39,523 nucleotides of DNA from positions 1 to 39,523 of the forward strand of contig JBDSCV010000214.1 of NCBI GenBank assembly GCA_039920905.1, given 5' to 3'. A program made the translations under genes and the position numbers. Under the pieces are notes generated by a model. The model was not told where the DNA came from and made no database searches. It saw nothing but the letters and a program-made list of their open reading frames with translations. How positions within the stretch are numbered: position 1 is the stretch's first letter; every line of letters starts with the position of its first letter. This document shows, in pieces, positions 1 to 39,523 of this stretch. This stretch comes from Pyrinomonadaceae bacterium. Its GTDB lineage: Bacteria; Acidobacteriota; Blastocatellia; Pyrinomonadales; Pyrinomonadaceae.

Positions 1-1064
1 ATGAAAAGATCGGGAATCCAGTTCGCCAGATTCAGGTTGTGCGTGCGGCTCGCGTCGTCGCCGGTGTTGTCGCGGAGCTCGAGAAAATCATCAATATCGG
101 CATGCCAGGTCTCGAGGTAGACACAGCAGGCACCCTTGCGTTTCCCCCCCTGATTTACGGCCGCGACGCTTGAGTCAAGCGTCTTGAGCCACGGCACGAT
201 GCCATTCGAGTGGCCATTGGTACCGCGAATAAGCGAACCGCGTGAACGCACTCGGTGATACGCGATGCCAATGCCGCCAGAGAATTTCGAGAGCATCGCC
301 ACGTCGGCATATTTTTTATAAATACTGTCGAGGCTGTCGAGCGGAGAATCGAGCAGGAAGCAACTTGAGAGTTGTTCATGCTGCGTACCCGAATTAAAAA
401 GCGTCGGTGTGCTCGGAACATATTCGAGCGATGAAAAAAGATCGTAGAGATCGATCGCTTCGTACGGATTTTCCGAAAGGCCGCAGGCGACACGCATCCA
501 AAAAAACTGGGGCGTTTCTATTACGTCGCGAGTCAATGGATTTTTTAGCAAATAACGGTCATATAATGTGCGCAGTCCGAAAAACTCAAACAGATCGTTC
601 CGCGAGTTGTCGATCGCGTCATTGAGCTTGCGGCTGTTTTCGATAACAAAATTTGCGACGCGCTCGCCGATCAACCCTTCCTTGACGCCAAAAGCGATCG
701 ACTGTGAAAAGGAATGGATCTCCTGATTGCGGACTTCTTTCTCAACATATTGATTTAAGAGCCGTGCACCGAGGCGCGAATATTCCGGCTCTTCAAAAAT
801 GAGGCTCGCCGCGGTTTGGATCGACAGCTTATCAAGCTCCTGCGTGGTCGCGCCGTCATACAGGCCACTGATCGTCTTCGTCGCGATCCGGAGACTGTCC
901 ACCGACGGCAGATTGACGCAGCAGCGGGTGATCGCGCGGACGATCTTATTGATATCAACAGCTTCGAGCGAGCCGTTTCGCTTGCGAACCTGCATCGAGG
1001 TTTGGGCCGAATTGTCTGTCTGGCGTGAGGCGCCGGTACCTGTTGTTGCGAGGAATCTATCCAT
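1..1064 (-). CDS. ribonucleoside-diphosphate reductase large (alpha) subunit, N-terminal ~354 codons; the 3' end runs off the window
   Basis: Absent from the ORF track because it is open at the window edge. My minus-strand translation from the ATG at 1064-1062 reads MDRFLATTG..MQVRKRNGSLEAVDINKIVRAI (ATP-cone-like) .. PTLFNSGTQHEQLSSCFLL .. GGKRKGACCVYLETWHADIDDFLELRDN. These are the conserved RNR catalytic-subunit blocks. Class I versus class II cannot be settled from this fragment. Confidence 0.9.
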   Translation of the reverse strand, partial: MDRFLATTGTGASRQTDNSAQTSMQVRKRNGSLEAVDINKIVRAITRCCVNLPSVDSLRIATKTISGLYDGATTQELDKLSIQTAASLIFEEPEYSRLGARLLNQYVEKEVRNQEIHSFSQSIAFGVKEGLIGERVANFVIENSRKLNDAIDNSRNDLFEFFGLRTLYDRYLLKNPLTRDVIETPQFFWMRVACGLSENPYEAIDLYDLFSSLEYVPSTPTLFNSGTQHEQLSSCFLLDSPLDSLDSIYKKYADVAMLSKFSGGIGIAYHRVRSRGSLIRGTNGHSNGIVPWLKTLDSSVAAVNQGGKRKGACCVYLETWHADIDDFLELRDNTGDDASRTHNLNLANWIPDLF

Positions 1065-1262
1065 ATCGAGTTGTCAATAATCCCTGCGTTATAACCGTTA
1101 GGAATAACGGGGCGAAAAGCGTTCTGGGCGGATTTTGAGGGCAAAATTCCTCTGATCCTGCTTCGTAAAACTCGAGGCAAGGCCACCGCTTAAACGAAAA
1201 TATTTGGTAGTTGCAGGCGGGTCTTTGGGCGTTTCTCTCAAAGGCGAATCCTGCAGTGCTAT

Positions 1263-1308
1263 AGACTATATGGTAGTCAAAGTCGGTTGTCAACACAAAA
1301 TGTAGTGG
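1263..1308 (-). promoter_or_regulatory. sigma70-type promoter for the RNR gene, overlapped by two candidate NrdR boxes
   Basis: The minus strand reads TTGACA (plus 1293-1288), a 17-nt spacer, then TATAGT (plus 1270-1265). Two 16-mers resemble the NrdR-box consensus acaCwAtATaTwGtgt: plus 1293-1308 ACACAAAATGTAGTGG and plus 1263-1278 AGACTATATGGTAGTC. Their centres are about 30 bp apart, and one covers the -35 and the other the -10. This leaves a ~190-nt 5' leader. Confidence 0.5.
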
Positions 1309-1454
1309 TTTTAAAACTTTCTGCTAACCCTAAGGCTTGCAACACTTAGCGCGCGCGGTCTAACGTAGAGGATTAAATTGCATTTAACACACGCGTAACG
1401 TCTACTGGGTCAATTATTTAGATGGATTTTGGGGGAGAATGAGTTTTATTGATG

Positions 1455-2216
1455 CTACTCGACGACTAACTCGTCAAACGCAAATCGTACGCTTTCCGGC
1501 AAGAGTTTTGTATCGCGTACGTGCAGGATATCGTGATTGAGATGCGTGAGAAATGCTCGTTTGGGTTTCAAGTCTTCGATTATCGCGAGAGCCTCCTCCA
1601 GACAGAGATGCGTGGGATGCTGTTTGATACGAACACAATCTAAAACGAGTACATCGAGATCTCGCAGCCCGTCCATCGTGGCGGGCGGAATCACTTTGAG
1701 ATCGGTAGCGTATGCAAAATCGTTAAGACGGTATGCCATAACGGGAAGCTCGCCGTGCGTCACCTCAAGCGGTGTGATCTCGATATCCGAGCCGATACAA
1801 AATGGAGCGTAAGGCTCGACAGTGTGGGGGATCAATTGCGGCAGACCGCCGCCAAAATGAGATGGTCTAAAAATATATTGAAAAATACGGCGCAGATCGG
1901 CCCACGCGATCTCGTTCGCATAGACGCCCATGGCGCCGTGGCGGAAATTTAACGGGCGAATATCATCGAGGCCAAAAACATGATCGACATGGCAGTGCGT
2001 TATCAGTACGGCGTCAAGATGGTTGATCTTTGCCCGCAGGGCCTGCTGACGAAAATCTATCGATGTGTCAACAAGAATTTTTTTACCGCAATGCTCGATC
2101 AGAATCGAAACGCGCAGGCGCTTGTCATGGGGATCATCCGACAGGCACGTCTCGCAATCGCAACCGATCGAGGGAACGCCGGTCGATGTGCCAGTGCCTA
2201 GAAAGGTGAGTTTCAT
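1455..2216 (-). CDS. MBL-fold metallo-hydrolase (PhnP/ElaC-like)
   Basis: 253-aa ORF. N-terminus is MKLTFLGTGTSTGVPSIGCDCETC and it carries the metallo-beta-lactamase motif THCHVDHVFGLDD. Confidence 0.85.
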   Translation of the reverse strand: MKLTFLGTGTSTGVPSIGCDCETCLSDDPHDKRLRVSILIEHCGKKILVDTSIDFRQQALRAKINHLDAVLITHCHVDHVFGLDDIRPLNFRHGAMGVYANEIAWADLRRIFQYIFRPSHFGGGLPQLIPHTVEPYAPFCIGSDIEITPLEVTHGELPVMAYRLNDFAYATDLKVIPPATMDGLRDLDVLVLDCVRIKQHPTHLCLEEALAIIEDLKPKRAFLTHLNHDILHVRDTKLLPESVRFAFDELVVE

Positions 2217-2218
2217 AA

Positions 2219-2300
2219 AAGTCTGGGAAGTCTAGAAAGTCCGGAAGTCTAGGAGTTCGCTCAAATTCTTACTAGACTTTCTGGCCTGCCTAGACTTTCT
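2219..2300. repeat. array of phased AAGTC(T)(A/G)G motifs followed by inverted CTAGACTT copies
   Basis: AGTC starts at 2220, 2229, 2238 and 2246 (spacing 9, 9, 8). AAGTCTAG is at 2228-2235 and 2245-2252. Its reverse complement CTAGACTT is at 2272-2279 and 2290-2297; the second copy overlaps the DUF1844 stop codon. Confidence 0.8.
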
Positions 2301-2829
2301 TTCCGAGAATATCGGCGCCCGATAAATTTTGGGTCGCCTGGGCCTTTAATTTCTCTTCGGTTGCCCGCACCAGTTGGACATACTGCATTCGCAGGTCGCC
2401 TAGAAGTCCTTCGAGCAATCGGCTTTCCTGCGGGTGGAGATTGCCGTTTGTCTTTTCCTTGACCATTCCGAGGACGTCGAGCCAATATTTTCCGGTTTCG
2501 AGGTCCAAGCTTCGCTGCCCGGTGGCGGGATGTGGAACCGCGCCCAGTGCTGCCGCTGCGTTGGTCGCCAGCGTTGAGAGAAAATTTACGAAGCTCGCCG
2601 GATCTTGCGCCCCGGGAATTTCTCCGATCTCGTCGCCCGCCTCCGGGTCAGAAGCAGAGTCTTCTGCAGCTTCATCACCAACTGGCGCTGTCTCCGGTTC
2701 CGGCACGGGCTCTGTTACCTTCGCCGGTTCGAGCGTCACGCCATCTCTGAGCGAACCATCCGCATTGAATTTTCGCTTGTCAGCGACCTTATAACTTACT
2801 TCTTCCTGATTATCGTCGTTGCCGATCAT
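2290..2829 (-). CDS. DUF1844 domain-containing protein
   Basis: 179-aa ORF with an acidic N-terminal half. The C-terminal block FVNFLSTLATNAAAALG..HPATGQRSLDLETGKYWLDVLGMVKEKTNGNLHPQESRLLEGLLGDLRMQY matches my memory of the DUF1844 signature. Confidence 0.7.
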   Translation of the reverse strand: MIGNDDNQEEVSYKVADKRKFNADGSLRDGVTLEPAKVTEPVPEPETAPVGDEAAEDSASDPEAGDEIGEIPGAQDPASFVNFLSTLATNAAAALGAVPHPATGQRSLDLETGKYWLDVLGMVKEKTNGNLHPQESRLLEGLLGDLRMQYVQLVRATEEKLKAQATQNLSGADILGKKV

Positions 2830-2892
2830 AATATTGTGGACCTTGCTTTGATAGTAGCATTTCGGGTTTGCGTCTTGGAAGTCAGGCCACCT

Positions 2893-2965
2893 GAGTCTGG
2901 AGAGTCATGTGAGTCGCGAGAGTCGACACAATGGACTCTCTTGACTCACCAGACTCGCTAGACTT
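2893..2965. repeat. four GAGTC then three GACTC (plus one GACTT), all on an exact 9-bp phase; a composite inverted repeat
   Basis: GAGTC starts at 2893, 2902, 2911 and 2920. GACTC starts at 2934, 2943 and 2952, and GACTT at 2961. CTAGACTT is at 2958-2965. The array lies in the divergent intergenic region between the DUF1844 gene and mazG. Confidence 0.85.
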
Positions 2966-2975
2966 TAATTACCTT

Positions 2976-3794
2976 ATGTCCAAATCATTTGATGAACTTA
3001 CTGCCGTTATGGATCGTCTACGCGCTCCCGGCGGATGCCCATGGGATGCCGAGCAAACGTATCAATCGCTGTCGCGGTATTTGCTCGAGGAGGCTTACGA
3101 AACGTTCGATGCGATACATGAGGCAGGGGCGACCGGCGACACGGCCAACCTACGGGAGGAGCTGGGAGATCTACTTTTGCAAGTGGTTTTCCACGCGACG
3201 ATCGGCAAAGAGCGAGGCGAATTTAATATAGACGACGTGACGGCGGGAGTGACGCAAAAGCTGATTTTGCGGCATCCGCATGTTTTTGGAGATGCAAATT
3301 TAGAACGGGCCGAGGACGTGCTCGACAATTGGGACCAATTAAAGGCGGACGAGCGAAAGACTTCGGGGAAGGTTGAGAAGATTCGCGACTCGATCCTTGA
3401 TGAAATACCCGTTCATTTCCCCGCGCTGCTTGAGGGATTAAAACTTACAAAAAAAGCGGCGAAGGTAGGATTTGACTGGGAAAATGCGGGTCAAATATTT
3501 GTCAAGCTGGACGAAGAAATAACCGAGCTGAAATTGGCCATTGAAAATGAGGACACCGCAAACATCGACGAAGAGGTCGGCGACCTCCTTTTTGTCGTCA
3601 TGAATCTAGCCAGACACCTCGATGTTGAGCCCGAGACCGCGCTCAAAAAGACCAATCGAAAGTTTCGGCGCCGATTTAAGTTCATCGAGGACGAACTAAT
3701 ACGTACCGGTAAATCGCTTGCGGACGCCAGTCTCAGCGAAATGGACGATTTGTGGAATCTATCCAAGTCCCGCCACGCTGACCCTGTGACCTGA
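2976..3794 (+). CDS. mazG: nucleoside triphosphate pyrophosphohydrolase MazG
   Basis: MSKSFDELTAVMDRLRAPGGCPWDAEQTYQSLSRYLLEEAYETFDAI..EELGDLLLQVVFHA, then a second EEVGDLLFVVMNLARH repeat, which is the tandem MazG domain layout. I place the start at the ATG at 2976. The track start at 2931 only adds MDSLDSPDSLDF, which is read from the 9-bp repeat array. Confidence 0.9.
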   Translation: MSKSFDELTAVMDRLRAPGGCPWDAEQTYQSLSRYLLEEAYETFDAIHEAGATGDTANLREELGDLLLQVVFHATIGKERGEFNIDDVTAGVTQKLILRHPHVFGDANLERAEDVLDNWDQLKADERKTSGKVEKIRDSILDEIPVHFPALLEGLKLTKKAAKVGFDWENAGQIFVKLDEEITELKLAIENEDTANIDEEVGDLLFVVMNLARHLDVEPETALKKTNRKFRRRFKFIEDELIRTGKSLADASLSEMDDLWNLSKSRHADPVT

Positions 3795-4123
3795 TTCCGT
3801 GGACCGAATGAAAATGGTTCATCCTCCCAAGTTCGCCACCCCGAATTTTCCCTTCTGATTTGTTCACACCAACATTCTTAAAAAAAATCCATTCATCGGC
3901 ATTTCTTTACGCTTGTGTTATCTCCCGCACCGAAAGATTCTACTTTTCCCGGTAGGCTCGATTGGTGAGATACATACGCTTGATCGGGCAAATTGCCTTA
4001 ACAAGGCCGTCAATTCTGCCGATGCGTGACTGGAGTTTTGAAAAGCAATAACGATGAGAGACAATTGCCGGCCGGCCGTTAACAAACGGCGACCGAGTAG
4101 CGGGTTCAAAAGGAGATACCAAA

Positions 4124-4765
4124 ATGGAAAATCAACCAAATAATACGACAGATGCGAAAGCGGACCGGAATGGCGGCGGCAGTGGCCGCTCCCCAAAAAT
4201 GGCTCACGATAAAGAGTCTGATTCGAGTTCTTCCGACACCGGGCACCACGCTGGGAATGCTTCTGGTGAAGTGATGGACAAACTCAAGGTTACGGCCGGA
4301 AGTCTCGTGGACAAAGCGAAGGTGAGCGCGGGCGATGCATATGGGGCAGTAGCGGAGAAGGCGTCATCGGTCATCAATGAGCATAAATCTGAGTTTTCGG
4401 TCGGTCTCACAGGTGTGGCCGATACGGTCCGACGGGTCAGCGGCGCGATCACCGAGGGTGATACTAAAAACGCCGTCACGGAATATGCCGCGCAATACTC
4501 GGAAACGGCCGCGGAAAAGCTGGAAGGGGTGGCGCAATACTTTGAGACGACAGATCTTAAAGGCATGGCCCGTGACGTCGAGTCCTACGGCCGGCGAAAC
4601 CCGGCGATATTCCTTGGGGCCGCGTTTGCTATCGGAGTATTGGCGGCCAGATTTATCAAGAGTTCTCCGTCGCCGAAACCATTGAAGGCGGGAGCTAAAA
4701 AGGAGCTGTCTGCGGATGGGAATGGCCACGCAGCCGGTCAAGGCGCCTCAGCGGGGGCGATCTGA
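4124..4765 (+). CDS. hypothetical membrane-anchored protein (disordered N-terminus, single C-terminal TM)
   Basis: 213-aa ORF with a good RBS (AAGGAGA 7 nt upstream). C-terminus is RRNPAIFLGAAFAIGVLAARFIKSS. It is the first gene of a three-gene cluster with the next two ORFs. Confidence 0.7.
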   Translation: MENQPNNTTDAKADRNGGGSGRSPKMAHDKESDSSSSDTGHHAGNASGEVMDKLKVTAGSLVDKAKVSAGDAYGAVAEKASSVINEHKSEFSVGLTGVADTVRRVSGAITEGDTKNAVTEYAAQYSETAAEKLEGVAQYFETTDLKGMARDVESYGRRNPAIFLGAAFAIGVLAARFIKSSPSPKPLKAGAKKELSADGNGHAAGQGASAGAI

Positions 4766-4785
4766 CCCTAACGGAGATCGAGTTT

Positions 4786-5187
4786 ATGGCACAACAGCAA
4801 ATGGTAAAAGAGGAACGCAGTCTGGGTGAGCTATTAGGAGAACTCGCCGGTGAGACCGGTACGCTGGTTCGCCAAGAGGTCGCCTTAGCCCAAGTCGAAT
4901 TAGCACAGACTGCTACAGCTGCAGGTAAAAATATCGGATTTTTAGCCGTAGGCGGAGCGGTTGCCTTTATTGCGGCGCTGGCCTTTACGGCAGCGATCAT
5001 ACTGCTTCTCTCGCAGTTCATGCCGGCATGGGCGTCGGCACTCGTGGTCGGAGCTATTGTTGGAGTGATCGCCTTTTTTATGACGTCCGCGGCTCTGGGG
5101 AAATTGCGTAAAACGGACCCAATGCCAAGGGCAACTATTGAGATGCTGAAGGAGGATGCAAAATGGCTGAAGAAAGAAATGACATAG
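4786..5187 (+). CDS. phage-holin-like / Holin-X (DUF1469) family small membrane protein
   Basis: 133 aa. LGELLGELAGETGTLVRQEVALAQVEL is followed by two hydrophobic helices and KLRKTDPMP, the pattern I associate with DUF1469. Confidence 0.65.
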   Translation: MAQQQMVKEERSLGELLGELAGETGTLVRQEVALAQVELAQTATAAGKNIGFLAVGGAVAFIAALAFTAAIILLLSQFMPAWASALVVGAIVGVIAFFMTSAALGKLRKTDPMPRATIEMLKEDAKWLKKEMT

Positions 5188-6086
5188 AAAATATTGATCG
5201 CGTAGACGCGAATGATAGAACACCCGCAGGTACGACCGACTCACTGGCCCGCGGGCAATCTGACGTGGGTGATGACACAGACCAAACTGATCAATTAAAG
5301 GATCAAATCGAAGAAACGCGGAGTCAGATGGGGGAGACGATCGACGCAATACAGGACAAACTTAGTTTCATAAATTTATCCGAGCAGGTCTCGGAGCATG
5401 TTAACAACGCGGTCGAAACGGCAAAGGTGGCCGTTTATGACGCAACTATAGGAAAGGCGGCGAATATTATGAAAAATCTTGGTGACGAATTTTCGGGCAG
5501 TTCGATCGTAAATACTGCAAAGAACAATCCATTTCCTTTTATACTTATCGGGCTGGGAGCCGGTTTACTGGCTTACCGGAGCTATTCGGGAAAAGGCGGT
5601 AAAAAGCGCGTCCATCATCTGGAGGTGGCGGGCCGTGACCCGCGTGAGAGTGAGGGAAACGAATCGCACACTGATTCGCCTTTGAATAAATTGATGGGCG
5701 TGACGGATAAAGGAACCGGGGCCGCCGGTACGGCGTACGATAAAGTAAGCGGGGCTGTCGGCACTGCCTATTCAGGAGCCGGTGAAGCCGTAAGCCAGGC
5801 CTATGGCAAGGTTGGCGAACTTGGTACGACAGTCCGTGGAAAATATGACACCCATATCGAGGAAAATCCGTTGGCGGTCGGTGCCGTTGCGCTGGCACTT
5901 GGAGCCGCAGTCGGTATGGCTATACCCTCAACAAAGTACGAGGGCGAATGGATGGGAAACGCTCGCCAGGAACTAGTCGACAAGGCCCAAACCACGGCGG
6001 CCGATCTAATAGACAAGACAAAAGAGGCGGTAACGGATGCGGGTCGCAGCCTTGCGGATCAAGCCCGATCGGCTATAACGGAATAG
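5163..6086 (+). CDS. DUF3618 domain-containing membrane protein
   Basis: 307 aa, overlapping the previous gene by 25 nt. QLKDQIEETRSQMGETIDAIQDKLS is the DUF3618-type N-terminal helix. There are two predicted TM segments (NPFPFILIGLGAGLLAY; LAVGAVALALGAAVGMAI) and a Gly/Ala-rich repeat, GAAGTAYDKVSGAVGTAYSGAGEAVSQAYGKVGELG. Confidence 0.7.
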   Translation: MAEERNDIENIDRVDANDRTPAGTTDSLARGQSDVGDDTDQTDQLKDQIEETRSQMGETIDAIQDKLSFINLSEQVSEHVNNAVETAKVAVYDATIGKAANIMKNLGDEFSGSSIVNTAKNNPFPFILIGLGAGLLAYRSYSGKGGKKRVHHLEVAGRDPRESEGNESHTDSPLNKLMGVTDKGTGAAGTAYDKVSGAVGTAYSGAGEAVSQAYGKVGELGTTVRGKYDTHIEENPLAVGAVALALGAAVGMAIPSTKYEGEWMGNARQELVDKAQTTAADLIDKTKEAVTDAGRSLADQARSAITE

Positions 6087-6110
6087 GCGCTTACCTTAAA
6101 TTATCGGATC

Positions 6111-6142
6111 AAAAAGACGCCGCGTGCAGCGGCGTTTTTTTA
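6111..6142. terminator. bidirectional intrinsic terminator
   Basis: AAAAAG-ACGCCGC-GTGCA-GCGGCGT-TTTTTTTA. A GC-rich 7-bp stem is flanked by an A-run and a T-run, between the convergent DUF3618 gene and mazF. Confidence 0.8.
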
Positions 6143-6466
6143 TTCGGCAAATATCTCAGCTAGGCATTTTAATATTTCGTCTTGTCCTTTATTTTCGATC
6201 TCACCTATTTTTTTTACGAGGCGCACCTTATCTACCGTCCGCATCTGATCGAGGACGATCATTCGCTCGCTGTTTAGAAAGTTGACCTCGATCCGGGTAG
6301 GATATTTTGCGATTGCGGATGAGAGCGGGGCAATTATAACATTCGAAATATTGCTGTTCATCTCGTCGGGCGAGATCACGACGCACGGACGGGTATTCTT
6401 GGCATCTTTGGATGGCTCAGTATCGAGATTGACCAGATATACGTCAAATCGAGCTACCATTGCCAC
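6140..6466 (-). CDS. mazF: type II toxin, PemK/MazF family endoribonuclease
   Basis: 108 aa. ARFDVYLVNLDTEPSKDAKNTRPCVVISPDEMN..IIAPLSS..YPTRIEV..VLDQMRTVDKVRL is the typical MazF/PemK layout. Confidence 0.85.
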   Translation of the reverse strand: MAMVARFDVYLVNLDTEPSKDAKNTRPCVVISPDEMNSNISNVIIAPLSSAIAKYPTRIEVNFLNSERMIVLDQMRTVDKVRLVKKIGEIENKGQDEILKCLAEIFAE

Positions 6467-6702
6467 TCCTTTTTCTCGAAATTCGTTGGTGTGTCGCCGC
6501 CGACAAGTTCGTCATCCTCATTTTCCGACATCGCCTTAAAAGCCTCATCCCAAAGGGCACGCGGCTTTTGCGAGTTGCGGATCAGAATGCCGTCGGGGTG
6601 AAGTTCGAGATCGACCTCTCCGATAATACGGCTGTCCTCAAGCAAGACCTTCGGGATGCGGATGCCCTGAGAATTACCGATTTGGATGATCTGAGTTTTC
6701 AT
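6454..6702 (-). CDS. mazE: AbrB/MazE/SpoVT-family antitoxin
   Basis: 82 aa. MKTQIIQIGNSQGIRIPKVLLE is a SpoVT-AbrB swapped-hairpin motif, followed by an acidic C-terminus. It overlaps the toxin gene by 13 nt. Confidence 0.85.
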   Translation of the reverse strand: MKTQIIQIGNSQGIRIPKVLLEDSRIIGEVDLELHPDGILIRNSQKPRALWDEAFKAMSENEDDELVGGDTPTNFEKKEWQW

Positions 6703-6733
6703 AATTACATTGTAATTACGTGTCGAAATTTCG

Positions 6734-8017
6734 TCAACCCAGCTTAGAAACTCCGTTCATGTAGGGCAAAAGTATTTCCGGGATATTTACCGAGCCGTCC
6801 GCTTGCTGATAGTTCTCAAGTATCGCGATCCATGTGCGGCCGACGGCGAGGCCGCTGCCGTTTATAGTGTGAACGAATTCGGGCTTTGCACCACCGGCAC
6901 GGCGAAAGCGTGTGTTCATACGCCGAGCCTGAAAGTCGCCGCAGTTCGAGCAACTTGAAATCTCGCGGTATGTATTTTGAGATGGAAGCCAGACTTCGAT
7001 GTCGTAGGTTTTCTTTGCTCCAAATCCCATATCCCCGGTCGAGAGGATAACGGTGCGATACGGCAAACCGAGCAGCTGAAGAATTTTCTCAGCATCCGTG
7101 GTCAGCTTTTCGTGTTCGTCTTCGCTGGTTTCGGGTAGGCAGAGTTTTATGAGCTCAACCTTTTCGAACTGGTGCTGGCGGATGAGCCCGCGTGTGTCGC
7201 GGCCGTAGCTTCCCGCCTCGCTGCGAAAGCACGGCGTGTAGGCCGTGTAGTATTTTGGCAGATCGGTCGCGTCCAGGATCTCCTCGGAATGATAATTTGT
7301 GACCGGAACCTCGGCCGTCGGTATCAGGGCAAAGCCGCGATCGTCCTTGATATGAAACAGGTCCTCTTCAAATTTGGGCAATTGGTTCGTGCCAAAAAGC
7401 GCGGTCCGATTGACCAAAAACGGAGGCAGTGTTTCGGTGTAGCCGTGCTCGACGGTGTGTATCTCGAGCATGAAATTGATCAGTGCCCGGCTCAACCGTG
7501 CTCCGGATCCGTTAAGGATCGCAAAGCGTGAACCGGCGATCTTTGTGGCCCTTTCGAAATCAATTATGCCGAGGGCCTCGCCCAGATCCACGTGGTCTTT
7601 GGGCTCAAAGTCAAATTCTCGCGGCTCGCCCCATTTTCGGACCTCAACATTTGCGGCCTCGTCGGTGCCGACGGGAACGCCTTCGGCTGGAATATTTGGA
7701 AGTCCCGCAAGCAGTTCGTGCATTGCGGCGTCAACCTCATCGCGACTCTGTTCGAAAAATGATTGCTGCGTTTTTAACCCGGCGACCTCAGTCTTTTTTG
7801 CAGAGGCCTCGTCCTGTTTGCCGTCCTGGATCAATGAGCCGATGTGTTTGCTAGCCGAATTGCGCAATTGGTTTATTTTATCGGCCTCGCCGATCACGCG
7901 TCGGCGCTCGGCATCGAGCTCGACAAATTTGTCGAGTGACTCGGCCGGAAAGTTACGGTTTCTCAAGGCTTCTCGAACCGTGTCCAGATTTTCTCTCACA
8001 AAATGAAGATCTAACAT
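6734..8017 (-). CDS. serS: serine--tRNA ligase
   Basis: 427 aa. MLDLHFVRENLDTVREALRNRNF is the start of the N-terminal coiled-coil arm, and the class II core includes FRSEAGSYGRDTRGLIRQHQFEKVE and TINGSGLAVGRTWIAILENYQ. Confidence 0.95.
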   Translation of the reverse strand: MLDLHFVRENLDTVREALRNRNFPAESLDKFVELDAERRRVIGEADKINQLRNSASKHIGSLIQDGKQDEASAKKTEVAGLKTQQSFFEQSRDEVDAAMHELLAGLPNIPAEGVPVGTDEAANVEVRKWGEPREFDFEPKDHVDLGEALGIIDFERATKIAGSRFAILNGSGARLSRALINFMLEIHTVEHGYTETLPPFLVNRTALFGTNQLPKFEEDLFHIKDDRGFALIPTAEVPVTNYHSEEILDATDLPKYYTAYTPCFRSEAGSYGRDTRGLIRQHQFEKVELIKLCLPETSEDEHEKLTTDAEKILQLLGLPYRTVILSTGDMGFGAKKTYDIEVWLPSQNTYREISSCSNCGDFQARRMNTRFRRAGGAKPEFVHTINGSGLAVGRTWIAILENYQQADGSVNIPEILLPYMNGVSKLG

Positions 8018-8020
8018 TAC

Positions 8021-8476
8021 TTACTTTTTCTTCGCCGCTACGATCTCGATGGCCTTTTGAATCCGACGAATACGCGTTTCCGGCGCCTTGGCTTCCACGA
8101 TCGCCCGGACGTGTTCCTTTCGATGAGTATAGCTCAGAGCCTCAAAGGCGTCGGATAAGCCATTAGCCGTCAAAGCCTCGGCGAGATCTTTTGGCACTGA
8201 AACAGTTCTCACATCTGTGTCACGCTCAACTGTAACTACAATGTGCTCACCGGCGTTAATTGCCGCCGCTTCACGAAATACCTTTGGAACTCCAAGACAG
8301 TAGACACCACCCATTCGAACGATCGATCCGCAATATTCGGCCCCATTTATCGATGCTTTTACGGGAACGCGCTTCGCACCAAAAACCTTTTCAACGTCAA
8401 ATGGAATTGTGATGCCAGTGGCTTCCATGCCAGGGTATTTTTCGAGCACGGTCTCGAATATTTGTTTCTCGGCCAT
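8021..8476 (-). CDS. DUF1905 / YdeI-like family protein
   Basis: 151 aa. GITIPFDVEKVFGAKRVPVKASINGAEYCGSIVRMGG is DUF1905-like. The C-terminal LSYTHRKEHVRAIVEAKAPETRIRRIQKAIE is YdeI/OmpD-associated-like. Confidence 0.65.
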   Translation of the reverse strand: MAEKQIFETVLEKYPGMEATGITIPFDVEKVFGAKRVPVKASINGAEYCGSIVRMGGVYCLGVPKVFREAAAINAGEHIVVTVERDTDVRTVSVPKDLAEALTANGLSDAFEALSYTHRKEHVRAIVEAKAPETRIRRIQKAIEIVAAKKK

Positions 8477-8537
8477 ATTTAACCTAAAATTTACACTTCC
8501 TCATCAATATAGATGAATCGAATTTAGCAAACTTGGT

Positions 8538-9413
8538 ATGACAAACAAAATTCGTAAGGCCGTTTTCCCTGCCGCGGGATTGGGCACAAGATTTCTCCCC
8601 GCGACAAAGGCGTCGCCTAAGGAAATGCTGCCGCTGGTTGATAAACCCCTGATCCAGTATGTGGTAGAAGAATCGGTTGCAAGCGGCGTCGAGTCGATAC
8701 TGATCATAACTGGCCGTGACAAGAGCGCGATCGAAAACCATTTCGACATTTCGTTTGAGCTTGAGCAATTGTTAAAAGAACGCGGCAAGCAGGCGCTTTT
8801 TGAGCGGGTTCGGGCGATCTCTGATATCGCCCAGATCAGTTATACGCGGCAAAAACAGGCGCTCGGCCTTGGCCATGCGATCTATCAGGCAAAAGATTTT
8901 GTTGGCAGCGAGCCGTTCGCAGTTTTGCTTGCCGACGACATAGTCAACGGAAAAAAACCTGCGTTACAGCAAATGGTTGAGGTATTTGAGAAATACAATG
9001 CGCCTGTGATTGCGACGATGCAGGTCGATGGCGAGAGTATTTCCCGGTTTGGCGTTATCGACGCTGACGAGGTCGAACCGAACATCTATAAGATAAATGA
9101 TATGGTTGAAAAACCCGCCTACGCCGATGCCCCGTCGGATCTTGCTATCATTGGCCGATATATCTTCACATCCGATATATTTGAGGCGATTGAGCAGACG
9201 CCGCCAGGTTCCGGTGGTGAAATTCAGATCACCGATGCGATGAAGATCCTCTTGAAAAAACGGCCTTTCTACGCTGTTAAACTAGAAGGGAAGCGGCACG
9301 ACGCAGGTGACAAGCTCGGATTTCTCATCGCCACAGTTGAACTCGCGTTACAGCGTGAGGACCTCGGTGACGAATTTCGCAACTACCTCAGAACACTGAA
9401 ACTTGATAGCTAG
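8538..9413 (+). CDS. galU: UTP--glucose-1-phosphate uridylyltransferase
   Basis: 291 aa. KAVFPAAGLGTRFLPATKASPKEMLPLVDKPLIQYVVEE and VEKP are the canonical GalU motifs. Confidence 0.93.
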   Translation: MTNKIRKAVFPAAGLGTRFLPATKASPKEMLPLVDKPLIQYVVEESVASGVESILIITGRDKSAIENHFDISFELEQLLKERGKQALFERVRAISDIAQISYTRQKQALGLGHAIYQAKDFVGSEPFAVLLADDIVNGKKPALQQMVEVFEKYNAPVIATMQVDGESISRFGVIDADEVEPNIYKINDMVEKPAYADAPSDLAIIGRYIFTSDIFEAIEQTPPGSGGEIQITDAMKILLKKRPFYAVKLEGKRHDAGDKLGFLIATVELALQREDLGDEFRNYLRTLKLDS

Positions 9414-9434
9414 TGAGCTTTCTTGCTCTTAGAC

Positions 9435-12400
9435 CTAGAAAGCCTGAGAGAAACGGAAGTGAATTTGACCAGGTCGCAGCCTGTACTCGGCGTTTGGGGC
9501 CATATTTTGGGGTATCAGGAAAACTGGCGCGTTCAGCAGACGGCCGTAGTCGACGCCGAATTCACCCCCGACCGGCGTTTTGATCCTAAGGCCAAAACCG
9601 GCGGTGTGTGTCCAGACTGCACGCTGATTCTGTCCTGCAACGTCGTTTGCGGCAACTGTTGGTGCTTTAAATATGTCGCCGACTTTCCGAAAGACGTTAC
9701 CTCCATCGTAAAACGGCACGGCCCGAACGGCTTTGGCTAGTGGGATGCGAGCCTCCAGATTTATCACCGCCAAAGCATTGCCGCCAAAGGGAATAGTGAA
9801 CGGATCGAGAAAAACCGGTTCACGGCGGCTATTGCGAAAGGAGCCTTGCGGAACGATGACGACACGCGGGCCGGCCTCTTCAAAATCGAAACCTCGAAGC
9901 GTATTTGCTCCGCCCGCGAAGAATCTCTCGCTGATCGGCAGCAATCCATTTAAGGACGGGAACTGAGCACTTGTAAATCGAGTGTCTTTGGAAAAGAGGC
10001 TGCCAAGACCGATGATCGCTCGCCCTGCGAATGTAGTATTTTTGAGCGCCGCGACTGTGTAATAGTAGTTATAGTTGGCCTGGAATTTTTGAAACCCGAC
10101 ATTCGCTCCTAAAGTCGGAATCGAAACGTTATAGTCTGCCGTCAAATAATCGCCTTTGGTCGGATCGCTGGCGTTATATCTACATGGCTCCGTCTGCTCA
10201 CCTTTTGCGATCAGATCAAGCAGCGAATATTTTATTGAGCAATTTTGTCGTGTGTCGCGGGCAAATGTTGCCCCAAATCCAGAGATTCGTGTCCGGGCAT
10301 CGGGACGCAAGAGGTCCCTGCTCAAAAGGCTTTCGATCTTAAATAGCCGCACATCCTCAAATTTATATCTTAGAAATAGAATGCTCCGGTTTCTTCGGCT
10401 GATCGTCCGGCTTGTCTCGGCCGAAATTCCAAACCGGTTTATCGTTGGGCTTCCTATCTTGGCGCCAAATTCGTCTATCGGGTTTCCGGTTGCATCCACA
10501 CGCTGGACGATACCGAACGTACCTCTATCAAAAGCTGAGCGGAAAAAACGCGTTACGGTCGAGTCGCGTTGGTACTGAACGGAGAAAGTAAGCGGCGCGA
10601 AACGCTTTTGACCATCGCGGATAAATCGCGGATTGATAAAGTCAAACTGCACCAACTGCTGTCTTTGGCTCACTTTTATGCGGGCGCCGCCCTGCCAGAG
10701 ATTTCCAAAGAGATTGACGTGACGTATATCGAAAAAACCACTCAGGCCAAGATCTGTTGAGAAACCGCCACCGTATGAAAGCAAACGCGGCGGCTGTTCA
10801 TCGAGATTGACGATAATGTCTGTCAGGCGGCTGCCATCTGCCGTATCCCCGGCGGGCTGAGGTTTGATCTCGACACGCGAGAAGGCGTCTGTGCCGTAGA
10901 GATTTTGTTCGCTGGAATATATGTCAGCCGAACGAAGGAATTCGCCGGTTTTCAGCGTCAGCGCTCTCAAAACGGCATCCGTTTTTGTCGTCTCGTTGCC
11001 GTTTATAAGAATGCGGTTTATTAATACGTTTTTGCCTTCGCCCTCAATCTTAAATTCGATTTTGATCTCTCTTTTCTCGGCATTTGGTAATGCGGTATCC
11101 TCTACGACCGATGAGTTTACGCGGGCGTCGTAGTAACCCTGATTTGAATAGTATTCGGAAAGTTTCCTGACTGCATTTCTGATTCTAGCCCGCGAGTAAT
11201 TCCGTCCTGTCAGGCTGGGTAACTCCGCAAGTAATTTGTCCGTACTCACAGCTTTGTTTCCGGTGATGCTAACACCGCTGACAACGGTTGGTACGCCTTC
11301 TTCGACAACAAAAGTTATGATCAGCTCCTCACCGTTTAACGAAACCCCCTGATTGACACGCACGACCGCGTCACGATAACCAAGTTCCGACATCAGCGAA
11401 CGGATCGTCGCCGCGTCGTCTTCGAGGATCGCGGCGCTCGTATAGCCGCGACCGTAACCTAACACAGGGATAACGCCTAAGATGTTTGCCTCCTGAGAGC
11501 TAAGCACCGTCCGTATGTCTTCAATACTTAATTTATCAGTGCCCTGGATCCGGATATCCGTCAATGTTAGTCTGCGGTTAAGATCGACGCGATATTTTAC
11601 CTGAACTTTGCGTCCAATCAGATCTTCACCGCCAAGAAAAGAACACAAAAACTCCGTTTCATTGTCGAGAGGATTATTTTCAGTATCGGTCAGGGACGGT
11701 GTGGAAGAGCAGACCGGTGTGACATTGGCAAAAAAATAACCTTGTTCCTGGTAATAATTTTCGAGACGGCGTTCCCCTTCGACTATTCCTGCGTAATCTA
11801 ACGTTCCCTCACGCTTTATCGGGAGTAGTTTGGACTGCGTACCGCCATCGAGTTTACCTTTTTCCGTTTCGACCAGAACGTCAACGGTCGGGCCGACCTT
11901 TCCTGCCAGCACGACCGAGATCGAATTAGAATCACTTTCGAACGTGACTTTAGGCTCTTCGAGTTCCGGGGCCAGAAAGTCATCTTTTCTCAACTGCTCG
12001 CGTATCTTGGCGACATCGGCCAACAGACGATCACGGGAGTAAGGGCCGTCCTTTCGCAGTTTCAGCGACTTTTCAGGAATCGGTTTATCATACCCCTGAA
12101 TATTGATCTGAAATTTATCGACTTTGGTTTGAACGTTCGGCGTAACGGTAAATGTCACGCCAACCTCATTTTCGTTTTGCAGCGGGCGTCGTCCATACAC
12201 TACGTCAGACTGATAAAACCCGCGTTCGCGCAGATAGTCCAGTATCTGATCGGCGTTGTTGCGAAGCGTTTGCTCGGTTATCGCCGTTCCGGGCGTGAGC
12301 AGGTTTAGTTTGAACAAAAGATCCTGTTCCGTTATCTTATCGCCGACCGTGCGTCCAATCACGATCGCAACTTTTTCGGCTTGGGTTTTCCGTTTTACAT

Positions 12401-12746
12401 CAAAGCGAAGCTCGACATCGCCCGCCGCGTTAAGTGCGGCCACAACCGTAACGGTATCAACTTTTTTGGTGTTGTATAGTGCCGCGATCGCATCCCTGAT
12501 CCGGGCTGAGGAGTACTCAGAACCGATCGCTTCGCGGACGATTACGCGATATTGCTCTGTAACCGGTGAATTGGTCCCGGAGGCTCCAATGCTTACGTCC
12601 ACCTTTGCGATTCGGTGTTTTTCGTATTTGTTTTGCGCGAGACCAGCAAAACAAAAGACGCAAACGAGGATGCAGATAAACGCAGAACGCATCGATCGTT
12701 GAACGTTTGCTGTTACTCGTCTGTCGATGCTAAACCCCTTATACAT
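9435..12746 (-). CDS. Omp85-family outer-membrane protein assembly factor (BamA/TamA-like), unusually long
   Basis: 1103-aa ORF. The likely start is the internal MRSAFICILVCVFCFAGLAQ at 12692, which gives a signal peptide. There is a long run of POTRA-like repeats (e.g. LRERGFYQSDV, YQEQGYFFANV, MSELGYRDAVV, YSNQGYYDARV). The C-terminal barrel has FFAGGANTLRGF and ends in F. Confidence 0.85.
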   Translation of the reverse strand: MYKGFSIDRRVTANVQRSMRSAFICILVCVFCFAGLAQNKYEKHRIAKVDVSIGASGTNSPVTEQYRVIVREAIGSEYSSARIRDAIAALYNTKKVDTVTVVAALNAAGDVELRFDVKRKTQAEKVAIVIGRTVGDKITEQDLLFKLNLLTPGTAITEQTLRNNADQILDYLRERGFYQSDVVYGRRPLQNENEVGVTFTVTPNVQTKVDKFQINIQGYDKPIPEKSLKLRKDGPYSRDRLLADVAKIREQLRKDDFLAPELEEPKVTFESDSNSISVVLAGKVGPTVDVLVETEKGKLDGGTQSKLLPIKREGTLDYAGIVEGERRLENYYQEQGYFFANVTPVCSSTPSLTDTENNPLDNETEFLCSFLGGEDLIGRKVQVKYRVDLNRRLTLTDIRIQGTDKLSIEDIRTVLSSQEANILGVIPVLGYGRGYTSAAILEDDAATIRSLMSELGYRDAVVRVNQGVSLNGEELIITFVVEEGVPTVVSGVSITGNKAVSTDKLLAELPSLTGRNYSRARIRNAVRKLSEYYSNQGYYDARVNSSVVEDTALPNAEKREIKIEFKIEGEGKNVLINRILINGNETTKTDAVLRALTLKTGEFLRSADIYSSEQNLYGTDAFSRVEIKPQPAGDTADGSRLTDIIVNLDEQPPRLLSYGGGFSTDLGLSGFFDIRHVNLFGNLWQGGARIKVSQRQQLVQFDFINPRFIRDGQKRFAPLTFSVQYQRDSTVTRFFRSAFDRGTFGIVQRVDATGNPIDEFGAKIGSPTINRFGISAETSRTISRRNRSILFLRYKFEDVRLFKIESLLSRDLLRPDARTRISGFGATFARDTRQNCSIKYSLLDLIAKGEQTEPCRYNASDPTKGDYLTADYNVSIPTLGANVGFQKFQANYNYYYTVAALKNTTFAGRAIIGLGSLFSKDTRFTSAQFPSLNGLLPISERFFAGGANTLRGFDFEEAGPRVVIVPQGSFRNSRREPVFLDPFTIPFGGNALAVINLEARIPLAKAVRAVPFYDGGNVFRKVGDIFKAPTVAANDVAGQNQRAVWTHTAGFGLRIKTPVGGEFGVDYGRLLNAPVFLIPQNMAPNAEYRLRPGQIHFRFSQAF

Positions 12747-12767
12747 TCAAAAATTTCTATACGAGCC

Positions 12768-15700
12768 CTAGAACCGCCTACGGAATCGAATTTCAAAACT
12801 AAAATTATCGCGGTTGCGGGTCACGTTGCTCAATGACCGTTGTTCATACTGAGCGACAAAAGACAGCTTATTCGACACGCGATATTCCAGTGCCAGTAGC
12901 TGATTCTGATCCTGTGAGAGATTAGTCGAATAGGTAACACGCAAATTATTGTTAATCTGCCGTCCGACCGTCAGCCTGGCACCGGGGTTTACCGACTGTC
13001 CGGAAATAAGCGGGTCAATCTCAAACACGTTAAGGCCAAAGAGCTTATCGGTCGCTTTTCTGGCCGGATTATTGATGATAGCGTCGGTTAAAATTTCTGC
13101 CGCCGTATTGATGCCCGTTTGAGCAAGCGTCGGAATGCCGCCCGACGTGTTTGCCAGATTGCCGGTCGTTATCAATGAAACAACGTCTGCCTGAGGCAAA
13201 GCGGGACTGGAACGAACAGTCGCCGCAAGCTGCTCAGAGTCCTTGAGCGGCCCGGCAAGATTCACAAAGACCTGATAACCGCCGATCTCGGATTCGGCCT
13301 GAAGATTGATAACAGGTTCGATTGCAGTATCAGGCGGAAATTCCAAAACGCCCCGCTGCACGTCATAGCGTTCTTTTCGGAAAAAGATCGTGCCGCTATT
13401 AGCCGTGATCCGTCCTGACAAACGCGGATTATTTGCGTCACCCGTCAGCACGAGTGAAACTGACGCCGTTAGGTCCGCAATATTGTTTCGCACCACGAGA
13501 GCGTCGCGGCCCTCGATGATCAGATCGAATCGCGGAGCCGTGATCGACCCGCCGCCGCCGGAAAGTACGGGATCGCGCCGCCCTCCGATGAGATTTGCGA
13601 GATCAATGTCCTTGGAATAAAGACTGCGCTTGGCGAACACACGCCCGCCGATCGTCACTTGCAGACCATCCGTCCGGTTGCGTCGAATGCCCGATATCTC
13701 AAGCTGTGCGTCACCGGTCGTAATAAAATCTTTCGGCAGGGGAACCGTAACATTGTTGCCGTCCAGCGAGAAACGGAAAGCCTGAACAGCGAGTCCGTCG
13801 AGAGAGCCGCCACCGCTGGCAACAAACTTGCCGCCGCCAAGATACCCGGTCGCTTCTTCGACCTCAACCTGATTAGATGTAAAGATCAGACGGGCCTTCA
13901 AACGATCAATTGTGAAGCGGTCAGACCCTAAGAACGTGGCCACCGAACCGTTTACGATATTTGCCGTGCCTGATAGACGGGCGGTCGAATTTGGCCCCGA
14001 AAGCCTAACAGATGCGTCAGCAAAACCCGCAAAGAATGTATCTTTTGATGCGAGATTGAGCAAATTTAGATTTACCCGACCATCAATCGAAAGATTATTT
14101 ATGCCGTCATCCGTCAGGGCCTTTGTTCCCGCGATGGTCATATTCGAGCCGCCGCCGGCAAATCGGGCCCGTTCAAAATTTATCTCGCGAGTGTTAAATC
14201 TGATCAAAATCGGCTCGGCTGCGGCTAACGGCGTATCTTGTATCTGGAGAGCAAGCTGTGAGAATTGGGCCGTGCCGTTGAGATTTGCCGCAGTGTAAAT
14301 GCGGTTACCTTTGTCGTCGAGCTGTGTCAGATTGCCACTCAATTCGATCCGCCCGGTGCCGATTCCGGTGATCGGCAAGCCCTTTGCCTGTGGAACGAAT
14401 GCCAGAAAAGGTGATATTGGGCTCTGATTAAAGTCGGTAGCAACCGAAAAGGGTAAATTTGCGTCGGCGAAATTAACTGAGGCGTTTATCACTTGCGGGT
14501 GGCCGTCGAGGCTGGCGGTGAGATCGGCGGTAAGCATCTGATTCACGGTCTGACCCTTGAAAGTAATCTGGCCAAGCGTGGTTTCGTTCACCCGAACACC
14601 AGGCGAGGCGCCGCTGAAATTAACATTATAGGTCGGCGTCCGATCCAAAATGCCGGTAGCTTTCGCCGTAAAATCCACATCGCCGGTGATAACCGGAATG
14701 CTGTCACTCTTTGGCAAAAGGGCCAGCACAAGCGGCAGCGGAAGTGATTTTCCGCCAAGGTCAAAATCGAAAGTCTGAGACGCACGGTCATAGTTACCCA
14801 TTGCGGTGAGACGGCCCGTCCCGATCTGCATTTCCCCGCGTTGCAGGTCAATCGTGGTTCCGTTAAACACGGCCTTTACGTTTAGATTATCGAATGTCTG
14901 ACCCGCGATAATTCCTTTGGCGGCGGCTAGATTGATCTCGCCCCGAGATTCATTTGGAAGGCCGCTTATATCGATCGTCCCGGACGTTTGGCCGTCCAGA
15001 TCGCGGATCCGTTCCGGAAGTTCGACTGGCAGCGCAGCCAGCAAGTTACCGGCGTTTACATTTGTGAGTGTTGCTTTGACGGCGACATTATTCTTTCCCG
15101 TGTTGGGAACACTTACGGTGAACAACGCATTTCCACCGTTTCTTTCCTGCAATTTGCCGTTACGTAGTTCAACACCGAGGGGCGAGACAAATATGTCCGT
15201 CGCAACGCTGCCAAGCTCGCGTCCGCGTAATGAGATCGAGTCGAGCGAAGAGCGCCCCTCGATCGTCGGATCGGATAAATTTCCGGTAACAGTTCCGTCA
15301 AACGTAAGATTCCCGGCAATCTGTACCTGCATCGAATCAAGCTGTCGCTCGAGCTCCGCCGAGATGCCAAGCACACGCACCAAACGCTCGATCTCGTTCG
15401 CGTCGGTTGATCTCAATGCGAGTGTTAGATTTGAATTCTCGTCCTTTAGATCAAAACGCCCGGTCGCCGTTAGGTTGCTTTTCTCCGAATTCAACCTCGC
15501 GAGATCGACATTGAACAGGCCGCCTGCGGCACTCAATTTAATCTGCCCGTTCACGGGAATCAGGCCGCGTTCCGCGGTCCCGGCGTTAGCCGTAATGTCC
15601 GCATTTAGAGTTCCCGATGCGGTACGAAAGTTTGTGCCGTTAAATGTAAGATCAACGTTCCCGGTTGTTTGCCCCTCGATCGGTGTGATGCCGCCGCCCT

Positions 15701-17885
15701 GTAGAGCGAGCAGTTTTGAAATATCAAGATTGGAAAAATCACCCTTTAATGTTGATAAGCTGCGGTTATTGAGAGCGATCACGGCGTTGCCGTTTAGCTG
15801 GCCGTTCATCACGTCGGCCGTTATTTCGTTCAGGGCCACGCGGTCATTGTCTACATCAACCTTAACCTTTGCGGCACCAAGCGACACGCTGCCGAGCGCG
15901 CCGCCGCCGAGGCTCATATCCGCCGTAGCACGATAGCGGCCGGACGGCTCGAGTATAAAAACAGGTTTGTATATCTTTACGGCTTCGAGCGTTCCGCCAT
16001 CGGGCAAGCTTTTAGTTTTTGCCAGTGCCACATTCCCGGCGTCAATGTCGGCTGAGCGAACTTCGACATGGCCTTGCCTGATAGTGAGCCGGACGCCGCC
16101 AATATTAATGCTGCCCAGTGTTGCCGAGCCGGTATCGATCTTAGCTACGCGAAGCTTGTCGGAATAAACGACGGTTCCAGCCGATGAATTGTCGATATTT
16201 ACCGACGGAGCTTCGAGACCGTCAACCAATGCGCCATTCATATCCAATTGACCGACGCGAAGATTTTTGGCCGTCACATTGGTCGAATTTGGCAGATCGG
16301 TAAACCTAAAATCGTCAACCGACACATTTTTGACTTTATTATTTTTGATCTGTGCGGTTTCCGATCTTATATTGTCCAGATCGACGTGCGTCACGCCTTT
16401 TTGGTTTTTAACGCGAACATTTCGCCCGATCAGCCCCTGTAAACTGTAATCGTCAGTAGTAAATGATCTGGCCTGAATATTTGGAACAGTAACATTCACG
16501 ATGTCGCCGTTTACCGACAACTTGAGGTTCCGAGCCTTCAGTTCTGCAAATTCGTTATCCTTGATCGAAAATTTTAGCACCCGGCCGTTGCCTGATTCGA
16601 CTCGAAACTGCCTGTCTTTGTATTCGGCAAGAGCATCCGAGAGAAATAATCCGCCGAGCGTCAATGACTTTGATTTTGCTGCCGCCGCCTGTAATTCGCC
16701 AACCCAACGGAAATCCGTTCCCCTTCCCCGCACGTTTCCGACCATCTTAAGGAAATCGACGCGAAAATCTTCAAATGTCAGCATCTCAGCGATCGCTGTG
16801 CCGTTTGCCTCATAATTTGTATTGGTCCCGGCGACGGTCGCCGCTACGTTCAAAGCCTTGAGATAGACGCCGCCGGCCCGCAAGGACGCGGCGTCGGCCT
16901 CGCCTTCGATCTTATAGGTCTCGCCTTCGCCGGTGACCTTACCCTTAAAATTCCCGACGCCAATGAGTGATGTTCCAATCGGTAAAATGCTCGACGCCTG
17001 TGTCAGATCGACCGTAGATTGAATATCAAAATTGTATTTCGGGGCGGCCCAGTCGGTTAAAGTTCCCGCTAAATAGGAAGTGCCGATCGGCGTTTCAAGG
17101 TCAAACCTGCTGATCTCGGCGCCGTAACGGTCGGCGATCCCGATGGCCCGAATGTCGATCTTCTCGACCACGCTGCCGTCATAATTAAAATTCGAATCGG
17201 TAGAGGTTAGATCAAATTTATAGCGTCTTTGTTCCTCAGCGACTTCGCGATTTTCTGGTGAGAGCAGAAATAATAAATTTTTAGCGTCAGCCGTGATCTT
17301 TCGTGAGACGTCGCCAAAATGAACCACGCTGTCGGTAAGCGAAAAATCCGCCGAATCGTATTTAAAGTTTACGCGGCTTCCAGCCTGATCCTCGACAAGT
17401 TTTAGATTGGTAAAATTTGAACGCCCGTTCTCGTCAAACTTAACCCACGCTTCCGCACCCGATATTTCGGTTTTATCAATACTGATATCGCGGCTCATTT
17501 GCCATGCGTAAAGATTTTGAACCGATAATTCGAAATGGGCGTTACGGATAAAAAACAGTTTCTCACCGCTGACCCGATCATTGAAGGTCGCATTCTGGAG
17601 TTCCAATTCGAGCGGATTTACCGTTAGCCGGAAAACATCAGCGTCAAAGACCACGCCAATGTCCGCCATTTTCGAGACAAACTGGGTTTTAACATAATTG
17701 TCGAGAACTCCGTACCGGAACGCAACGACCGAGAGCAGCGAGACCAACACGCCCAGGATCACGATCAGACCGACCGAAATAACGGCATTGCGGCGCGTAA
17801 AATACCTGCGCGCTTGTCTGGCGGGAGGCGCTTCGGCCGGGTCTTGCTCACCTTTCGGGGTGTTTTTGATCTCTTCTTCCGACAT
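12768..17885 (-). CDS. tamB: translocation and assembly module protein TamB (AsmA-like/DUF490)
   Basis: 1705 aa. There is one N-terminal TM anchor (VISVGLIVILGVLVSLLSVVAF) and a long beta-rich body. The C-terminus, LTVGRQINNNLRVTYSTNLSQDQNQLLALEYRVSNKLSFVAQY, is typical of the TamB DUF490 end. Confidence 0.85.
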   Translation of the reverse strand: MSEEEIKNTPKGEQDPAEAPPARQARRYFTRRNAVISVGLIVILGVLVSLLSVVAFRYGVLDNYVKTQFVSKMADIGVVFDADVFRLTVNPLELELQNATFNDRVSGEKLFFIRNAHFELSVQNLYAWQMSRDISIDKTEISGAEAWVKFDENGRSNFTNLKLVEDQAGSRVNFKYDSADFSLTDSVVHFGDVSRKITADAKNLLFLLSPENREVAEEQRRYKFDLTSTDSNFNYDGSVVEKIDIRAIGIADRYGAEISRFDLETPIGTSYLAGTLTDWAAPKYNFDIQSTVDLTQASSILPIGTSLIGVGNFKGKVTGEGETYKIEGEADAASLRAGGVYLKALNVAATVAGTNTNYEANGTAIAEMLTFEDFRVDFLKMVGNVRGRGTDFRWVGELQAAAAKSKSLTLGGLFLSDALAEYKDRQFRVESGNGRVLKFSIKDNEFAELKARNLKLSVNGDIVNVTVPNIQARSFTTDDYSLQGLIGRNVRVKNQKGVTHVDLDNIRSETAQIKNNKVKNVSVDDFRFTDLPNSTNVTAKNLRVGQLDMNGALVDGLEAPSVNIDNSSAGTVVYSDKLRVAKIDTGSATLGSINIGGVRLTIRQGHVEVRSADIDAGNVALAKTKSLPDGGTLEAVKIYKPVFILEPSGRYRATADMSLGGGALGSVSLGAAKVKVDVDNDRVALNEITADVMNGQLNGNAVIALNNRSLSTLKGDFSNLDISKLLALQGGGITPIEGQTTGNVDLTFNGTNFRTASGTLNADITANAGTAERGLIPVNGQIKLSAAGGLFNVDLARLNSEKSNLTATGRFDLKDENSNLTLALRSTDANEIERLVRVLGISAELERQLDSMQVQIAGNLTFDGTVTGNLSDPTIEGRSSLDSISLRGRELGSVATDIFVSPLGVELRNGKLQERNGGNALFTVSVPNTGKNNVAVKATLTNVNAGNLLAALPVELPERIRDLDGQTSGTIDISGLPNESRGEINLAAAKGIIAGQTFDNLNVKAVFNGTTIDLQRGEMQIGTGRLTAMGNYDRASQTFDFDLGGKSLPLPLVLALLPKSDSIPVITGDVDFTAKATGILDRTPTYNVNFSGASPGVRVNETTLGQITFKGQTVNQMLTADLTASLDGHPQVINASVNFADANLPFSVATDFNQSPISPFLAFVPQAKGLPITGIGTGRIELSGNLTQLDDKGNRIYTAANLNGTAQFSQLALQIQDTPLAAAEPILIRFNTREINFERARFAGGGSNMTIAGTKALTDDGINNLSIDGRVNLNLLNLASKDTFFAGFADASVRLSGPNSTARLSGTANIVNGSVATFLGSDRFTIDRLKARLIFTSNQVEVEEATGYLGGGKFVASGGGSLDGLAVQAFRFSLDGNNVTVPLPKDFITTGDAQLEISGIRRNRTDGLQVTIGGRVFAKRSLYSKDIDLANLIGGRRDPVLSGGGGSITAPRFDLIIEGRDALVVRNNIADLTASVSLVLTGDANNPRLSGRITANSGTIFFRKERYDVQRGVLEFPPDTAIEPVINLQAESEIGGYQVFVNLAGPLKDSEQLAATVRSSPALPQADVVSLITTGNLANTSGGIPTLAQTGINTAAEILTDAIINNPARKATDKLFGLNVFEIDPLISGQSVNPGARLTVGRQINNNLRVTYSTNLSQDQNQLLALEYRVSNKLSFVAQYEQRSLSNVTRNRDNFSFEIRFRRRF

Positions 17886-17891
17886 TTATTC

Positions 17892-19019
17892 TTACAAATT
17901 AACTGTTTCCACGATCTCAAGATCAAACGCGTCGAGAGCGCTGACCCGCGGCGGATGATTGGACAGCAGCCTGATCTGCTTCACGCCCAGATCTTTTAAA
18001 ATCTGGGCACCGATTCCGTAATCGTGTACTTTCCCATAGCCGGTTTCCAGCTTTGCGGTCTGAAAATCAACCCCTTTCTCGTGCATCAAGGCATAGGTCT
18101 TTAGCTGGTTTACAAGATCGAGATGATTTTCACGCTGCCGAAGATAAACCAGCACACCTTTGCCCGCCTCCGATATTTTTTTGAGGGATGCACCGACGGC
18201 TCCTGACGCCTCGCCAAGCGTTGTACCAAACATCGCGAACGTAACGTTCTCGGTTTGGACGCGGACGAGCACTGGTTCGGTTGTCCCTGAAACGTCGCCC
18301 ATCGCCATCGCCAGGTGTGTTTCGCCGTTAATGACATTCTCGTAAACGATTGTGCGGAACATGCCGAAATCAGTCGGGAGAACGGCTTCGACAACGCGGC
18401 GGACGAGCATTTCCTTATGTATGCGGTAACGGACAAGATCGGCGACCGAAATGATCTGCAGCCCGTGTTTCTCAGCAAACACCTCAAGCTCCGGCATCCG
18501 CGCCATCGTACCGTCGTCATTCATTATCTCGCAGATGACTGCCGCGGGCTGTAGTCCGGCGATGCGGGCAATATCCACGCTCGCCTCGGTCTGGCCGGCC
18601 CGCACCAGGACACCTCCGTTTTTTGCACGCAGCGGGAATACATGCCCCGGCCGCGCGAGGTCGCTCGGCTTTGACGCCGGATCGACGGCCGTCAAAATTG
18701 TTTTTGCCCGGTCAGCGGCGGAAATGCCCGTGGTGACGCCTTCGCGTGCCTCGATCGAGGTTGTAAAGGCCGTGCCCATGCTCGATGTGTTTTCGGTCGT
18801 CTGCGGGAAAAGCTGCAGTTCGTTGCACCGCTCCTCGGTCAGCGGCAGACAGATCAGGCCTCGTCCGTGGACGGCCATAAAGTTGATCGCCGCCGCCGTT
18901 ACCTTTTCAGCGGCGCAGACGAGATCGCCTTCGTTCTCGCGATCCTCATCATCGACGATGATGATCAATTTTCCGTCGCGGATGACGCGGGCAGCTTCTT
19001 CTATCGAGGATAGGGACAT
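17892..19019 (-). CDS. ribB: 3,4-dihydroxy-2-butanone-4-phosphate synthase fused to a degenerate GTP cyclohydrolase II-like domain (RibBX-like)
   Basis: 375 aa. The N-terminal half has intact RibB motifs ([19 protein letters not shown]; [25 protein letters not shown]). The C-terminal half aligns with RibA but lacks the zinc cysteines ([22 protein letters not shown] where RibA has VHSECLTGD..LRCDCG). Confidence 0.85.
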
Positions 19020-19189
19020 TTATTTGTTCTCAAAGGCCAAACAGGCTTGCCGAAATGCTCGTGTTAACTAAATTCTAACGAATGAGAGGCGTTTAAGCGA
19101 GTAAAAGCGGAGATTTCGCCAACTTTGTTTGACATCGGCAAAAGCAAGAGGATTTCGGGTTTGTTTGCGGGCCAACGACCCAGACCGAA

Positions 19190-19222
19190 CAAAATGTTAA
19201 AAGGGCGCCGAGGCGCCCTTTA
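19190..19222 (-). terminator. intrinsic terminator downstream of the DUF948 gene
   Basis: Plus-strand AAGGGCG-CCGAGG-CGCCCTT at 19201-19220. On the minus strand the hairpin is followed by TTAACATTTT. It lies 25 nt after the stop at 19246. Confidence 0.7.
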
Positions 19223-19245
19223 ATATAACAACGATCTACATGGCC

Positions 19246-19785
19246 TTAGCCGATAAACATTTCTTCTTCTTCGTAAACACGGTCGATCTGTTTTGGTGAC
19301 GGTGCGAATAGAACCTCGAGGCCGCACTTAACTCCGGCCATGATAGCAGCGATTTCGCGGGCCGGAACGACTATCTTTTGCTGGACAAATTCCGTGGTGT
19401 CCGTTACCTGCATATGGGTACGGTCAATGGTTCGGCTCACCATTTCTACCTTATCTTTCGCGGTGACGGCGGTTTCACCGACTAGTTTGCGCAATTCAGC
19501 AACCTCTTCATTTATAAGTTCGGTTGACTCGGCAAGATATTTTGTCGCGGTGGAAAGATTGCCCGAGATCTCATTAAAATGCACCGAGATCTCACGCCCT
19601 TGAGCGCTTATCGCATCGACTTTCGAAATGAGCGGTTCGACCCGCTCTTCAAGATTATGGACCGTTTTAACAACGCGACGAACCGTGACGGCGATCCATA
19701 GCAGCGCGATCGCCATAAACATGAAGCTCACCGCAATAACGATCGATGAGACCATCTGCCAGAATTGAGGGTCGCTGGTGTTCAT
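19246..19785 (-). CDS. DUF948 domain-containing membrane protein
   Basis: I start at MNTSDPQFWQMVSSIVIAVSFMFMAIALLWIAV (ATG at 19785), 4 nt after the stop of the upstream gene. There is one N-terminal TM, then a coiled-coil region (VHNLEERVEPLISKVDAISAQGREI..). The track's 37-aa Arg/Thr-rich N-terminal extension overlaps the YtxH gene and is unlikely to be real. Confidence 0.7.
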   Translation of the reverse strand: MNTSDPQFWQMVSSIVIAVSFMFMAIALLWIAVTVRRVVKTVHNLEERVEPLISKVDAISAQGREISVHFNEISGNLSTATKYLAESTELINEEVAELRKLVGETAVTAKDKVEMVSRTIDRTHMQVTDTTEFVQQKIVVPAREIAAIMAGVKCGLEVLFAPSPKQIDRVYEEEEMFIG

Positions 19786-19789
19786 CGTT

Positions 19790-20227
19790 CTATTTGCTGT
19801 CTTTTTCGTCCACAGGGTAGCTCGCACGGCCCTCGGTGATCGATTTTGACTCGTTCTTACGCTTCTCGGCTGTGTATGCGTCCTTGCCTGCGTCAATCGC
19901 GGCGGTGAACGGATTAGCGGTGCTGGCGGCGACTGACTTTGCCTTTTCGCTCAATTCAGTCGCTTTGTCTGAAGCGGTTTGATAAAGTTCACTCGCTTTT
20001 TCGCGCGAAACCTCGTAATAGTCACCCGCTTTTTCTTGAAGCTGCGCGGCTGTTTCCTTGCTTTTTTCAATGCCCTTGCGTGTAGCATCGGCAATATCGG
20101 TCCGAAGTTCCTCACCCGATTTCGGAGCAAAAAGCAACGCAAGAATCGCCCCGATCCCGCCGCCGACGAGCAAATAGGTCAACTTTGTGGCCGCGCTCGT
20201 TTCGTCTCTTTCATATTCATTTCTCAT
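19790..20227 (-). CDS. YtxH domain-containing protein
   Basis: LLVGGGIGAILALLFAPKSGEELRTDI is the YtxH signature. The ATG at 20227 has GGAGG 5 nt upstream; the track's GTG at 20239 lies inside that RBS. Confidence 0.8.
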   Translation of the reverse strand: MRNEYERDETSAATKLTYLLVGGGIGAILALLFAPKSGEELRTDIADATRKGIEKSKETAAQLQEKAGDYYEVSREKASELYQTASDKATELSEKAKSVAASTANPFTAAIDAGKDAYTAEKRKNESKSITEGRASYPVDEKDSK

Positions 20228-20337
20228 ATAAGCCTCCACGCAAGATAATTACGTAAAAATGATAATAATCTGCGATTGTCTATACTATATCAAAGGTGTC
20301 GGGTTGGGTAAAGGCGGTATTTTAGAATGTGCGAAAA

Positions 20338-21078
20338 CTATGCGGACAGTCCGGCCTTGAAGCCCTTTTCGTACATTATCCAAAGGCCAAGCGCGACGCT
20401 GATACAACCCGCAACTGTCTGCAGCACCTGATTAAAACGGTTGAATCGCGAAGCTTTGAAAAGGAACGGAAGCCCCACAAAAAAGCTCATCAGCATCATC
20501 CCGCCTATCGAGCCGACGCCAAAAACTATAATGTAAAGGAAACCGACATTTTTGGATGGTATGGTCTTAATTACAAGGAGCATGAGCGCCGCGCTGCCGG
20601 CGAGGCCGTGGACCAAACCTATAAACAGGGCGCGCGGGCTGTGACCCTTTTTATGAGCAATTTCCGGGTTCTTCACCTCTGAATGATCGTGAACGTGCGG
20701 ATGGGCGTGTAAATGTTCGCCGTGCTCATGCGTATGAAAATGTATTTGTCCGCCGCTCACCAATTTCCGGAGAACATTCAAACCTAATAGCGTAAGCATG
20801 ATTCCCACACAGAATTCAAGCCAGCGCTCGGTATTTTCACTTATCTCAAAATCCAAAAGTAAAACAAAGACACCCGCAATGATAAGTGAGATCGTGTGGC
20901 CCAGGCCCCACAAGCCGCCGACAACAGCAGAACTCCAAATACTCCGCCGACCGGAAACGATTGTCGAAACCGCCACCAGATGATCAGCTTCTGTCGCGTG
21001 TTTGAGTCCGAGCAAGAAACCGTAACCCAATAGTGCAAATGTCGAAGTTGCAGTAATTTGTAGCAACAGTTCTCTCAT
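20338..21078 (-). CDS. NicO/UreH-like nickel-cobalt transporter family membrane protein
   Basis: 246 aa and polytopic. It has LGLKHATEADHLVAVS (an HxxxADH-type motif) and a His-rich loop, HFHTHEHGEHLHAHPHVHDHSE. Its start is 3 nt after the upstream stop. Confidence 0.7.
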   Translation of the reverse strand: MRELLLQITATSTFALLGYGFLLGLKHATEADHLVAVSTIVSGRRSIWSSAVVGGLWGLGHTISLIIAGVFVLLLDFEISENTERWLEFCVGIMLTLLGLNVLRKLVSGGQIHFHTHEHGEHLHAHPHVHDHSEVKNPEIAHKKGHSPRALFIGLVHGLAGSAALMLLVIKTIPSKNVGFLYIIVFGVGSIGGMMLMSFFVGLPFLFKASRFNRFNQVLQTVAGCISVALGLWIMYEKGFKAGLSA

Positions 21079-21081
21079 AAT

Positions 21082-22554
21082 CTATACAAGTGAGTTATAA
21101 CATAACACGGCTCCAACAGTCGCTATAACAAAAGAGCTAAACACCGGAAGAAGTTTAAATACAAAGCTGTCTGAGAAAGAGGTTTTGCCAAAAATATTTC
21201 TAATTTTTAGAAAGATCACCCCCACTAAGGTAAGCGTCGCGGCCAGTCCAAAACTAAACGCCACGGTCAATACAAGGCCGTATCCGACACGCCCAAGCGT
21301 TATCGCCGACAGCATCAAAACCAGCGCCGACGGACAGGGCAATAATCCGCCCGAAATACCGAGAGCGAGCAGATTGCGCCATGTTATCTCGTCCGGCAAA
21401 GCGTGACTGTGAGTCGAACCGCCATGGGTGTGCGTATGGCCGTCATGCGAATGGATCGATTCTTCGTCGTGTCCGTCAAGATCGTGGTGATGATGCTCGG
21501 GGGCCGTTCTTTTCCAACCAAGCAACGAAAACAATCTGTCCTTAAATAGAGAAATACCGATAAAAAAGACGAGCAAGCCCGAAACAAAAGCCAGAAAGGG
21601 CATTAAGCGTTCCGGCAGTATGTAATTAGATGCAAAAAGCGTAATGAGGCCCAGTGCGAAAACGCCGAGCGTGTGGGTAACTGTAACGATCAAACCGAGA
21701 AATGCTGCGTGTTTTACCGTTCCTTTTGAGCCGACCAGATAGGCCCCGACCACCGTTTTGCCATGCCCCGGCGACATGGCGTGCATCGCTCCCAGCCCAA
21801 ACGCCACCAAAAGACCAAACAGAGCGATCGCCGGCGTGATCTCTCGCACGGCAATCAGCTCGGCAAGTCGATCCGGCTGTATGGCACTCGCGGTCCGGCC
21901 ATCGCGGCCGATCAATGGCTTAGCATTTTCCGGGATCGTACCTGTCGTAAACGAAAATTCTGCGGCTCGTTCGGATAACGGTGACGACAGCAGATCTTTG
22001 GGATAGGATTTCAGTTCTTCCGATAGAGCGCTCGAGTAAACCGAACTGTCATATACCTGAGTGCCAGCCGTATTGTTTACAATGATTTCCCGCCATCCGA
22101 TCCGTTCCGGATAAGCATTATTTTGAAATAAGACTTTGCCGGATGATTGTGTTTCGGAGGATTTTGATTGTAAATTCCATTCGAGCCTCAGCGTGGGCAG
22201 ATTACCCTCTCCGGCTACAATGCTGATCTTTTTGTCGAGAATATCTATTTGTAACTGGTCGTTGTTGATCGTTAACAATAGTTTTGATAAATAGTCTGAC
22301 GTTATGCCTGTTTGATATGTTTCTAATTCGCTCGCGGACAAATTTCCATCTTTATCGGCGTCAATCGAGCCAAAGGCCTGAAAAGTTGGTATTTCGGCAA
22401 AATCTAATACCTGATGGATCTTAATCTCCGATCGCTCAACATCAATACGCGAAAACTGATTGACACTAAAATTGCCGAGCGGATGCGCCGAGACCGAGAT
22501 TGCCGTCGCGAACAGCAAAAAAATGATTAAAATTTGAATACCAGTTTTCATCAT
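21082..22554 (-). CDS. fusion of a periplasmic domain with an RcnA/NicO-type His-rich metal transporter domain
   Basis: 490 aa. The signal peptide ends VSA, then HPLGNF. The ~230-aa soluble domain contains an EF-hand-type loop, DADKDGNLSASE. The membrane domain has GAMHAMSPGHGKT, the loop HHHHDLDGHDEESIHSHDGHTHTHGGSTHSH, and GISGGLLPCPSAL. Confidence 0.7.
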   Translation of the reverse strand: MMKTGIQILIIFLLFATAISVSAHPLGNFSVNQFSRIDVERSEIKIHQVLDFAEIPTFQAFGSIDADKDGNLSASELETYQTGITSDYLSKLLLTINNDQLQIDILDKKISIVAGEGNLPTLRLEWNLQSKSSETQSSGKVLFQNNAYPERIGWREIIVNNTAGTQVYDSSVYSSALSEELKSYPKDLLSSPLSERAAEFSFTTGTIPENAKPLIGRDGRTASAIQPDRLAELIAVREITPAIALFGLLVAFGLGAMHAMSPGHGKTVVGAYLVGSKGTVKHAAFLGLIVTVTHTLGVFALGLITLFASNYILPERLMPFLAFVSGLLVFFIGISLFKDRLFSLLGWKRTAPEHHHHDLDGHDEESIHSHDGHTHTHGGSTHSHALPDEITWRNLLALGISGGLLPCPSALVLMLSAITLGRVGYGLVLTVAFSFGLAATLTLVGVIFLKIRNIFGKTSFSDSFVFKLLPVFSSFVIATVGAVLCYNSLV

Positions 22555-22560
22555 TATCGT

Positions 22561-23898
22561 TCAGCTTTTGTGTTCGAGCGATTTAAGGGCCTGCTTAGCA
22601 TTTTCACTTTGTATCAGATCAAATGCCGCATTGAGTTTTAGCGCCGCCTCGAGCAACCTGATCGCTTCGCTTCGGTTTCCGAGCTCTTTTTCGATCATTC
22701 CTGCATGGTAAAAGATTCGCGCGTCTTTTGTTTTCAAGCGCAACGCTTCGTTGATAATATTTTTCGCCTCTTGAAAATTTCCTTTTTTGTACAAACACCA
22801 GGCGTAAATATCCGCCGTGAAAATATCTTTACGCGTCGTGTGTTCTTTTTCGGCGATCGCCAAAGCCTCGTCAAGTTTTATGTCCTGATCGGCCCACAAA
22901 AGTGCCAGCCGCCGCATATCTATATTGCCTAGTTTTTGTTCGATAAACTCTGCCAATTGGTATTGTTGCTGTGCCTTGTCCACGTTTCCCGTTTTTTTAT
23001 ATAGATCGCCAAGCTGAATAACCGTTTCGGTCAGCGGCACACGGTTTTGTGATTGCGTTAAAAACTGGATGGCATTTTCATAATCACCAGACGCCATTCG
23101 CGCCTGGCCCTTGCCAGCCAGAGCAAAATGATATTCGGGGAAAATCTTCAACGCCAAATCGTAAGCAAGTTCGGCGTCGGCATATTTTCCGGCCTTGAAA
23201 TATTCGTTACCCAAAAAAACCCGACACCAGGCCCGCGCTTCTTTGTCCGCTGGGTCGGCAGTTTTTGCCGCGGTCCCCATCGCTTCGATCGCGCCGTCGG
23301 TATCGCCATACAAAGACCGGACATGCGAAACACGGGCATAAGATTCCATATTCGGTTTCGAATCAACCATCTGCTGAACGTTTTTTACAGCTTCCTCGTA
23401 GTTGCCAAGTTCGACATTCGCGTCAGCCAAGGCACCGTAGATGAACGAATCCTGAGGATATTGCTGGTGCAACCCGGTGGCGGCCGCGAGAGCTTCGGGA
23501 AAACGGTGAAACGTCAGAAATAAAGAGGCCTGTAATTTTTTTGCAATTGCGTTTTCCGGTTCAAGTTCGAGTGCCTGGTTTACGGCAGCTTCAGCTTTTG
23601 AATTCAAACTGAAATCACCGCTTTCGCGCGCCAACTTGATATATGAAAGAGCAAGCATGGTATACCCTAGCGGTGCGCCCGGCGATTTGCTGATCATTTC
23701 TTGCGCGGCTTTAACTTGCACATTATCCGAGAACCCAGTTTCCGGGTTTGACGATTGGTAGGTTGAAGCGGCACTTTGCTTTGAACAGGAAACAGTTAGA
23801 ATAAGTGCCGATAATAAAAACGCTCCACCAATAAAGAAATTTAGATCTTTATTCACTATCATTGCTGGATACCTTTGCTTAGTTGAAAAATTCGACAT
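22561..23898 (-). CDS. tetratricopeptide repeat protein, probably membrane or lipid anchored
   Basis: 445 aa. The hydrophobic N-terminus ends LILTVSC (lipobox-like); an alternative start is the ATG at 23862. TPR-like A/Y/G-patterned repeats run throughout (e.g. GNYEEAVKNVQQMV, GKYADAELAYDLALKIFP, GDYENAIQFL, GNFQEAKNIINEAL). Confidence 0.8.
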   Translation of the reverse strand: MSNFSTKQRYPAMIVNKDLNFFIGGAFLLSALILTVSCSKQSAASTYQSSNPETGFSDNVQVKAAQEMISKSPGAPLGYTMLALSYIKLARESGDFSLNSKAEAAVNQALELEPENAIAKKLQASLFLTFHRFPEALAAATGLHQQYPQDSFIYGALADANVELGNYEEAVKNVQQMVDSKPNMESYARVSHVRSLYGDTDGAIEAMGTAAKTADPADKEARAWCRVFLGNEYFKAGKYADAELAYDLALKIFPEYHFALAGKGQARMASGDYENAIQFLTQSQNRVPLTETVIQLGDLYKKTGNVDKAQQQYQLAEFIEQKLGNIDMRRLALLWADQDIKLDEALAIAEKEHTTRKDIFTADIYAWCLYKKGNFQEAKNIINEALRLKTKDARIFYHAGMIEKELGNRSEAIRLLEAALKLNAAFDLIQSENAKQALKSLEHKS

Positions 23899-23934
23899 TC
23901 TAAAAAGGTTTTCGTCTTAAATCGTTTATAGGTT

Positions 23935-23975
23935 CAACTACGAACCGCGCCCTCATCGGACGCGATTCGTAGTTG
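23935..23975 (-). other. intercistronic stem-loop between the DUF4331 and TPR genes
   Basis: CAACTACGAACCGCG ... CGCGATTCGTAGTTG. The imperfect stem is about 15-18 bp with one mismatch and the loop is about 11 nt. No U-tract follows on the minus strand. Confidence 0.6.
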
Positions 23976-24014
23976 TCTAGGTTTCAGTCAAAATTCGACT
24001 GGTTGAAATGAGAA

Positions 24015-25592
24015 TTATTTCTTAGCCGGGCCCACTGAACAAGGTCTCAAGTTACTCCTTCTTGGCTGATTGCCCTGTTGGGCTGGTGCCAAATAAGGAA
24101 AGCGTTGCAAGTAGTCCGTACCGCCAGCCATAGGAACGCCGGTGATAGGATCTATGCTCACATCGTTTCCGCTCACGCCGTCGCCCAACGTATTGTTTGG
24201 CGCGACATTATAACTCGGTGTGAACGGTGTTCCGCCCGCGACGACCCGCAGAGAAATATCCGTCACGTCATCTTCCACACGACGGCCATTGGGATAACCA
24301 GCGACGTCTCCGCCCAAAAGACCCAAACGGCTAAATGACGCGCTACCATAAGGTGTCGGCGTGATGCCCATATTTAGACGAATCTCCTCGTGGGGAACAC
24401 CATCGTTACCCTGAATAACAGTCGTATAATTCGGGCCCGTAACGCCATTAACGGGTATTCCGAGAACTGTGATCTGGGCAATATCATTACGCGGTGGCGG
24501 GGGGGTGCTTGGCACAGCTCCGACAGCGACTAACAATTTCGCCAGTTCTGGATCAAGTACGGCATTGACCACCGCAGGAATTGTTCCGTCTACACTTGGA
24601 CGAATACTGTTAAAAGCATCCTTCAGTCCAAGCGGGATGATTACTTCGTTGATTAGCGGATTGCCAAGACGTGAAACTTGAATAAAAGGCCCGCTGTTCG
24701 AGCGTGATCCGTCAGCGGCAATGACTTGCGTTGATTGACGGCTGGCAGTCGAATAGACACCAATGACGGCATTAGCGGCCAGTGAGTTAGCAACCGGTTG
24801 TCCGTCTCTGGTTAATTCCTGAATCGGAACTTCGATTGCGATAGAGTTGACGTTAAAGCCGTCAGTTGTGCTGACGCCGCCGCACGTGCTGTTGAGCGAA
24901 CGGAAGTTTAATAAGTCAAACGCCGCGCCGACATCAACTAAAAAGCCTTCGTCGCGCTGTCCCGCAAAGGTTCTAAAGCCACTTGGGGTTATCGTGTGAG
25001 TTTCCTGATCCGCCAAAGCAGGATAATTTGGTGTAACTCTCGGCCCAACATTGCTCGGCGGGGTTCTAATAGAACCACTCGGCAACATAACGGTGCTGCT
25101 GACGGGGTTGCCGTTTGTGCTGTTCACCCGAGTTATGCTGTAGGTCTGCGGCATATTGTAGTCAATGTCTCTGGTTGTACTGACAACACCATCGCTCATA
25201 GGATTTCCAAGAGTGATGGCGGTATGTCCCAAAATAGTGTTGCTGTTGACCGTGCTGGTAGTAAAGCGGAATTGATAACTAATATCCGGGAGACCGTCGC
25301 CGGTATTATCAATATGTATTTCATACAAAACCGTATCGTCAAACCGATAGAACTGCGGTCCGCCCGACGGATCCTGAAACGGAATAAAATTAGCGAGCAG
25401 GGTCACAAACCCAGTGCGACCCGAAGCGATGCTGCGAAAAGCATAGACGTCGGTATTATCGGCATATCTGTCCATACTGATAAGCGGTGCCTCAGCATGG
25501 CTCGAAGCCAATGCAGGAAACACAGACATTGAAACGATCCACGCCGTTACGGCGAGGCCTTTTGCAATTTGTTTTGTAAAATTGTAATTCAT
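24015..25592 (-). CDS. secreted DUF4331 domain-containing protein
   Basis: 525 aa with a strong RBS (AGGAGG). The signal peptide ends FPALA, followed by SSHAEAPLISMDRYADNTDVYAF..LYEIHIDNTGDG. This is the N-terminal signature I associate with DUF4331. Confidence 0.8.
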   Translation of the reverse strand: MNYNFTKQIAKGLAVTAWIVSMSVFPALASSHAEAPLISMDRYADNTDVYAFRSIASGRTGFVTLLANFIPFQDPSGGPQFYRFDDTVLYEIHIDNTGDGLPDISYQFRFTTSTVNSNTILGHTAITLGNPMSDGVVSTTRDIDYNMPQTYSITRVNSTNGNPVSSTVMLPSGSIRTPPSNVGPRVTPNYPALADQETHTITPSGFRTFAGQRDEGFLVDVGAAFDLLNFRSLNSTCGGVSTTDGFNVNSIAIEVPIQELTRDGQPVANSLAANAVIGVYSTASRQSTQVIAADGSRSNSGPFIQVSRLGNPLINEVIIPLGLKDAFNSIRPSVDGTIPAVVNAVLDPELAKLLVAVGAVPSTPPPPRNDIAQITVLGIPVNGVTGPNYTTVIQGNDGVPHEEIRLNMGITPTPYGSASFSRLGLLGGDVAGYPNGRRVEDDVTDISLRVVAGGTPFTPSYNVAPNNTLGDGVSGNDVSIDPITGVPMAGGTDYLQRFPYLAPAQQGNQPRRSNLRPCSVGPAKK

Positions 25593-26051
25593 TTTCCTCC
25601 TCGTACTCTTTCCTTAAGCCGTATCGAGGTATCACGCTCGAACGGTAAATGATAATGTTCCTGTGACCGCATTTTGCGGCAGAAACCACAGCAACTAAAA
25701 AAGACCTAGCCGCCCAACAGCTATATCTAAAAAATCATCACGTCCATCAATTACTCCCCCTTGTTTGGTTAACGGCTGATGCGAGAAACCTTTATTATCG
25801 CGTTCGTTCGCTATGCTCCAGATTATTCAAAGGCCGTCTCAGCAACTGCAATTGCTCTTATGAAAACCTTATTCGCCGGGTTCGGAAATTCGGATTCAGA
25901 GCACCATCGGGCGATTTTTTCGTCGATATAGTTGAATTGTAGATTAAAAACCTTTTGCCTGTATGTATGGTTTCGCACATAACGTTATTTTAATAGCAAG
26001 GTGCAGTTCCACTGGGGGTTTGCTAATCTTATTAGTTTGGCCCTGTTAAGT

Positions 26052-27854
26052 ATGAATTCCGATCAGATAAGAAATTTCTCAATTATTGCCCACATCGATC
26101 ATGGCAAATCGACACTTGCCGACCGGCTTTTACAGATCACCGGTGCGGTTGCCGAGCGCGATATCGAGGCCCAAATGCTTGACGATATGGATCTCGAGCG
26201 CGAACGCGGCATCACCATCAAGGCCCACGCCGTCCGGTTAGATTACAAAGCTAAGGATGGCAAGCAGTACGTTCTAAATCTCATCGACACACCGGGTCAC
26301 GTTGATTTTTCTTACGAAGTTTCGCGTTCGCTATCGGCGTGCGAAGGGGCGTTGCTGGTCGTTGATGCTTCGCAGGGCGTCGAGGCGCAAACGCTTGCAA
26401 ACACATATCTTGCCATTGAGAATGACCTCGAACTTATTCCCGTTCTTAATAAGATCGACCTGCCGTCGGCCGAATCTGACCGCATAAAGGAACAGATCGA
26501 GAATATTATTGGCCTTGATGCCAGCGAAGCCGTCTTGACCTCGGCCAAAACCGGCATCGGTATTGAAGAAGTATTAGAAGCAATTGTCGCCAAGGTGCCG
26601 CCGCCGAAAGGTGACCGCAATGCTCCGTTAAAAGCGCTGATATTCGACAGTTGGTATGACAGCTATCGCGGCGTGATCGTGCTGTTTCGAGTTATCGACG
26701 GCACACTTAAGAAGGGTACGAAGATCAAATTCTTCAATACCGGTCGCGAATATCTGACCGAAACGATAGGCGTCAACCGCCCGCGCCCAACCCCTATTGA
26801 TGTACTCGGCCCCGGCGAGGTCGGATTTTTGACCGCCTCGATAAAGACCGTCGCCGACGTTGAGATCGGTGATACGATCACCGATGCGGCCCGGCCCGTT
26901 ACTGAGCCGCTGCCGGGTTTTCAGGAAGTGAAACCGATGGTTTTTGCGGGTCTATATCCAATAGATTCGGCACAATACGAGGACCTTCGCGATGCGATGG
27001 AAAAGCTGCGGCTCAACGATGCTTCGTTTTTCTTCGAACCCGAAAGCTCGACGGCACTCGGATTTGGATTCCGCTGCGGCTTTCTCGGCCTGCTCCACAT
27101 GGAGATCGTTCAGGAGCGTTTGGAACGTGAATTCAATCTGGAGCTCATCACCACCGCACCCGGCGTGCGTTACCGCGTGACGACGACCGATGGCGTTGTC
27201 GCCGAGATCGACAGCCCTTCAAAAATGCCCGATACGGGCCGCATCACAAAGATCGAAGAGCCGTTTATTGTCGCAACGATACTAACAAATGACGCTTTCC
27301 TCGGCGGCATTCTACCGCTTCTCGACGAAAAACGCGGCATTCAGAAAAAGTTTGAATACGTCACAACCGACCGCGTAATGCTCGTTTACGAATTGCCGCT
27401 AAATGAGATCGTGCTCGATTTTTATGACCGCCTCAAATCGGTTTCAAAGGGCTACGCATCGCTCGATTATCATTTGTCGGGCTATCAGGTAAGCAAGCTG
27501 GTTAAGCTCGATGTCCTGGTCTCAGGCGAACCGGTCGATGCTCTGTCACTCATAATGCACACCGACACCGCCACCGCAAAAGGCCGTCTTCTTGTCGCGA
27601 AAATGAAGGAACTCATCCCGCGCCAGATGTTCGAGGTCGCCATCCAGGCCGCCATCGGCAGCAAGGTCATCGCCCGAGAAACCGTCAAAGCCATGGGCAA
27701 AAACGTCATCGCTAAATGCTACGGCGGCGACATCAGCCGCAAACGCAAACTGCTCGAAAAACAAAAAGAAGGCAAAAAGCGCATGAAAAAAGTAGGCCGC
27801 GTCGAGATACCGCAGGAAGCATTTTTGGCGGTTTTGAAGGTCAACGAGAGCTAG
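26052..27854 (+). CDS. lepA: translation elongation factor 4
   Basis: [42 protein letters not shown], ending in the LepA C-terminal domain ([24 protein letters not shown]). The start is set at the ATG at 26052 because the track's GTG at 26001 adds 17 non-conserved residues. Confidence 0.95.
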
Positions 27855-27900
27855 ACGACGTTTTTATTTCACGCAAAACAATTGATCGATCATTAGTGAA

Positions 27901-28800
27901 ATGAGTATAAACCTTCCCGCAATTTGGACTGGCCGCAAACGCGGATATCTATTCGACTGGGTCACGCAAAAATGGGTGCGTCTAACCGGACGAATTATCG
28001 ATCTCAAGAGTGAAAGTTGGATCCAAGGTCCGATTGGCGATACCCGAGAAATTGGGGAGACTTACTTTGAACGACTGGCTCAATTCCAGGATTTTAGCCT
28101 AAATCTTAATCCGGTTGATGCCGGACTCATTGAAGAATTTGCGCTTCTTAGGAGTAGCACATTCTCACCTGAAGAGCTTCATCCTAAGATCGTAGATTTC
28201 TACGAACACACGACGAAATACAATTTAGATGTCTGGTCGCAATGGAGCGGGCCTTTCAAGCCATTTGGCTGGCTATTAGCATTTATTTTTAGCCGAAGAT
28301 TGCAGCAACTCAATATGCCCATATCTTCGCTTGATACAAGCCGGGGGATTACGAGCGATATTATCCAGTTGACGGATGAGACAGGCTCGACGGTTTGGAC
28401 CGGCTGGTTGAGAAAACTTATCGCCACTAACTCAGTGATTTATGCCGGGATTTATTCGACGTGTAAGCCATCGAAATTTCCGGGACGGTGCATGAAAGTT
28501 GTTTTTCCTCTTCCAAATGGAAATGCTACGGTGGTAATGAAGCCGGAGGTTCATTCTGATGGTTCTATCACATTGATTTCGTCAGGAAACGAGTTTGGAG
28601 AACCCGGTTTCTACTTTGTAGTCCAAAAAAATGAGGATCAGGCTTGGGTGAAATATCTTACGGTGATGAAAGAAAGTATTCACGTTTATGTAGACGAATC
28701 GAAAGAGTTACGGGCCGATCATATTTTAAAACTGTGGGGAGCAACATTCCTTAAGTTGCATTATCGAATGCAGCTAAATACAACCTCGCGTGACGTCTAA
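27901..28800 (+). CDS. hypothetical protein (no family confidently recognised)
   Basis: 299-aa ORF, 46 nt downstream of lepA and visibly more AT-rich than its neighbours. No TM segment or signal peptide is seen. The C-terminal beta-rich region VVFPLPNGNATVVMKPEVHSDGSITLISSG..LRADHILKLWGATFLKLHYRM vaguely recalls DUF4166-type proteins, but I cannot confirm that. Confidence 0.55.
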   Translation: MSINLPAIWTGRKRGYLFDWVTQKWVRLTGRIIDLKSESWIQGPIGDTREIGETYFERLAQFQDFSLNLNPVDAGLIEEFALLRSSTFSPEELHPKIVDFYEHTTKYNLDVWSQWSGPFKPFGWLLAFIFSRRLQQLNMPISSLDTSRGITSDIIQLTDETGSTVWTGWLRKLIATNSVIYAGIYSTCKPSKFPGRCMKVVFPLPNGNATVVMKPEVHSDGSITLISSGNEFGEPGFYFVVQKNEDQAWVKYLTVMKESIHVYVDESKELRADHILKLWGATFLKLHYRMQLNTTSRDV

Positions 28801-28804
28801 GAGC

Positions 28805-30172
28805 TTAAAGATACTCGGCTATTTTACCCTCAACGATCGCTCGAATCTCTCCTAGACACTCTTCTGTATCGGCCTCAAACCGCAGGACTAATATCGCCTG
28901 TGTATTCGACGCTCGAACCAGTCCCCAGCCGTGTTGGAAGATAATGCGCGCGCCGTCAATGGTTATGACTTCGTGATCGCGGGCAAAATATTCGGCGATC
29001 TTTGCGACGACGGCGAATTTTGTTTCATCGGGGCAATCGACGCGAAGTTCGGGCGTCGAATAGGTCTTTGGCAGACCGGCGAATAAGGCTGACAGCGGTT
29101 TGTCCGTTTTGGAAAGAATTTCGAGGATGCGCGCTCCGGCATAGGTCGCGTCGTCAAATCCGTAAAATCGGTCGGCAAAAAAGAAATGGCCGCTCATTTC
29201 ACCGGCGAGAGCGGCGCCCGTTTCTTTCATCTTAGCTTTGATGATTGAGTGACCGGCTTTCCACATAAGCGGCACTCCGCCGTGTTTTCCGATGTCGTCA
29301 AAGAGCGTTTGCGAGCATTTTACCTCAGCGATAATGGTCGCACCCGGATCTTTCGCCAGAACTGCACGCGAGAACAGGACCATCACTTCGTCGCCCCAGA
29401 TTATTCGCCCAGTTTCGTCAACGATGCCGATGCGGTCGCCATCACCGTCAAAGGCAATGCCGATGTCGGCCTGATTTTCCCGCACGGCGGCGATGATGTC
29501 CCGTAGATTTTCCTCGACGGTCGGATCGGCGTGATGATTAGGGAAAGTGGAATCCGGCTCGATGAAAAGCTCGATCATTTCGATGCCGAGTGCACGATAG
29601 ACCGGCACCGCCGTCACGCCGCCCATACCGTTCCCGGCGTCAATTACGGCTTTGAGTTTTCGCGGGCCCATTGAAATACGCGAGACAATGTCGGTGTTAT
29701 AGGTGTCAAGAACTTCGATTGATTCGACCACACCGAGTTCTTCGTTGCGCACACTCGCTACCGCTCGTGTTTCCGCCTTCAGTGCTATCTCTTTTATTTC
29801 CTGTATTTGCGAGCCGAAGAGCGTATCTTTACCGAGACATATCTTAAATCCGTTATGATCCGGCGGATTGTGCGAACCGGTGATCATCACGCCTCCGTCA
29901 ACATCTTTTGTAAAAACCGTGTGATACAAAACCGGCGTCGGCACCATTCCGATCAACACAACATCACATCCTGTTTCGTTGAATCCGCGCGTCAGTAAAT
30001 CACAAAATCGCGGCGAACTTGCGCGGGCGTCAAAACCGATCGCAATGCGCTGAGCGCTATTTTGACGAAAAAATGGGCCGATCGCCAGACCGAGCTTGGC
30101 GACAGTTTCGTCGGTCAAATGCTGGCCGACGATGCCACGGATGTCGTATTCCCTGAAAATGTTTGGGTTCAT
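28805..30172 (-). CDS. phosphomannomutase/phosphoglucomutase
   Basis: 455 aa. MNPNIFREYDIRGIV is at the N-terminus, the active-site loop is GVMITGSHNPPDHNGFKI, the metal loop is FDGDGDRIG, and GEMSGH is also present. Confidence 0.93.
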   Translation of the reverse strand: MNPNIFREYDIRGIVGQHLTDETVAKLGLAIGPFFRQNSAQRIAIGFDARASSPRFCDLLTRGFNETGCDVVLIGMVPTPVLYHTVFTKDVDGGVMITGSHNPPDHNGFKICLGKDTLFGSQIQEIKEIALKAETRAVASVRNEELGVVESIEVLDTYNTDIVSRISMGPRKLKAVIDAGNGMGGVTAVPVYRALGIEMIELFIEPDSTFPNHHADPTVEENLRDIIAAVRENQADIGIAFDGDGDRIGIVDETGRIIWGDEVMVLFSRAVLAKDPGATIIAEVKCSQTLFDDIGKHGGVPLMWKAGHSIIKAKMKETGAALAGEMSGHFFFADRFYGFDDATYAGARILEILSKTDKPLSALFAGLPKTYSTPELRVDCPDETKFAVVAKIAEYFARDHEVITIDGARIIFQHGWGLVRASNTQAILVLRFEADTEECLGEIRAIVEGKIAEYL

Positions 30173-30311
30173 AGAAATTAACTAAGATGATTTTCCCGCA
30201 AAGCCGCTAAAGACGCAACGCACAGGCCGTCACTATGTAATAAACGTCCATTTTTGTTATACTCACGCCTTGAATCAGGGCAACAGTCGGAATCCGTCCG
30301 GCATCGAAAAC

Positions 30312-31325
30312 ATGCGTCTCTTTAGCAGACTATTATCGTCGCTTATGAAAAAATCCTCCAGGTCTACATCGCTTTGGCTATTATTTTTATCGCTCGTCCT
30401 TGCGGCCAGCACCTCAGCCCAAAAACCAACGCCAACGCCGACACCGGAAGATACCGGTACGACCAAAGTTTTTGAGGTTCGGCTGCCGGTGACGGTCACG
30501 CAGAAGAAAAATCTTATCACCGGCCTGTCGCGCGGCGATTTTTTGGTGTTTGAGGATGGCGTTCAACAGGAAGTTACATTCTTTTCCGACGAAAAAACCA
30601 ATCCGCCAATCTATGTCGGTGTCCTGATGGATACGTCGCCCTCGACGGCGGGCAAGATCACGTTTTCAAAAGAGGCTGCAAAGAATTTTATCTTTACCGT
30701 CACGCGGCTTCGCAAAGATAAGGCCGCGTTTATGACCTTTGACCACGAGATAACTTTGCGTCAGGATTTTACTGACAAACTCGATCTGCTTGACCGAGCC
30801 GTCGATAGGGTGAGTAAAACCGGGTCACAGACCGCACTTTACGATGCCGTCTGGCAGTTTTCCGATGAAAAGCTCCGTAACGTACCCGGCCGCCGTGTGA
30901 TCGTCATCATCACCGACGGCGACGACACTTTTAGCCGGGCCGATCTAAATGACGCCATCGACATCGCCCAGCGAACCGAGACGACCATTTTTGGCATCTC
31001 TACAAAGGCCGGTTTTCTCGGAACGGTCCCGGGCGTCGAGGCGGGCACGGTCAAGGACAAGGCCGATAAGCTTTTGACGCAGCTTTGCGAAGATACCGGC
31101 GGAGAGGTTTTTTTCACCGGCGACATGCTCGCGCTTGAGCGGGCATTTAAGAAGATCTCAGAAGAATTGCGGTCGCAATATCTGATCACATATAAACCGG
31201 CCGACCAGACTTACGATGGCCGCAACCGCAAGATCGAAGTGAGATTTGCGGACAAAGGAAAGACCGACAAGTTTAACATCCGCACCAAATCGAGCTACCG
31301 GGCGGTCAAAGACAGTTTGAAATAG
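30312..31325 (+). CDS. VWA domain-containing protein (acidobacterial VWFA-related type)
   Basis: Start set at MRLFSRLL (ATG at 30312), giving a signal peptide. This is followed by a PTPTPTP linker, then FEVRLPVTVTQKKNLITGLSRGDFLVFEDGVQQEVTFF, and a VWA core with LMDTSPS and ITDGDDT. Confidence 0.8.
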   Translation: MRLFSRLLSSLMKKSSRSTSLWLLFLSLVLAASTSAQKPTPTPTPEDTGTTKVFEVRLPVTVTQKKNLITGLSRGDFLVFEDGVQQEVTFFSDEKTNPPIYVGVLMDTSPSTAGKITFSKEAAKNFIFTVTRLRKDKAAFMTFDHEITLRQDFTDKLDLLDRAVDRVSKTGSQTALYDAVWQFSDEKLRNVPGRRVIVIITDGDDTFSRADLNDAIDIAQRTETTIFGISTKAGFLGTVPGVEAGTVKDKADKLLTQLCEDTGGEVFFTGDMLALERAFKKISEELRSQYLITYKPADQTYDGRNRKIEVRFADKGKTDKFNIRTKSSYRAVKDSLK

Positions 31326-31335
31326 GAGTTATAGA

Positions 31336-32409
31336 ATGTTTTCGAGAAATCGATTTTTAGTTTTGCTGACGGCGGCATTTTCGCTTGTTTGGCTGATCGG
31401 TTTTTCTGCGGCTGACGCACAGCAAACGCCGCCTAATCCGGCCGTAAAATCTTCGTCGCCAACTCCGACTCCGACACCATCTCCGGACGACGAAGTGATA
31501 AAGGTCGATACCGACGTTGTCAATGTGCTTTTCACCGCGCAAGATCGCAACCGCCGTCTTTTGACCGACCTGAAACAGGGCGATATTCAACTTCTCGAAA
31601 ATGGCCAGCCGCAGGAGCTTGTGGCGTTTTCCCGCCAGGTCGATCTGCCGCTCAGTCTTGCCATTTTGATCGACGTGAGTTTATCACAGCAGCGGACATT
31701 GCCTGAGGAAAAGGCTGCCGCGACATCGTTCCTTGAAACGGTGATCAGACCGGCAAAAGATGAAGTTTCGGTGGTCTCGTTTACCGGTGAATCGACGCTC
31801 GAGCAGAGTATGACAAATAACCTGATGCGGCTGCGGCGGGCGATCGAGCGCATACGCATCGTGCCGCCAGCTGGCTATATTGGTGGAGGCGTATCGACCG
31901 GAACGCCGCCGATCTCCGGTGACAGTGTCCAGGGTTCGACTGCGATCTGGGATTCGATCTGGGTTACTTCGGACGAAATTCTCGGCCCTGCGCCCGAACG
32001 AACGCGGCGGGCGATCATTCTACTCACAGACGGGATCAACACGTCGGGCAAAAAGAAACTTGACGAAGCCGTGCAGGCCGCGCTTCGGTCAGAAGCCATC
32101 ATTTATTCCATTGGTATCGGCGATAACTATCTCGATGGCGTCGATAAAGGGTCGCTGAATAAAATATCCGACAGGACCGGCGGACGGGCGTATTTCCCGC
32201 GTGACGAAGGCGAACTTCGCGGGGCGTTCCGGCAAATCCAGGACGAAATGCGTTCGCAGTATCTGGTCGCCTACGAACCTGTGAATCAAAGCCGCGACGG
32301 CTCGTACCGCAAGATCGAGATACAGCTTACAAACTCGCAGCTTCAAAAAGATAAGGTCAAGATTACGCATCGACAGGGATACTTCGCCAAGACCGCTCCA
32401 AGAAAATGA
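31336..32409 (+). CDS. VWA domain-containing protein, tandem paralogue of the previous gene
   Basis: 357 aa with the same architecture: signal peptide, PTPTPTPSP linker, LKQGDIQLLENGQPQELVAF, LIDVSLS, LTDGINT, and the C-terminal RSQYLVAYEP..YRKIEIQL. Confidence 0.8.
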   Translation: MFSRNRFLVLLTAAFSLVWLIGFSAADAQQTPPNPAVKSSSPTPTPTPSPDDEVIKVDTDVVNVLFTAQDRNRRLLTDLKQGDIQLLENGQPQELVAFSRQVDLPLSLAILIDVSLSQQRTLPEEKAAATSFLETVIRPAKDEVSVVSFTGESTLEQSMTNNLMRLRRAIERIRIVPPAGYIGGGVSTGTPPISGDSVQGSTAIWDSIWVTSDEILGPAPERTRRAIILLTDGINTSGKKKLDEAVQAALRSEAIIYSIGIGDNYLDGVDKGSLNKISDRTGGRAYFPRDEGELRGAFRQIQDEMRSQYLVAYEPVNQSRDGSYRKIEIQLTNSQLQKDKVKITHRQGYFAKTAPRK

Positions 32410-32416
32410 GATGGTT

Positions 32417-32794
32417 CTAGCCGTGTTCCGGCCAGTTCAGCCACCACTGATTTCCCCACTTATCAAGAAACTCGGCACTGCGGTCGTAGCCGTGTTCGCC
32501 GGGTTCCTGATTTCCGGTTGCACCGCCAGCGACACCTTTTGCGTATAACTCATCGACATTCTCCGTGACCGAATACATCGGAGCCGGGAACGGCGGCCAT
32601 GCATCGCTCGCCTGTCCGAGGAGTATCGTGCCGCCATTTAATGTAAATTCGGCGTGCATCCGCTTTCCGTCCGGGTGGCGAACGAGCAGTTTTTCCTCGG
32701 CGTCGAAGACAGCTTTGATAAATTCGATAAATCCTTCCGCGTTTTTTACGACCAGATACGGCATTATTGGGAAATAGTAGTCGGGTATGCTCAT
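32417..32794 (-). CDS. VOC (glyoxalase/bleomycin-resistance fold) family protein
   Basis: Start at MSIPDYYFPIMPYLVVKNAEGFIEFIKAVFDAEE (ATG at 32794, GAGGAG RBS). The C-terminus is DKWGNQWWL, a PhnB/VOC-like pattern. Confidence 0.75.
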   Translation of the reverse strand: MSIPDYYFPIMPYLVVKNAEGFIEFIKAVFDAEEKLLVRHPDGKRMHAEFTLNGGTILLGQASDAWPPFPAPMYSVTENVDELYAKGVAGGATGNQEPGEHGYDRSAEFLDKWGNQWWLNWPEHG

Positions 32795-32805
32795 AGTTTC
32801 TCCTC

Positions 32806-33178
32806 TTAGCCAGCGCCCGATGTGATCCACCAGACATTGCCGAACGGGTCGGTCACGCCGCAGCCTCGGCCGTATTCCTGATCGGCGGGCGGCAGGATGG
32901 TTTCAGAGCCATTTTCGACCGCCTTTGCGTAGGTTGCGTCGGCGTCATCGACATAGACGAACATGTTTGCCGTTGCCGGTTTCCACTCGTCACGGCTCTG
33001 CGAGAACATGATCGTGCTGCCGTTAATATTTGCCTCGCAGTGGCCCACAAGGTCGCCGCGCGTATCCTGATTGCGTCATCTCGGCCTCGAAAACCATCTT
33101 GATAAACTCGATAAACCCGGCCGCATCCTCGATCATCAGATACGGCATTACGGCCTTATGGCCTTCTGGAATATTCAT
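32806..33178 (-). pseudogene. VOC family paralogue disrupted by a 1-nt frameshift
   Basis: The ATG at 33178 gives MNIPEGHKAVMPYLMIEDAAGFIEFIKMVFEAEMT, and that frame then stops at 33025-33023. The +1 frame continues RNQDTRGDLVGHCEANINGSTIMFSQS..DPFGNVWWITSGAG (track ORF 32806..33048). It stays colinear, residue for residue, with the intact paralogue downstream. The shift lies near 33070-33076. Confidence 0.75.
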
Positions 33179-33269
33179 ATTCGCTCCTCGTTAGAAGTAT
33201 TTGCATTTGTCTTGCATTTACAAATTTAGAGAATACTGACCATGAAAAATTGGAAAAAAACGACAAAGT

Positions 33270-33971
33270 TCAAGCCTCAAGATATTCCGAGCCTTTGGCC
33301 CTGCCGGAAAAATAGACTTTCGGGTTATAGCCCGAAAATTCGCGAAAATCGTGAATAAAATGCGACTGGTCGTAATAGCCGCAATCGTAGTCAACGTCGG
33401 TCAGCGACTTGTTTGATCCATACTGCTTTAGCGCGGCCTGAAAGCGGATGATTCGCGCGTAGAACTTTGGCGAAAAACCGGCAAATTCCTTGAATTTTCG
33501 TTCGAATTGGCGGTGAGAGAAGAAATACCGGTTTGAGAGTTCGGTCACGTTCGTCAGGCCGCGTGTCTGGATGATATGTGCGATAGAGGCGAAAACACGC
33601 TGCTATCCGCGAAGGTTCAAATCGAGGCGTTTTTCGAGAAATGCCGAAAGGATCGAGACGTGTTCGATGGCGTCGGAGGTCGCGAGCATCGCTCCTCTAA
33701 TTCGCGGCCCTCGCTGCCAGAAATTTTGGTTGATAATGCACCGTGAAAACGTCCGCGTCTGGGCGTGAATGCCGGCCGTAAAAGTCTTTTCCCGCTCGTT
33801 GCCGACCAGTAGATCGTAAACGCCGCGATGATGAAATACGACTTCCGCACAGCCGTCGGCATAGCCGCGATAAATGTACGGCTCTGCCTCGGAAGCCTGC
33901 CCCTCATAAACCCAGAAACACCGCACAGACGGCGCGAGTTTTGGCGAAGGGTAAATGGTGTATTATTTCAT
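33270..33971 (-). pseudogene. AraC-family transcriptional regulator interrupted by in-frame stop codons
   Basis: Track ORFs 33603..33926 and 33270..33548 are in the same frame. They are separated only by a TAG at 33605-33603: ..LEKRLDLNLRG*QRVFASIAHIIQTRGLTNVTELSNRYFFSHRQFERKFKEFAGFSPKFYARIIRFQ (an AraC HTH). Upstream in the same frame, ATG-AAA-TAA (TAA at 33965-33963) precedes YTIYPSPKLAPSVRCFWVY. A TATAAT box lies 7 nt before that ATG. Confidence 0.7.
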
Positions 33972-34034
33972 TGCGAATATTATAGCCCACGTTAGGCAGT
34001 GTGCGGGAACAATATAGTAAAATCTCCATTTCGG

Positions 34035-35222
34035 ATGAACGGCAATTTAAGAAACAAAATTTTAATGAGTCTCGCCCGGCTTTTGGACGAGAACCGGGCC
34101 GAGATAGTCAAGGCAAACCGGGTCGATTTCGGTACATGTCCGCCTGACGATGCTGTCAGACTCGATCGTCTAAAGGTGGGCGACGCAAAGGTCGATGCGA
34201 TGATCGCGTCGGTGAAAAGCGTCATCGCCGTGCCCGACCCGACCGGAAAGGTCATCTCGTCGCAGACACGCGAGGACGGCCTGAGGATCGAAAACCGGCA
34301 GGTTCCGTTCGGCACGATACTGATTATTTACGAGGCCAGGCCGGACGTTTCCATCGAGGCGGCGATCATCGCCCTCAAAGCCGGAAACAGGATTTTGCTG
34401 AAGGGCGGGAAAGAGGCTCGAAACACAAATCTTTTGCTCGCCGATCTGTGGCGGCAAGCTCTCGCAGAGAACGGTGCCGATACGAATTTTGTCCGCTATC
34501 TAGATATTTCACGCGAGGAAACTCAAGACTTGATCTGCGGAAAAGCGGAAAAATTCGACCTTGTCATTCCGCGGGGCGGCGAGACGCTGATCGACTTTGT
34601 AGTGAAAAATTCGACTGCTCCGGTCTTGGTGAGCGGTCGCGGGAACAATTTTTTATTCATCGACACCGAGGCCGATTTTGATGTGGCCCTGGCGATAGCT
34701 CTCAATGGAAAGCAGCGTTTGAGCGTATGCAATGCTCTCGATAAGATATTGATCCACAAGGGTTTGCCTGAACGGGCGGCTAAAACCACGCGGCTCATTG
34801 CTGCCTTGCAGGAAATAGATATTGAGGTCTTTGGGGATGACGACGTTTGCTCAATCGACAGATCGGTCTTGCCGATCGCGGATGAAAGTGTCTGGTACGA
34901 AGAGTTTCTCGCGGCAAAAATAGTCGTCGGCATTGTTGAAAGCCGAGACGAGGCCATCGCAAAGATCAATAAATATTCCGGCGGACACTCGGCGGCAATC
35001 GTGACGGAAAACAAGGAATCGGCCAGGCGGTTTATGGAAGATGTAGATTGCGCGGCAGTCTATCACAACGCGTCCGTCAGATTCACCGACGGCGGCCAGT
35101 TCGGCCTCGGGGCCGAGATCGCGATATCGACCCAAAAACTCCATTTCCGCGGGCCGCTCGGCGCAGAGCATCTGCTGACGAATAAATGGTTTGTCTTCGG
35201 CGACGGGCAGATAAGAAATTAA
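34035..35222 (+). CDS. proA: glutamate-5-semialdehyde dehydrogenase (gamma-glutamyl phosphate reductase)
   Basis: IIYEARPDVSIEAAIIALKAGNRILLKGGKEA, the catalytic-Cys region RLSVCNALD, and HNASVRFTDGGQFGLGAEIAISTQKLHFRGPLG. Start taken at the ATG at 34035. Confidence 0.92.
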   Translation: MNGNLRNKILMSLARLLDENRAEIVKANRVDFGTCPPDDAVRLDRLKVGDAKVDAMIASVKSVIAVPDPTGKVISSQTREDGLRIENRQVPFGTILIIYEARPDVSIEAAIIALKAGNRILLKGGKEARNTNLLLADLWRQALAENGADTNFVRYLDISREETQDLICGKAEKFDLVIPRGGETLIDFVVKNSTAPVLVSGRGNNFLFIDTEADFDVALAIALNGKQRLSVCNALDKILIHKGLPERAAKTTRLIAALQEIDIEVFGDDDVCSIDRSVLPIADESVWYEEFLAAKIVVGIVESRDEAIAKINKYSGGHSAAIVTENKESARRFMEDVDCAAVYHNASVRFTDGGQFGLGAEIAISTQKLHFRGPLGAEHLLTNKWFVFGDGQIRN

Positions 35223-35252
35223 ATACGATGAGAAGCAAGGAAGAGTTTTGGC

Positions 35253-35333
35253 CGCAGATGAACGCGGACGACACAGATAAGAAGTGAATGAATTCTTTGT
35301 TCCTTATATCTGCGTAATCTGCGTTTATCTGCG
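35253..35333. repeat. three direct ATCTGCG repeats plus one inverted copy in the proA-proB spacer
   Basis: ATCTGCG is at 35308-35314, 35317-35323 and 35327-35333 (spacing 9 and 10). The inverted copy CGCAGAT is at 35253-35259, and GCCGCAGAT pairs with ATCTGCGGC. Confidence 0.7.
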
Positions 35334-35367
35334 GCAAAAAATCCTTCTCAGCGGTGTAGGTGAATTG

Positions 35368-36132
35368 ATGAAGAAGAAACTGGTTCTTAAAATAGGTACC
35401 TCGACGCTAACGAACGGTACGAAATTGATCTCGCGCGGAAAGATCGAGGACATCGGACGGCAGATACTTGAGCTGCGTGATGAATATGACATCGTCCTAG
35501 TCTCGTCCGGCGCCATCGCGGCCGCAAAGCAGCATATCAACATCAAAGACGCCGGAAAACCGGTCGAATCGAAACAGGCTATGGCCGCCATCGGCCAGCC
35601 GCTGCTGATGCGGACCTATAACGAGATATTCAGTGATTTTGGAATTCCAACGGCTCAATGCCTGATGACCTATCGCGATTTTGAAAACGAAATTTCACGC
35701 CAAAACACGCTCAACACTATCACTGAGCTGATTAAATATTCCTACGTCCCGATCATCAACGAAAACGACACAACGGCAGTCGAGGAGATCCTTTTAGGCG
35801 ATAACGACAACCTCTCAGCCCTCGTTGCCGTGTTGATCTCGGCTGACCTGCTTGTCCTGGCCAGCGACATCGACGGCCTCTTCGACAAAAACCCGCATCT
35901 ACACAAGGACGCGAAACTAATCCTCGAAATCAAAAATATCGACCAGGCCAAAACCCTCATCGAGGAGCGCGACTCCGATCTTGGCACCGGCGGCATGAAC
36001 TCAAAACTCGAAGCCGCTATGCTCTGCCAACGCGAAAATATCGAAACCTGGATAGTCGGCGGCGGGCAAAATAATTTTTTGATTGATGTGTTTGCCGGAA
36101 ACCGGCACTTTACAAAATTTCTTGTGAAATGA
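35368..36132 (+). CDS. proB: glutamate 5-kinase (short form without PUA domain)
   Basis: MKKKLVLKIGTSTLTNG.., VSSGAIAAAKQ, INENDTTAVEE, LGDNDNLSALVA, GTGGMNSKLEAA. At 254 aa there is no C-terminal PUA domain. Confidence 0.9.
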   Translation: MKKKLVLKIGTSTLTNGTKLISRGKIEDIGRQILELRDEYDIVLVSSGAIAAAKQHINIKDAGKPVESKQAMAAIGQPLLMRTYNEIFSDFGIPTAQCLMTYRDFENEISRQNTLNTITELIKYSYVPIINENDTTAVEEILLGDNDNLSALVAVLISADLLVLASDIDGLFDKNPHLHKDAKLILEIKNIDQAKTLIEERDSDLGTGGMNSKLEAAMLCQRENIETWIVGGGQNNFLIDVFAGNRHFTKFLVK

Positions 36133-36144
36133 TCTTTTTACTCT

Positions 36145-36663
36145 CTAATAAGGAAAGACTTCGACCTTCGTCACAACGCCCTTTTTTATCCGAACTACCC
36201 ATATAACACCAAATTCCACCTCAAGCAGCGGCCGGAAAATCTCTTTTTTTGTGAGTAAATTAGCAAGCGCCGGAATGGTGTTGCTGTGGCCGACGATGAG
36301 GTAATGGTCGGTTCTGCTCAGCATTATCTTGTCGATTAGTTCGGCGGGCTTTGCAGCATCATAGATCTGGATCGCCTTTTTGCGGTAGGCTGCTATCGGT
36401 TCCGCAGTTTGTCGCGTGCGCTTATAGTCTGTCGCAAATATCTCGTGAGATTTGTATTTTTTCACCGCATTCATTAGCCGAACAGCTCGCTCGCGACCCT
36501 CAACCGACAATTCCGGATCGCCCTTATCCATATCGGTAGCGGTACTCTTTTCAGCATGACGGAGGAGGACAATTGTCTTGTTCTGTGCCAAAATCGTGCC
36601 GCTTATGCACAACATAAGGACAGCAGACACTAACAAAGATAGACCACGCTTTATTTTATTCAT
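36145..36663 (-). CDS. secreted histidine phosphatase (SixA/phosphoglycerate-mutase superfamily) protein
   Basis: 172 aa with a signal peptide (LLVSAVLMLCISGTILA). It has the RHG-type motif IVLLRHAEKS and a second catalytic His in LIVGHSNTI. Confidence 0.8.
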   Translation of the reverse strand: MNKIKRGLSLLVSAVLMLCISGTILAQNKTIVLLRHAEKSTATDMDKGDPELSVEGRERAVRLMNAVKKYKSHEIFATDYKRTRQTAEPIAAYRKKAIQIYDAAKPAELIDKIMLSRTDHYLIVGHSNTIPALANLLTKKEIFRPLLEVEFGVIWVVRIKKGVVTKVEVFPY

Positions 36664-36718
36664 TGCTGAGGACTAGAAACCGATCTCAACGAGAACGACA
36701 CCAGTCGTCGTATCGGTT

Positions 36719-36808
36719 TCAATCTTTTTTAGTAAAACAGGGACAAGTAATTGGAGTGTTTCTAACTTGTTGTTTGAGCGGCAGATTTTCGTCAATTAAG
36801 ATTTTCAT
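36719..36808 (-). pseudogene. truncated remnant of a DUF5615 (PIN-like, Mut7-C type) toxin-like gene
   Basis: A 29-codon ORF, not in the track, overlaps the end of the DUF433 gene. It reads MKILIDENLPLKQQVRNTPITCPCFTKKD*. MKILIDENLP is the characteristic DUF5615 N-terminus, but full-length members are about 110 aa. Confidence 0.45.
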
Positions 36809-37016
36809 TCACGATCTGCCCGTTGCTGAATAGTTGCGAGGCCATTTTCATAACATCAGCAACCTGCTCTTTAGTGACCGTAGGATAGTTTTCGAGAAAT
36901 GAATCCAGTTTGTCATCTTCAAGATAGTCAAACAAGATCGCAACCGGAACCCGTGTACCACGAAACACCGGGATTCCACTCATTATTTCCTTGTCTACAT
37001 TGATCGCGTTATTCAT
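36792..37016 (-). CDS. DUF433 domain-containing protein (antitoxin-like)
   Basis: 74 aa. IMSGIPVFRGTRVPVAILFDYLEDD..FLENYPTVTKEQV is the typical DUF433 pattern. Its ATG overlaps the stop of the upstream gene (ATGAATAA). Confidence 0.8.
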   Translation of the reverse strand: MNNAINVDKEIMSGIPVFRGTRVPVAILFDYLEDDKLDSFLENYPTVTKEQVADVMKMASQLFSNGQIVNENLN

Positions 37017-37959
37017 GAGAAAATTTTAGCACTAATCTTATTCCAAAAAACATGATTACTTCTTGTAGAAAGCTGGGATAAGTTTTCACCCTTGTCGCGA
37101 TTCTCTTATGAACCGCCCCAGTTTCGTAATTCGCAGCTTCTTTATCGGTTTTGTATTCTCCTTTAAATCTATACATTAAATCCCCGAGCGGCCCCTTTAC
37201 ACGCGCAAACACGAGCCGACTTACTGTGCCATCGTTCAACATATTATCAAAATGTTTGCGAGCTTCGTCGGGCTTGATGCACAACTCCGTAATCGTTTCA
37301 TCATCGGGTGATATGCTGTTTTTCCAATCTTTGTTGGGATAAAGCTTGGGAAAACATAAACGTTTTCCTGTTTCACTGGGATGTGCGACCCAAGCTGTTT
37401 GAAGACCGTAGTATTTACGTCAAAAACAACTTGCAGCACCCGAAATAGTTCTGAAAGCTACATCTTCTGAGGCATCTATGTAACCATTCTTGATGTACGT
37501 CTCAGGATTTTGCTCGGCCTCCAAATCCCAAGATTTGAAATCCCCAGACGCATTCTTTTCCGCTATTTTTAACTTTATGAAAGTAACTATTTCATCAATT
37601 TGCCTATTTACTTCGTCGATTCCACAGTTCACTTTCACGTGCTTGAACACATGTTTAGTCGCATTGATTATGTCCTTTTCCCAAATCTGATCAAGTTCGA
37701 CCTGACCTAAGTGATGAGCCTCGTCAGTTTCAATTTGAATGCCCAGTTGCGGCAAATACAAATCCGTCATTGCTCGCCTGCCGTCGGGTCTGCCCACATA
37801 CTCTTGAGTAATACACTTGATTTTTGAATCTAGAAGAAGGTGCCAAATCCTCGTTACGCATAATGTTCGTATCGTTTCTTTTGGGCCTTTCCAAATTGTC
37901 GAGCGATAAATTCCAGCTTGTCCATAGGGTTCCTTTTTTAAATTGAGGTCATTTATCAA
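37009..37959 (-). pseudogene. PvuRts1I/AbaSI-family modification-dependent restriction endonuclease gene with one in-frame TGA
   Basis: Track ORFs 37420..37959 and 37009..37284 are in the same frame, and 951 nt is 317 codons. The whole frame is open except for the TGA at 37422-37420. TDLYLPQLGIQIETDEAHH (a Vsr-like nuclease core) and SRLVFARVKGPLGDLMYRFKGEYKTDK..HKRIATRVKTY resemble the conserved blocks of PvuRts1I as I remember them. The gene starts at a TTG 5 nt after the glcD stop, and the region is clearly AT-rich. Confidence 0.6.
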
Positions 37960-37964
37960 TCATA

Positions 37965-39389
37965 TCAAACAAACATCTTGCCCGGATTGAGAATGCCGTT
38001 TGGGTCGAAGACTTTTTTTATTCCCTTCATTATTTCGAGCGTAGGTTTGTCGATGGCGTAGTCGAGGTATTGGGCCTTGACGTAGCCGATGCCGTGTTCG
38101 CCGGATATGGTGCCGCCGAGGGCGACGGAAAGTTGAAATGTCTCCGAGACGCATTCGCGGGCACGAGCGATGGCGTCGGGATCGTCGCGGTCGATGACGA
38201 AATTGACGTGGATATTGCCGTCACCGGCGTGGCCGAAATTGGCGACGAATGTGTTGTGCTTTTTGCCGATCTGCTCGATCCTCGCGACGAGTTCCGGTAC
38301 TTTGGAACGAGGGACGACCACGTCTTCATTGATCTTGAGTGTTCCGTATTTCATCAGGCTGGGCGAAATTGCACGCCGGACGTCCCAGAGCTTGTCTTCG
38401 TCTTCTTTTGATTTGGCACGAAGAATATCAAAACCGCCGTTCTCGCCAATGATGCGTTCGATGGTTTCGGCATTTTTGGCAACCTCATCGTTTGATCCAT
38501 CGACCGCAACGAGCAAGATCGCCTCGGCATCTTTGGACAAACCGAAAGCAAAATTCTCTTCAACGGCGGCGACACAAAATTTGTCTATGACCTCCATAGC
38601 CATCGGGAGCAAACCCTCGGGCGTGAATTTGGTAAGTACCTTGCACGCCGCCTCCATTGAGCGAAAATTCGCCCGCACGGTCGAGGTCGCTTCGGGCATC
38701 GGGAGCAGTTTAAGCGTTGCCTCGGTAATAATGCCGAGCATCCCCTCGCTGCCGCACATCAGCCCCGTGAGGTCGAATCCGACGACGTTTTTGACCGTCT
38801 TGCCGCCCGTGCAAATGACCTCGCCGGTGGCGGTCACAACCTCTAAACCGAGAACATGATGCTTGGTCACGCCATATTTTGGAGTCCGCATACCACCCGC
38901 GTTTTCTGCAATGTTGCCGCCGATGAACGAGTCTTTATAGCTCGCCGGGTCGGGAGCAAACATCAGGCCATGCTTTTCGACAGCTTGTTGTAATTCAAAC
39001 GTCGTGATTCCCGGTTGGCAAATGGCGTACAGATCATCGACGCTGATCTCGATGATCTTGTTCATACGGTCAGTCCCGATCACGATCCCACCGTCCACCG
39101 GAACTGCCCCGCCCGTATAACCAACGCCGCCACCGCGAGCCGTGACGGGGAACAAATATTCATTGGCGAGTTTTAATATCGCGGCGATCTGAGCAGTCGA
39201 TTCGGGAAAGACAACGGCTTCGGGCGGGAATTTTTCCTTGACGGCGTCGGCACCATACGGCTCGACCTTTACCGGATCTATGACCACATTCTCGTCACCG
39301 ACAATTCGGCGCAATGCGTCAAGGATCTCCGGCTTTGACGCATTGGTGGTTGCCCTGCCTTTTGAATTGAAATGGATCGATTCGAACAT
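37965..39389 (-). CDS. FAD-binding oxidoreductase, GlcD / D-lactate dehydrogenase family
   Basis: VVFPESTAQIAAILKLANEYLFPVTARGGGVGYTGGAVP is the FAD-binding PCMH domain, and the C-terminus is GGTISGEHGIGYVKAQYL..DPNGILNPGKMF. I prefer the ATG at 39389 over the track's TTG at 39452. Confidence 0.88.
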   Translation of the reverse strand: MFESIHFNSKGRATTNASKPEILDALRRIVGDENVVIDPVKVEPYGADAVKEKFPPEAVVFPESTAQIAAILKLANEYLFPVTARGGGVGYTGGAVPVDGGIVIGTDRMNKIIEISVDDLYAICQPGITTFELQQAVEKHGLMFAPDPASYKDSFIGGNIAENAGGMRTPKYGVTKHHVLGLEVVTATGEVICTGGKTVKNVVGFDLTGLMCGSEGMLGIITEATLKLLPMPEATSTVRANFRSMEAACKVLTKFTPEGLLPMAMEVIDKFCVAAVEENFAFGLSKDAEAILLVAVDGSNDEVAKNAETIERIIGENGGFDILRAKSKEDEDKLWDVRRAISPSLMKYGTLKINEDVVVPRSKVPELVARIEQIGKKHNTFVANFGHAGDGNIHVNFVIDRDDPDAIARARECVSETFQLSVALGGTISGEHGIGYVKAQYLDYAIDKPTLEIMKGIKKVFDPNGILNPGKMFV

Positions 39390-39492
39390 TTTGCTTGAAT
39401 TCAATCGTAGCAAATTTAACAAAAACACGACATTTCTGATAAACTCACTCAAATTTCTTAAATATCAATTAACCGAACAGGAGCCGACCAGA

Positions 39493-39523
39493 ATGAGCGA
39501 ACAGGACAAGGAACCAATCCGAT
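39493..39523 (+). CDS. start of an unidentified ORF running off the window
   Basis: The ATG at 39493 is preceded by CAGGAG, and it reads MSEQDKEPIR.. . Only 10 codons are visible. Confidence 0.3.
   Translation, partial: MSEQDKEPIR

Follow-up and report, generated by a model that had tools for sequence, protein, structure and literature searches.

The transfer from albumin to Ctr1 is a case in which an ATCUN site outside the cell supplies an importer in the membrane, and in Ni-SOD an N-terminal metal hook is made through N-terminal processing. Among the described systems closest to the locus reported here is that of Ang-1, which binds Cu2+ at 74 nM and Ni2+ at 220 nM via His1 and has been proposed to feed its own permease (PMC12537917). 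That paper leaves DUF4331, TPR partners and ATCUN sites undiscussed; DUF4331 is listed in it solely in a supplementary table of neighbours, where its count is 2. The literature searched contained no main-text mention of DUF4331, in line with the initial annotation, which knew of no experimentally assigned function for this family; likewise, a search for a family-wide ATCUN site in a large bacterial secreted protein returned none. The cluster described here probably represents an extracellular means of dealing with nickel-like metals that has not been described before. Our preferred reading, held with some reserve, is an extracytoplasmic transition-metal relay running inward from a DUF4331 protein to a permease, with nickel as the most likely metal and cobalt or copper as possible ones.

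The cluster lies in a Pyrinomonadaceae contig of 39,523 nucleotides (GCA_039920905.1 JBDSCV010000214.1:1-39523) from an acidobacterium of soil; the whole contig is called the window below. Four minus-strand open reading frames, g1 to g4, occupy positions 20338-25592 and are spaced by 116, 6 and 3 nt, exactly the tight co-directional packing that had been claimed; the surroundings are housekeeping genes, with no resistance island. Profile HMM searches confirmed the family assignments of all four proteins, and the quoted sequence features were all found: ALA followed by SSHAEAP in g1, LTVSC in g2, VSA followed by HPLGNF together with DADKDGNLSASE in g3, and His-rich loops in g3 and g4. A Shine-Dalgarno sequence, GAGGAGG (25596..25602, minus strand, read from the sequence), stands 3 nt before the g1 ATG, as expected from the strong ribosome-binding site noted earlier. 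The 5' untranslated and promoter region of g1 (25593..26000, minus strand) is shared divergently with lepA; known riboswitches and inverted repeats were looked for in it and none was found, and at 86% identity to the closest relative it is too similar for footprinting. The g1-g2 spacer holds a stem-loop (23935..23975, minus strand) with an 18-bp perfect stem, a 5-nt loop and no U-run (z -5.1), and a strong stem-loop, in some cases terminator-like, occupies the same spacer in six relatives. Because so strong a hairpin lies in the 116-nt spacer, g1 may be a partly separate or over-represented transcript.

The order DUF4331-TPR-permease was kept in Acidobacteriota, Actinomycetota, Chloroflexota, Pseudomonadota and Bacteroidota, and the gene cluster is conserved in at least five bacterial phyla. 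The co-occurrence of DUF4331, TPR and NicO genes, which the initial annotation had put forward for examination, held in both directions: a g2-type TPR gene directly followed 31 of the 42 DUF4331 genes with a signal peptide (80 genomes), and among g3-type fusions with enough upstream DNA a TPR gene was present in 46 of 52 and a DUF4331 gene in 28 of 32. Wherever the TPR gene was present, the permease followed it directly on the same strand, and this partner alternated between NicO and HupE/UreJ-2 types, each with an N-terminal His domain. Across the 80 DUF4331 loci the Pfam-checked census comprised 16 g3, 6 HupE/UreJ-2, 4 NiCoT, 6 g4-like and 3 DUF4198 partners. Eleven of the 42 Sec-type loci had no adjacent TPR gene, some of them lying at contig ends, and about half had no adjacent permease of any kind. 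TonB-dependent receptor genes adjoined the cluster in Adhaeribacter and in one other locus (L003), Fur-family regulator genes lay in or beside it in three loci, and ECF sigma/anti-sigma pairs occurred near DUF4331 in 28 of 80; a recurrent MerR-, ArsR- or RcnR-type regulator cluster was not seen among the recurrent neighbours of these 80 genome loci. The carriers were ordinary soil and marine genomes. Type II secretion genes adjoined some DUF4331 loci, and phosphatase genes did so in Marinobacter. For a further 80 metagenomic g3 loci, the scan covered 12 cluster families only.

The first gene, g1 (24015..25592, minus strand), encodes a predicted Sec-exported DUF4331 protein of 525 aa (Pfam PF14224, E 3e-124; 415.9 bits against a cut-off of 27), a member of a family of 5153 clusters at 50% identity. 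Its fold of ~470 residues is highly conserved, and Asp, Arg, Asn and Tyr are invariant at many positions in it. The AF2 model (pLDDT 83, pTM 0.84) had no PDB fold match at E<=1e-3, and judging from this model DUF4331 is without a solved structural relative. Residues 29-39 fell below pLDDT 50, which leaves the model uninformative about the N-terminal tip, and it was the positional statistics over 242 homologues that placed the predicted cleavage of the signal peptide (residues 1-29; 25506..25592, minus strand) between ALA and SSH. The predicted mature N-terminus, S-S-H-A-E-A-P (25485..25505, minus strand), carries the family signature of an ATCUN-type NH2-X-X-His site. A canonical AxA site stood two residues ahead of Ser-His in 242 of 242 proteins: the third residue before the tip His was A, G, S or T in 100%, the fifth was A, V, L, T, S, I or G, and the fourth was variable. 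Signal-peptidase cleavage at this site would leave [S/A/T]-S-H in all 242 full-length members, with His at mature position 3, as the proposed exposure of a His near the N-terminus had anticipated, and S31, H32, A35 and P36 were invariant among 53 diverse representatives. In 37 leaderless genes, mostly from Actinomycetota, the reading frame begins with M-[S/T]-S-H, and removal of Met would yield the same tip; in many of these genes a stop codon in the same frame lies at most 10 codons upstream. Since Sec cleavage (42 genes) and the leaderless start (37) converge on the tip, it appears to be necessary that the amine is free and that its distance from His is constant. On sequence grounds, nothing in this very large family is better conserved than the X-S-H tip, which lends strong indirect support to a predicted ATCUN-type metal site. 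The interpretation given initially, of capture and transport or detoxification, is thus supported by these site statistics as well as by the HMM searches and the cross-phylum synteny; all the in-silico checks named with it turned out in its favour.

A role unconnected with metal seems improbable. DUF4331 would then be a secreted enzyme, an adhesin or a binder of a non-metal ligand, the TPR protein would help it to fold or anchor it, and the tie to the permease would be secondary; the free N-terminus would be structural or catalytic, for example through a salt bridge as in activated serine proteases. Metal binding by DUF4331 is indeed a prediction, the tip is undefined in the model, and the Asp-rich DNTGDGxxD loops of the family are of a kind typical of Ca-stabilised extracellular proteins; moreover, the Sec-type loci lacking a permease fit such a role, and the secretion and phosphatase genes beside some loci would suit a secreted hydrolase. 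However, 242 of 242 proteins fit the ATCUN definition, their third mature residue being His and their second a small one other than Pro, and the first residue varies (S/A/T) and therefore cannot be a nucleophile. A metal is also favoured by the tight positional synteny, seen in both directions, with His1-domain permeases from two unrelated families, by the His-rich small partner of leaderless loci and by the Fur-family regulators that adjoin three loci.

The partner sets of DUF4331 were strictly exclusive. Small partner proteins accompanied 0 of the 42 genes with a Sec leader and 37 of the 37 leaderless ones, and none of the latter lay beside a TPR gene (Fisher p 5e-13 and 2e-23). The small proteins upstream of leaderless genes carried a twin-arginine motif in 33 of 35 cases, and in Actinomycetota the small downstream neighbour had no signal peptide and contained variable inserts of the HGHGHGH type. 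That partners track the compartment in which DUF4331 folds is explained more naturally by metallation of DUF4331 itself than by a relay, and makes such maturation a serious rival, possible although we would not call it likely. DUF4331 would be the end user, an extracytoplasmic metalloprotein and possibly an enzyme, whose X-S-H 'hook' holds a fixed nickel or copper. At Sec loci it would fold outside, with the RcnA-like g3 exporting the metal, the His1 domain delivering it and the TPR protein acting as assembly chaperone; at leaderless loci the His-rich small protein would aid cytoplasmic insertion, and folded DUF4331 would leave via Tat by hitch-hiking on the small twin-arginine protein. ATCUN binding is tight and slow to exchange, and such thermodynamic sinks, with their slow release, are better matched to storage or to a cofactor that stays in place than to a relay; Ni-SOD is a precedent for a processed N-terminal hook. 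The large DUF4331 fold, conserved throughout, exceeds what a carrier for a three-residue site would need, and the nearest named relative of the g3 membrane domain, RcnA, is a Ni/Co exporter. In addition, when the 80 genome loci were surveyed from -4 to +5 kb around DUF4331, no urease-, hydrogenase- or Ni-SOD-like neighbour recurred (at least 3 loci), judged from representative sequences. Maturation is less easily reconciled with partners of the HupE/UreJ, NiCoT and UreH-like families, which are importers by precedent, or with the TonB-dependent receptors and Fur-family regulators, which suit uptake better. A catalytic motif or known enzyme fold was not found in DUF4331, Tat hitch-hiking and Met excision are predictions, and some Sec loci have no adjacent TPR gene (11/42) or permease (about half).

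The second gene, g2 (22561..23898, minus strand), encodes a 445-aa TPR protein, predicted to be membrane-tethered, with many TPR families above their cut-offs and a lipobox-like L-T-V-S-C at residues 34-38 (23785..23799, minus strand), both as first described. It belongs to a specific orthologue group found after DUF4331, whose HMM scored g2 at 1.6e-152 and in which H131, D159, E163 and R189 were invariant (n=36). At the lipobox position, Pyrinomonadaceae orthologues have GSAC, GTGC, SSAC or SGAC; orthologues from other phyla carry one hydrophobic anchor, at the N-terminus.

The third gene, g3 (21082..22554, minus strand), encodes a 490-aa protein in which a His1 beta-sandwich domain on the periplasmic side is joined to a six-helix permease of NicO type. 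Its signal peptide (residues 1-23; 22486..22554, minus strand) is predicted to be cleaved between VSA and H, and all 18 orthologues examined had AxA followed by HPLGNF[ST]xN. The N-terminal domain that would start with His1 (residues 24-240; 21835..22485, minus strand) was modelled by AF2 at pLDDT ~90 over residues 30-225 and has an Ang-1/ZrgA-like fold, matching 9GCE (Foldseek E 2.6e-5, prob 1.0), 8F1B (prob 0.99) and 7BGO (prob 0.98). A sensor-like role, suggested at first, was set aside on this match to the Cu-bound Ang-1 domain (PDB 9GCE, published 2025), and the modelled domain fits better with metal capture, as a member of the recently described 'anglerase' type. The EF-hand loop claimed for it, DADKDGNLSASE (residues 65-76; 22327..22362, minus strand), is present in its helical insert, but scored 18.6-19.9 bits against EF-hand_5, under the 25.9 cut-off, and is best called EF-hand-like; its profile matched EF-hand proteins in the PDB at E ~0.005. 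This loop was kept in ~10 of 16 orthologues and also occurred in the domains that Marinobacter and Lichenicola have fused to HupE.

The membrane domain of g3 (residues 241-490; 21085..21834, minus strand) matched Pfam NicO over residues 249-380 (45.2 bits, cut-off 27.7). Its His-rich loop (residues 352-386; 21397..21501, minus strand), with 11 His in 30 residues in agreement with the length claimed, was present in all g3 orthologues and is predicted to be cytoplasmic because it is placed after the third helix following the periplasmic domain. The best NCBIfam match was NF007454, the nickel/cobalt efflux transporter subfamily (E 1e-30), and cytoplasmic His-rich loops are common among exporters. 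Efflux or detoxification, with g3 and g4 expelling excess Ni/Co like RcnA and with DUF4331 and the His1 domain buffering or removing periplasmic metal in the manner of RcnB, is nevertheless a reading to which we give little credence. The weak match of g4 to the CDF protein DmeF would agree with it, as would the ECF sigma/anti-sigma neighbours, a pair of which is found in the cnr resistance system. However, at 107 bits g3 lies far under the family cut-off of 195, the interchangeable partners (HupE/UreJ-2, NiCoT, DUF4198, TonB-dependent receptor) are of uptake type, the adjoining regulators are of the Fur family rather than a recurrent MerR, ArsR or RcnR type, and both the housekeeping surroundings and the carrier genomes are ordinary.

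The fourth gene, g4 (20338..21078, minus strand), encodes a short UreH-like, NicO-related permease of 246 aa. The assignment made initially stands as regards the His-rich loop, HFHTHEHGEHLHAHPHVHDH (residues 113-132; 20683..20742, minus strand), and the loop region of g4 holds 11 His in 30 residues. The protein scores just over the Pfam DsbD_2 cut-off (25.4 against 24.9 bits), just misses that of Pfam NicO (24.1 against 27.7) and is far under TIGR00802. Its homologues on plasmids bear the annotation 'urease accessory protein' or 'nickel transporter'. The gene was found in seven loci and in only 2 of the 35 metagenomic g3 loci with room downstream. The four genes are packed as a unit as first proposed; the conserved unit, however, is the three genes g1-g2-g3, with g4 an optional accessory and a hairpin between g1 and g2.

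In the relay that we favour, g1 would be exported by Sec and cut after Ala29, and its free Ser-Ser-His would form an ATCUN-type site from the alpha-amine, two backbone amides and the His3 imidazole, to capture extracytoplasmic Ni(II) or Cu(II). The hairpin after its gene suggests that g1 is probably made in excess. The TPR lipoprotein g2 would keep g1 at the membrane beside the permease, the metal would be handed to His1 of the 'anglerase'-type domain of g3, and the NicO-type channel would bring it inside, where the cytoplasmic His-rich loop would receive it; g4 would serve as an optional second permease. The observations themselves cover the gene set, the family assignments, reciprocal synteny across phyla, the conservation of the X-S-H tip throughout the family and the fold match of the g3 domain; that metal is bound, which metal it is, that g1, g2 and g3 are in contact and that transport runs inward we infer from the following. 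The partners are nickel/cobalt-type metal permeases in reciprocal synteny, the g3 N-domain matches Cu-bound Ang-1 and the Zn-binding ZrgA and PA4063, and Actinomycetota loci hold the HGHGHGH-type protein. Uptake is probably the direction, because the HupE/UreJ, NiCoT and UreH-like families are importers by precedent and TonB-dependent receptor and Fur-family regulator genes lie nearby. Stem-loops follow binding-protein genes in ABC transporter operons, and the one after g1, in the window and six relatives, resembles that case, a further sign in favour of uptake.

Compared with known systems, g3 resembles Ang-1, whose structure 9GCE is the best PDB match of its model: cleavage directly before His exposes a periplasmic beta-sandwich that carries a helical insert, and a metal permease of several helices comes after it. 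Other DUF4331 loci hold true His1-HupE/UreJ-2 fusions and DUF4198 proteins at the same position. Unlike the Ang-1 system (HupE/UreJ-2), g3 has a NicO/RcnA-like permease and an EF-hand-like loop; its N-domain has no detectable sequence similarity to Ang-1, and hhalign aligned it with the HupE-fused domains at a prob of 55%. ZrgA and PA4063 (8F1B, 7BGO) share the beta-sandwich fold class, with no sequence similarity to the g3 N-domain detected, but are free-standing zinc binders serving ABC transporters. Similarly, RcnA/RcnB of E. coli shares with g3 a permease of the NicO superfamily that has six helices and a His-rich loop at its centre, and also a periplasmic accessory component, whereas g3 is well under the family cut-off and its periplasmic part is fused and of a fold class unlike RcnB; RcnA/RcnB is an efflux system, while the neighbours of the g1-g4 cluster point to uptake. 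Like the NiCoT, UreH and HupE/UreJ permeases, g4 is a short His-loop permease with a HAxxADH-like motif, and NiCoT and HupE genes stand in for g3 and g4 at other DUF4331 loci; unlike them, g4 is under the Pfam NicO and TIGR00802 cut-offs and is not adjacent to urease or hydrogenase genes. Finally, g1 resembles ATCUN proteins such as serum albumin and the hCtr1 ectodomain in its predicted NH2-X-S-H, where the third residue is His and the second is other than Pro. In contrast to the known cases, the DUF4331 site is predicted to be family-wide, to belong to a large bacterial secreted protein and to be made by signal-peptidase cleavage or Met excision.

The cluster consists of four genes on the minus strand. 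The first, g1 (24015-25592, 525 aa), encodes a DUF4331 protein and is followed by g2 (22561-23898, 445 aa), encoding a TPR protein, g3 (21082-22554, 490 aa), encoding a NicO permease with a weak EF-hand_5 match, and g4 (20338-21078, 246 aa), encoding a short permease with a His loop and borderline DsbD_2 and NicO matches. The co-directional arrangement described in the initial annotation, with gaps of 116, 6 and 3 nt, was read again at 20338-25592, and the strong ribosome-binding site placed before g1 is a GAGGAGG 3 bases ahead of the start codon. The proposed profile-HMM check, run with Pfam, assigned g1 to DUF4331, g2 to the TPR proteins and g3 to NicO, all above cut-off. For g1, the match to DUF4331 (PF14224) reached 415.9 bits against a gathering cut-off of 27 (E 3e-124), with residues 30-503 spanning profile positions 1-420 of 421, while NCBIfam held no model for this protein. 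The best protein matches of the window were to Pyrinomonadaceae (Acidobacteriota), and the cluster is flanked by lepA, ribBA, tamB, a BamA-like Omp85 gene, serS and a phosphomannomutase gene; since these neighbours are housekeeping genes, the cluster does not lie in a resistance island. Two small genes sit right downstream, one encoding a YtxH protein and the other giving a weak Pfam match to DUF948. Rfam searches of the whole window (gathering thresholds) and of the g1 leader (E ≤ 10) returned nothing credible, an operator search of 25593-26000 found no inverted repeats, and a comparison upstream of g1 with the closest relative, which is 86% identical there, gave no informative footprint. Elsewhere in the window, a 299-aa ORF with no Pfam match at E ≤ 0.001 lies between lepA and the phosphomannomutase gene (27901-28800, plus strand). 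A 1705-aa gene, TamB-like by reading alone, is directly followed by an 1103-aa Omp85/POTRA (BamA/TamA-like) gene (9435-17885, minus strand); the two resemble a translocation-and-assembly module pair and have no connection with the DUF4331 cluster.

An exhaustive HMMER search (E ≤ 1e-3) placed DUF4331 in 5153 clusters at 50% identity, with soil bacteria, marine bacteria and one or more archaeal bins among the carriers, and the literature searched contained no main-text mention of the family. PDB sequence searches with g1 and g3 gave nothing meaningful, and no sequence relative of g1. An AlphaFold2 model of g1 made from 74 homologues was confident apart from residues 29-39 (pLDDT 83, pTM 0.84); Foldseek found no PDB match to it at E ≤ 1e-3, and hence no function is proposed from the fold. 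What marks the family is its N-terminal tip. S31, H32, A35 and P36 were invariant in 53 DUF4331 representatives (down to 34% identity), and H32 was the sole invariant His in this set, g1 itself having five His in its 525 residues. When the residues preceding this His were tabulated over 242 full-length proteins, the third residue before it was A, G, S or T in all 242, the fourth was variable and often bulky, the fifth was A, V, L, T, S, I or G, and the sixth was Pro in 128. The leader end thus reads as a textbook signal-peptidase I site with a predicted cut two residues ahead of the His of Ser-His, and the predicted mature protein starts [S/A/T]-S-H-x-[E/D]-A-P. Residue 2 was Ser in 241 of the 242 and Asn in the remaining one, never Pro, so that the predicted tip carries the His3 and non-Pro residue 2 that define an ATCUN (amino-terminal Cu(II)/Ni(II)) sequence. 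The earlier proposal of cleavage at ALA|SSH, exposing an ATCUN-type Ser-Ser-His, is therefore borne out at the level of predicted cleavage, the -3/-1 rule holding in 242/242 homologues.

The alternative offered alongside it, a cut directly before the His giving a His1 brace (His as first mature residue), is judged less likely. Such a cut would suit small residues at -1 and -3, but the canonical A-x-A lies two residues further upstream, what would be residue -2 is limited to S/A/T, and leaderless genes begin M-S-S-H rather than M-H. A cut one residue later, exposing Ser-His, was rejected because it would put the variable and frequently bulky residue at -3. The idea of an N-terminal-nucleophile hydrolase was likewise dropped, residue 1 being S, A or T.

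A second line of evidence comes from genes that lack a leader. Among the 80 genomic loci fetched, which are the best-scoring of ~600 matches and come from Acidobacteriota, Actinomycetota, Chloroflexota, Eisenbacteria, Dormibacterota, others and one Nitrososphaerales bin, 37 contain an ORF that starts directly at M-[S/T]-S-H-R-E-A-P, in many cases with a stop codon in frame at most 10 codons upstream. These are mostly from Actinomycetota, plus the Nitrososphaerales bin. The leaderless loci are L023, L027, L030-L041, L046, L048, L050-L057, L061-L063, L066-L068, L071, L073, L075, L076, L078 and L080-L082, with the gene at ~10000 of each. A Ser at position 2 is a good context for methionine aminopeptidase, and the mature end of the leaderless proteins is consequently predicted to be S-S-H again. 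An identical free N-terminus thus appears to result from cleavage by signal peptidase and from removal of the Met, which points to a free alpha-amine at a constant spacing from the His as the selected feature. Short of proof, this convergence of two predicted routes is the strongest support that sequence by itself could lend to an ATCUN site. A structural role of the N-terminus, for example in a salt bridge, would constrain the tip similarly. A non-metal function of DUF4331 is considered improbable.

The neighbourhoods of DUF4331 were compared by clustering neighbours and building an HMM for each recurrent family, with Pfam checks on representatives, and the same HMM-based census was applied to g3 loci. 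The DUF4331 loci split into two mutually exclusive architectures. Type A, to which the window belongs, comprises the 42 genes with a Sec leader among the best 80 of ~600 loci. In 31 of these, the next gene downstream, on the same strand, is a g2-type TPR gene (orthologues of other phyla scored 1e-40 to 1e-119 with the g2 HMM). After the TPR gene comes a g3-type fusion in 16 loci or HupE/UreJ-2 in ~5 (6 of the best 80 loci overall), and g4 occurs in 5 type A loci and, counting the type B locus L027, in 6 of the best 80. Type B comprises 37/37 leaderless genes, each with a small upstream (~100 aa) and/or small downstream (~120 aa) protein, and an adjacent TPR gene in 0/37; the partner split between the two types is supported by Fisher p values of 5e-13 and 2e-23. 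A twin-arginine motif is present in 33/35 of the upstream proteins, the downstream one has no signal peptide and contains variable His-rich inserts (e.g. HGHGHGHGH), and neither belongs to a Pfam family. The type B arrangement looks like a Tat hitch-hiker. A possible explanation for partner sets that track the folding compartment of DUF4331, and the most natural one, is that DUF4331 is an end-user metalloprotein that would receive its metal extracellularly in type A but within the cell, ahead of Tat export, in type B. Such a role would also account for the large size and conservation of DUF4331, and for the finding that no recurrent neighbour in the 80 genome loci, judged from representative sequences, resembled a cytoplasmic Ni enzyme. 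It is the main rival to the import relay described below, though overall we regard it as somewhat doubtful.

Approached from the other side, metagenomes scanned with a profile of the g3 N-domain (the periplasmic domain, residues 24-240) gave ~600 matches, of which the best 80 were taken as g3-type loci. The TPR gene lay directly upstream of g3 in 46/52 loci with at least 1.5 kb of upstream DNA, DUF4331 lay upstream in 28/32 loci with at least 3.3 kb, and g4 was found in just 2/35 with downstream room. The conserved unit is therefore DUF4331-TPR-(His1-domain permease), with g4 as an accessory. Together with the 31/42 type A loci, these counts uphold the DUF4331-TPR-NicO synteny suspected in the initial annotation, and more distant branches of the family are under-sampled because each scan covers the best 80 of ~600 matches.

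Annotated plasmids add Pseudomonadota and Bacteroidota to type A. In Marinobacter adhaerens and Lichenicola cladoniae (Pseudomonadota), DUF4331 is accompanied by a divergent TPR gene (HMM E 2e-16 and 4e-17) and a HupE/UreJ protein with a His1 start and an EF-hand-like loop. A divergent TonB-dependent receptor gene lies beside DUF4331-TPR in Adhaeribacter swui (Bacteroidota), and another immediately 3' of the TPR gene in the Pyrinomonadaceae locus L003. Among culturable organisms, type A is carried by Marinobacter adhaerens HP15 (pHP-187), Lichenicola cladoniae, Adhaeribacter swui and Miltoncostaea oceani, and type B by Kribbella kalugense, Streptacidiphilus fuscans, Intrasporangium flavum and Streptomyces plasmids. 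Among the best 80 loci, further neighbours were NiCoT permeases (4), DUF4198 proteins (3), and ECF sigma and RskA-type anti-sigma factors (28 and 17), and in three Actinomycetota genomes Fur-family regulator genes lie beside or inside DUF4331-TPR-g3 clusters (L025:14073-15155, minus strand; L043, ~14700-15375; L070:13231-13797, between g3 and g4; Pfam FUR E 3e-14 and 7e-13). Close relatives of the window have DUF4394-DUF4331-TPR-g3(-g4) alongside lepA; the window itself contains no DUF4394, sigma/anti-sigma or Fur partner.

Several further arrangements were seen. ECF sigma and RskA-type (zf-HC2) pairs occur in both architectures (e.g. L009, L014, L044, L079), as well as at L087:3559-4784 and in many of L093-L172. 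A gene for a secreted protein with DUF4394 and FG-GAP precedes DUF4331 in most Pyrinomonadaceae relatives (L001:6237-7895; L091:1200-2822; L092:1167-2813; L006, three copies at 3270-9870; L008:46-924) and is absent in the window and its closest relative, L083. At L006:9986-19667 (Pyrinomonadaceae), DUF4331-TPR is followed by a second partial DUF4331 match and then a second TPR-g3 pair. On the Rhodobacterales plasmids L085 (Paracoccus liaowanqingii) and L088 (Sulfitobacter pontiacus), the neighbours of DUF4331 are a full set of type II secretion (gsp) genes and a gene for an A24 prepilin peptidase, which suggests secretion past the outer membrane in these bacteria. The region upstream of DUF4331-TPR-HupE on Marinobacter adhaerens pHP-187 (L084:1-6581) encodes a member of the alkaline phosphatase D family together with a metallophosphoesterase, a DUF3299 protein and a protein with a PKD domain, a possible link of the module to secreted metal-dependent phosphatases.

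Franco Cairo et al. (Nat Commun 2025; PMC12537917) gave the name anglerases to His1 domains on HupE/UreJ-2 permeases, and proposed that the domain fishes metal and passes it to its own permease; RbAng-1a binds Cu2+ at 74 nM and Ni2+ at 220 nM, and DUF4198 is a secreted Ni-binding His1 protein (PMC12537917). In g3, AxA|HPLGNF[S/T]xN was found in 18/18 orthologues (VSA|HPLGNF in the window), so the mature protein is predicted to begin with His, as had been claimed. The AlphaFold2 model of the N-domain (pLDDT ~90 over residues 30-225) has an Ig-like beta-sandwich fold resembling Cu-bound Ang-1 (9GCE; Foldseek E 2.6e-5, prob 1.0, 147 columns, with a moderate TM of 0.49 on the target), its further best PDB matches being ZrgA (8F1B, Zn) and PA4063 (7BGO, Zn). 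The profile of this domain retrieved no Ang-1 chain from the PDB, leaving kinship undetectable at the sequence level, and hhalign against HupE-fused N-domains from DUF4331 loci gave an ambiguous match (prob 55%, E 1.2e-4). The membrane domain matches NicO (PF03824; 45.2 bits, gathering cut-off 27.7, residues 249-380) and not HupE_UreJ in Pfam, whereas the anglerase definition includes HupE/UreJ-2 (PF13795). Given its NicO permease and the undetectable sequence kinship to Ang-1, g3 is best described as an anglerase variant rather than a member of the class as defined. In each of the 18 orthologues, the third membrane helix is followed by a His-rich loop.

The sensor-like character earlier attributed to the periplasmic domain found no specific support, the model matching the Ang-1 domain 9GCE instead. 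The canonical EF-hand loop stood in part: a DxDxDG...E pattern lies between two predicted helices, but EF-hand_5 scored 18.6-19.9 bits, below its cut-off of 25.9, and the loop is missing in ~6/16 orthologues. Lanthanide or calcium transport was rejected because around a third of orthologues lack the loop, the His-rich loops indicate Ni/Co/Zn-type ions and the lanmodulin match was insignificant (E 1.9). The best NCBIfam match of g3 was the nickel/cobalt efflux protein RcnA (NF007454; E 1e-30, residues 250-486), its 107 bits falling short of the curated cut-off of 195 and hence of subfamily membership. That the cluster serves efflux or detoxification seems very unlikely.

For g2, several TPR profiles exceeded their Pfam cut-offs (TPR_2 83.4 bits, TPR_8 70.7, TPR_19 66.6, others), in agreement with the family first proposed. 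Its lipobox-like N-terminus, LTVSC, matches the broad PROSITE lipobox pattern but deviates from the strict one, clearer lipoboxes being present in close orthologues. Pyrinomonadaceae orthologues carry a lipobox and those from other groups a single N-terminal anchor, so g2 is predicted to be tethered to the membrane outside the cytoplasm. Four residues, H131, D159, E163 and R189, do not vary in 36/36 orthologues across phyla and could form a peptide- or metal-binding site. The NicO/UreH-like identity suggested for g4 agrees with the annotation of its plasmid homologues as urease accessory proteins or nickel transporters, but the Pfam NicO cut-off is narrowly missed (24.1 bits against 27.7); DsbD_2 is marginally exceeded (25.4 against 24.9), and NiCoT HoxN/HupN/NixA (TIGR00802) scored 21.8 bits against a curated cut-off of 333.

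The g1-g2 spacer contains an 18-bp perfect hairpin with no U-run (23935-23975, minus strand; z -5.1). Strong stem-loops of unrelated sequence, some terminator-like with U-runs, occupy the DUF4331-TPR spacer of six Acidobacteriota relatives (L001:9505-9600; L003:11600-11685; L005:2055-2135; L006:11585-11734; L008:2620-2769; L045:1150-1235), which suggests that the g1 mRNA ends or gains stability there, leaving g1 in excess. The hairpin may set a high expression ratio of g1 to g2-g4, an arrangement like that of binding-protein genes in ABC transporter operons.

Overall, it is quite probable that the cluster is a transition-metal-handling module centred on a secreted ATCUN-type protein. Within that reading, a capture-and-import relay is tentatively favoured, with a likelihood a little below even. 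Metal would pass from the g1 tip to the His1 of g3, through the NicO channel and on to the His loop in the cytoplasm, g2 serving as the dock. A relay of this kind is favoured because the exchangeable partners (HupE/UreJ, NiCoT, UreH-like, DUF4198, TonB-dependent receptors) are of uptake type, Fur-family regulators adjoin in three loci, the hairpin implies an abundant soluble component and the published anglerase model is one of uptake (PMC12537917). Efflux and non-metal functions are less well supported. The best guess for the metal is nickel, as indicated by the loops and HGHGH inserts rich in His and by partners such as NiCoT and DUF4198; copper is also permitted by ATCUN and Ang-1 chemistry.

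DUF4331 thereby acquires a concrete hypothesis, an ATCUN-type N-terminal metal site apparently kept by two independent maturation routes. If true, it would be a new protein component in bacterial nickel/cobalt/copper acquisition or extracytoplasmic metalloprotein assembly, with a bearing on the trace-metal economy of the soil-dominating Acidobacteriota, Actinomycetota and Chloroflexota, and a natural case of a bacterial ATCUN site used outside the cytoplasm. All conclusions on the module draw on sequence, models and gene order. It is unlikely, though worth stating, that DUF4331 founds a class of its own among extracytoplasmic metalloproteins, perhaps as a redox enzyme, with active Ni or Cu in an N-terminal X-S-H hook and served by two dedicated maturation routes. 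In the route of the window, Sec export would precede metallation outside by the TPR chaperone and the His1-domain permease; in the other, a His-rich chaperone would metallate the protein in the cytoplasm before hitch-hiker export through Tat on the small twin-arginine partner. The Ni-hook of Ni-SOD would offer a loose parallel to such a hook.

The NicO permease, the anglerase-like domain and the ATCUN motif are of known kinds. New are the testable function assigned to DUF4331, its pairing with an adjacent TPR gene, the occurrence of His1-domain fusions on NicO as well and a predicted Sec/Tat dichotomy that preserves a single N-terminus; a search of the ATCUN/periplasmic literature found no comparable family, and one on DUF1007 nothing relevant. 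DUF4331 is now tied to the anglerase permeases, described in the literature searched by the 2025 paper alone, and the anglerase concept is widened from HupE/UreJ-2 to NicO-type permeases. That study is limited to HupE/UreJ-2 fusions, with NicO, TPR and ATCUN absent, and DUF4331 figures there solely in a supplementary table of neighbours, with a count of 2 (PMC12537917).

Follow-up and report, generated by a model that had tools for sequence, protein, structure and literature searches.

A probable decaying accessory islet downstream of glcD, with an AbaSI/PvuRts1I-family nuclease pseudogene and a broken DUF433/DUF5615 cassette

The PvuRts1I family consists of type IV restriction endonucleases that depend on 5hmC or glucosyl-5hmC (g5hmC). 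An intact AbaSI/PvuRts1I enzyme is a homodimer: 5hmC or glucosyl-5hmC is flipped out by the SRA-like domain at its C-terminus, and its N-terminal Vsr-like domain, a PD-(D/E)XK variant, cuts nearby; these enzymes restrict phages with hypermodified cytosine. AbaSI (PDB 4PAR, 4PBA, and 4PBB) and PvuRts1I (4OKY and 4OQ2) share the motif D-x10-E-x-D-E-x-H-H with the gene copy described here. They come from Proteobacteria, whereas our copy comes from Acidobacteriota, its substrate specificity is putative, and, unlike them, it is pseudogenic, with a frameshift at codon 23, a nonsense codon at a Gly position, and a foreign 22-codon tail.

A second known system is the pairing of DUF433 (COG2442) genes with genes for PIN-like COG4634/PIN_10 (DUF5615) proteins, described in the available excerpts of Makarova et al. 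2009 (PMC2701414) and PMC5499597 as predicted type II toxin-antitoxin (TA) pairs. In these pairs a small DUF433 gene overlaps the gene downstream of it, whose product begins MKIL(I/L)DE. The window (the whole stretch of DNA analysed, 39,523 nucleotides) contains a similar arrangement, but its toxin gene lacks ~197 nt internally and changes frame; the closest copies of that gene, in G158 and G067, are likewise broken. The excerpt of Matelska et al. 2017 (PMC5499597) also places a DUF433-PIN_10 TA pair in a defence island, beside GmrSD, another type IV nuclease that depends on DNA modification; in Belliella baltica the island holds DUF433-PIN_10, HsdM/HsdS, and GmrSD. There, as in the window, a TA module adjoins a type IV nuclease, but that nuclease is GmrSD rather than AbaSI-like, the genes are intact, and the gene set is larger; the juxtaposition in the window is not recurrent. 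Because of the GmrSD island in that excerpt, this kind of arrangement is not new, contrary to what an earlier note on this DNA suggested.

We conclude that the window very probably carries a recently inactivated accessory islet, in which an AbaSI/PvuRts1I pseudogene and a decayed DUF433/DUF5615 cassette lie at a swap-prone site next to glcD. The host would be a soil Acidobacteriota (Pyrinomonadaceae-like), represented by a genome bin. The locus is an ordinary case of accessory defence genes decaying at a swap-prone spot in a genome.

Reading frames and family of the nuclease gene

A 317-codon frame on the minus strand (37959-37009) had been described in the earlier note as open apart from one TGA. 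That frame does contain a single internal TGA, at 37422-37420, but it is not otherwise a continuous nuclease frame: from TTG 37959 onward, the initial ~33 codons show no alignment to the nuclease family, and the conserved N-terminus, MDKLEFIARQFGKAQKKRYEHY, is in the frame of ATG 37925, which ends at TAA 37856-37854. In tblastn the N-terminal peptide and the remainder appeared as two pieces in two frames. The true start is thus ATG 37925 and not TTG 37959, so that the 316-aa repaired protein proposed earlier had both the wrong start codon and the wrong initial frame. The pseudogene occupies 37009..37925 (minus strand), from ATG 37925-37923 to the frame's stop TAA 37011-37009, and homology to the family extends to about 37075 (..KTYP). 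The remaining 22 codons (SFLQEVIMFFGIRLVLKFSHE and the stop; 37009..37074, minus strand) have no counterpart in the alignments of homologues.

The assignment to the PvuRts1I/AbaSI family was confirmed. The nuclease frame contains the motif DLYLPQLGIQIETDEAHH and, towards its C-terminus, the SRA-like stretch. Pfam PF21598 (PvuRts1I-like_N) matched (81.3 bits, cut-off 27, E 9e-23); model positions 17-131 of 131 fell in the downstream frame, and positions 1-16 corresponded to the peptide in the ATG 37925 frame. With the stop read through as X, PF18491 (SRA) matched over model positions 1-145 of 145 (113.5 bits, cut-off 30.2, E 1e-32). Searches with phmmer against solved structures returned AbaSI (4par, E 3.7e-48) and PvuRts1I (4oky, E 4.8e-25), and the PADLOC model mREase_II PDLC03210 matched at E 1.3e-79. 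Proteins matching the nuclease at E<=0.001 numbered 218, and identity to intact homologues of 287-290 aa was 74-75%. NCBIfam, even at E<=1, returned no family for the nuclease, the DUF433 protein, or the DUF5615 remnant. When the assembly (bin 71.6% complete, 326 contigs) was searched with PF21598, this locus alone matched; at that completeness an intact paralogue may yet lie elsewhere in the genome.

By alignment, the equivalents of AbaSI D61, E72, D74, E75, H77, and H78, which the available excerpt of PMC4081097 lists as catalytic residues, are identical in the downstream frame. The equivalents of K23 and E26 are also kept, but are encoded in the frame upstream of the frameshift; the invariant His beside the catalytic site (AbaSI H70) is Gln in the pseudogene. 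From this homology we infer that an intact form would have cleaved DNA in a 5hmC/glucosyl-5hmC-dependent manner, the enzymology ascribed to the window nuclease being that of its family.

Lesions and alleles

The first lesion is a 1-nt deletion inside codon 23 (consensus H-Y-V-V-T-R) at 37858..37859 (minus strand), located at column 115 when the DNA is aligned with the intact orthologue of G015, and evident also from protein alignment of both frames. It leaves the 22 conserved codons at the start out of frame with the remainder of the gene, the ATG frame running into its TAA, and its context, ..TATG^CGTAAC.., contains no homopolymer. The second lesion is the TGA at 37420..37422 (minus strand). 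Fifteen intact homologues invariably encode Gly at this codon, and G015 does so with GGC; AbaSI and PvuRts1I both have Gly there, in the motif CFGY or CFG(Y/R), and for PvuRts1I the earlier note had said as much. The same note considered the gene to have been killed by this single TGA; because of the frameshift, there are at least two lesions, besides the non-homologous 22-codon 3' tail. Membership in the family calls for one uninterrupted ORF of ~280-330 aa; with a frameshift and a TGA instead, the locus counts as a PvuRts1I/AbaSI pseudogene and not as a working member. The deletion past codon 22 severs helix alphaA with its invariant Lys/Glu pair, and the TGA at the invariant Gly truncates the SRA domain, so that no active enzyme can be made.

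Alleles were compared using per-run contigs, made with a different assembler from the window's, for four soil/rhizosphere runs (X1-X4) of one study. These runs may include the source reads of the bin, and agreement among them excludes an assembler artefact but does not represent independent populations. Contigs of all four runs agreed with the window across 37858/9, and those of X2, X3, and X4 retained the TGA. The X1 contig reads GGA (37422 A>C on the plus strand) and has its own 1-nt deletion at 37443..37443 (minus strand), where a TTT run is short of one T and the frame is shifted; this allele is represented by a single contig of 3429 nt with a depth of 8.2. The expectation that reads with GGA would mean an intact gene was thus not realized. 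The same X1 contig and one X2 contig also had 37486 A>C (plus strand), which on the gene strand turns an Asn codon (AAT) into one for Lys (AAG), the family consensus (xKGYID). Because one allele has the TGA with the frameshift and the other has GGA with the 37443 deletion, there are two alleles among these contigs, and both are dead. The frameshift would be the earliest lesion, because every sampled allele has it; the TGA of one allele and the 37443 deletion of its counterpart would have arisen later and independently. Strain-level alleles with a common first lesion and differing later ones provide a small, clean picture of the decay of an unused restriction gene.

At 78 columns invariant in the 15 intact homologues, the pseudogene has 6 deviations, including H>Q, R>W, and R>H, compared to 0 in its four nearest relatives and 0-4 across all homologues. 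These extra changes show relaxed constraint. The dN of the pseudogene to outgroups was not raised; dN/dS of the nuclease is uninformative owing to saturation of dS, which was >3 or undefined for all pairs with the window. The inactivation appears to have occurred recently. No RNA run contained this stretch. Another copy of the nuclease, L075, is broken into three frames.

Three readings that would leave a functional product have to be weighed against inactivation. It is very unlikely that the gene is intact in the organism and that the frameshift and stop are consensus or assembly errors of a metagenome bin. The window is indeed one contig of a 326-contig bin, and one run's contig has GGA at the stop position; but the GGA allele has its own frameshift, the separately assembled contigs agree with the window at the first lesion (4/4 runs) and at the TGA (3/4), the 5' deletion lies outside any homopolymer, and additional missense changes are found at invariant columns. 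Recoding, with TGA read as Gly (NCBI table 25) or selenocysteine and a programmed frameshift besides, would suit a stop located exactly at the homologues' Gly. Its probability is negligible: the adjacent glcD terminates with TGA at the position of its orthologues' C-terminus (GKMFV), so TGA is a stop in this genome, and table 11 stops close long ORFs across the contig. An Rfam search of 35000-38200 at E<=1 gave no match to a SECIS or other element, a slippery heptamer is absent at 37858/9, and close relatives use GGC for the Gly in an ordinary frame. The last of these readings is a functional split, in which a 179-aa ORF beginning at TTG 37959 serves as a lone Vsr-like nuclease alongside a separate SRA reader, co-transcribed with DUF433. 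Gene callers predict this ORF (P0003), which is open and retains the D/E/D/E/HH site. We regard the split as highly improbable, because the TGA falls within the SRA domain, around position 26 of the 145 in the Pfam model, and the next in-frame start, TTG 37284, leaves 91 aa, so that no whole SRA domain is possible; furthermore, all 119 other homologues among the matches listed are single two-domain proteins (254-413 aa). The preferred reading is inactivation, and the annotation of the 179-aa 'PvuRts1I-like' ORF is corrected to a fragment of a two-lesion pseudogene.

The site between glcD and the histidine-phosphatase gene

The islet (36664..37964) lies between conserved genes and in relatives is replaced by other cargo or none. 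Its GC content is 41.3%, whereas the contig averages 50.5%, with an sd of 2.6 for 1301-nt windows. No stretch of this size in the contig is poorer in GC, and 0.4% of 765 windows were equally low. The sharp drop in base composition after glcD that had been noted earlier was reproduced, windowed GC falling from 0.53-0.57 in glcD to 0.40-0.43 over 36600-37950. On one side is a glcD-like FAD-linked oxidase gene (37965..39452, minus strand), recognized by a Pfam match on its orthologues and 83-91% identical in relatives. On the other is a histidine-phosphatase superfamily gene with a signal-like N-terminus (36145..36663, minus strand; PF00300, 49.8 bits), which is found likewise in G015, L017, L033, and L008. 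The nuclease adjoins glcD in L014, L016, L017, L018, L027, L033, and L075. Elsewhere the glcD-adjacent site carries GmrSD_N (G005) or a ParE pair (G013), and in G012 glcD and the histidine-phosphatase gene are just 30 nt apart. The islet thus appears to be a variable, swap-prone defence/TA site downstream of glcD. With its low GC content, broken genes, and variability in relatives, it agrees with the earlier description of an accessory islet in decay.

A promoter and terminator scan of 36500-38100 gave 2 and 1 predictions, respectively, fewer than in shuffled sequences (3.3 and 1.7). Between 35900 and 38300, the only repeats were a 17-nt sequence present twice and a short palindrome, with no flanking att-like repeats; the contig has no tRNA genes.

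The nuclease is present in 5 of 60 other genomes of the genus. The orthologue in G015 (L003 3018-3878) occupies the same site, between glcD and the histidine-phosphatase gene, with 76% nucleotide and 74% amino-acid identity to the window copy and a similarly low GC content (41.4%). It is an uninterrupted gene of 287 aa, whereas the window copy is broken, and it is accompanied by VapBC-like genes, a downstream pair encoding an 80-aa protein and a PIN protein (133 aa), where the window has DUF433/DUF5615 instead. Its identity to P0001, labelled in one source as 'AbaSI family restriction endonuclease [Pyrinomonadaceae bacterium]', is 97%. Candidate new enzymes for 5hmC mapping are the intact orthologues in G015, G172, and L016; for the mechanism of the family, nothing known changes.

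We tentatively propose, without giving it better than even standing, that the 3' side of glcD is a conserved defence/TA hotspot of this soil Acidobacteriota genus and family. Modification-dependent nucleases of two unrelated families (AbaSI-like and GmrSD-like) would be exchanged there along with three or more TA types, point lesions would repeatedly eliminate AbaSI-like genes (the two alleles of the window, and L075), and DUF433 antitoxins would be kept as orphans. Such a glcD-adjacent hotspot in little-studied bacteria would hint that they are preyed on by phages whose cytosine is hydroxymethylated or glycosylated; if the proposal is true, the pressure from cytosine-hypermodified soil phages would be fluctuating.

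The DUF433/DUF5615 cassette and its linkage to the nuclease

The DUF433 (COG2442) gene is intact, with 74 codons at 36792..37016 (minus strand), and matched PF04255 with 50.6 bits against a cut-off of 23.6, in agreement with the earlier identification. Its product, predicted to be an antitoxin or DNA-binding protein, is 66% identical to the G067 copy and 63% identical to the G158 copy. As had been described, its start overlaps the end of the nuclease frame: the 22-codon tail enters the DUF433 start, and the TAA overlaps the ATG, as ATGAATAA. Similarity to the G158 and G067 DUF433 cassettes begins just ~15-20 nt ahead of this ATG.

The nuclease and the DUF433/DUF5615 pair might form one functional defence module, with the TA pair regulating or backing up the nuclease and both having decayed together, as the coupling suggested in the earlier note would imply. 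We consider this very unlikely. The overlap of the reading frames, which might suggest it, involves the non-homologous 3' tail of an already dead frame. A Pfam scan of 150 ORFs, covering 37 of the 78 nuclease loci, did find TA modules (PIN, ParE, PemK) no more than 1.3 kb from the nuclease at 5 of these 37 loci, and the excerpted PMC5499597 island likewise has a DUF433-PIN_10 pair beside GmrSD; but the type of TA varies between orthologous sites, with AT/PIN in G015 and ParE in G164 and G013. In a six-frame translation of all 78 nuclease loci (565 kb), which were collected using an alignment of intact homologues only, the DUF433 profile gave 0 matches at E<0.01; the positive control on the window gave 2e-33. 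The nearest DUF433 cassettes adjoin a radical-SAM-like gene, without a nuclease. That the nuclease frame runs over the DUF433 ATG results from juxtaposition and is no operonic coupling.

DUF433 is paired with a downstream PIN-like gene, though this partner is broken. The truncated DUF5615-type partner proposed earlier was recovered by alignment to G158 and G067. The N-terminal remnant of the DUF5615/COG4634-type PIN-like toxin (MKILIDENLPLK; 36773..36808, minus strand) has 10/12 residues identical to the G158 and G067 partners; the 29-codon ORF containing it, with the N-terminus MKILIDENLP, starts 17 nt within the DUF433 3' end, as in relatives, and runs on out of frame to 36719. The C-terminal remnant (NNKLETLQLLVPVLLKKIETDTTTGVVLVEIGF and the stop; 36673..36774, minus strand) is in another frame and has 10/19 (G158) and 12/19 (G067) residues identical, ~197 nt being absent between the two. 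With an ad hoc partner profile, the N-terminal remnant ranked 1 of 1407 six-frame fragments of the window (E 0.021, model 1-13) and the C-terminal one ranked 2 of 1407 (E 1.6, model 73-103), a value that is weak alone; the latter is convincing only through direct alignment to the two close copies, themselves broken. A global MAFFT alignment did not place the C-terminal remnant, but translation frame by frame with anchors did. Pfam, even at E<=10, returned nothing, PF18480 included, for the 29-aa and 40-aa DUF5615 fragments, whereas the intact partner in relative L103 matched PF18480 with 26.2 bits (cut-off 23.8). PADLOC had no match for DUF433, the intact DUF5615 partner, or the G015 PIN protein.

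With ~197 nt of the toxin gene lost, the intact DUF433 gene would remain as an orphan. Orphan DUF433 genes after toxin decay were found in 5 of 14 close cassettes, the window included.

The nuclease pseudogene and its two lesions

The window gene belongs to a known enzyme family and was inactivated recently; it lies beside a half-decayed toxin-antitoxin system of known type, at a variable hotspot. The earlier note had correctly assigned the family and described a decaying islet; its diagnosis of a single stop, its start codon, and its coupling of the nuclease to DUF433 did not hold. The window is the entire contig C214 of a genome bin of 326 contigs that is 71.6% complete. Judged by the labels of its nearest homologues and records, the bin belongs to Acidobacteriota and is Pyrinomonadaceae-like. 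The islet (36664–37964) lies between a glcD-like FAD oxidase gene (39452–37965) and a histidine-phosphatase gene (36663–36145), both on the minus strand. GC-content fell from 0.53–0.57 to 0.40–0.43 on entering it, as had been claimed, and windowed GC placed these 1301 nt (41.3% GC) as the lowest such stretch of the contig (mean 50.5%, sd 2.6%).

The nuclease frame (37959–37009, minus strand) contains the one internal TGA (37422–37420) reported from the sequence. Read through as X, it matched the Pfam models PvuRts1I-like_N (81.3 bits) and SRA (113.5 bits), PADLOC mREase_II (1.3e-79), and the solved structures of AbaSI (3.7e-48) and PvuRts1I (4.8e-25), all in agreement with the PvuRts1I/AbaSI family. 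The note was right that a Gly faces the stop: both structures have Gly (CFGY) opposite the TGA; this Gly is invariant across 15 intact homologues. The glcD-like gene also ends in TGA, with the same C-terminus as its orthologues, and TGA works as an ordinary stop in this genome.

The Pfam match started only at model position 17, and the ~33 codons at the start of the frame had no alignment to the family. The conserved family N-terminus, MDKLEFIARQFGKAQKKRYEHY, is encoded in a different frame from ATG 37925 and ends at TAA 37856–37854. An independent search of the genomes found the nuclease in two pieces and two frames (residues 1–24 and 13–284). Alignment with the intact orthologue of G015, a genome of the same genus (76% nucleotide identity), showed one base missing at 37859/37858, in the codon of the first Val of H-Y-V-V-T-R, where there is no homopolymer. 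The final 22 codons of the frame (37074–37009) had a counterpart in no homologue. By the AbaSI architecture and catalytic residues in excerpts of PMC4081097, the equivalents of K23 and E26, an invariant Lys and Glu, lie 5' of the frameshift together with helix alphaA, and those of D61, E72, D74, E75, H77, and H78 all lie 3' of it. Literature searches on other aspects of the locus turned up no publication about the AbaSI family in Acidobacteria.

Alleles and age of the inactivation

Contigs from four soil/rhizosphere runs of one study (X1–X4), which possibly include the bin's own reads, were compared with the window at contig level over 36600–38100. At 37858/9 the window sequence was identical in contigs of all four runs. 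The earlier note had allowed for a consensus error at 37420–37422. The TGA was retained in contigs of X2, X3, and X4; in X1, the only contig that spans the site (3429 nt, depth 8.2) had A to C on the plus strand at 37422, giving GGA (Gly) on the gene strand. It also lacked one T at 37443, and the reading frame is thereby newly shifted 21 nt before that codon. This contig and one X2 contig further had A to C at 37486, changing AAT (Asn) to AAG (Lys) on the gene strand, and Lys is the family-consensus residue of xKGYID. Two alleles exist; one resembles the ancestor more closely at two positions, yet has a frameshift of its own. Because the 5' frameshift is common to both, it was probably the first hit.

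At 78 columns invariant in the 15 intact homologues, the window had six deviations (Q>E, H>Q, R>W, R>H, Gly>stop, and E>D); a leave-one-out control gave none in the four nearest relatives and 0–4 across all homologues. The dN to the homologue at L017 was 0.346 for the window vs 0.354 for G015. Because the outgroup dN of the window was not elevated and dS to the nearest orthologues was saturated, substitution patterns indicate that most of the divergence accumulated under constraint and that inactivation is recent.

The DUF433 cassette

The DUF433 gene (36792–37016) is intact, with 74 codons (PF04255, 50.6 bits). A search of 121 genomes of the family found such genes in 88, frequently in multiple copies; the nearest, in genomes G067 (66% identity) and G158 (63%), both adjoin a radical-SAM-like gene and no nuclease. 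Excerpted text predicts COG2442/DUF433 to be the antitoxin of PIN toxins (PMC2701414) and classes COG4634 and PIN_10 as Mut7-C-like PIN toxins (PMC5499597); the term "DUF5615" was absent among the matches listed for literature on DUF433 or DUF5615.

In relatives the 3' end of DUF433 is overlapped for 17 nt by a gene starting MKI(L/I)(L/I)DE (102–131 aa), and one such partner matched PF18480 DUF5615 at 26.2 bits (cut-off 23.8). The claimed truncation of this partner in the window (remnants at 36673–36808) was evident: its first 12 codons, MKILIDENLPLK, are kept (10/12 identical to the G158 and G067 partners), and NNKLETLQLLVPVLLKKIE..GF* follows in another frame (10/19 and 12/19 identical to the C-terminal pieces of the G158 and G067 partners, respectively), with ~197 nt absent between them. 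Against a profile of seven relatives' partners (six of the seven intact rows, all but L096, plus the broken L094 partner), these fragments ranked first (E 0.021) and second (E 1.6, by itself not significant) of 1407 six-frame fragments; the rows forming the profile match it by construction, because it was built from them. Among the 13 closest DUF433 loci the partner was intact at seven (one, L102, from the unpublished genome G057), a remnant at four, and not detected at two. The G158 partner is broken by one frameshift and that of G067 by a stop and two frame changes.

A DUF433 profile that detected the window's gene at 2e-33, though that gene was left out of it, gave no hit below E 0.01 in six-frame translations of 78 nuclease loci across bacteria (565 kb, with flanks of up to 4 kb each). 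Pfam analysis of 150 neighbour ORFs at 37 of these loci found PIN at two, ParE at two, PemK at one, and DUF433 at none. Because DUF433 was not found at any of these 78 loci, we conclude that the overlap is a local accident at a site that gathers small cassettes of a selfish or defensive kind. PMC5499597 describes a Belliella baltica island in which DUF433-PIN_10 occurs together with HsdMS and with GmrSD, a type IV enzyme.

The glcD-adjacent site in relatives

Orthologous loci bore out the picture of a decaying islet. Between the same two flanks, the nuclease of G015 is intact (287 aa), and an 80-aa ORF and a PIN protein come after it. The nuclease also adjoins glcD at loci L014 (genome G172), L016, L017 (G164), L018, L027, L033, and L075; at glcD-adjacent loci its identity ranged from 49% to 100% vs 83–91% for glcD. 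It was present in five of 60 other genomes of the genus searched. Downstream of glcD in other members of the genus the cargo differs. G005 encodes, directly after glcD, a GmrSD_N-domain protein of 315 aa (L005 487–1434), from another modification-dependent type IV nuclease family, in the place of the window's AbaSI-like pseudogene; G013 has a ParE pair; and several genomes have DUF6843, DUF3828, or unassigned ORFs. G012 has no cargo, with 30 nt between glcD and the phosphatase gene.

In G164 the 3' end of glcD (residues 458–495, 84% identity) is duplicated downstream of the full gene (L017 3152–3265, L109 652–765), with a ParE pair between them, a pattern expected if a cassette inserted in the glcD 3' end, bringing or leaving a replacement end. 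At L075, in a Chloracidobacterium-labelled bin, the AbaSI-like gene (4001–4868) is split over three frames by two frameshifts, and glcD also aligns as two pieces; the nuclease there is a second pseudogene that decayed independently of the window's.

At L039, L041, and L042, in unrelated bins labelled Desulfobaccales, Methylotenera, and Cyclobacteriaceae, respectively, the nuclease comes after a gene for a DnaB-like helicase and a conserved ORF of 79 aa, and this recurrence suggests that the three loci share a mobile element carrying it. At two Acidobacteriota loci where the nuclease is away from glcD, an ORF6N-domain gene (KilA-N/Rha-like, phage-associated) lies directly 3' of it (L110 2514–3068, L034 3690–4244).

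A ~100-nt palindromic element upstream of a proB-like gene (35240–35345; arms GGCCGCAGATGAACGC.. and ..GCGTTTATCTGCGGC) matched nothing in Rfam and looks REP- or MITE-like. A ~40-nt part (35305–35350) has copies of 83–97% identity on many contigs from genomes of the genus, as well as on three further contigs of this bin (C292, C283, and C108). Two adjacent very long ORFs (1103 and 1705 aa) occupy the minus strand at 9435–17885.
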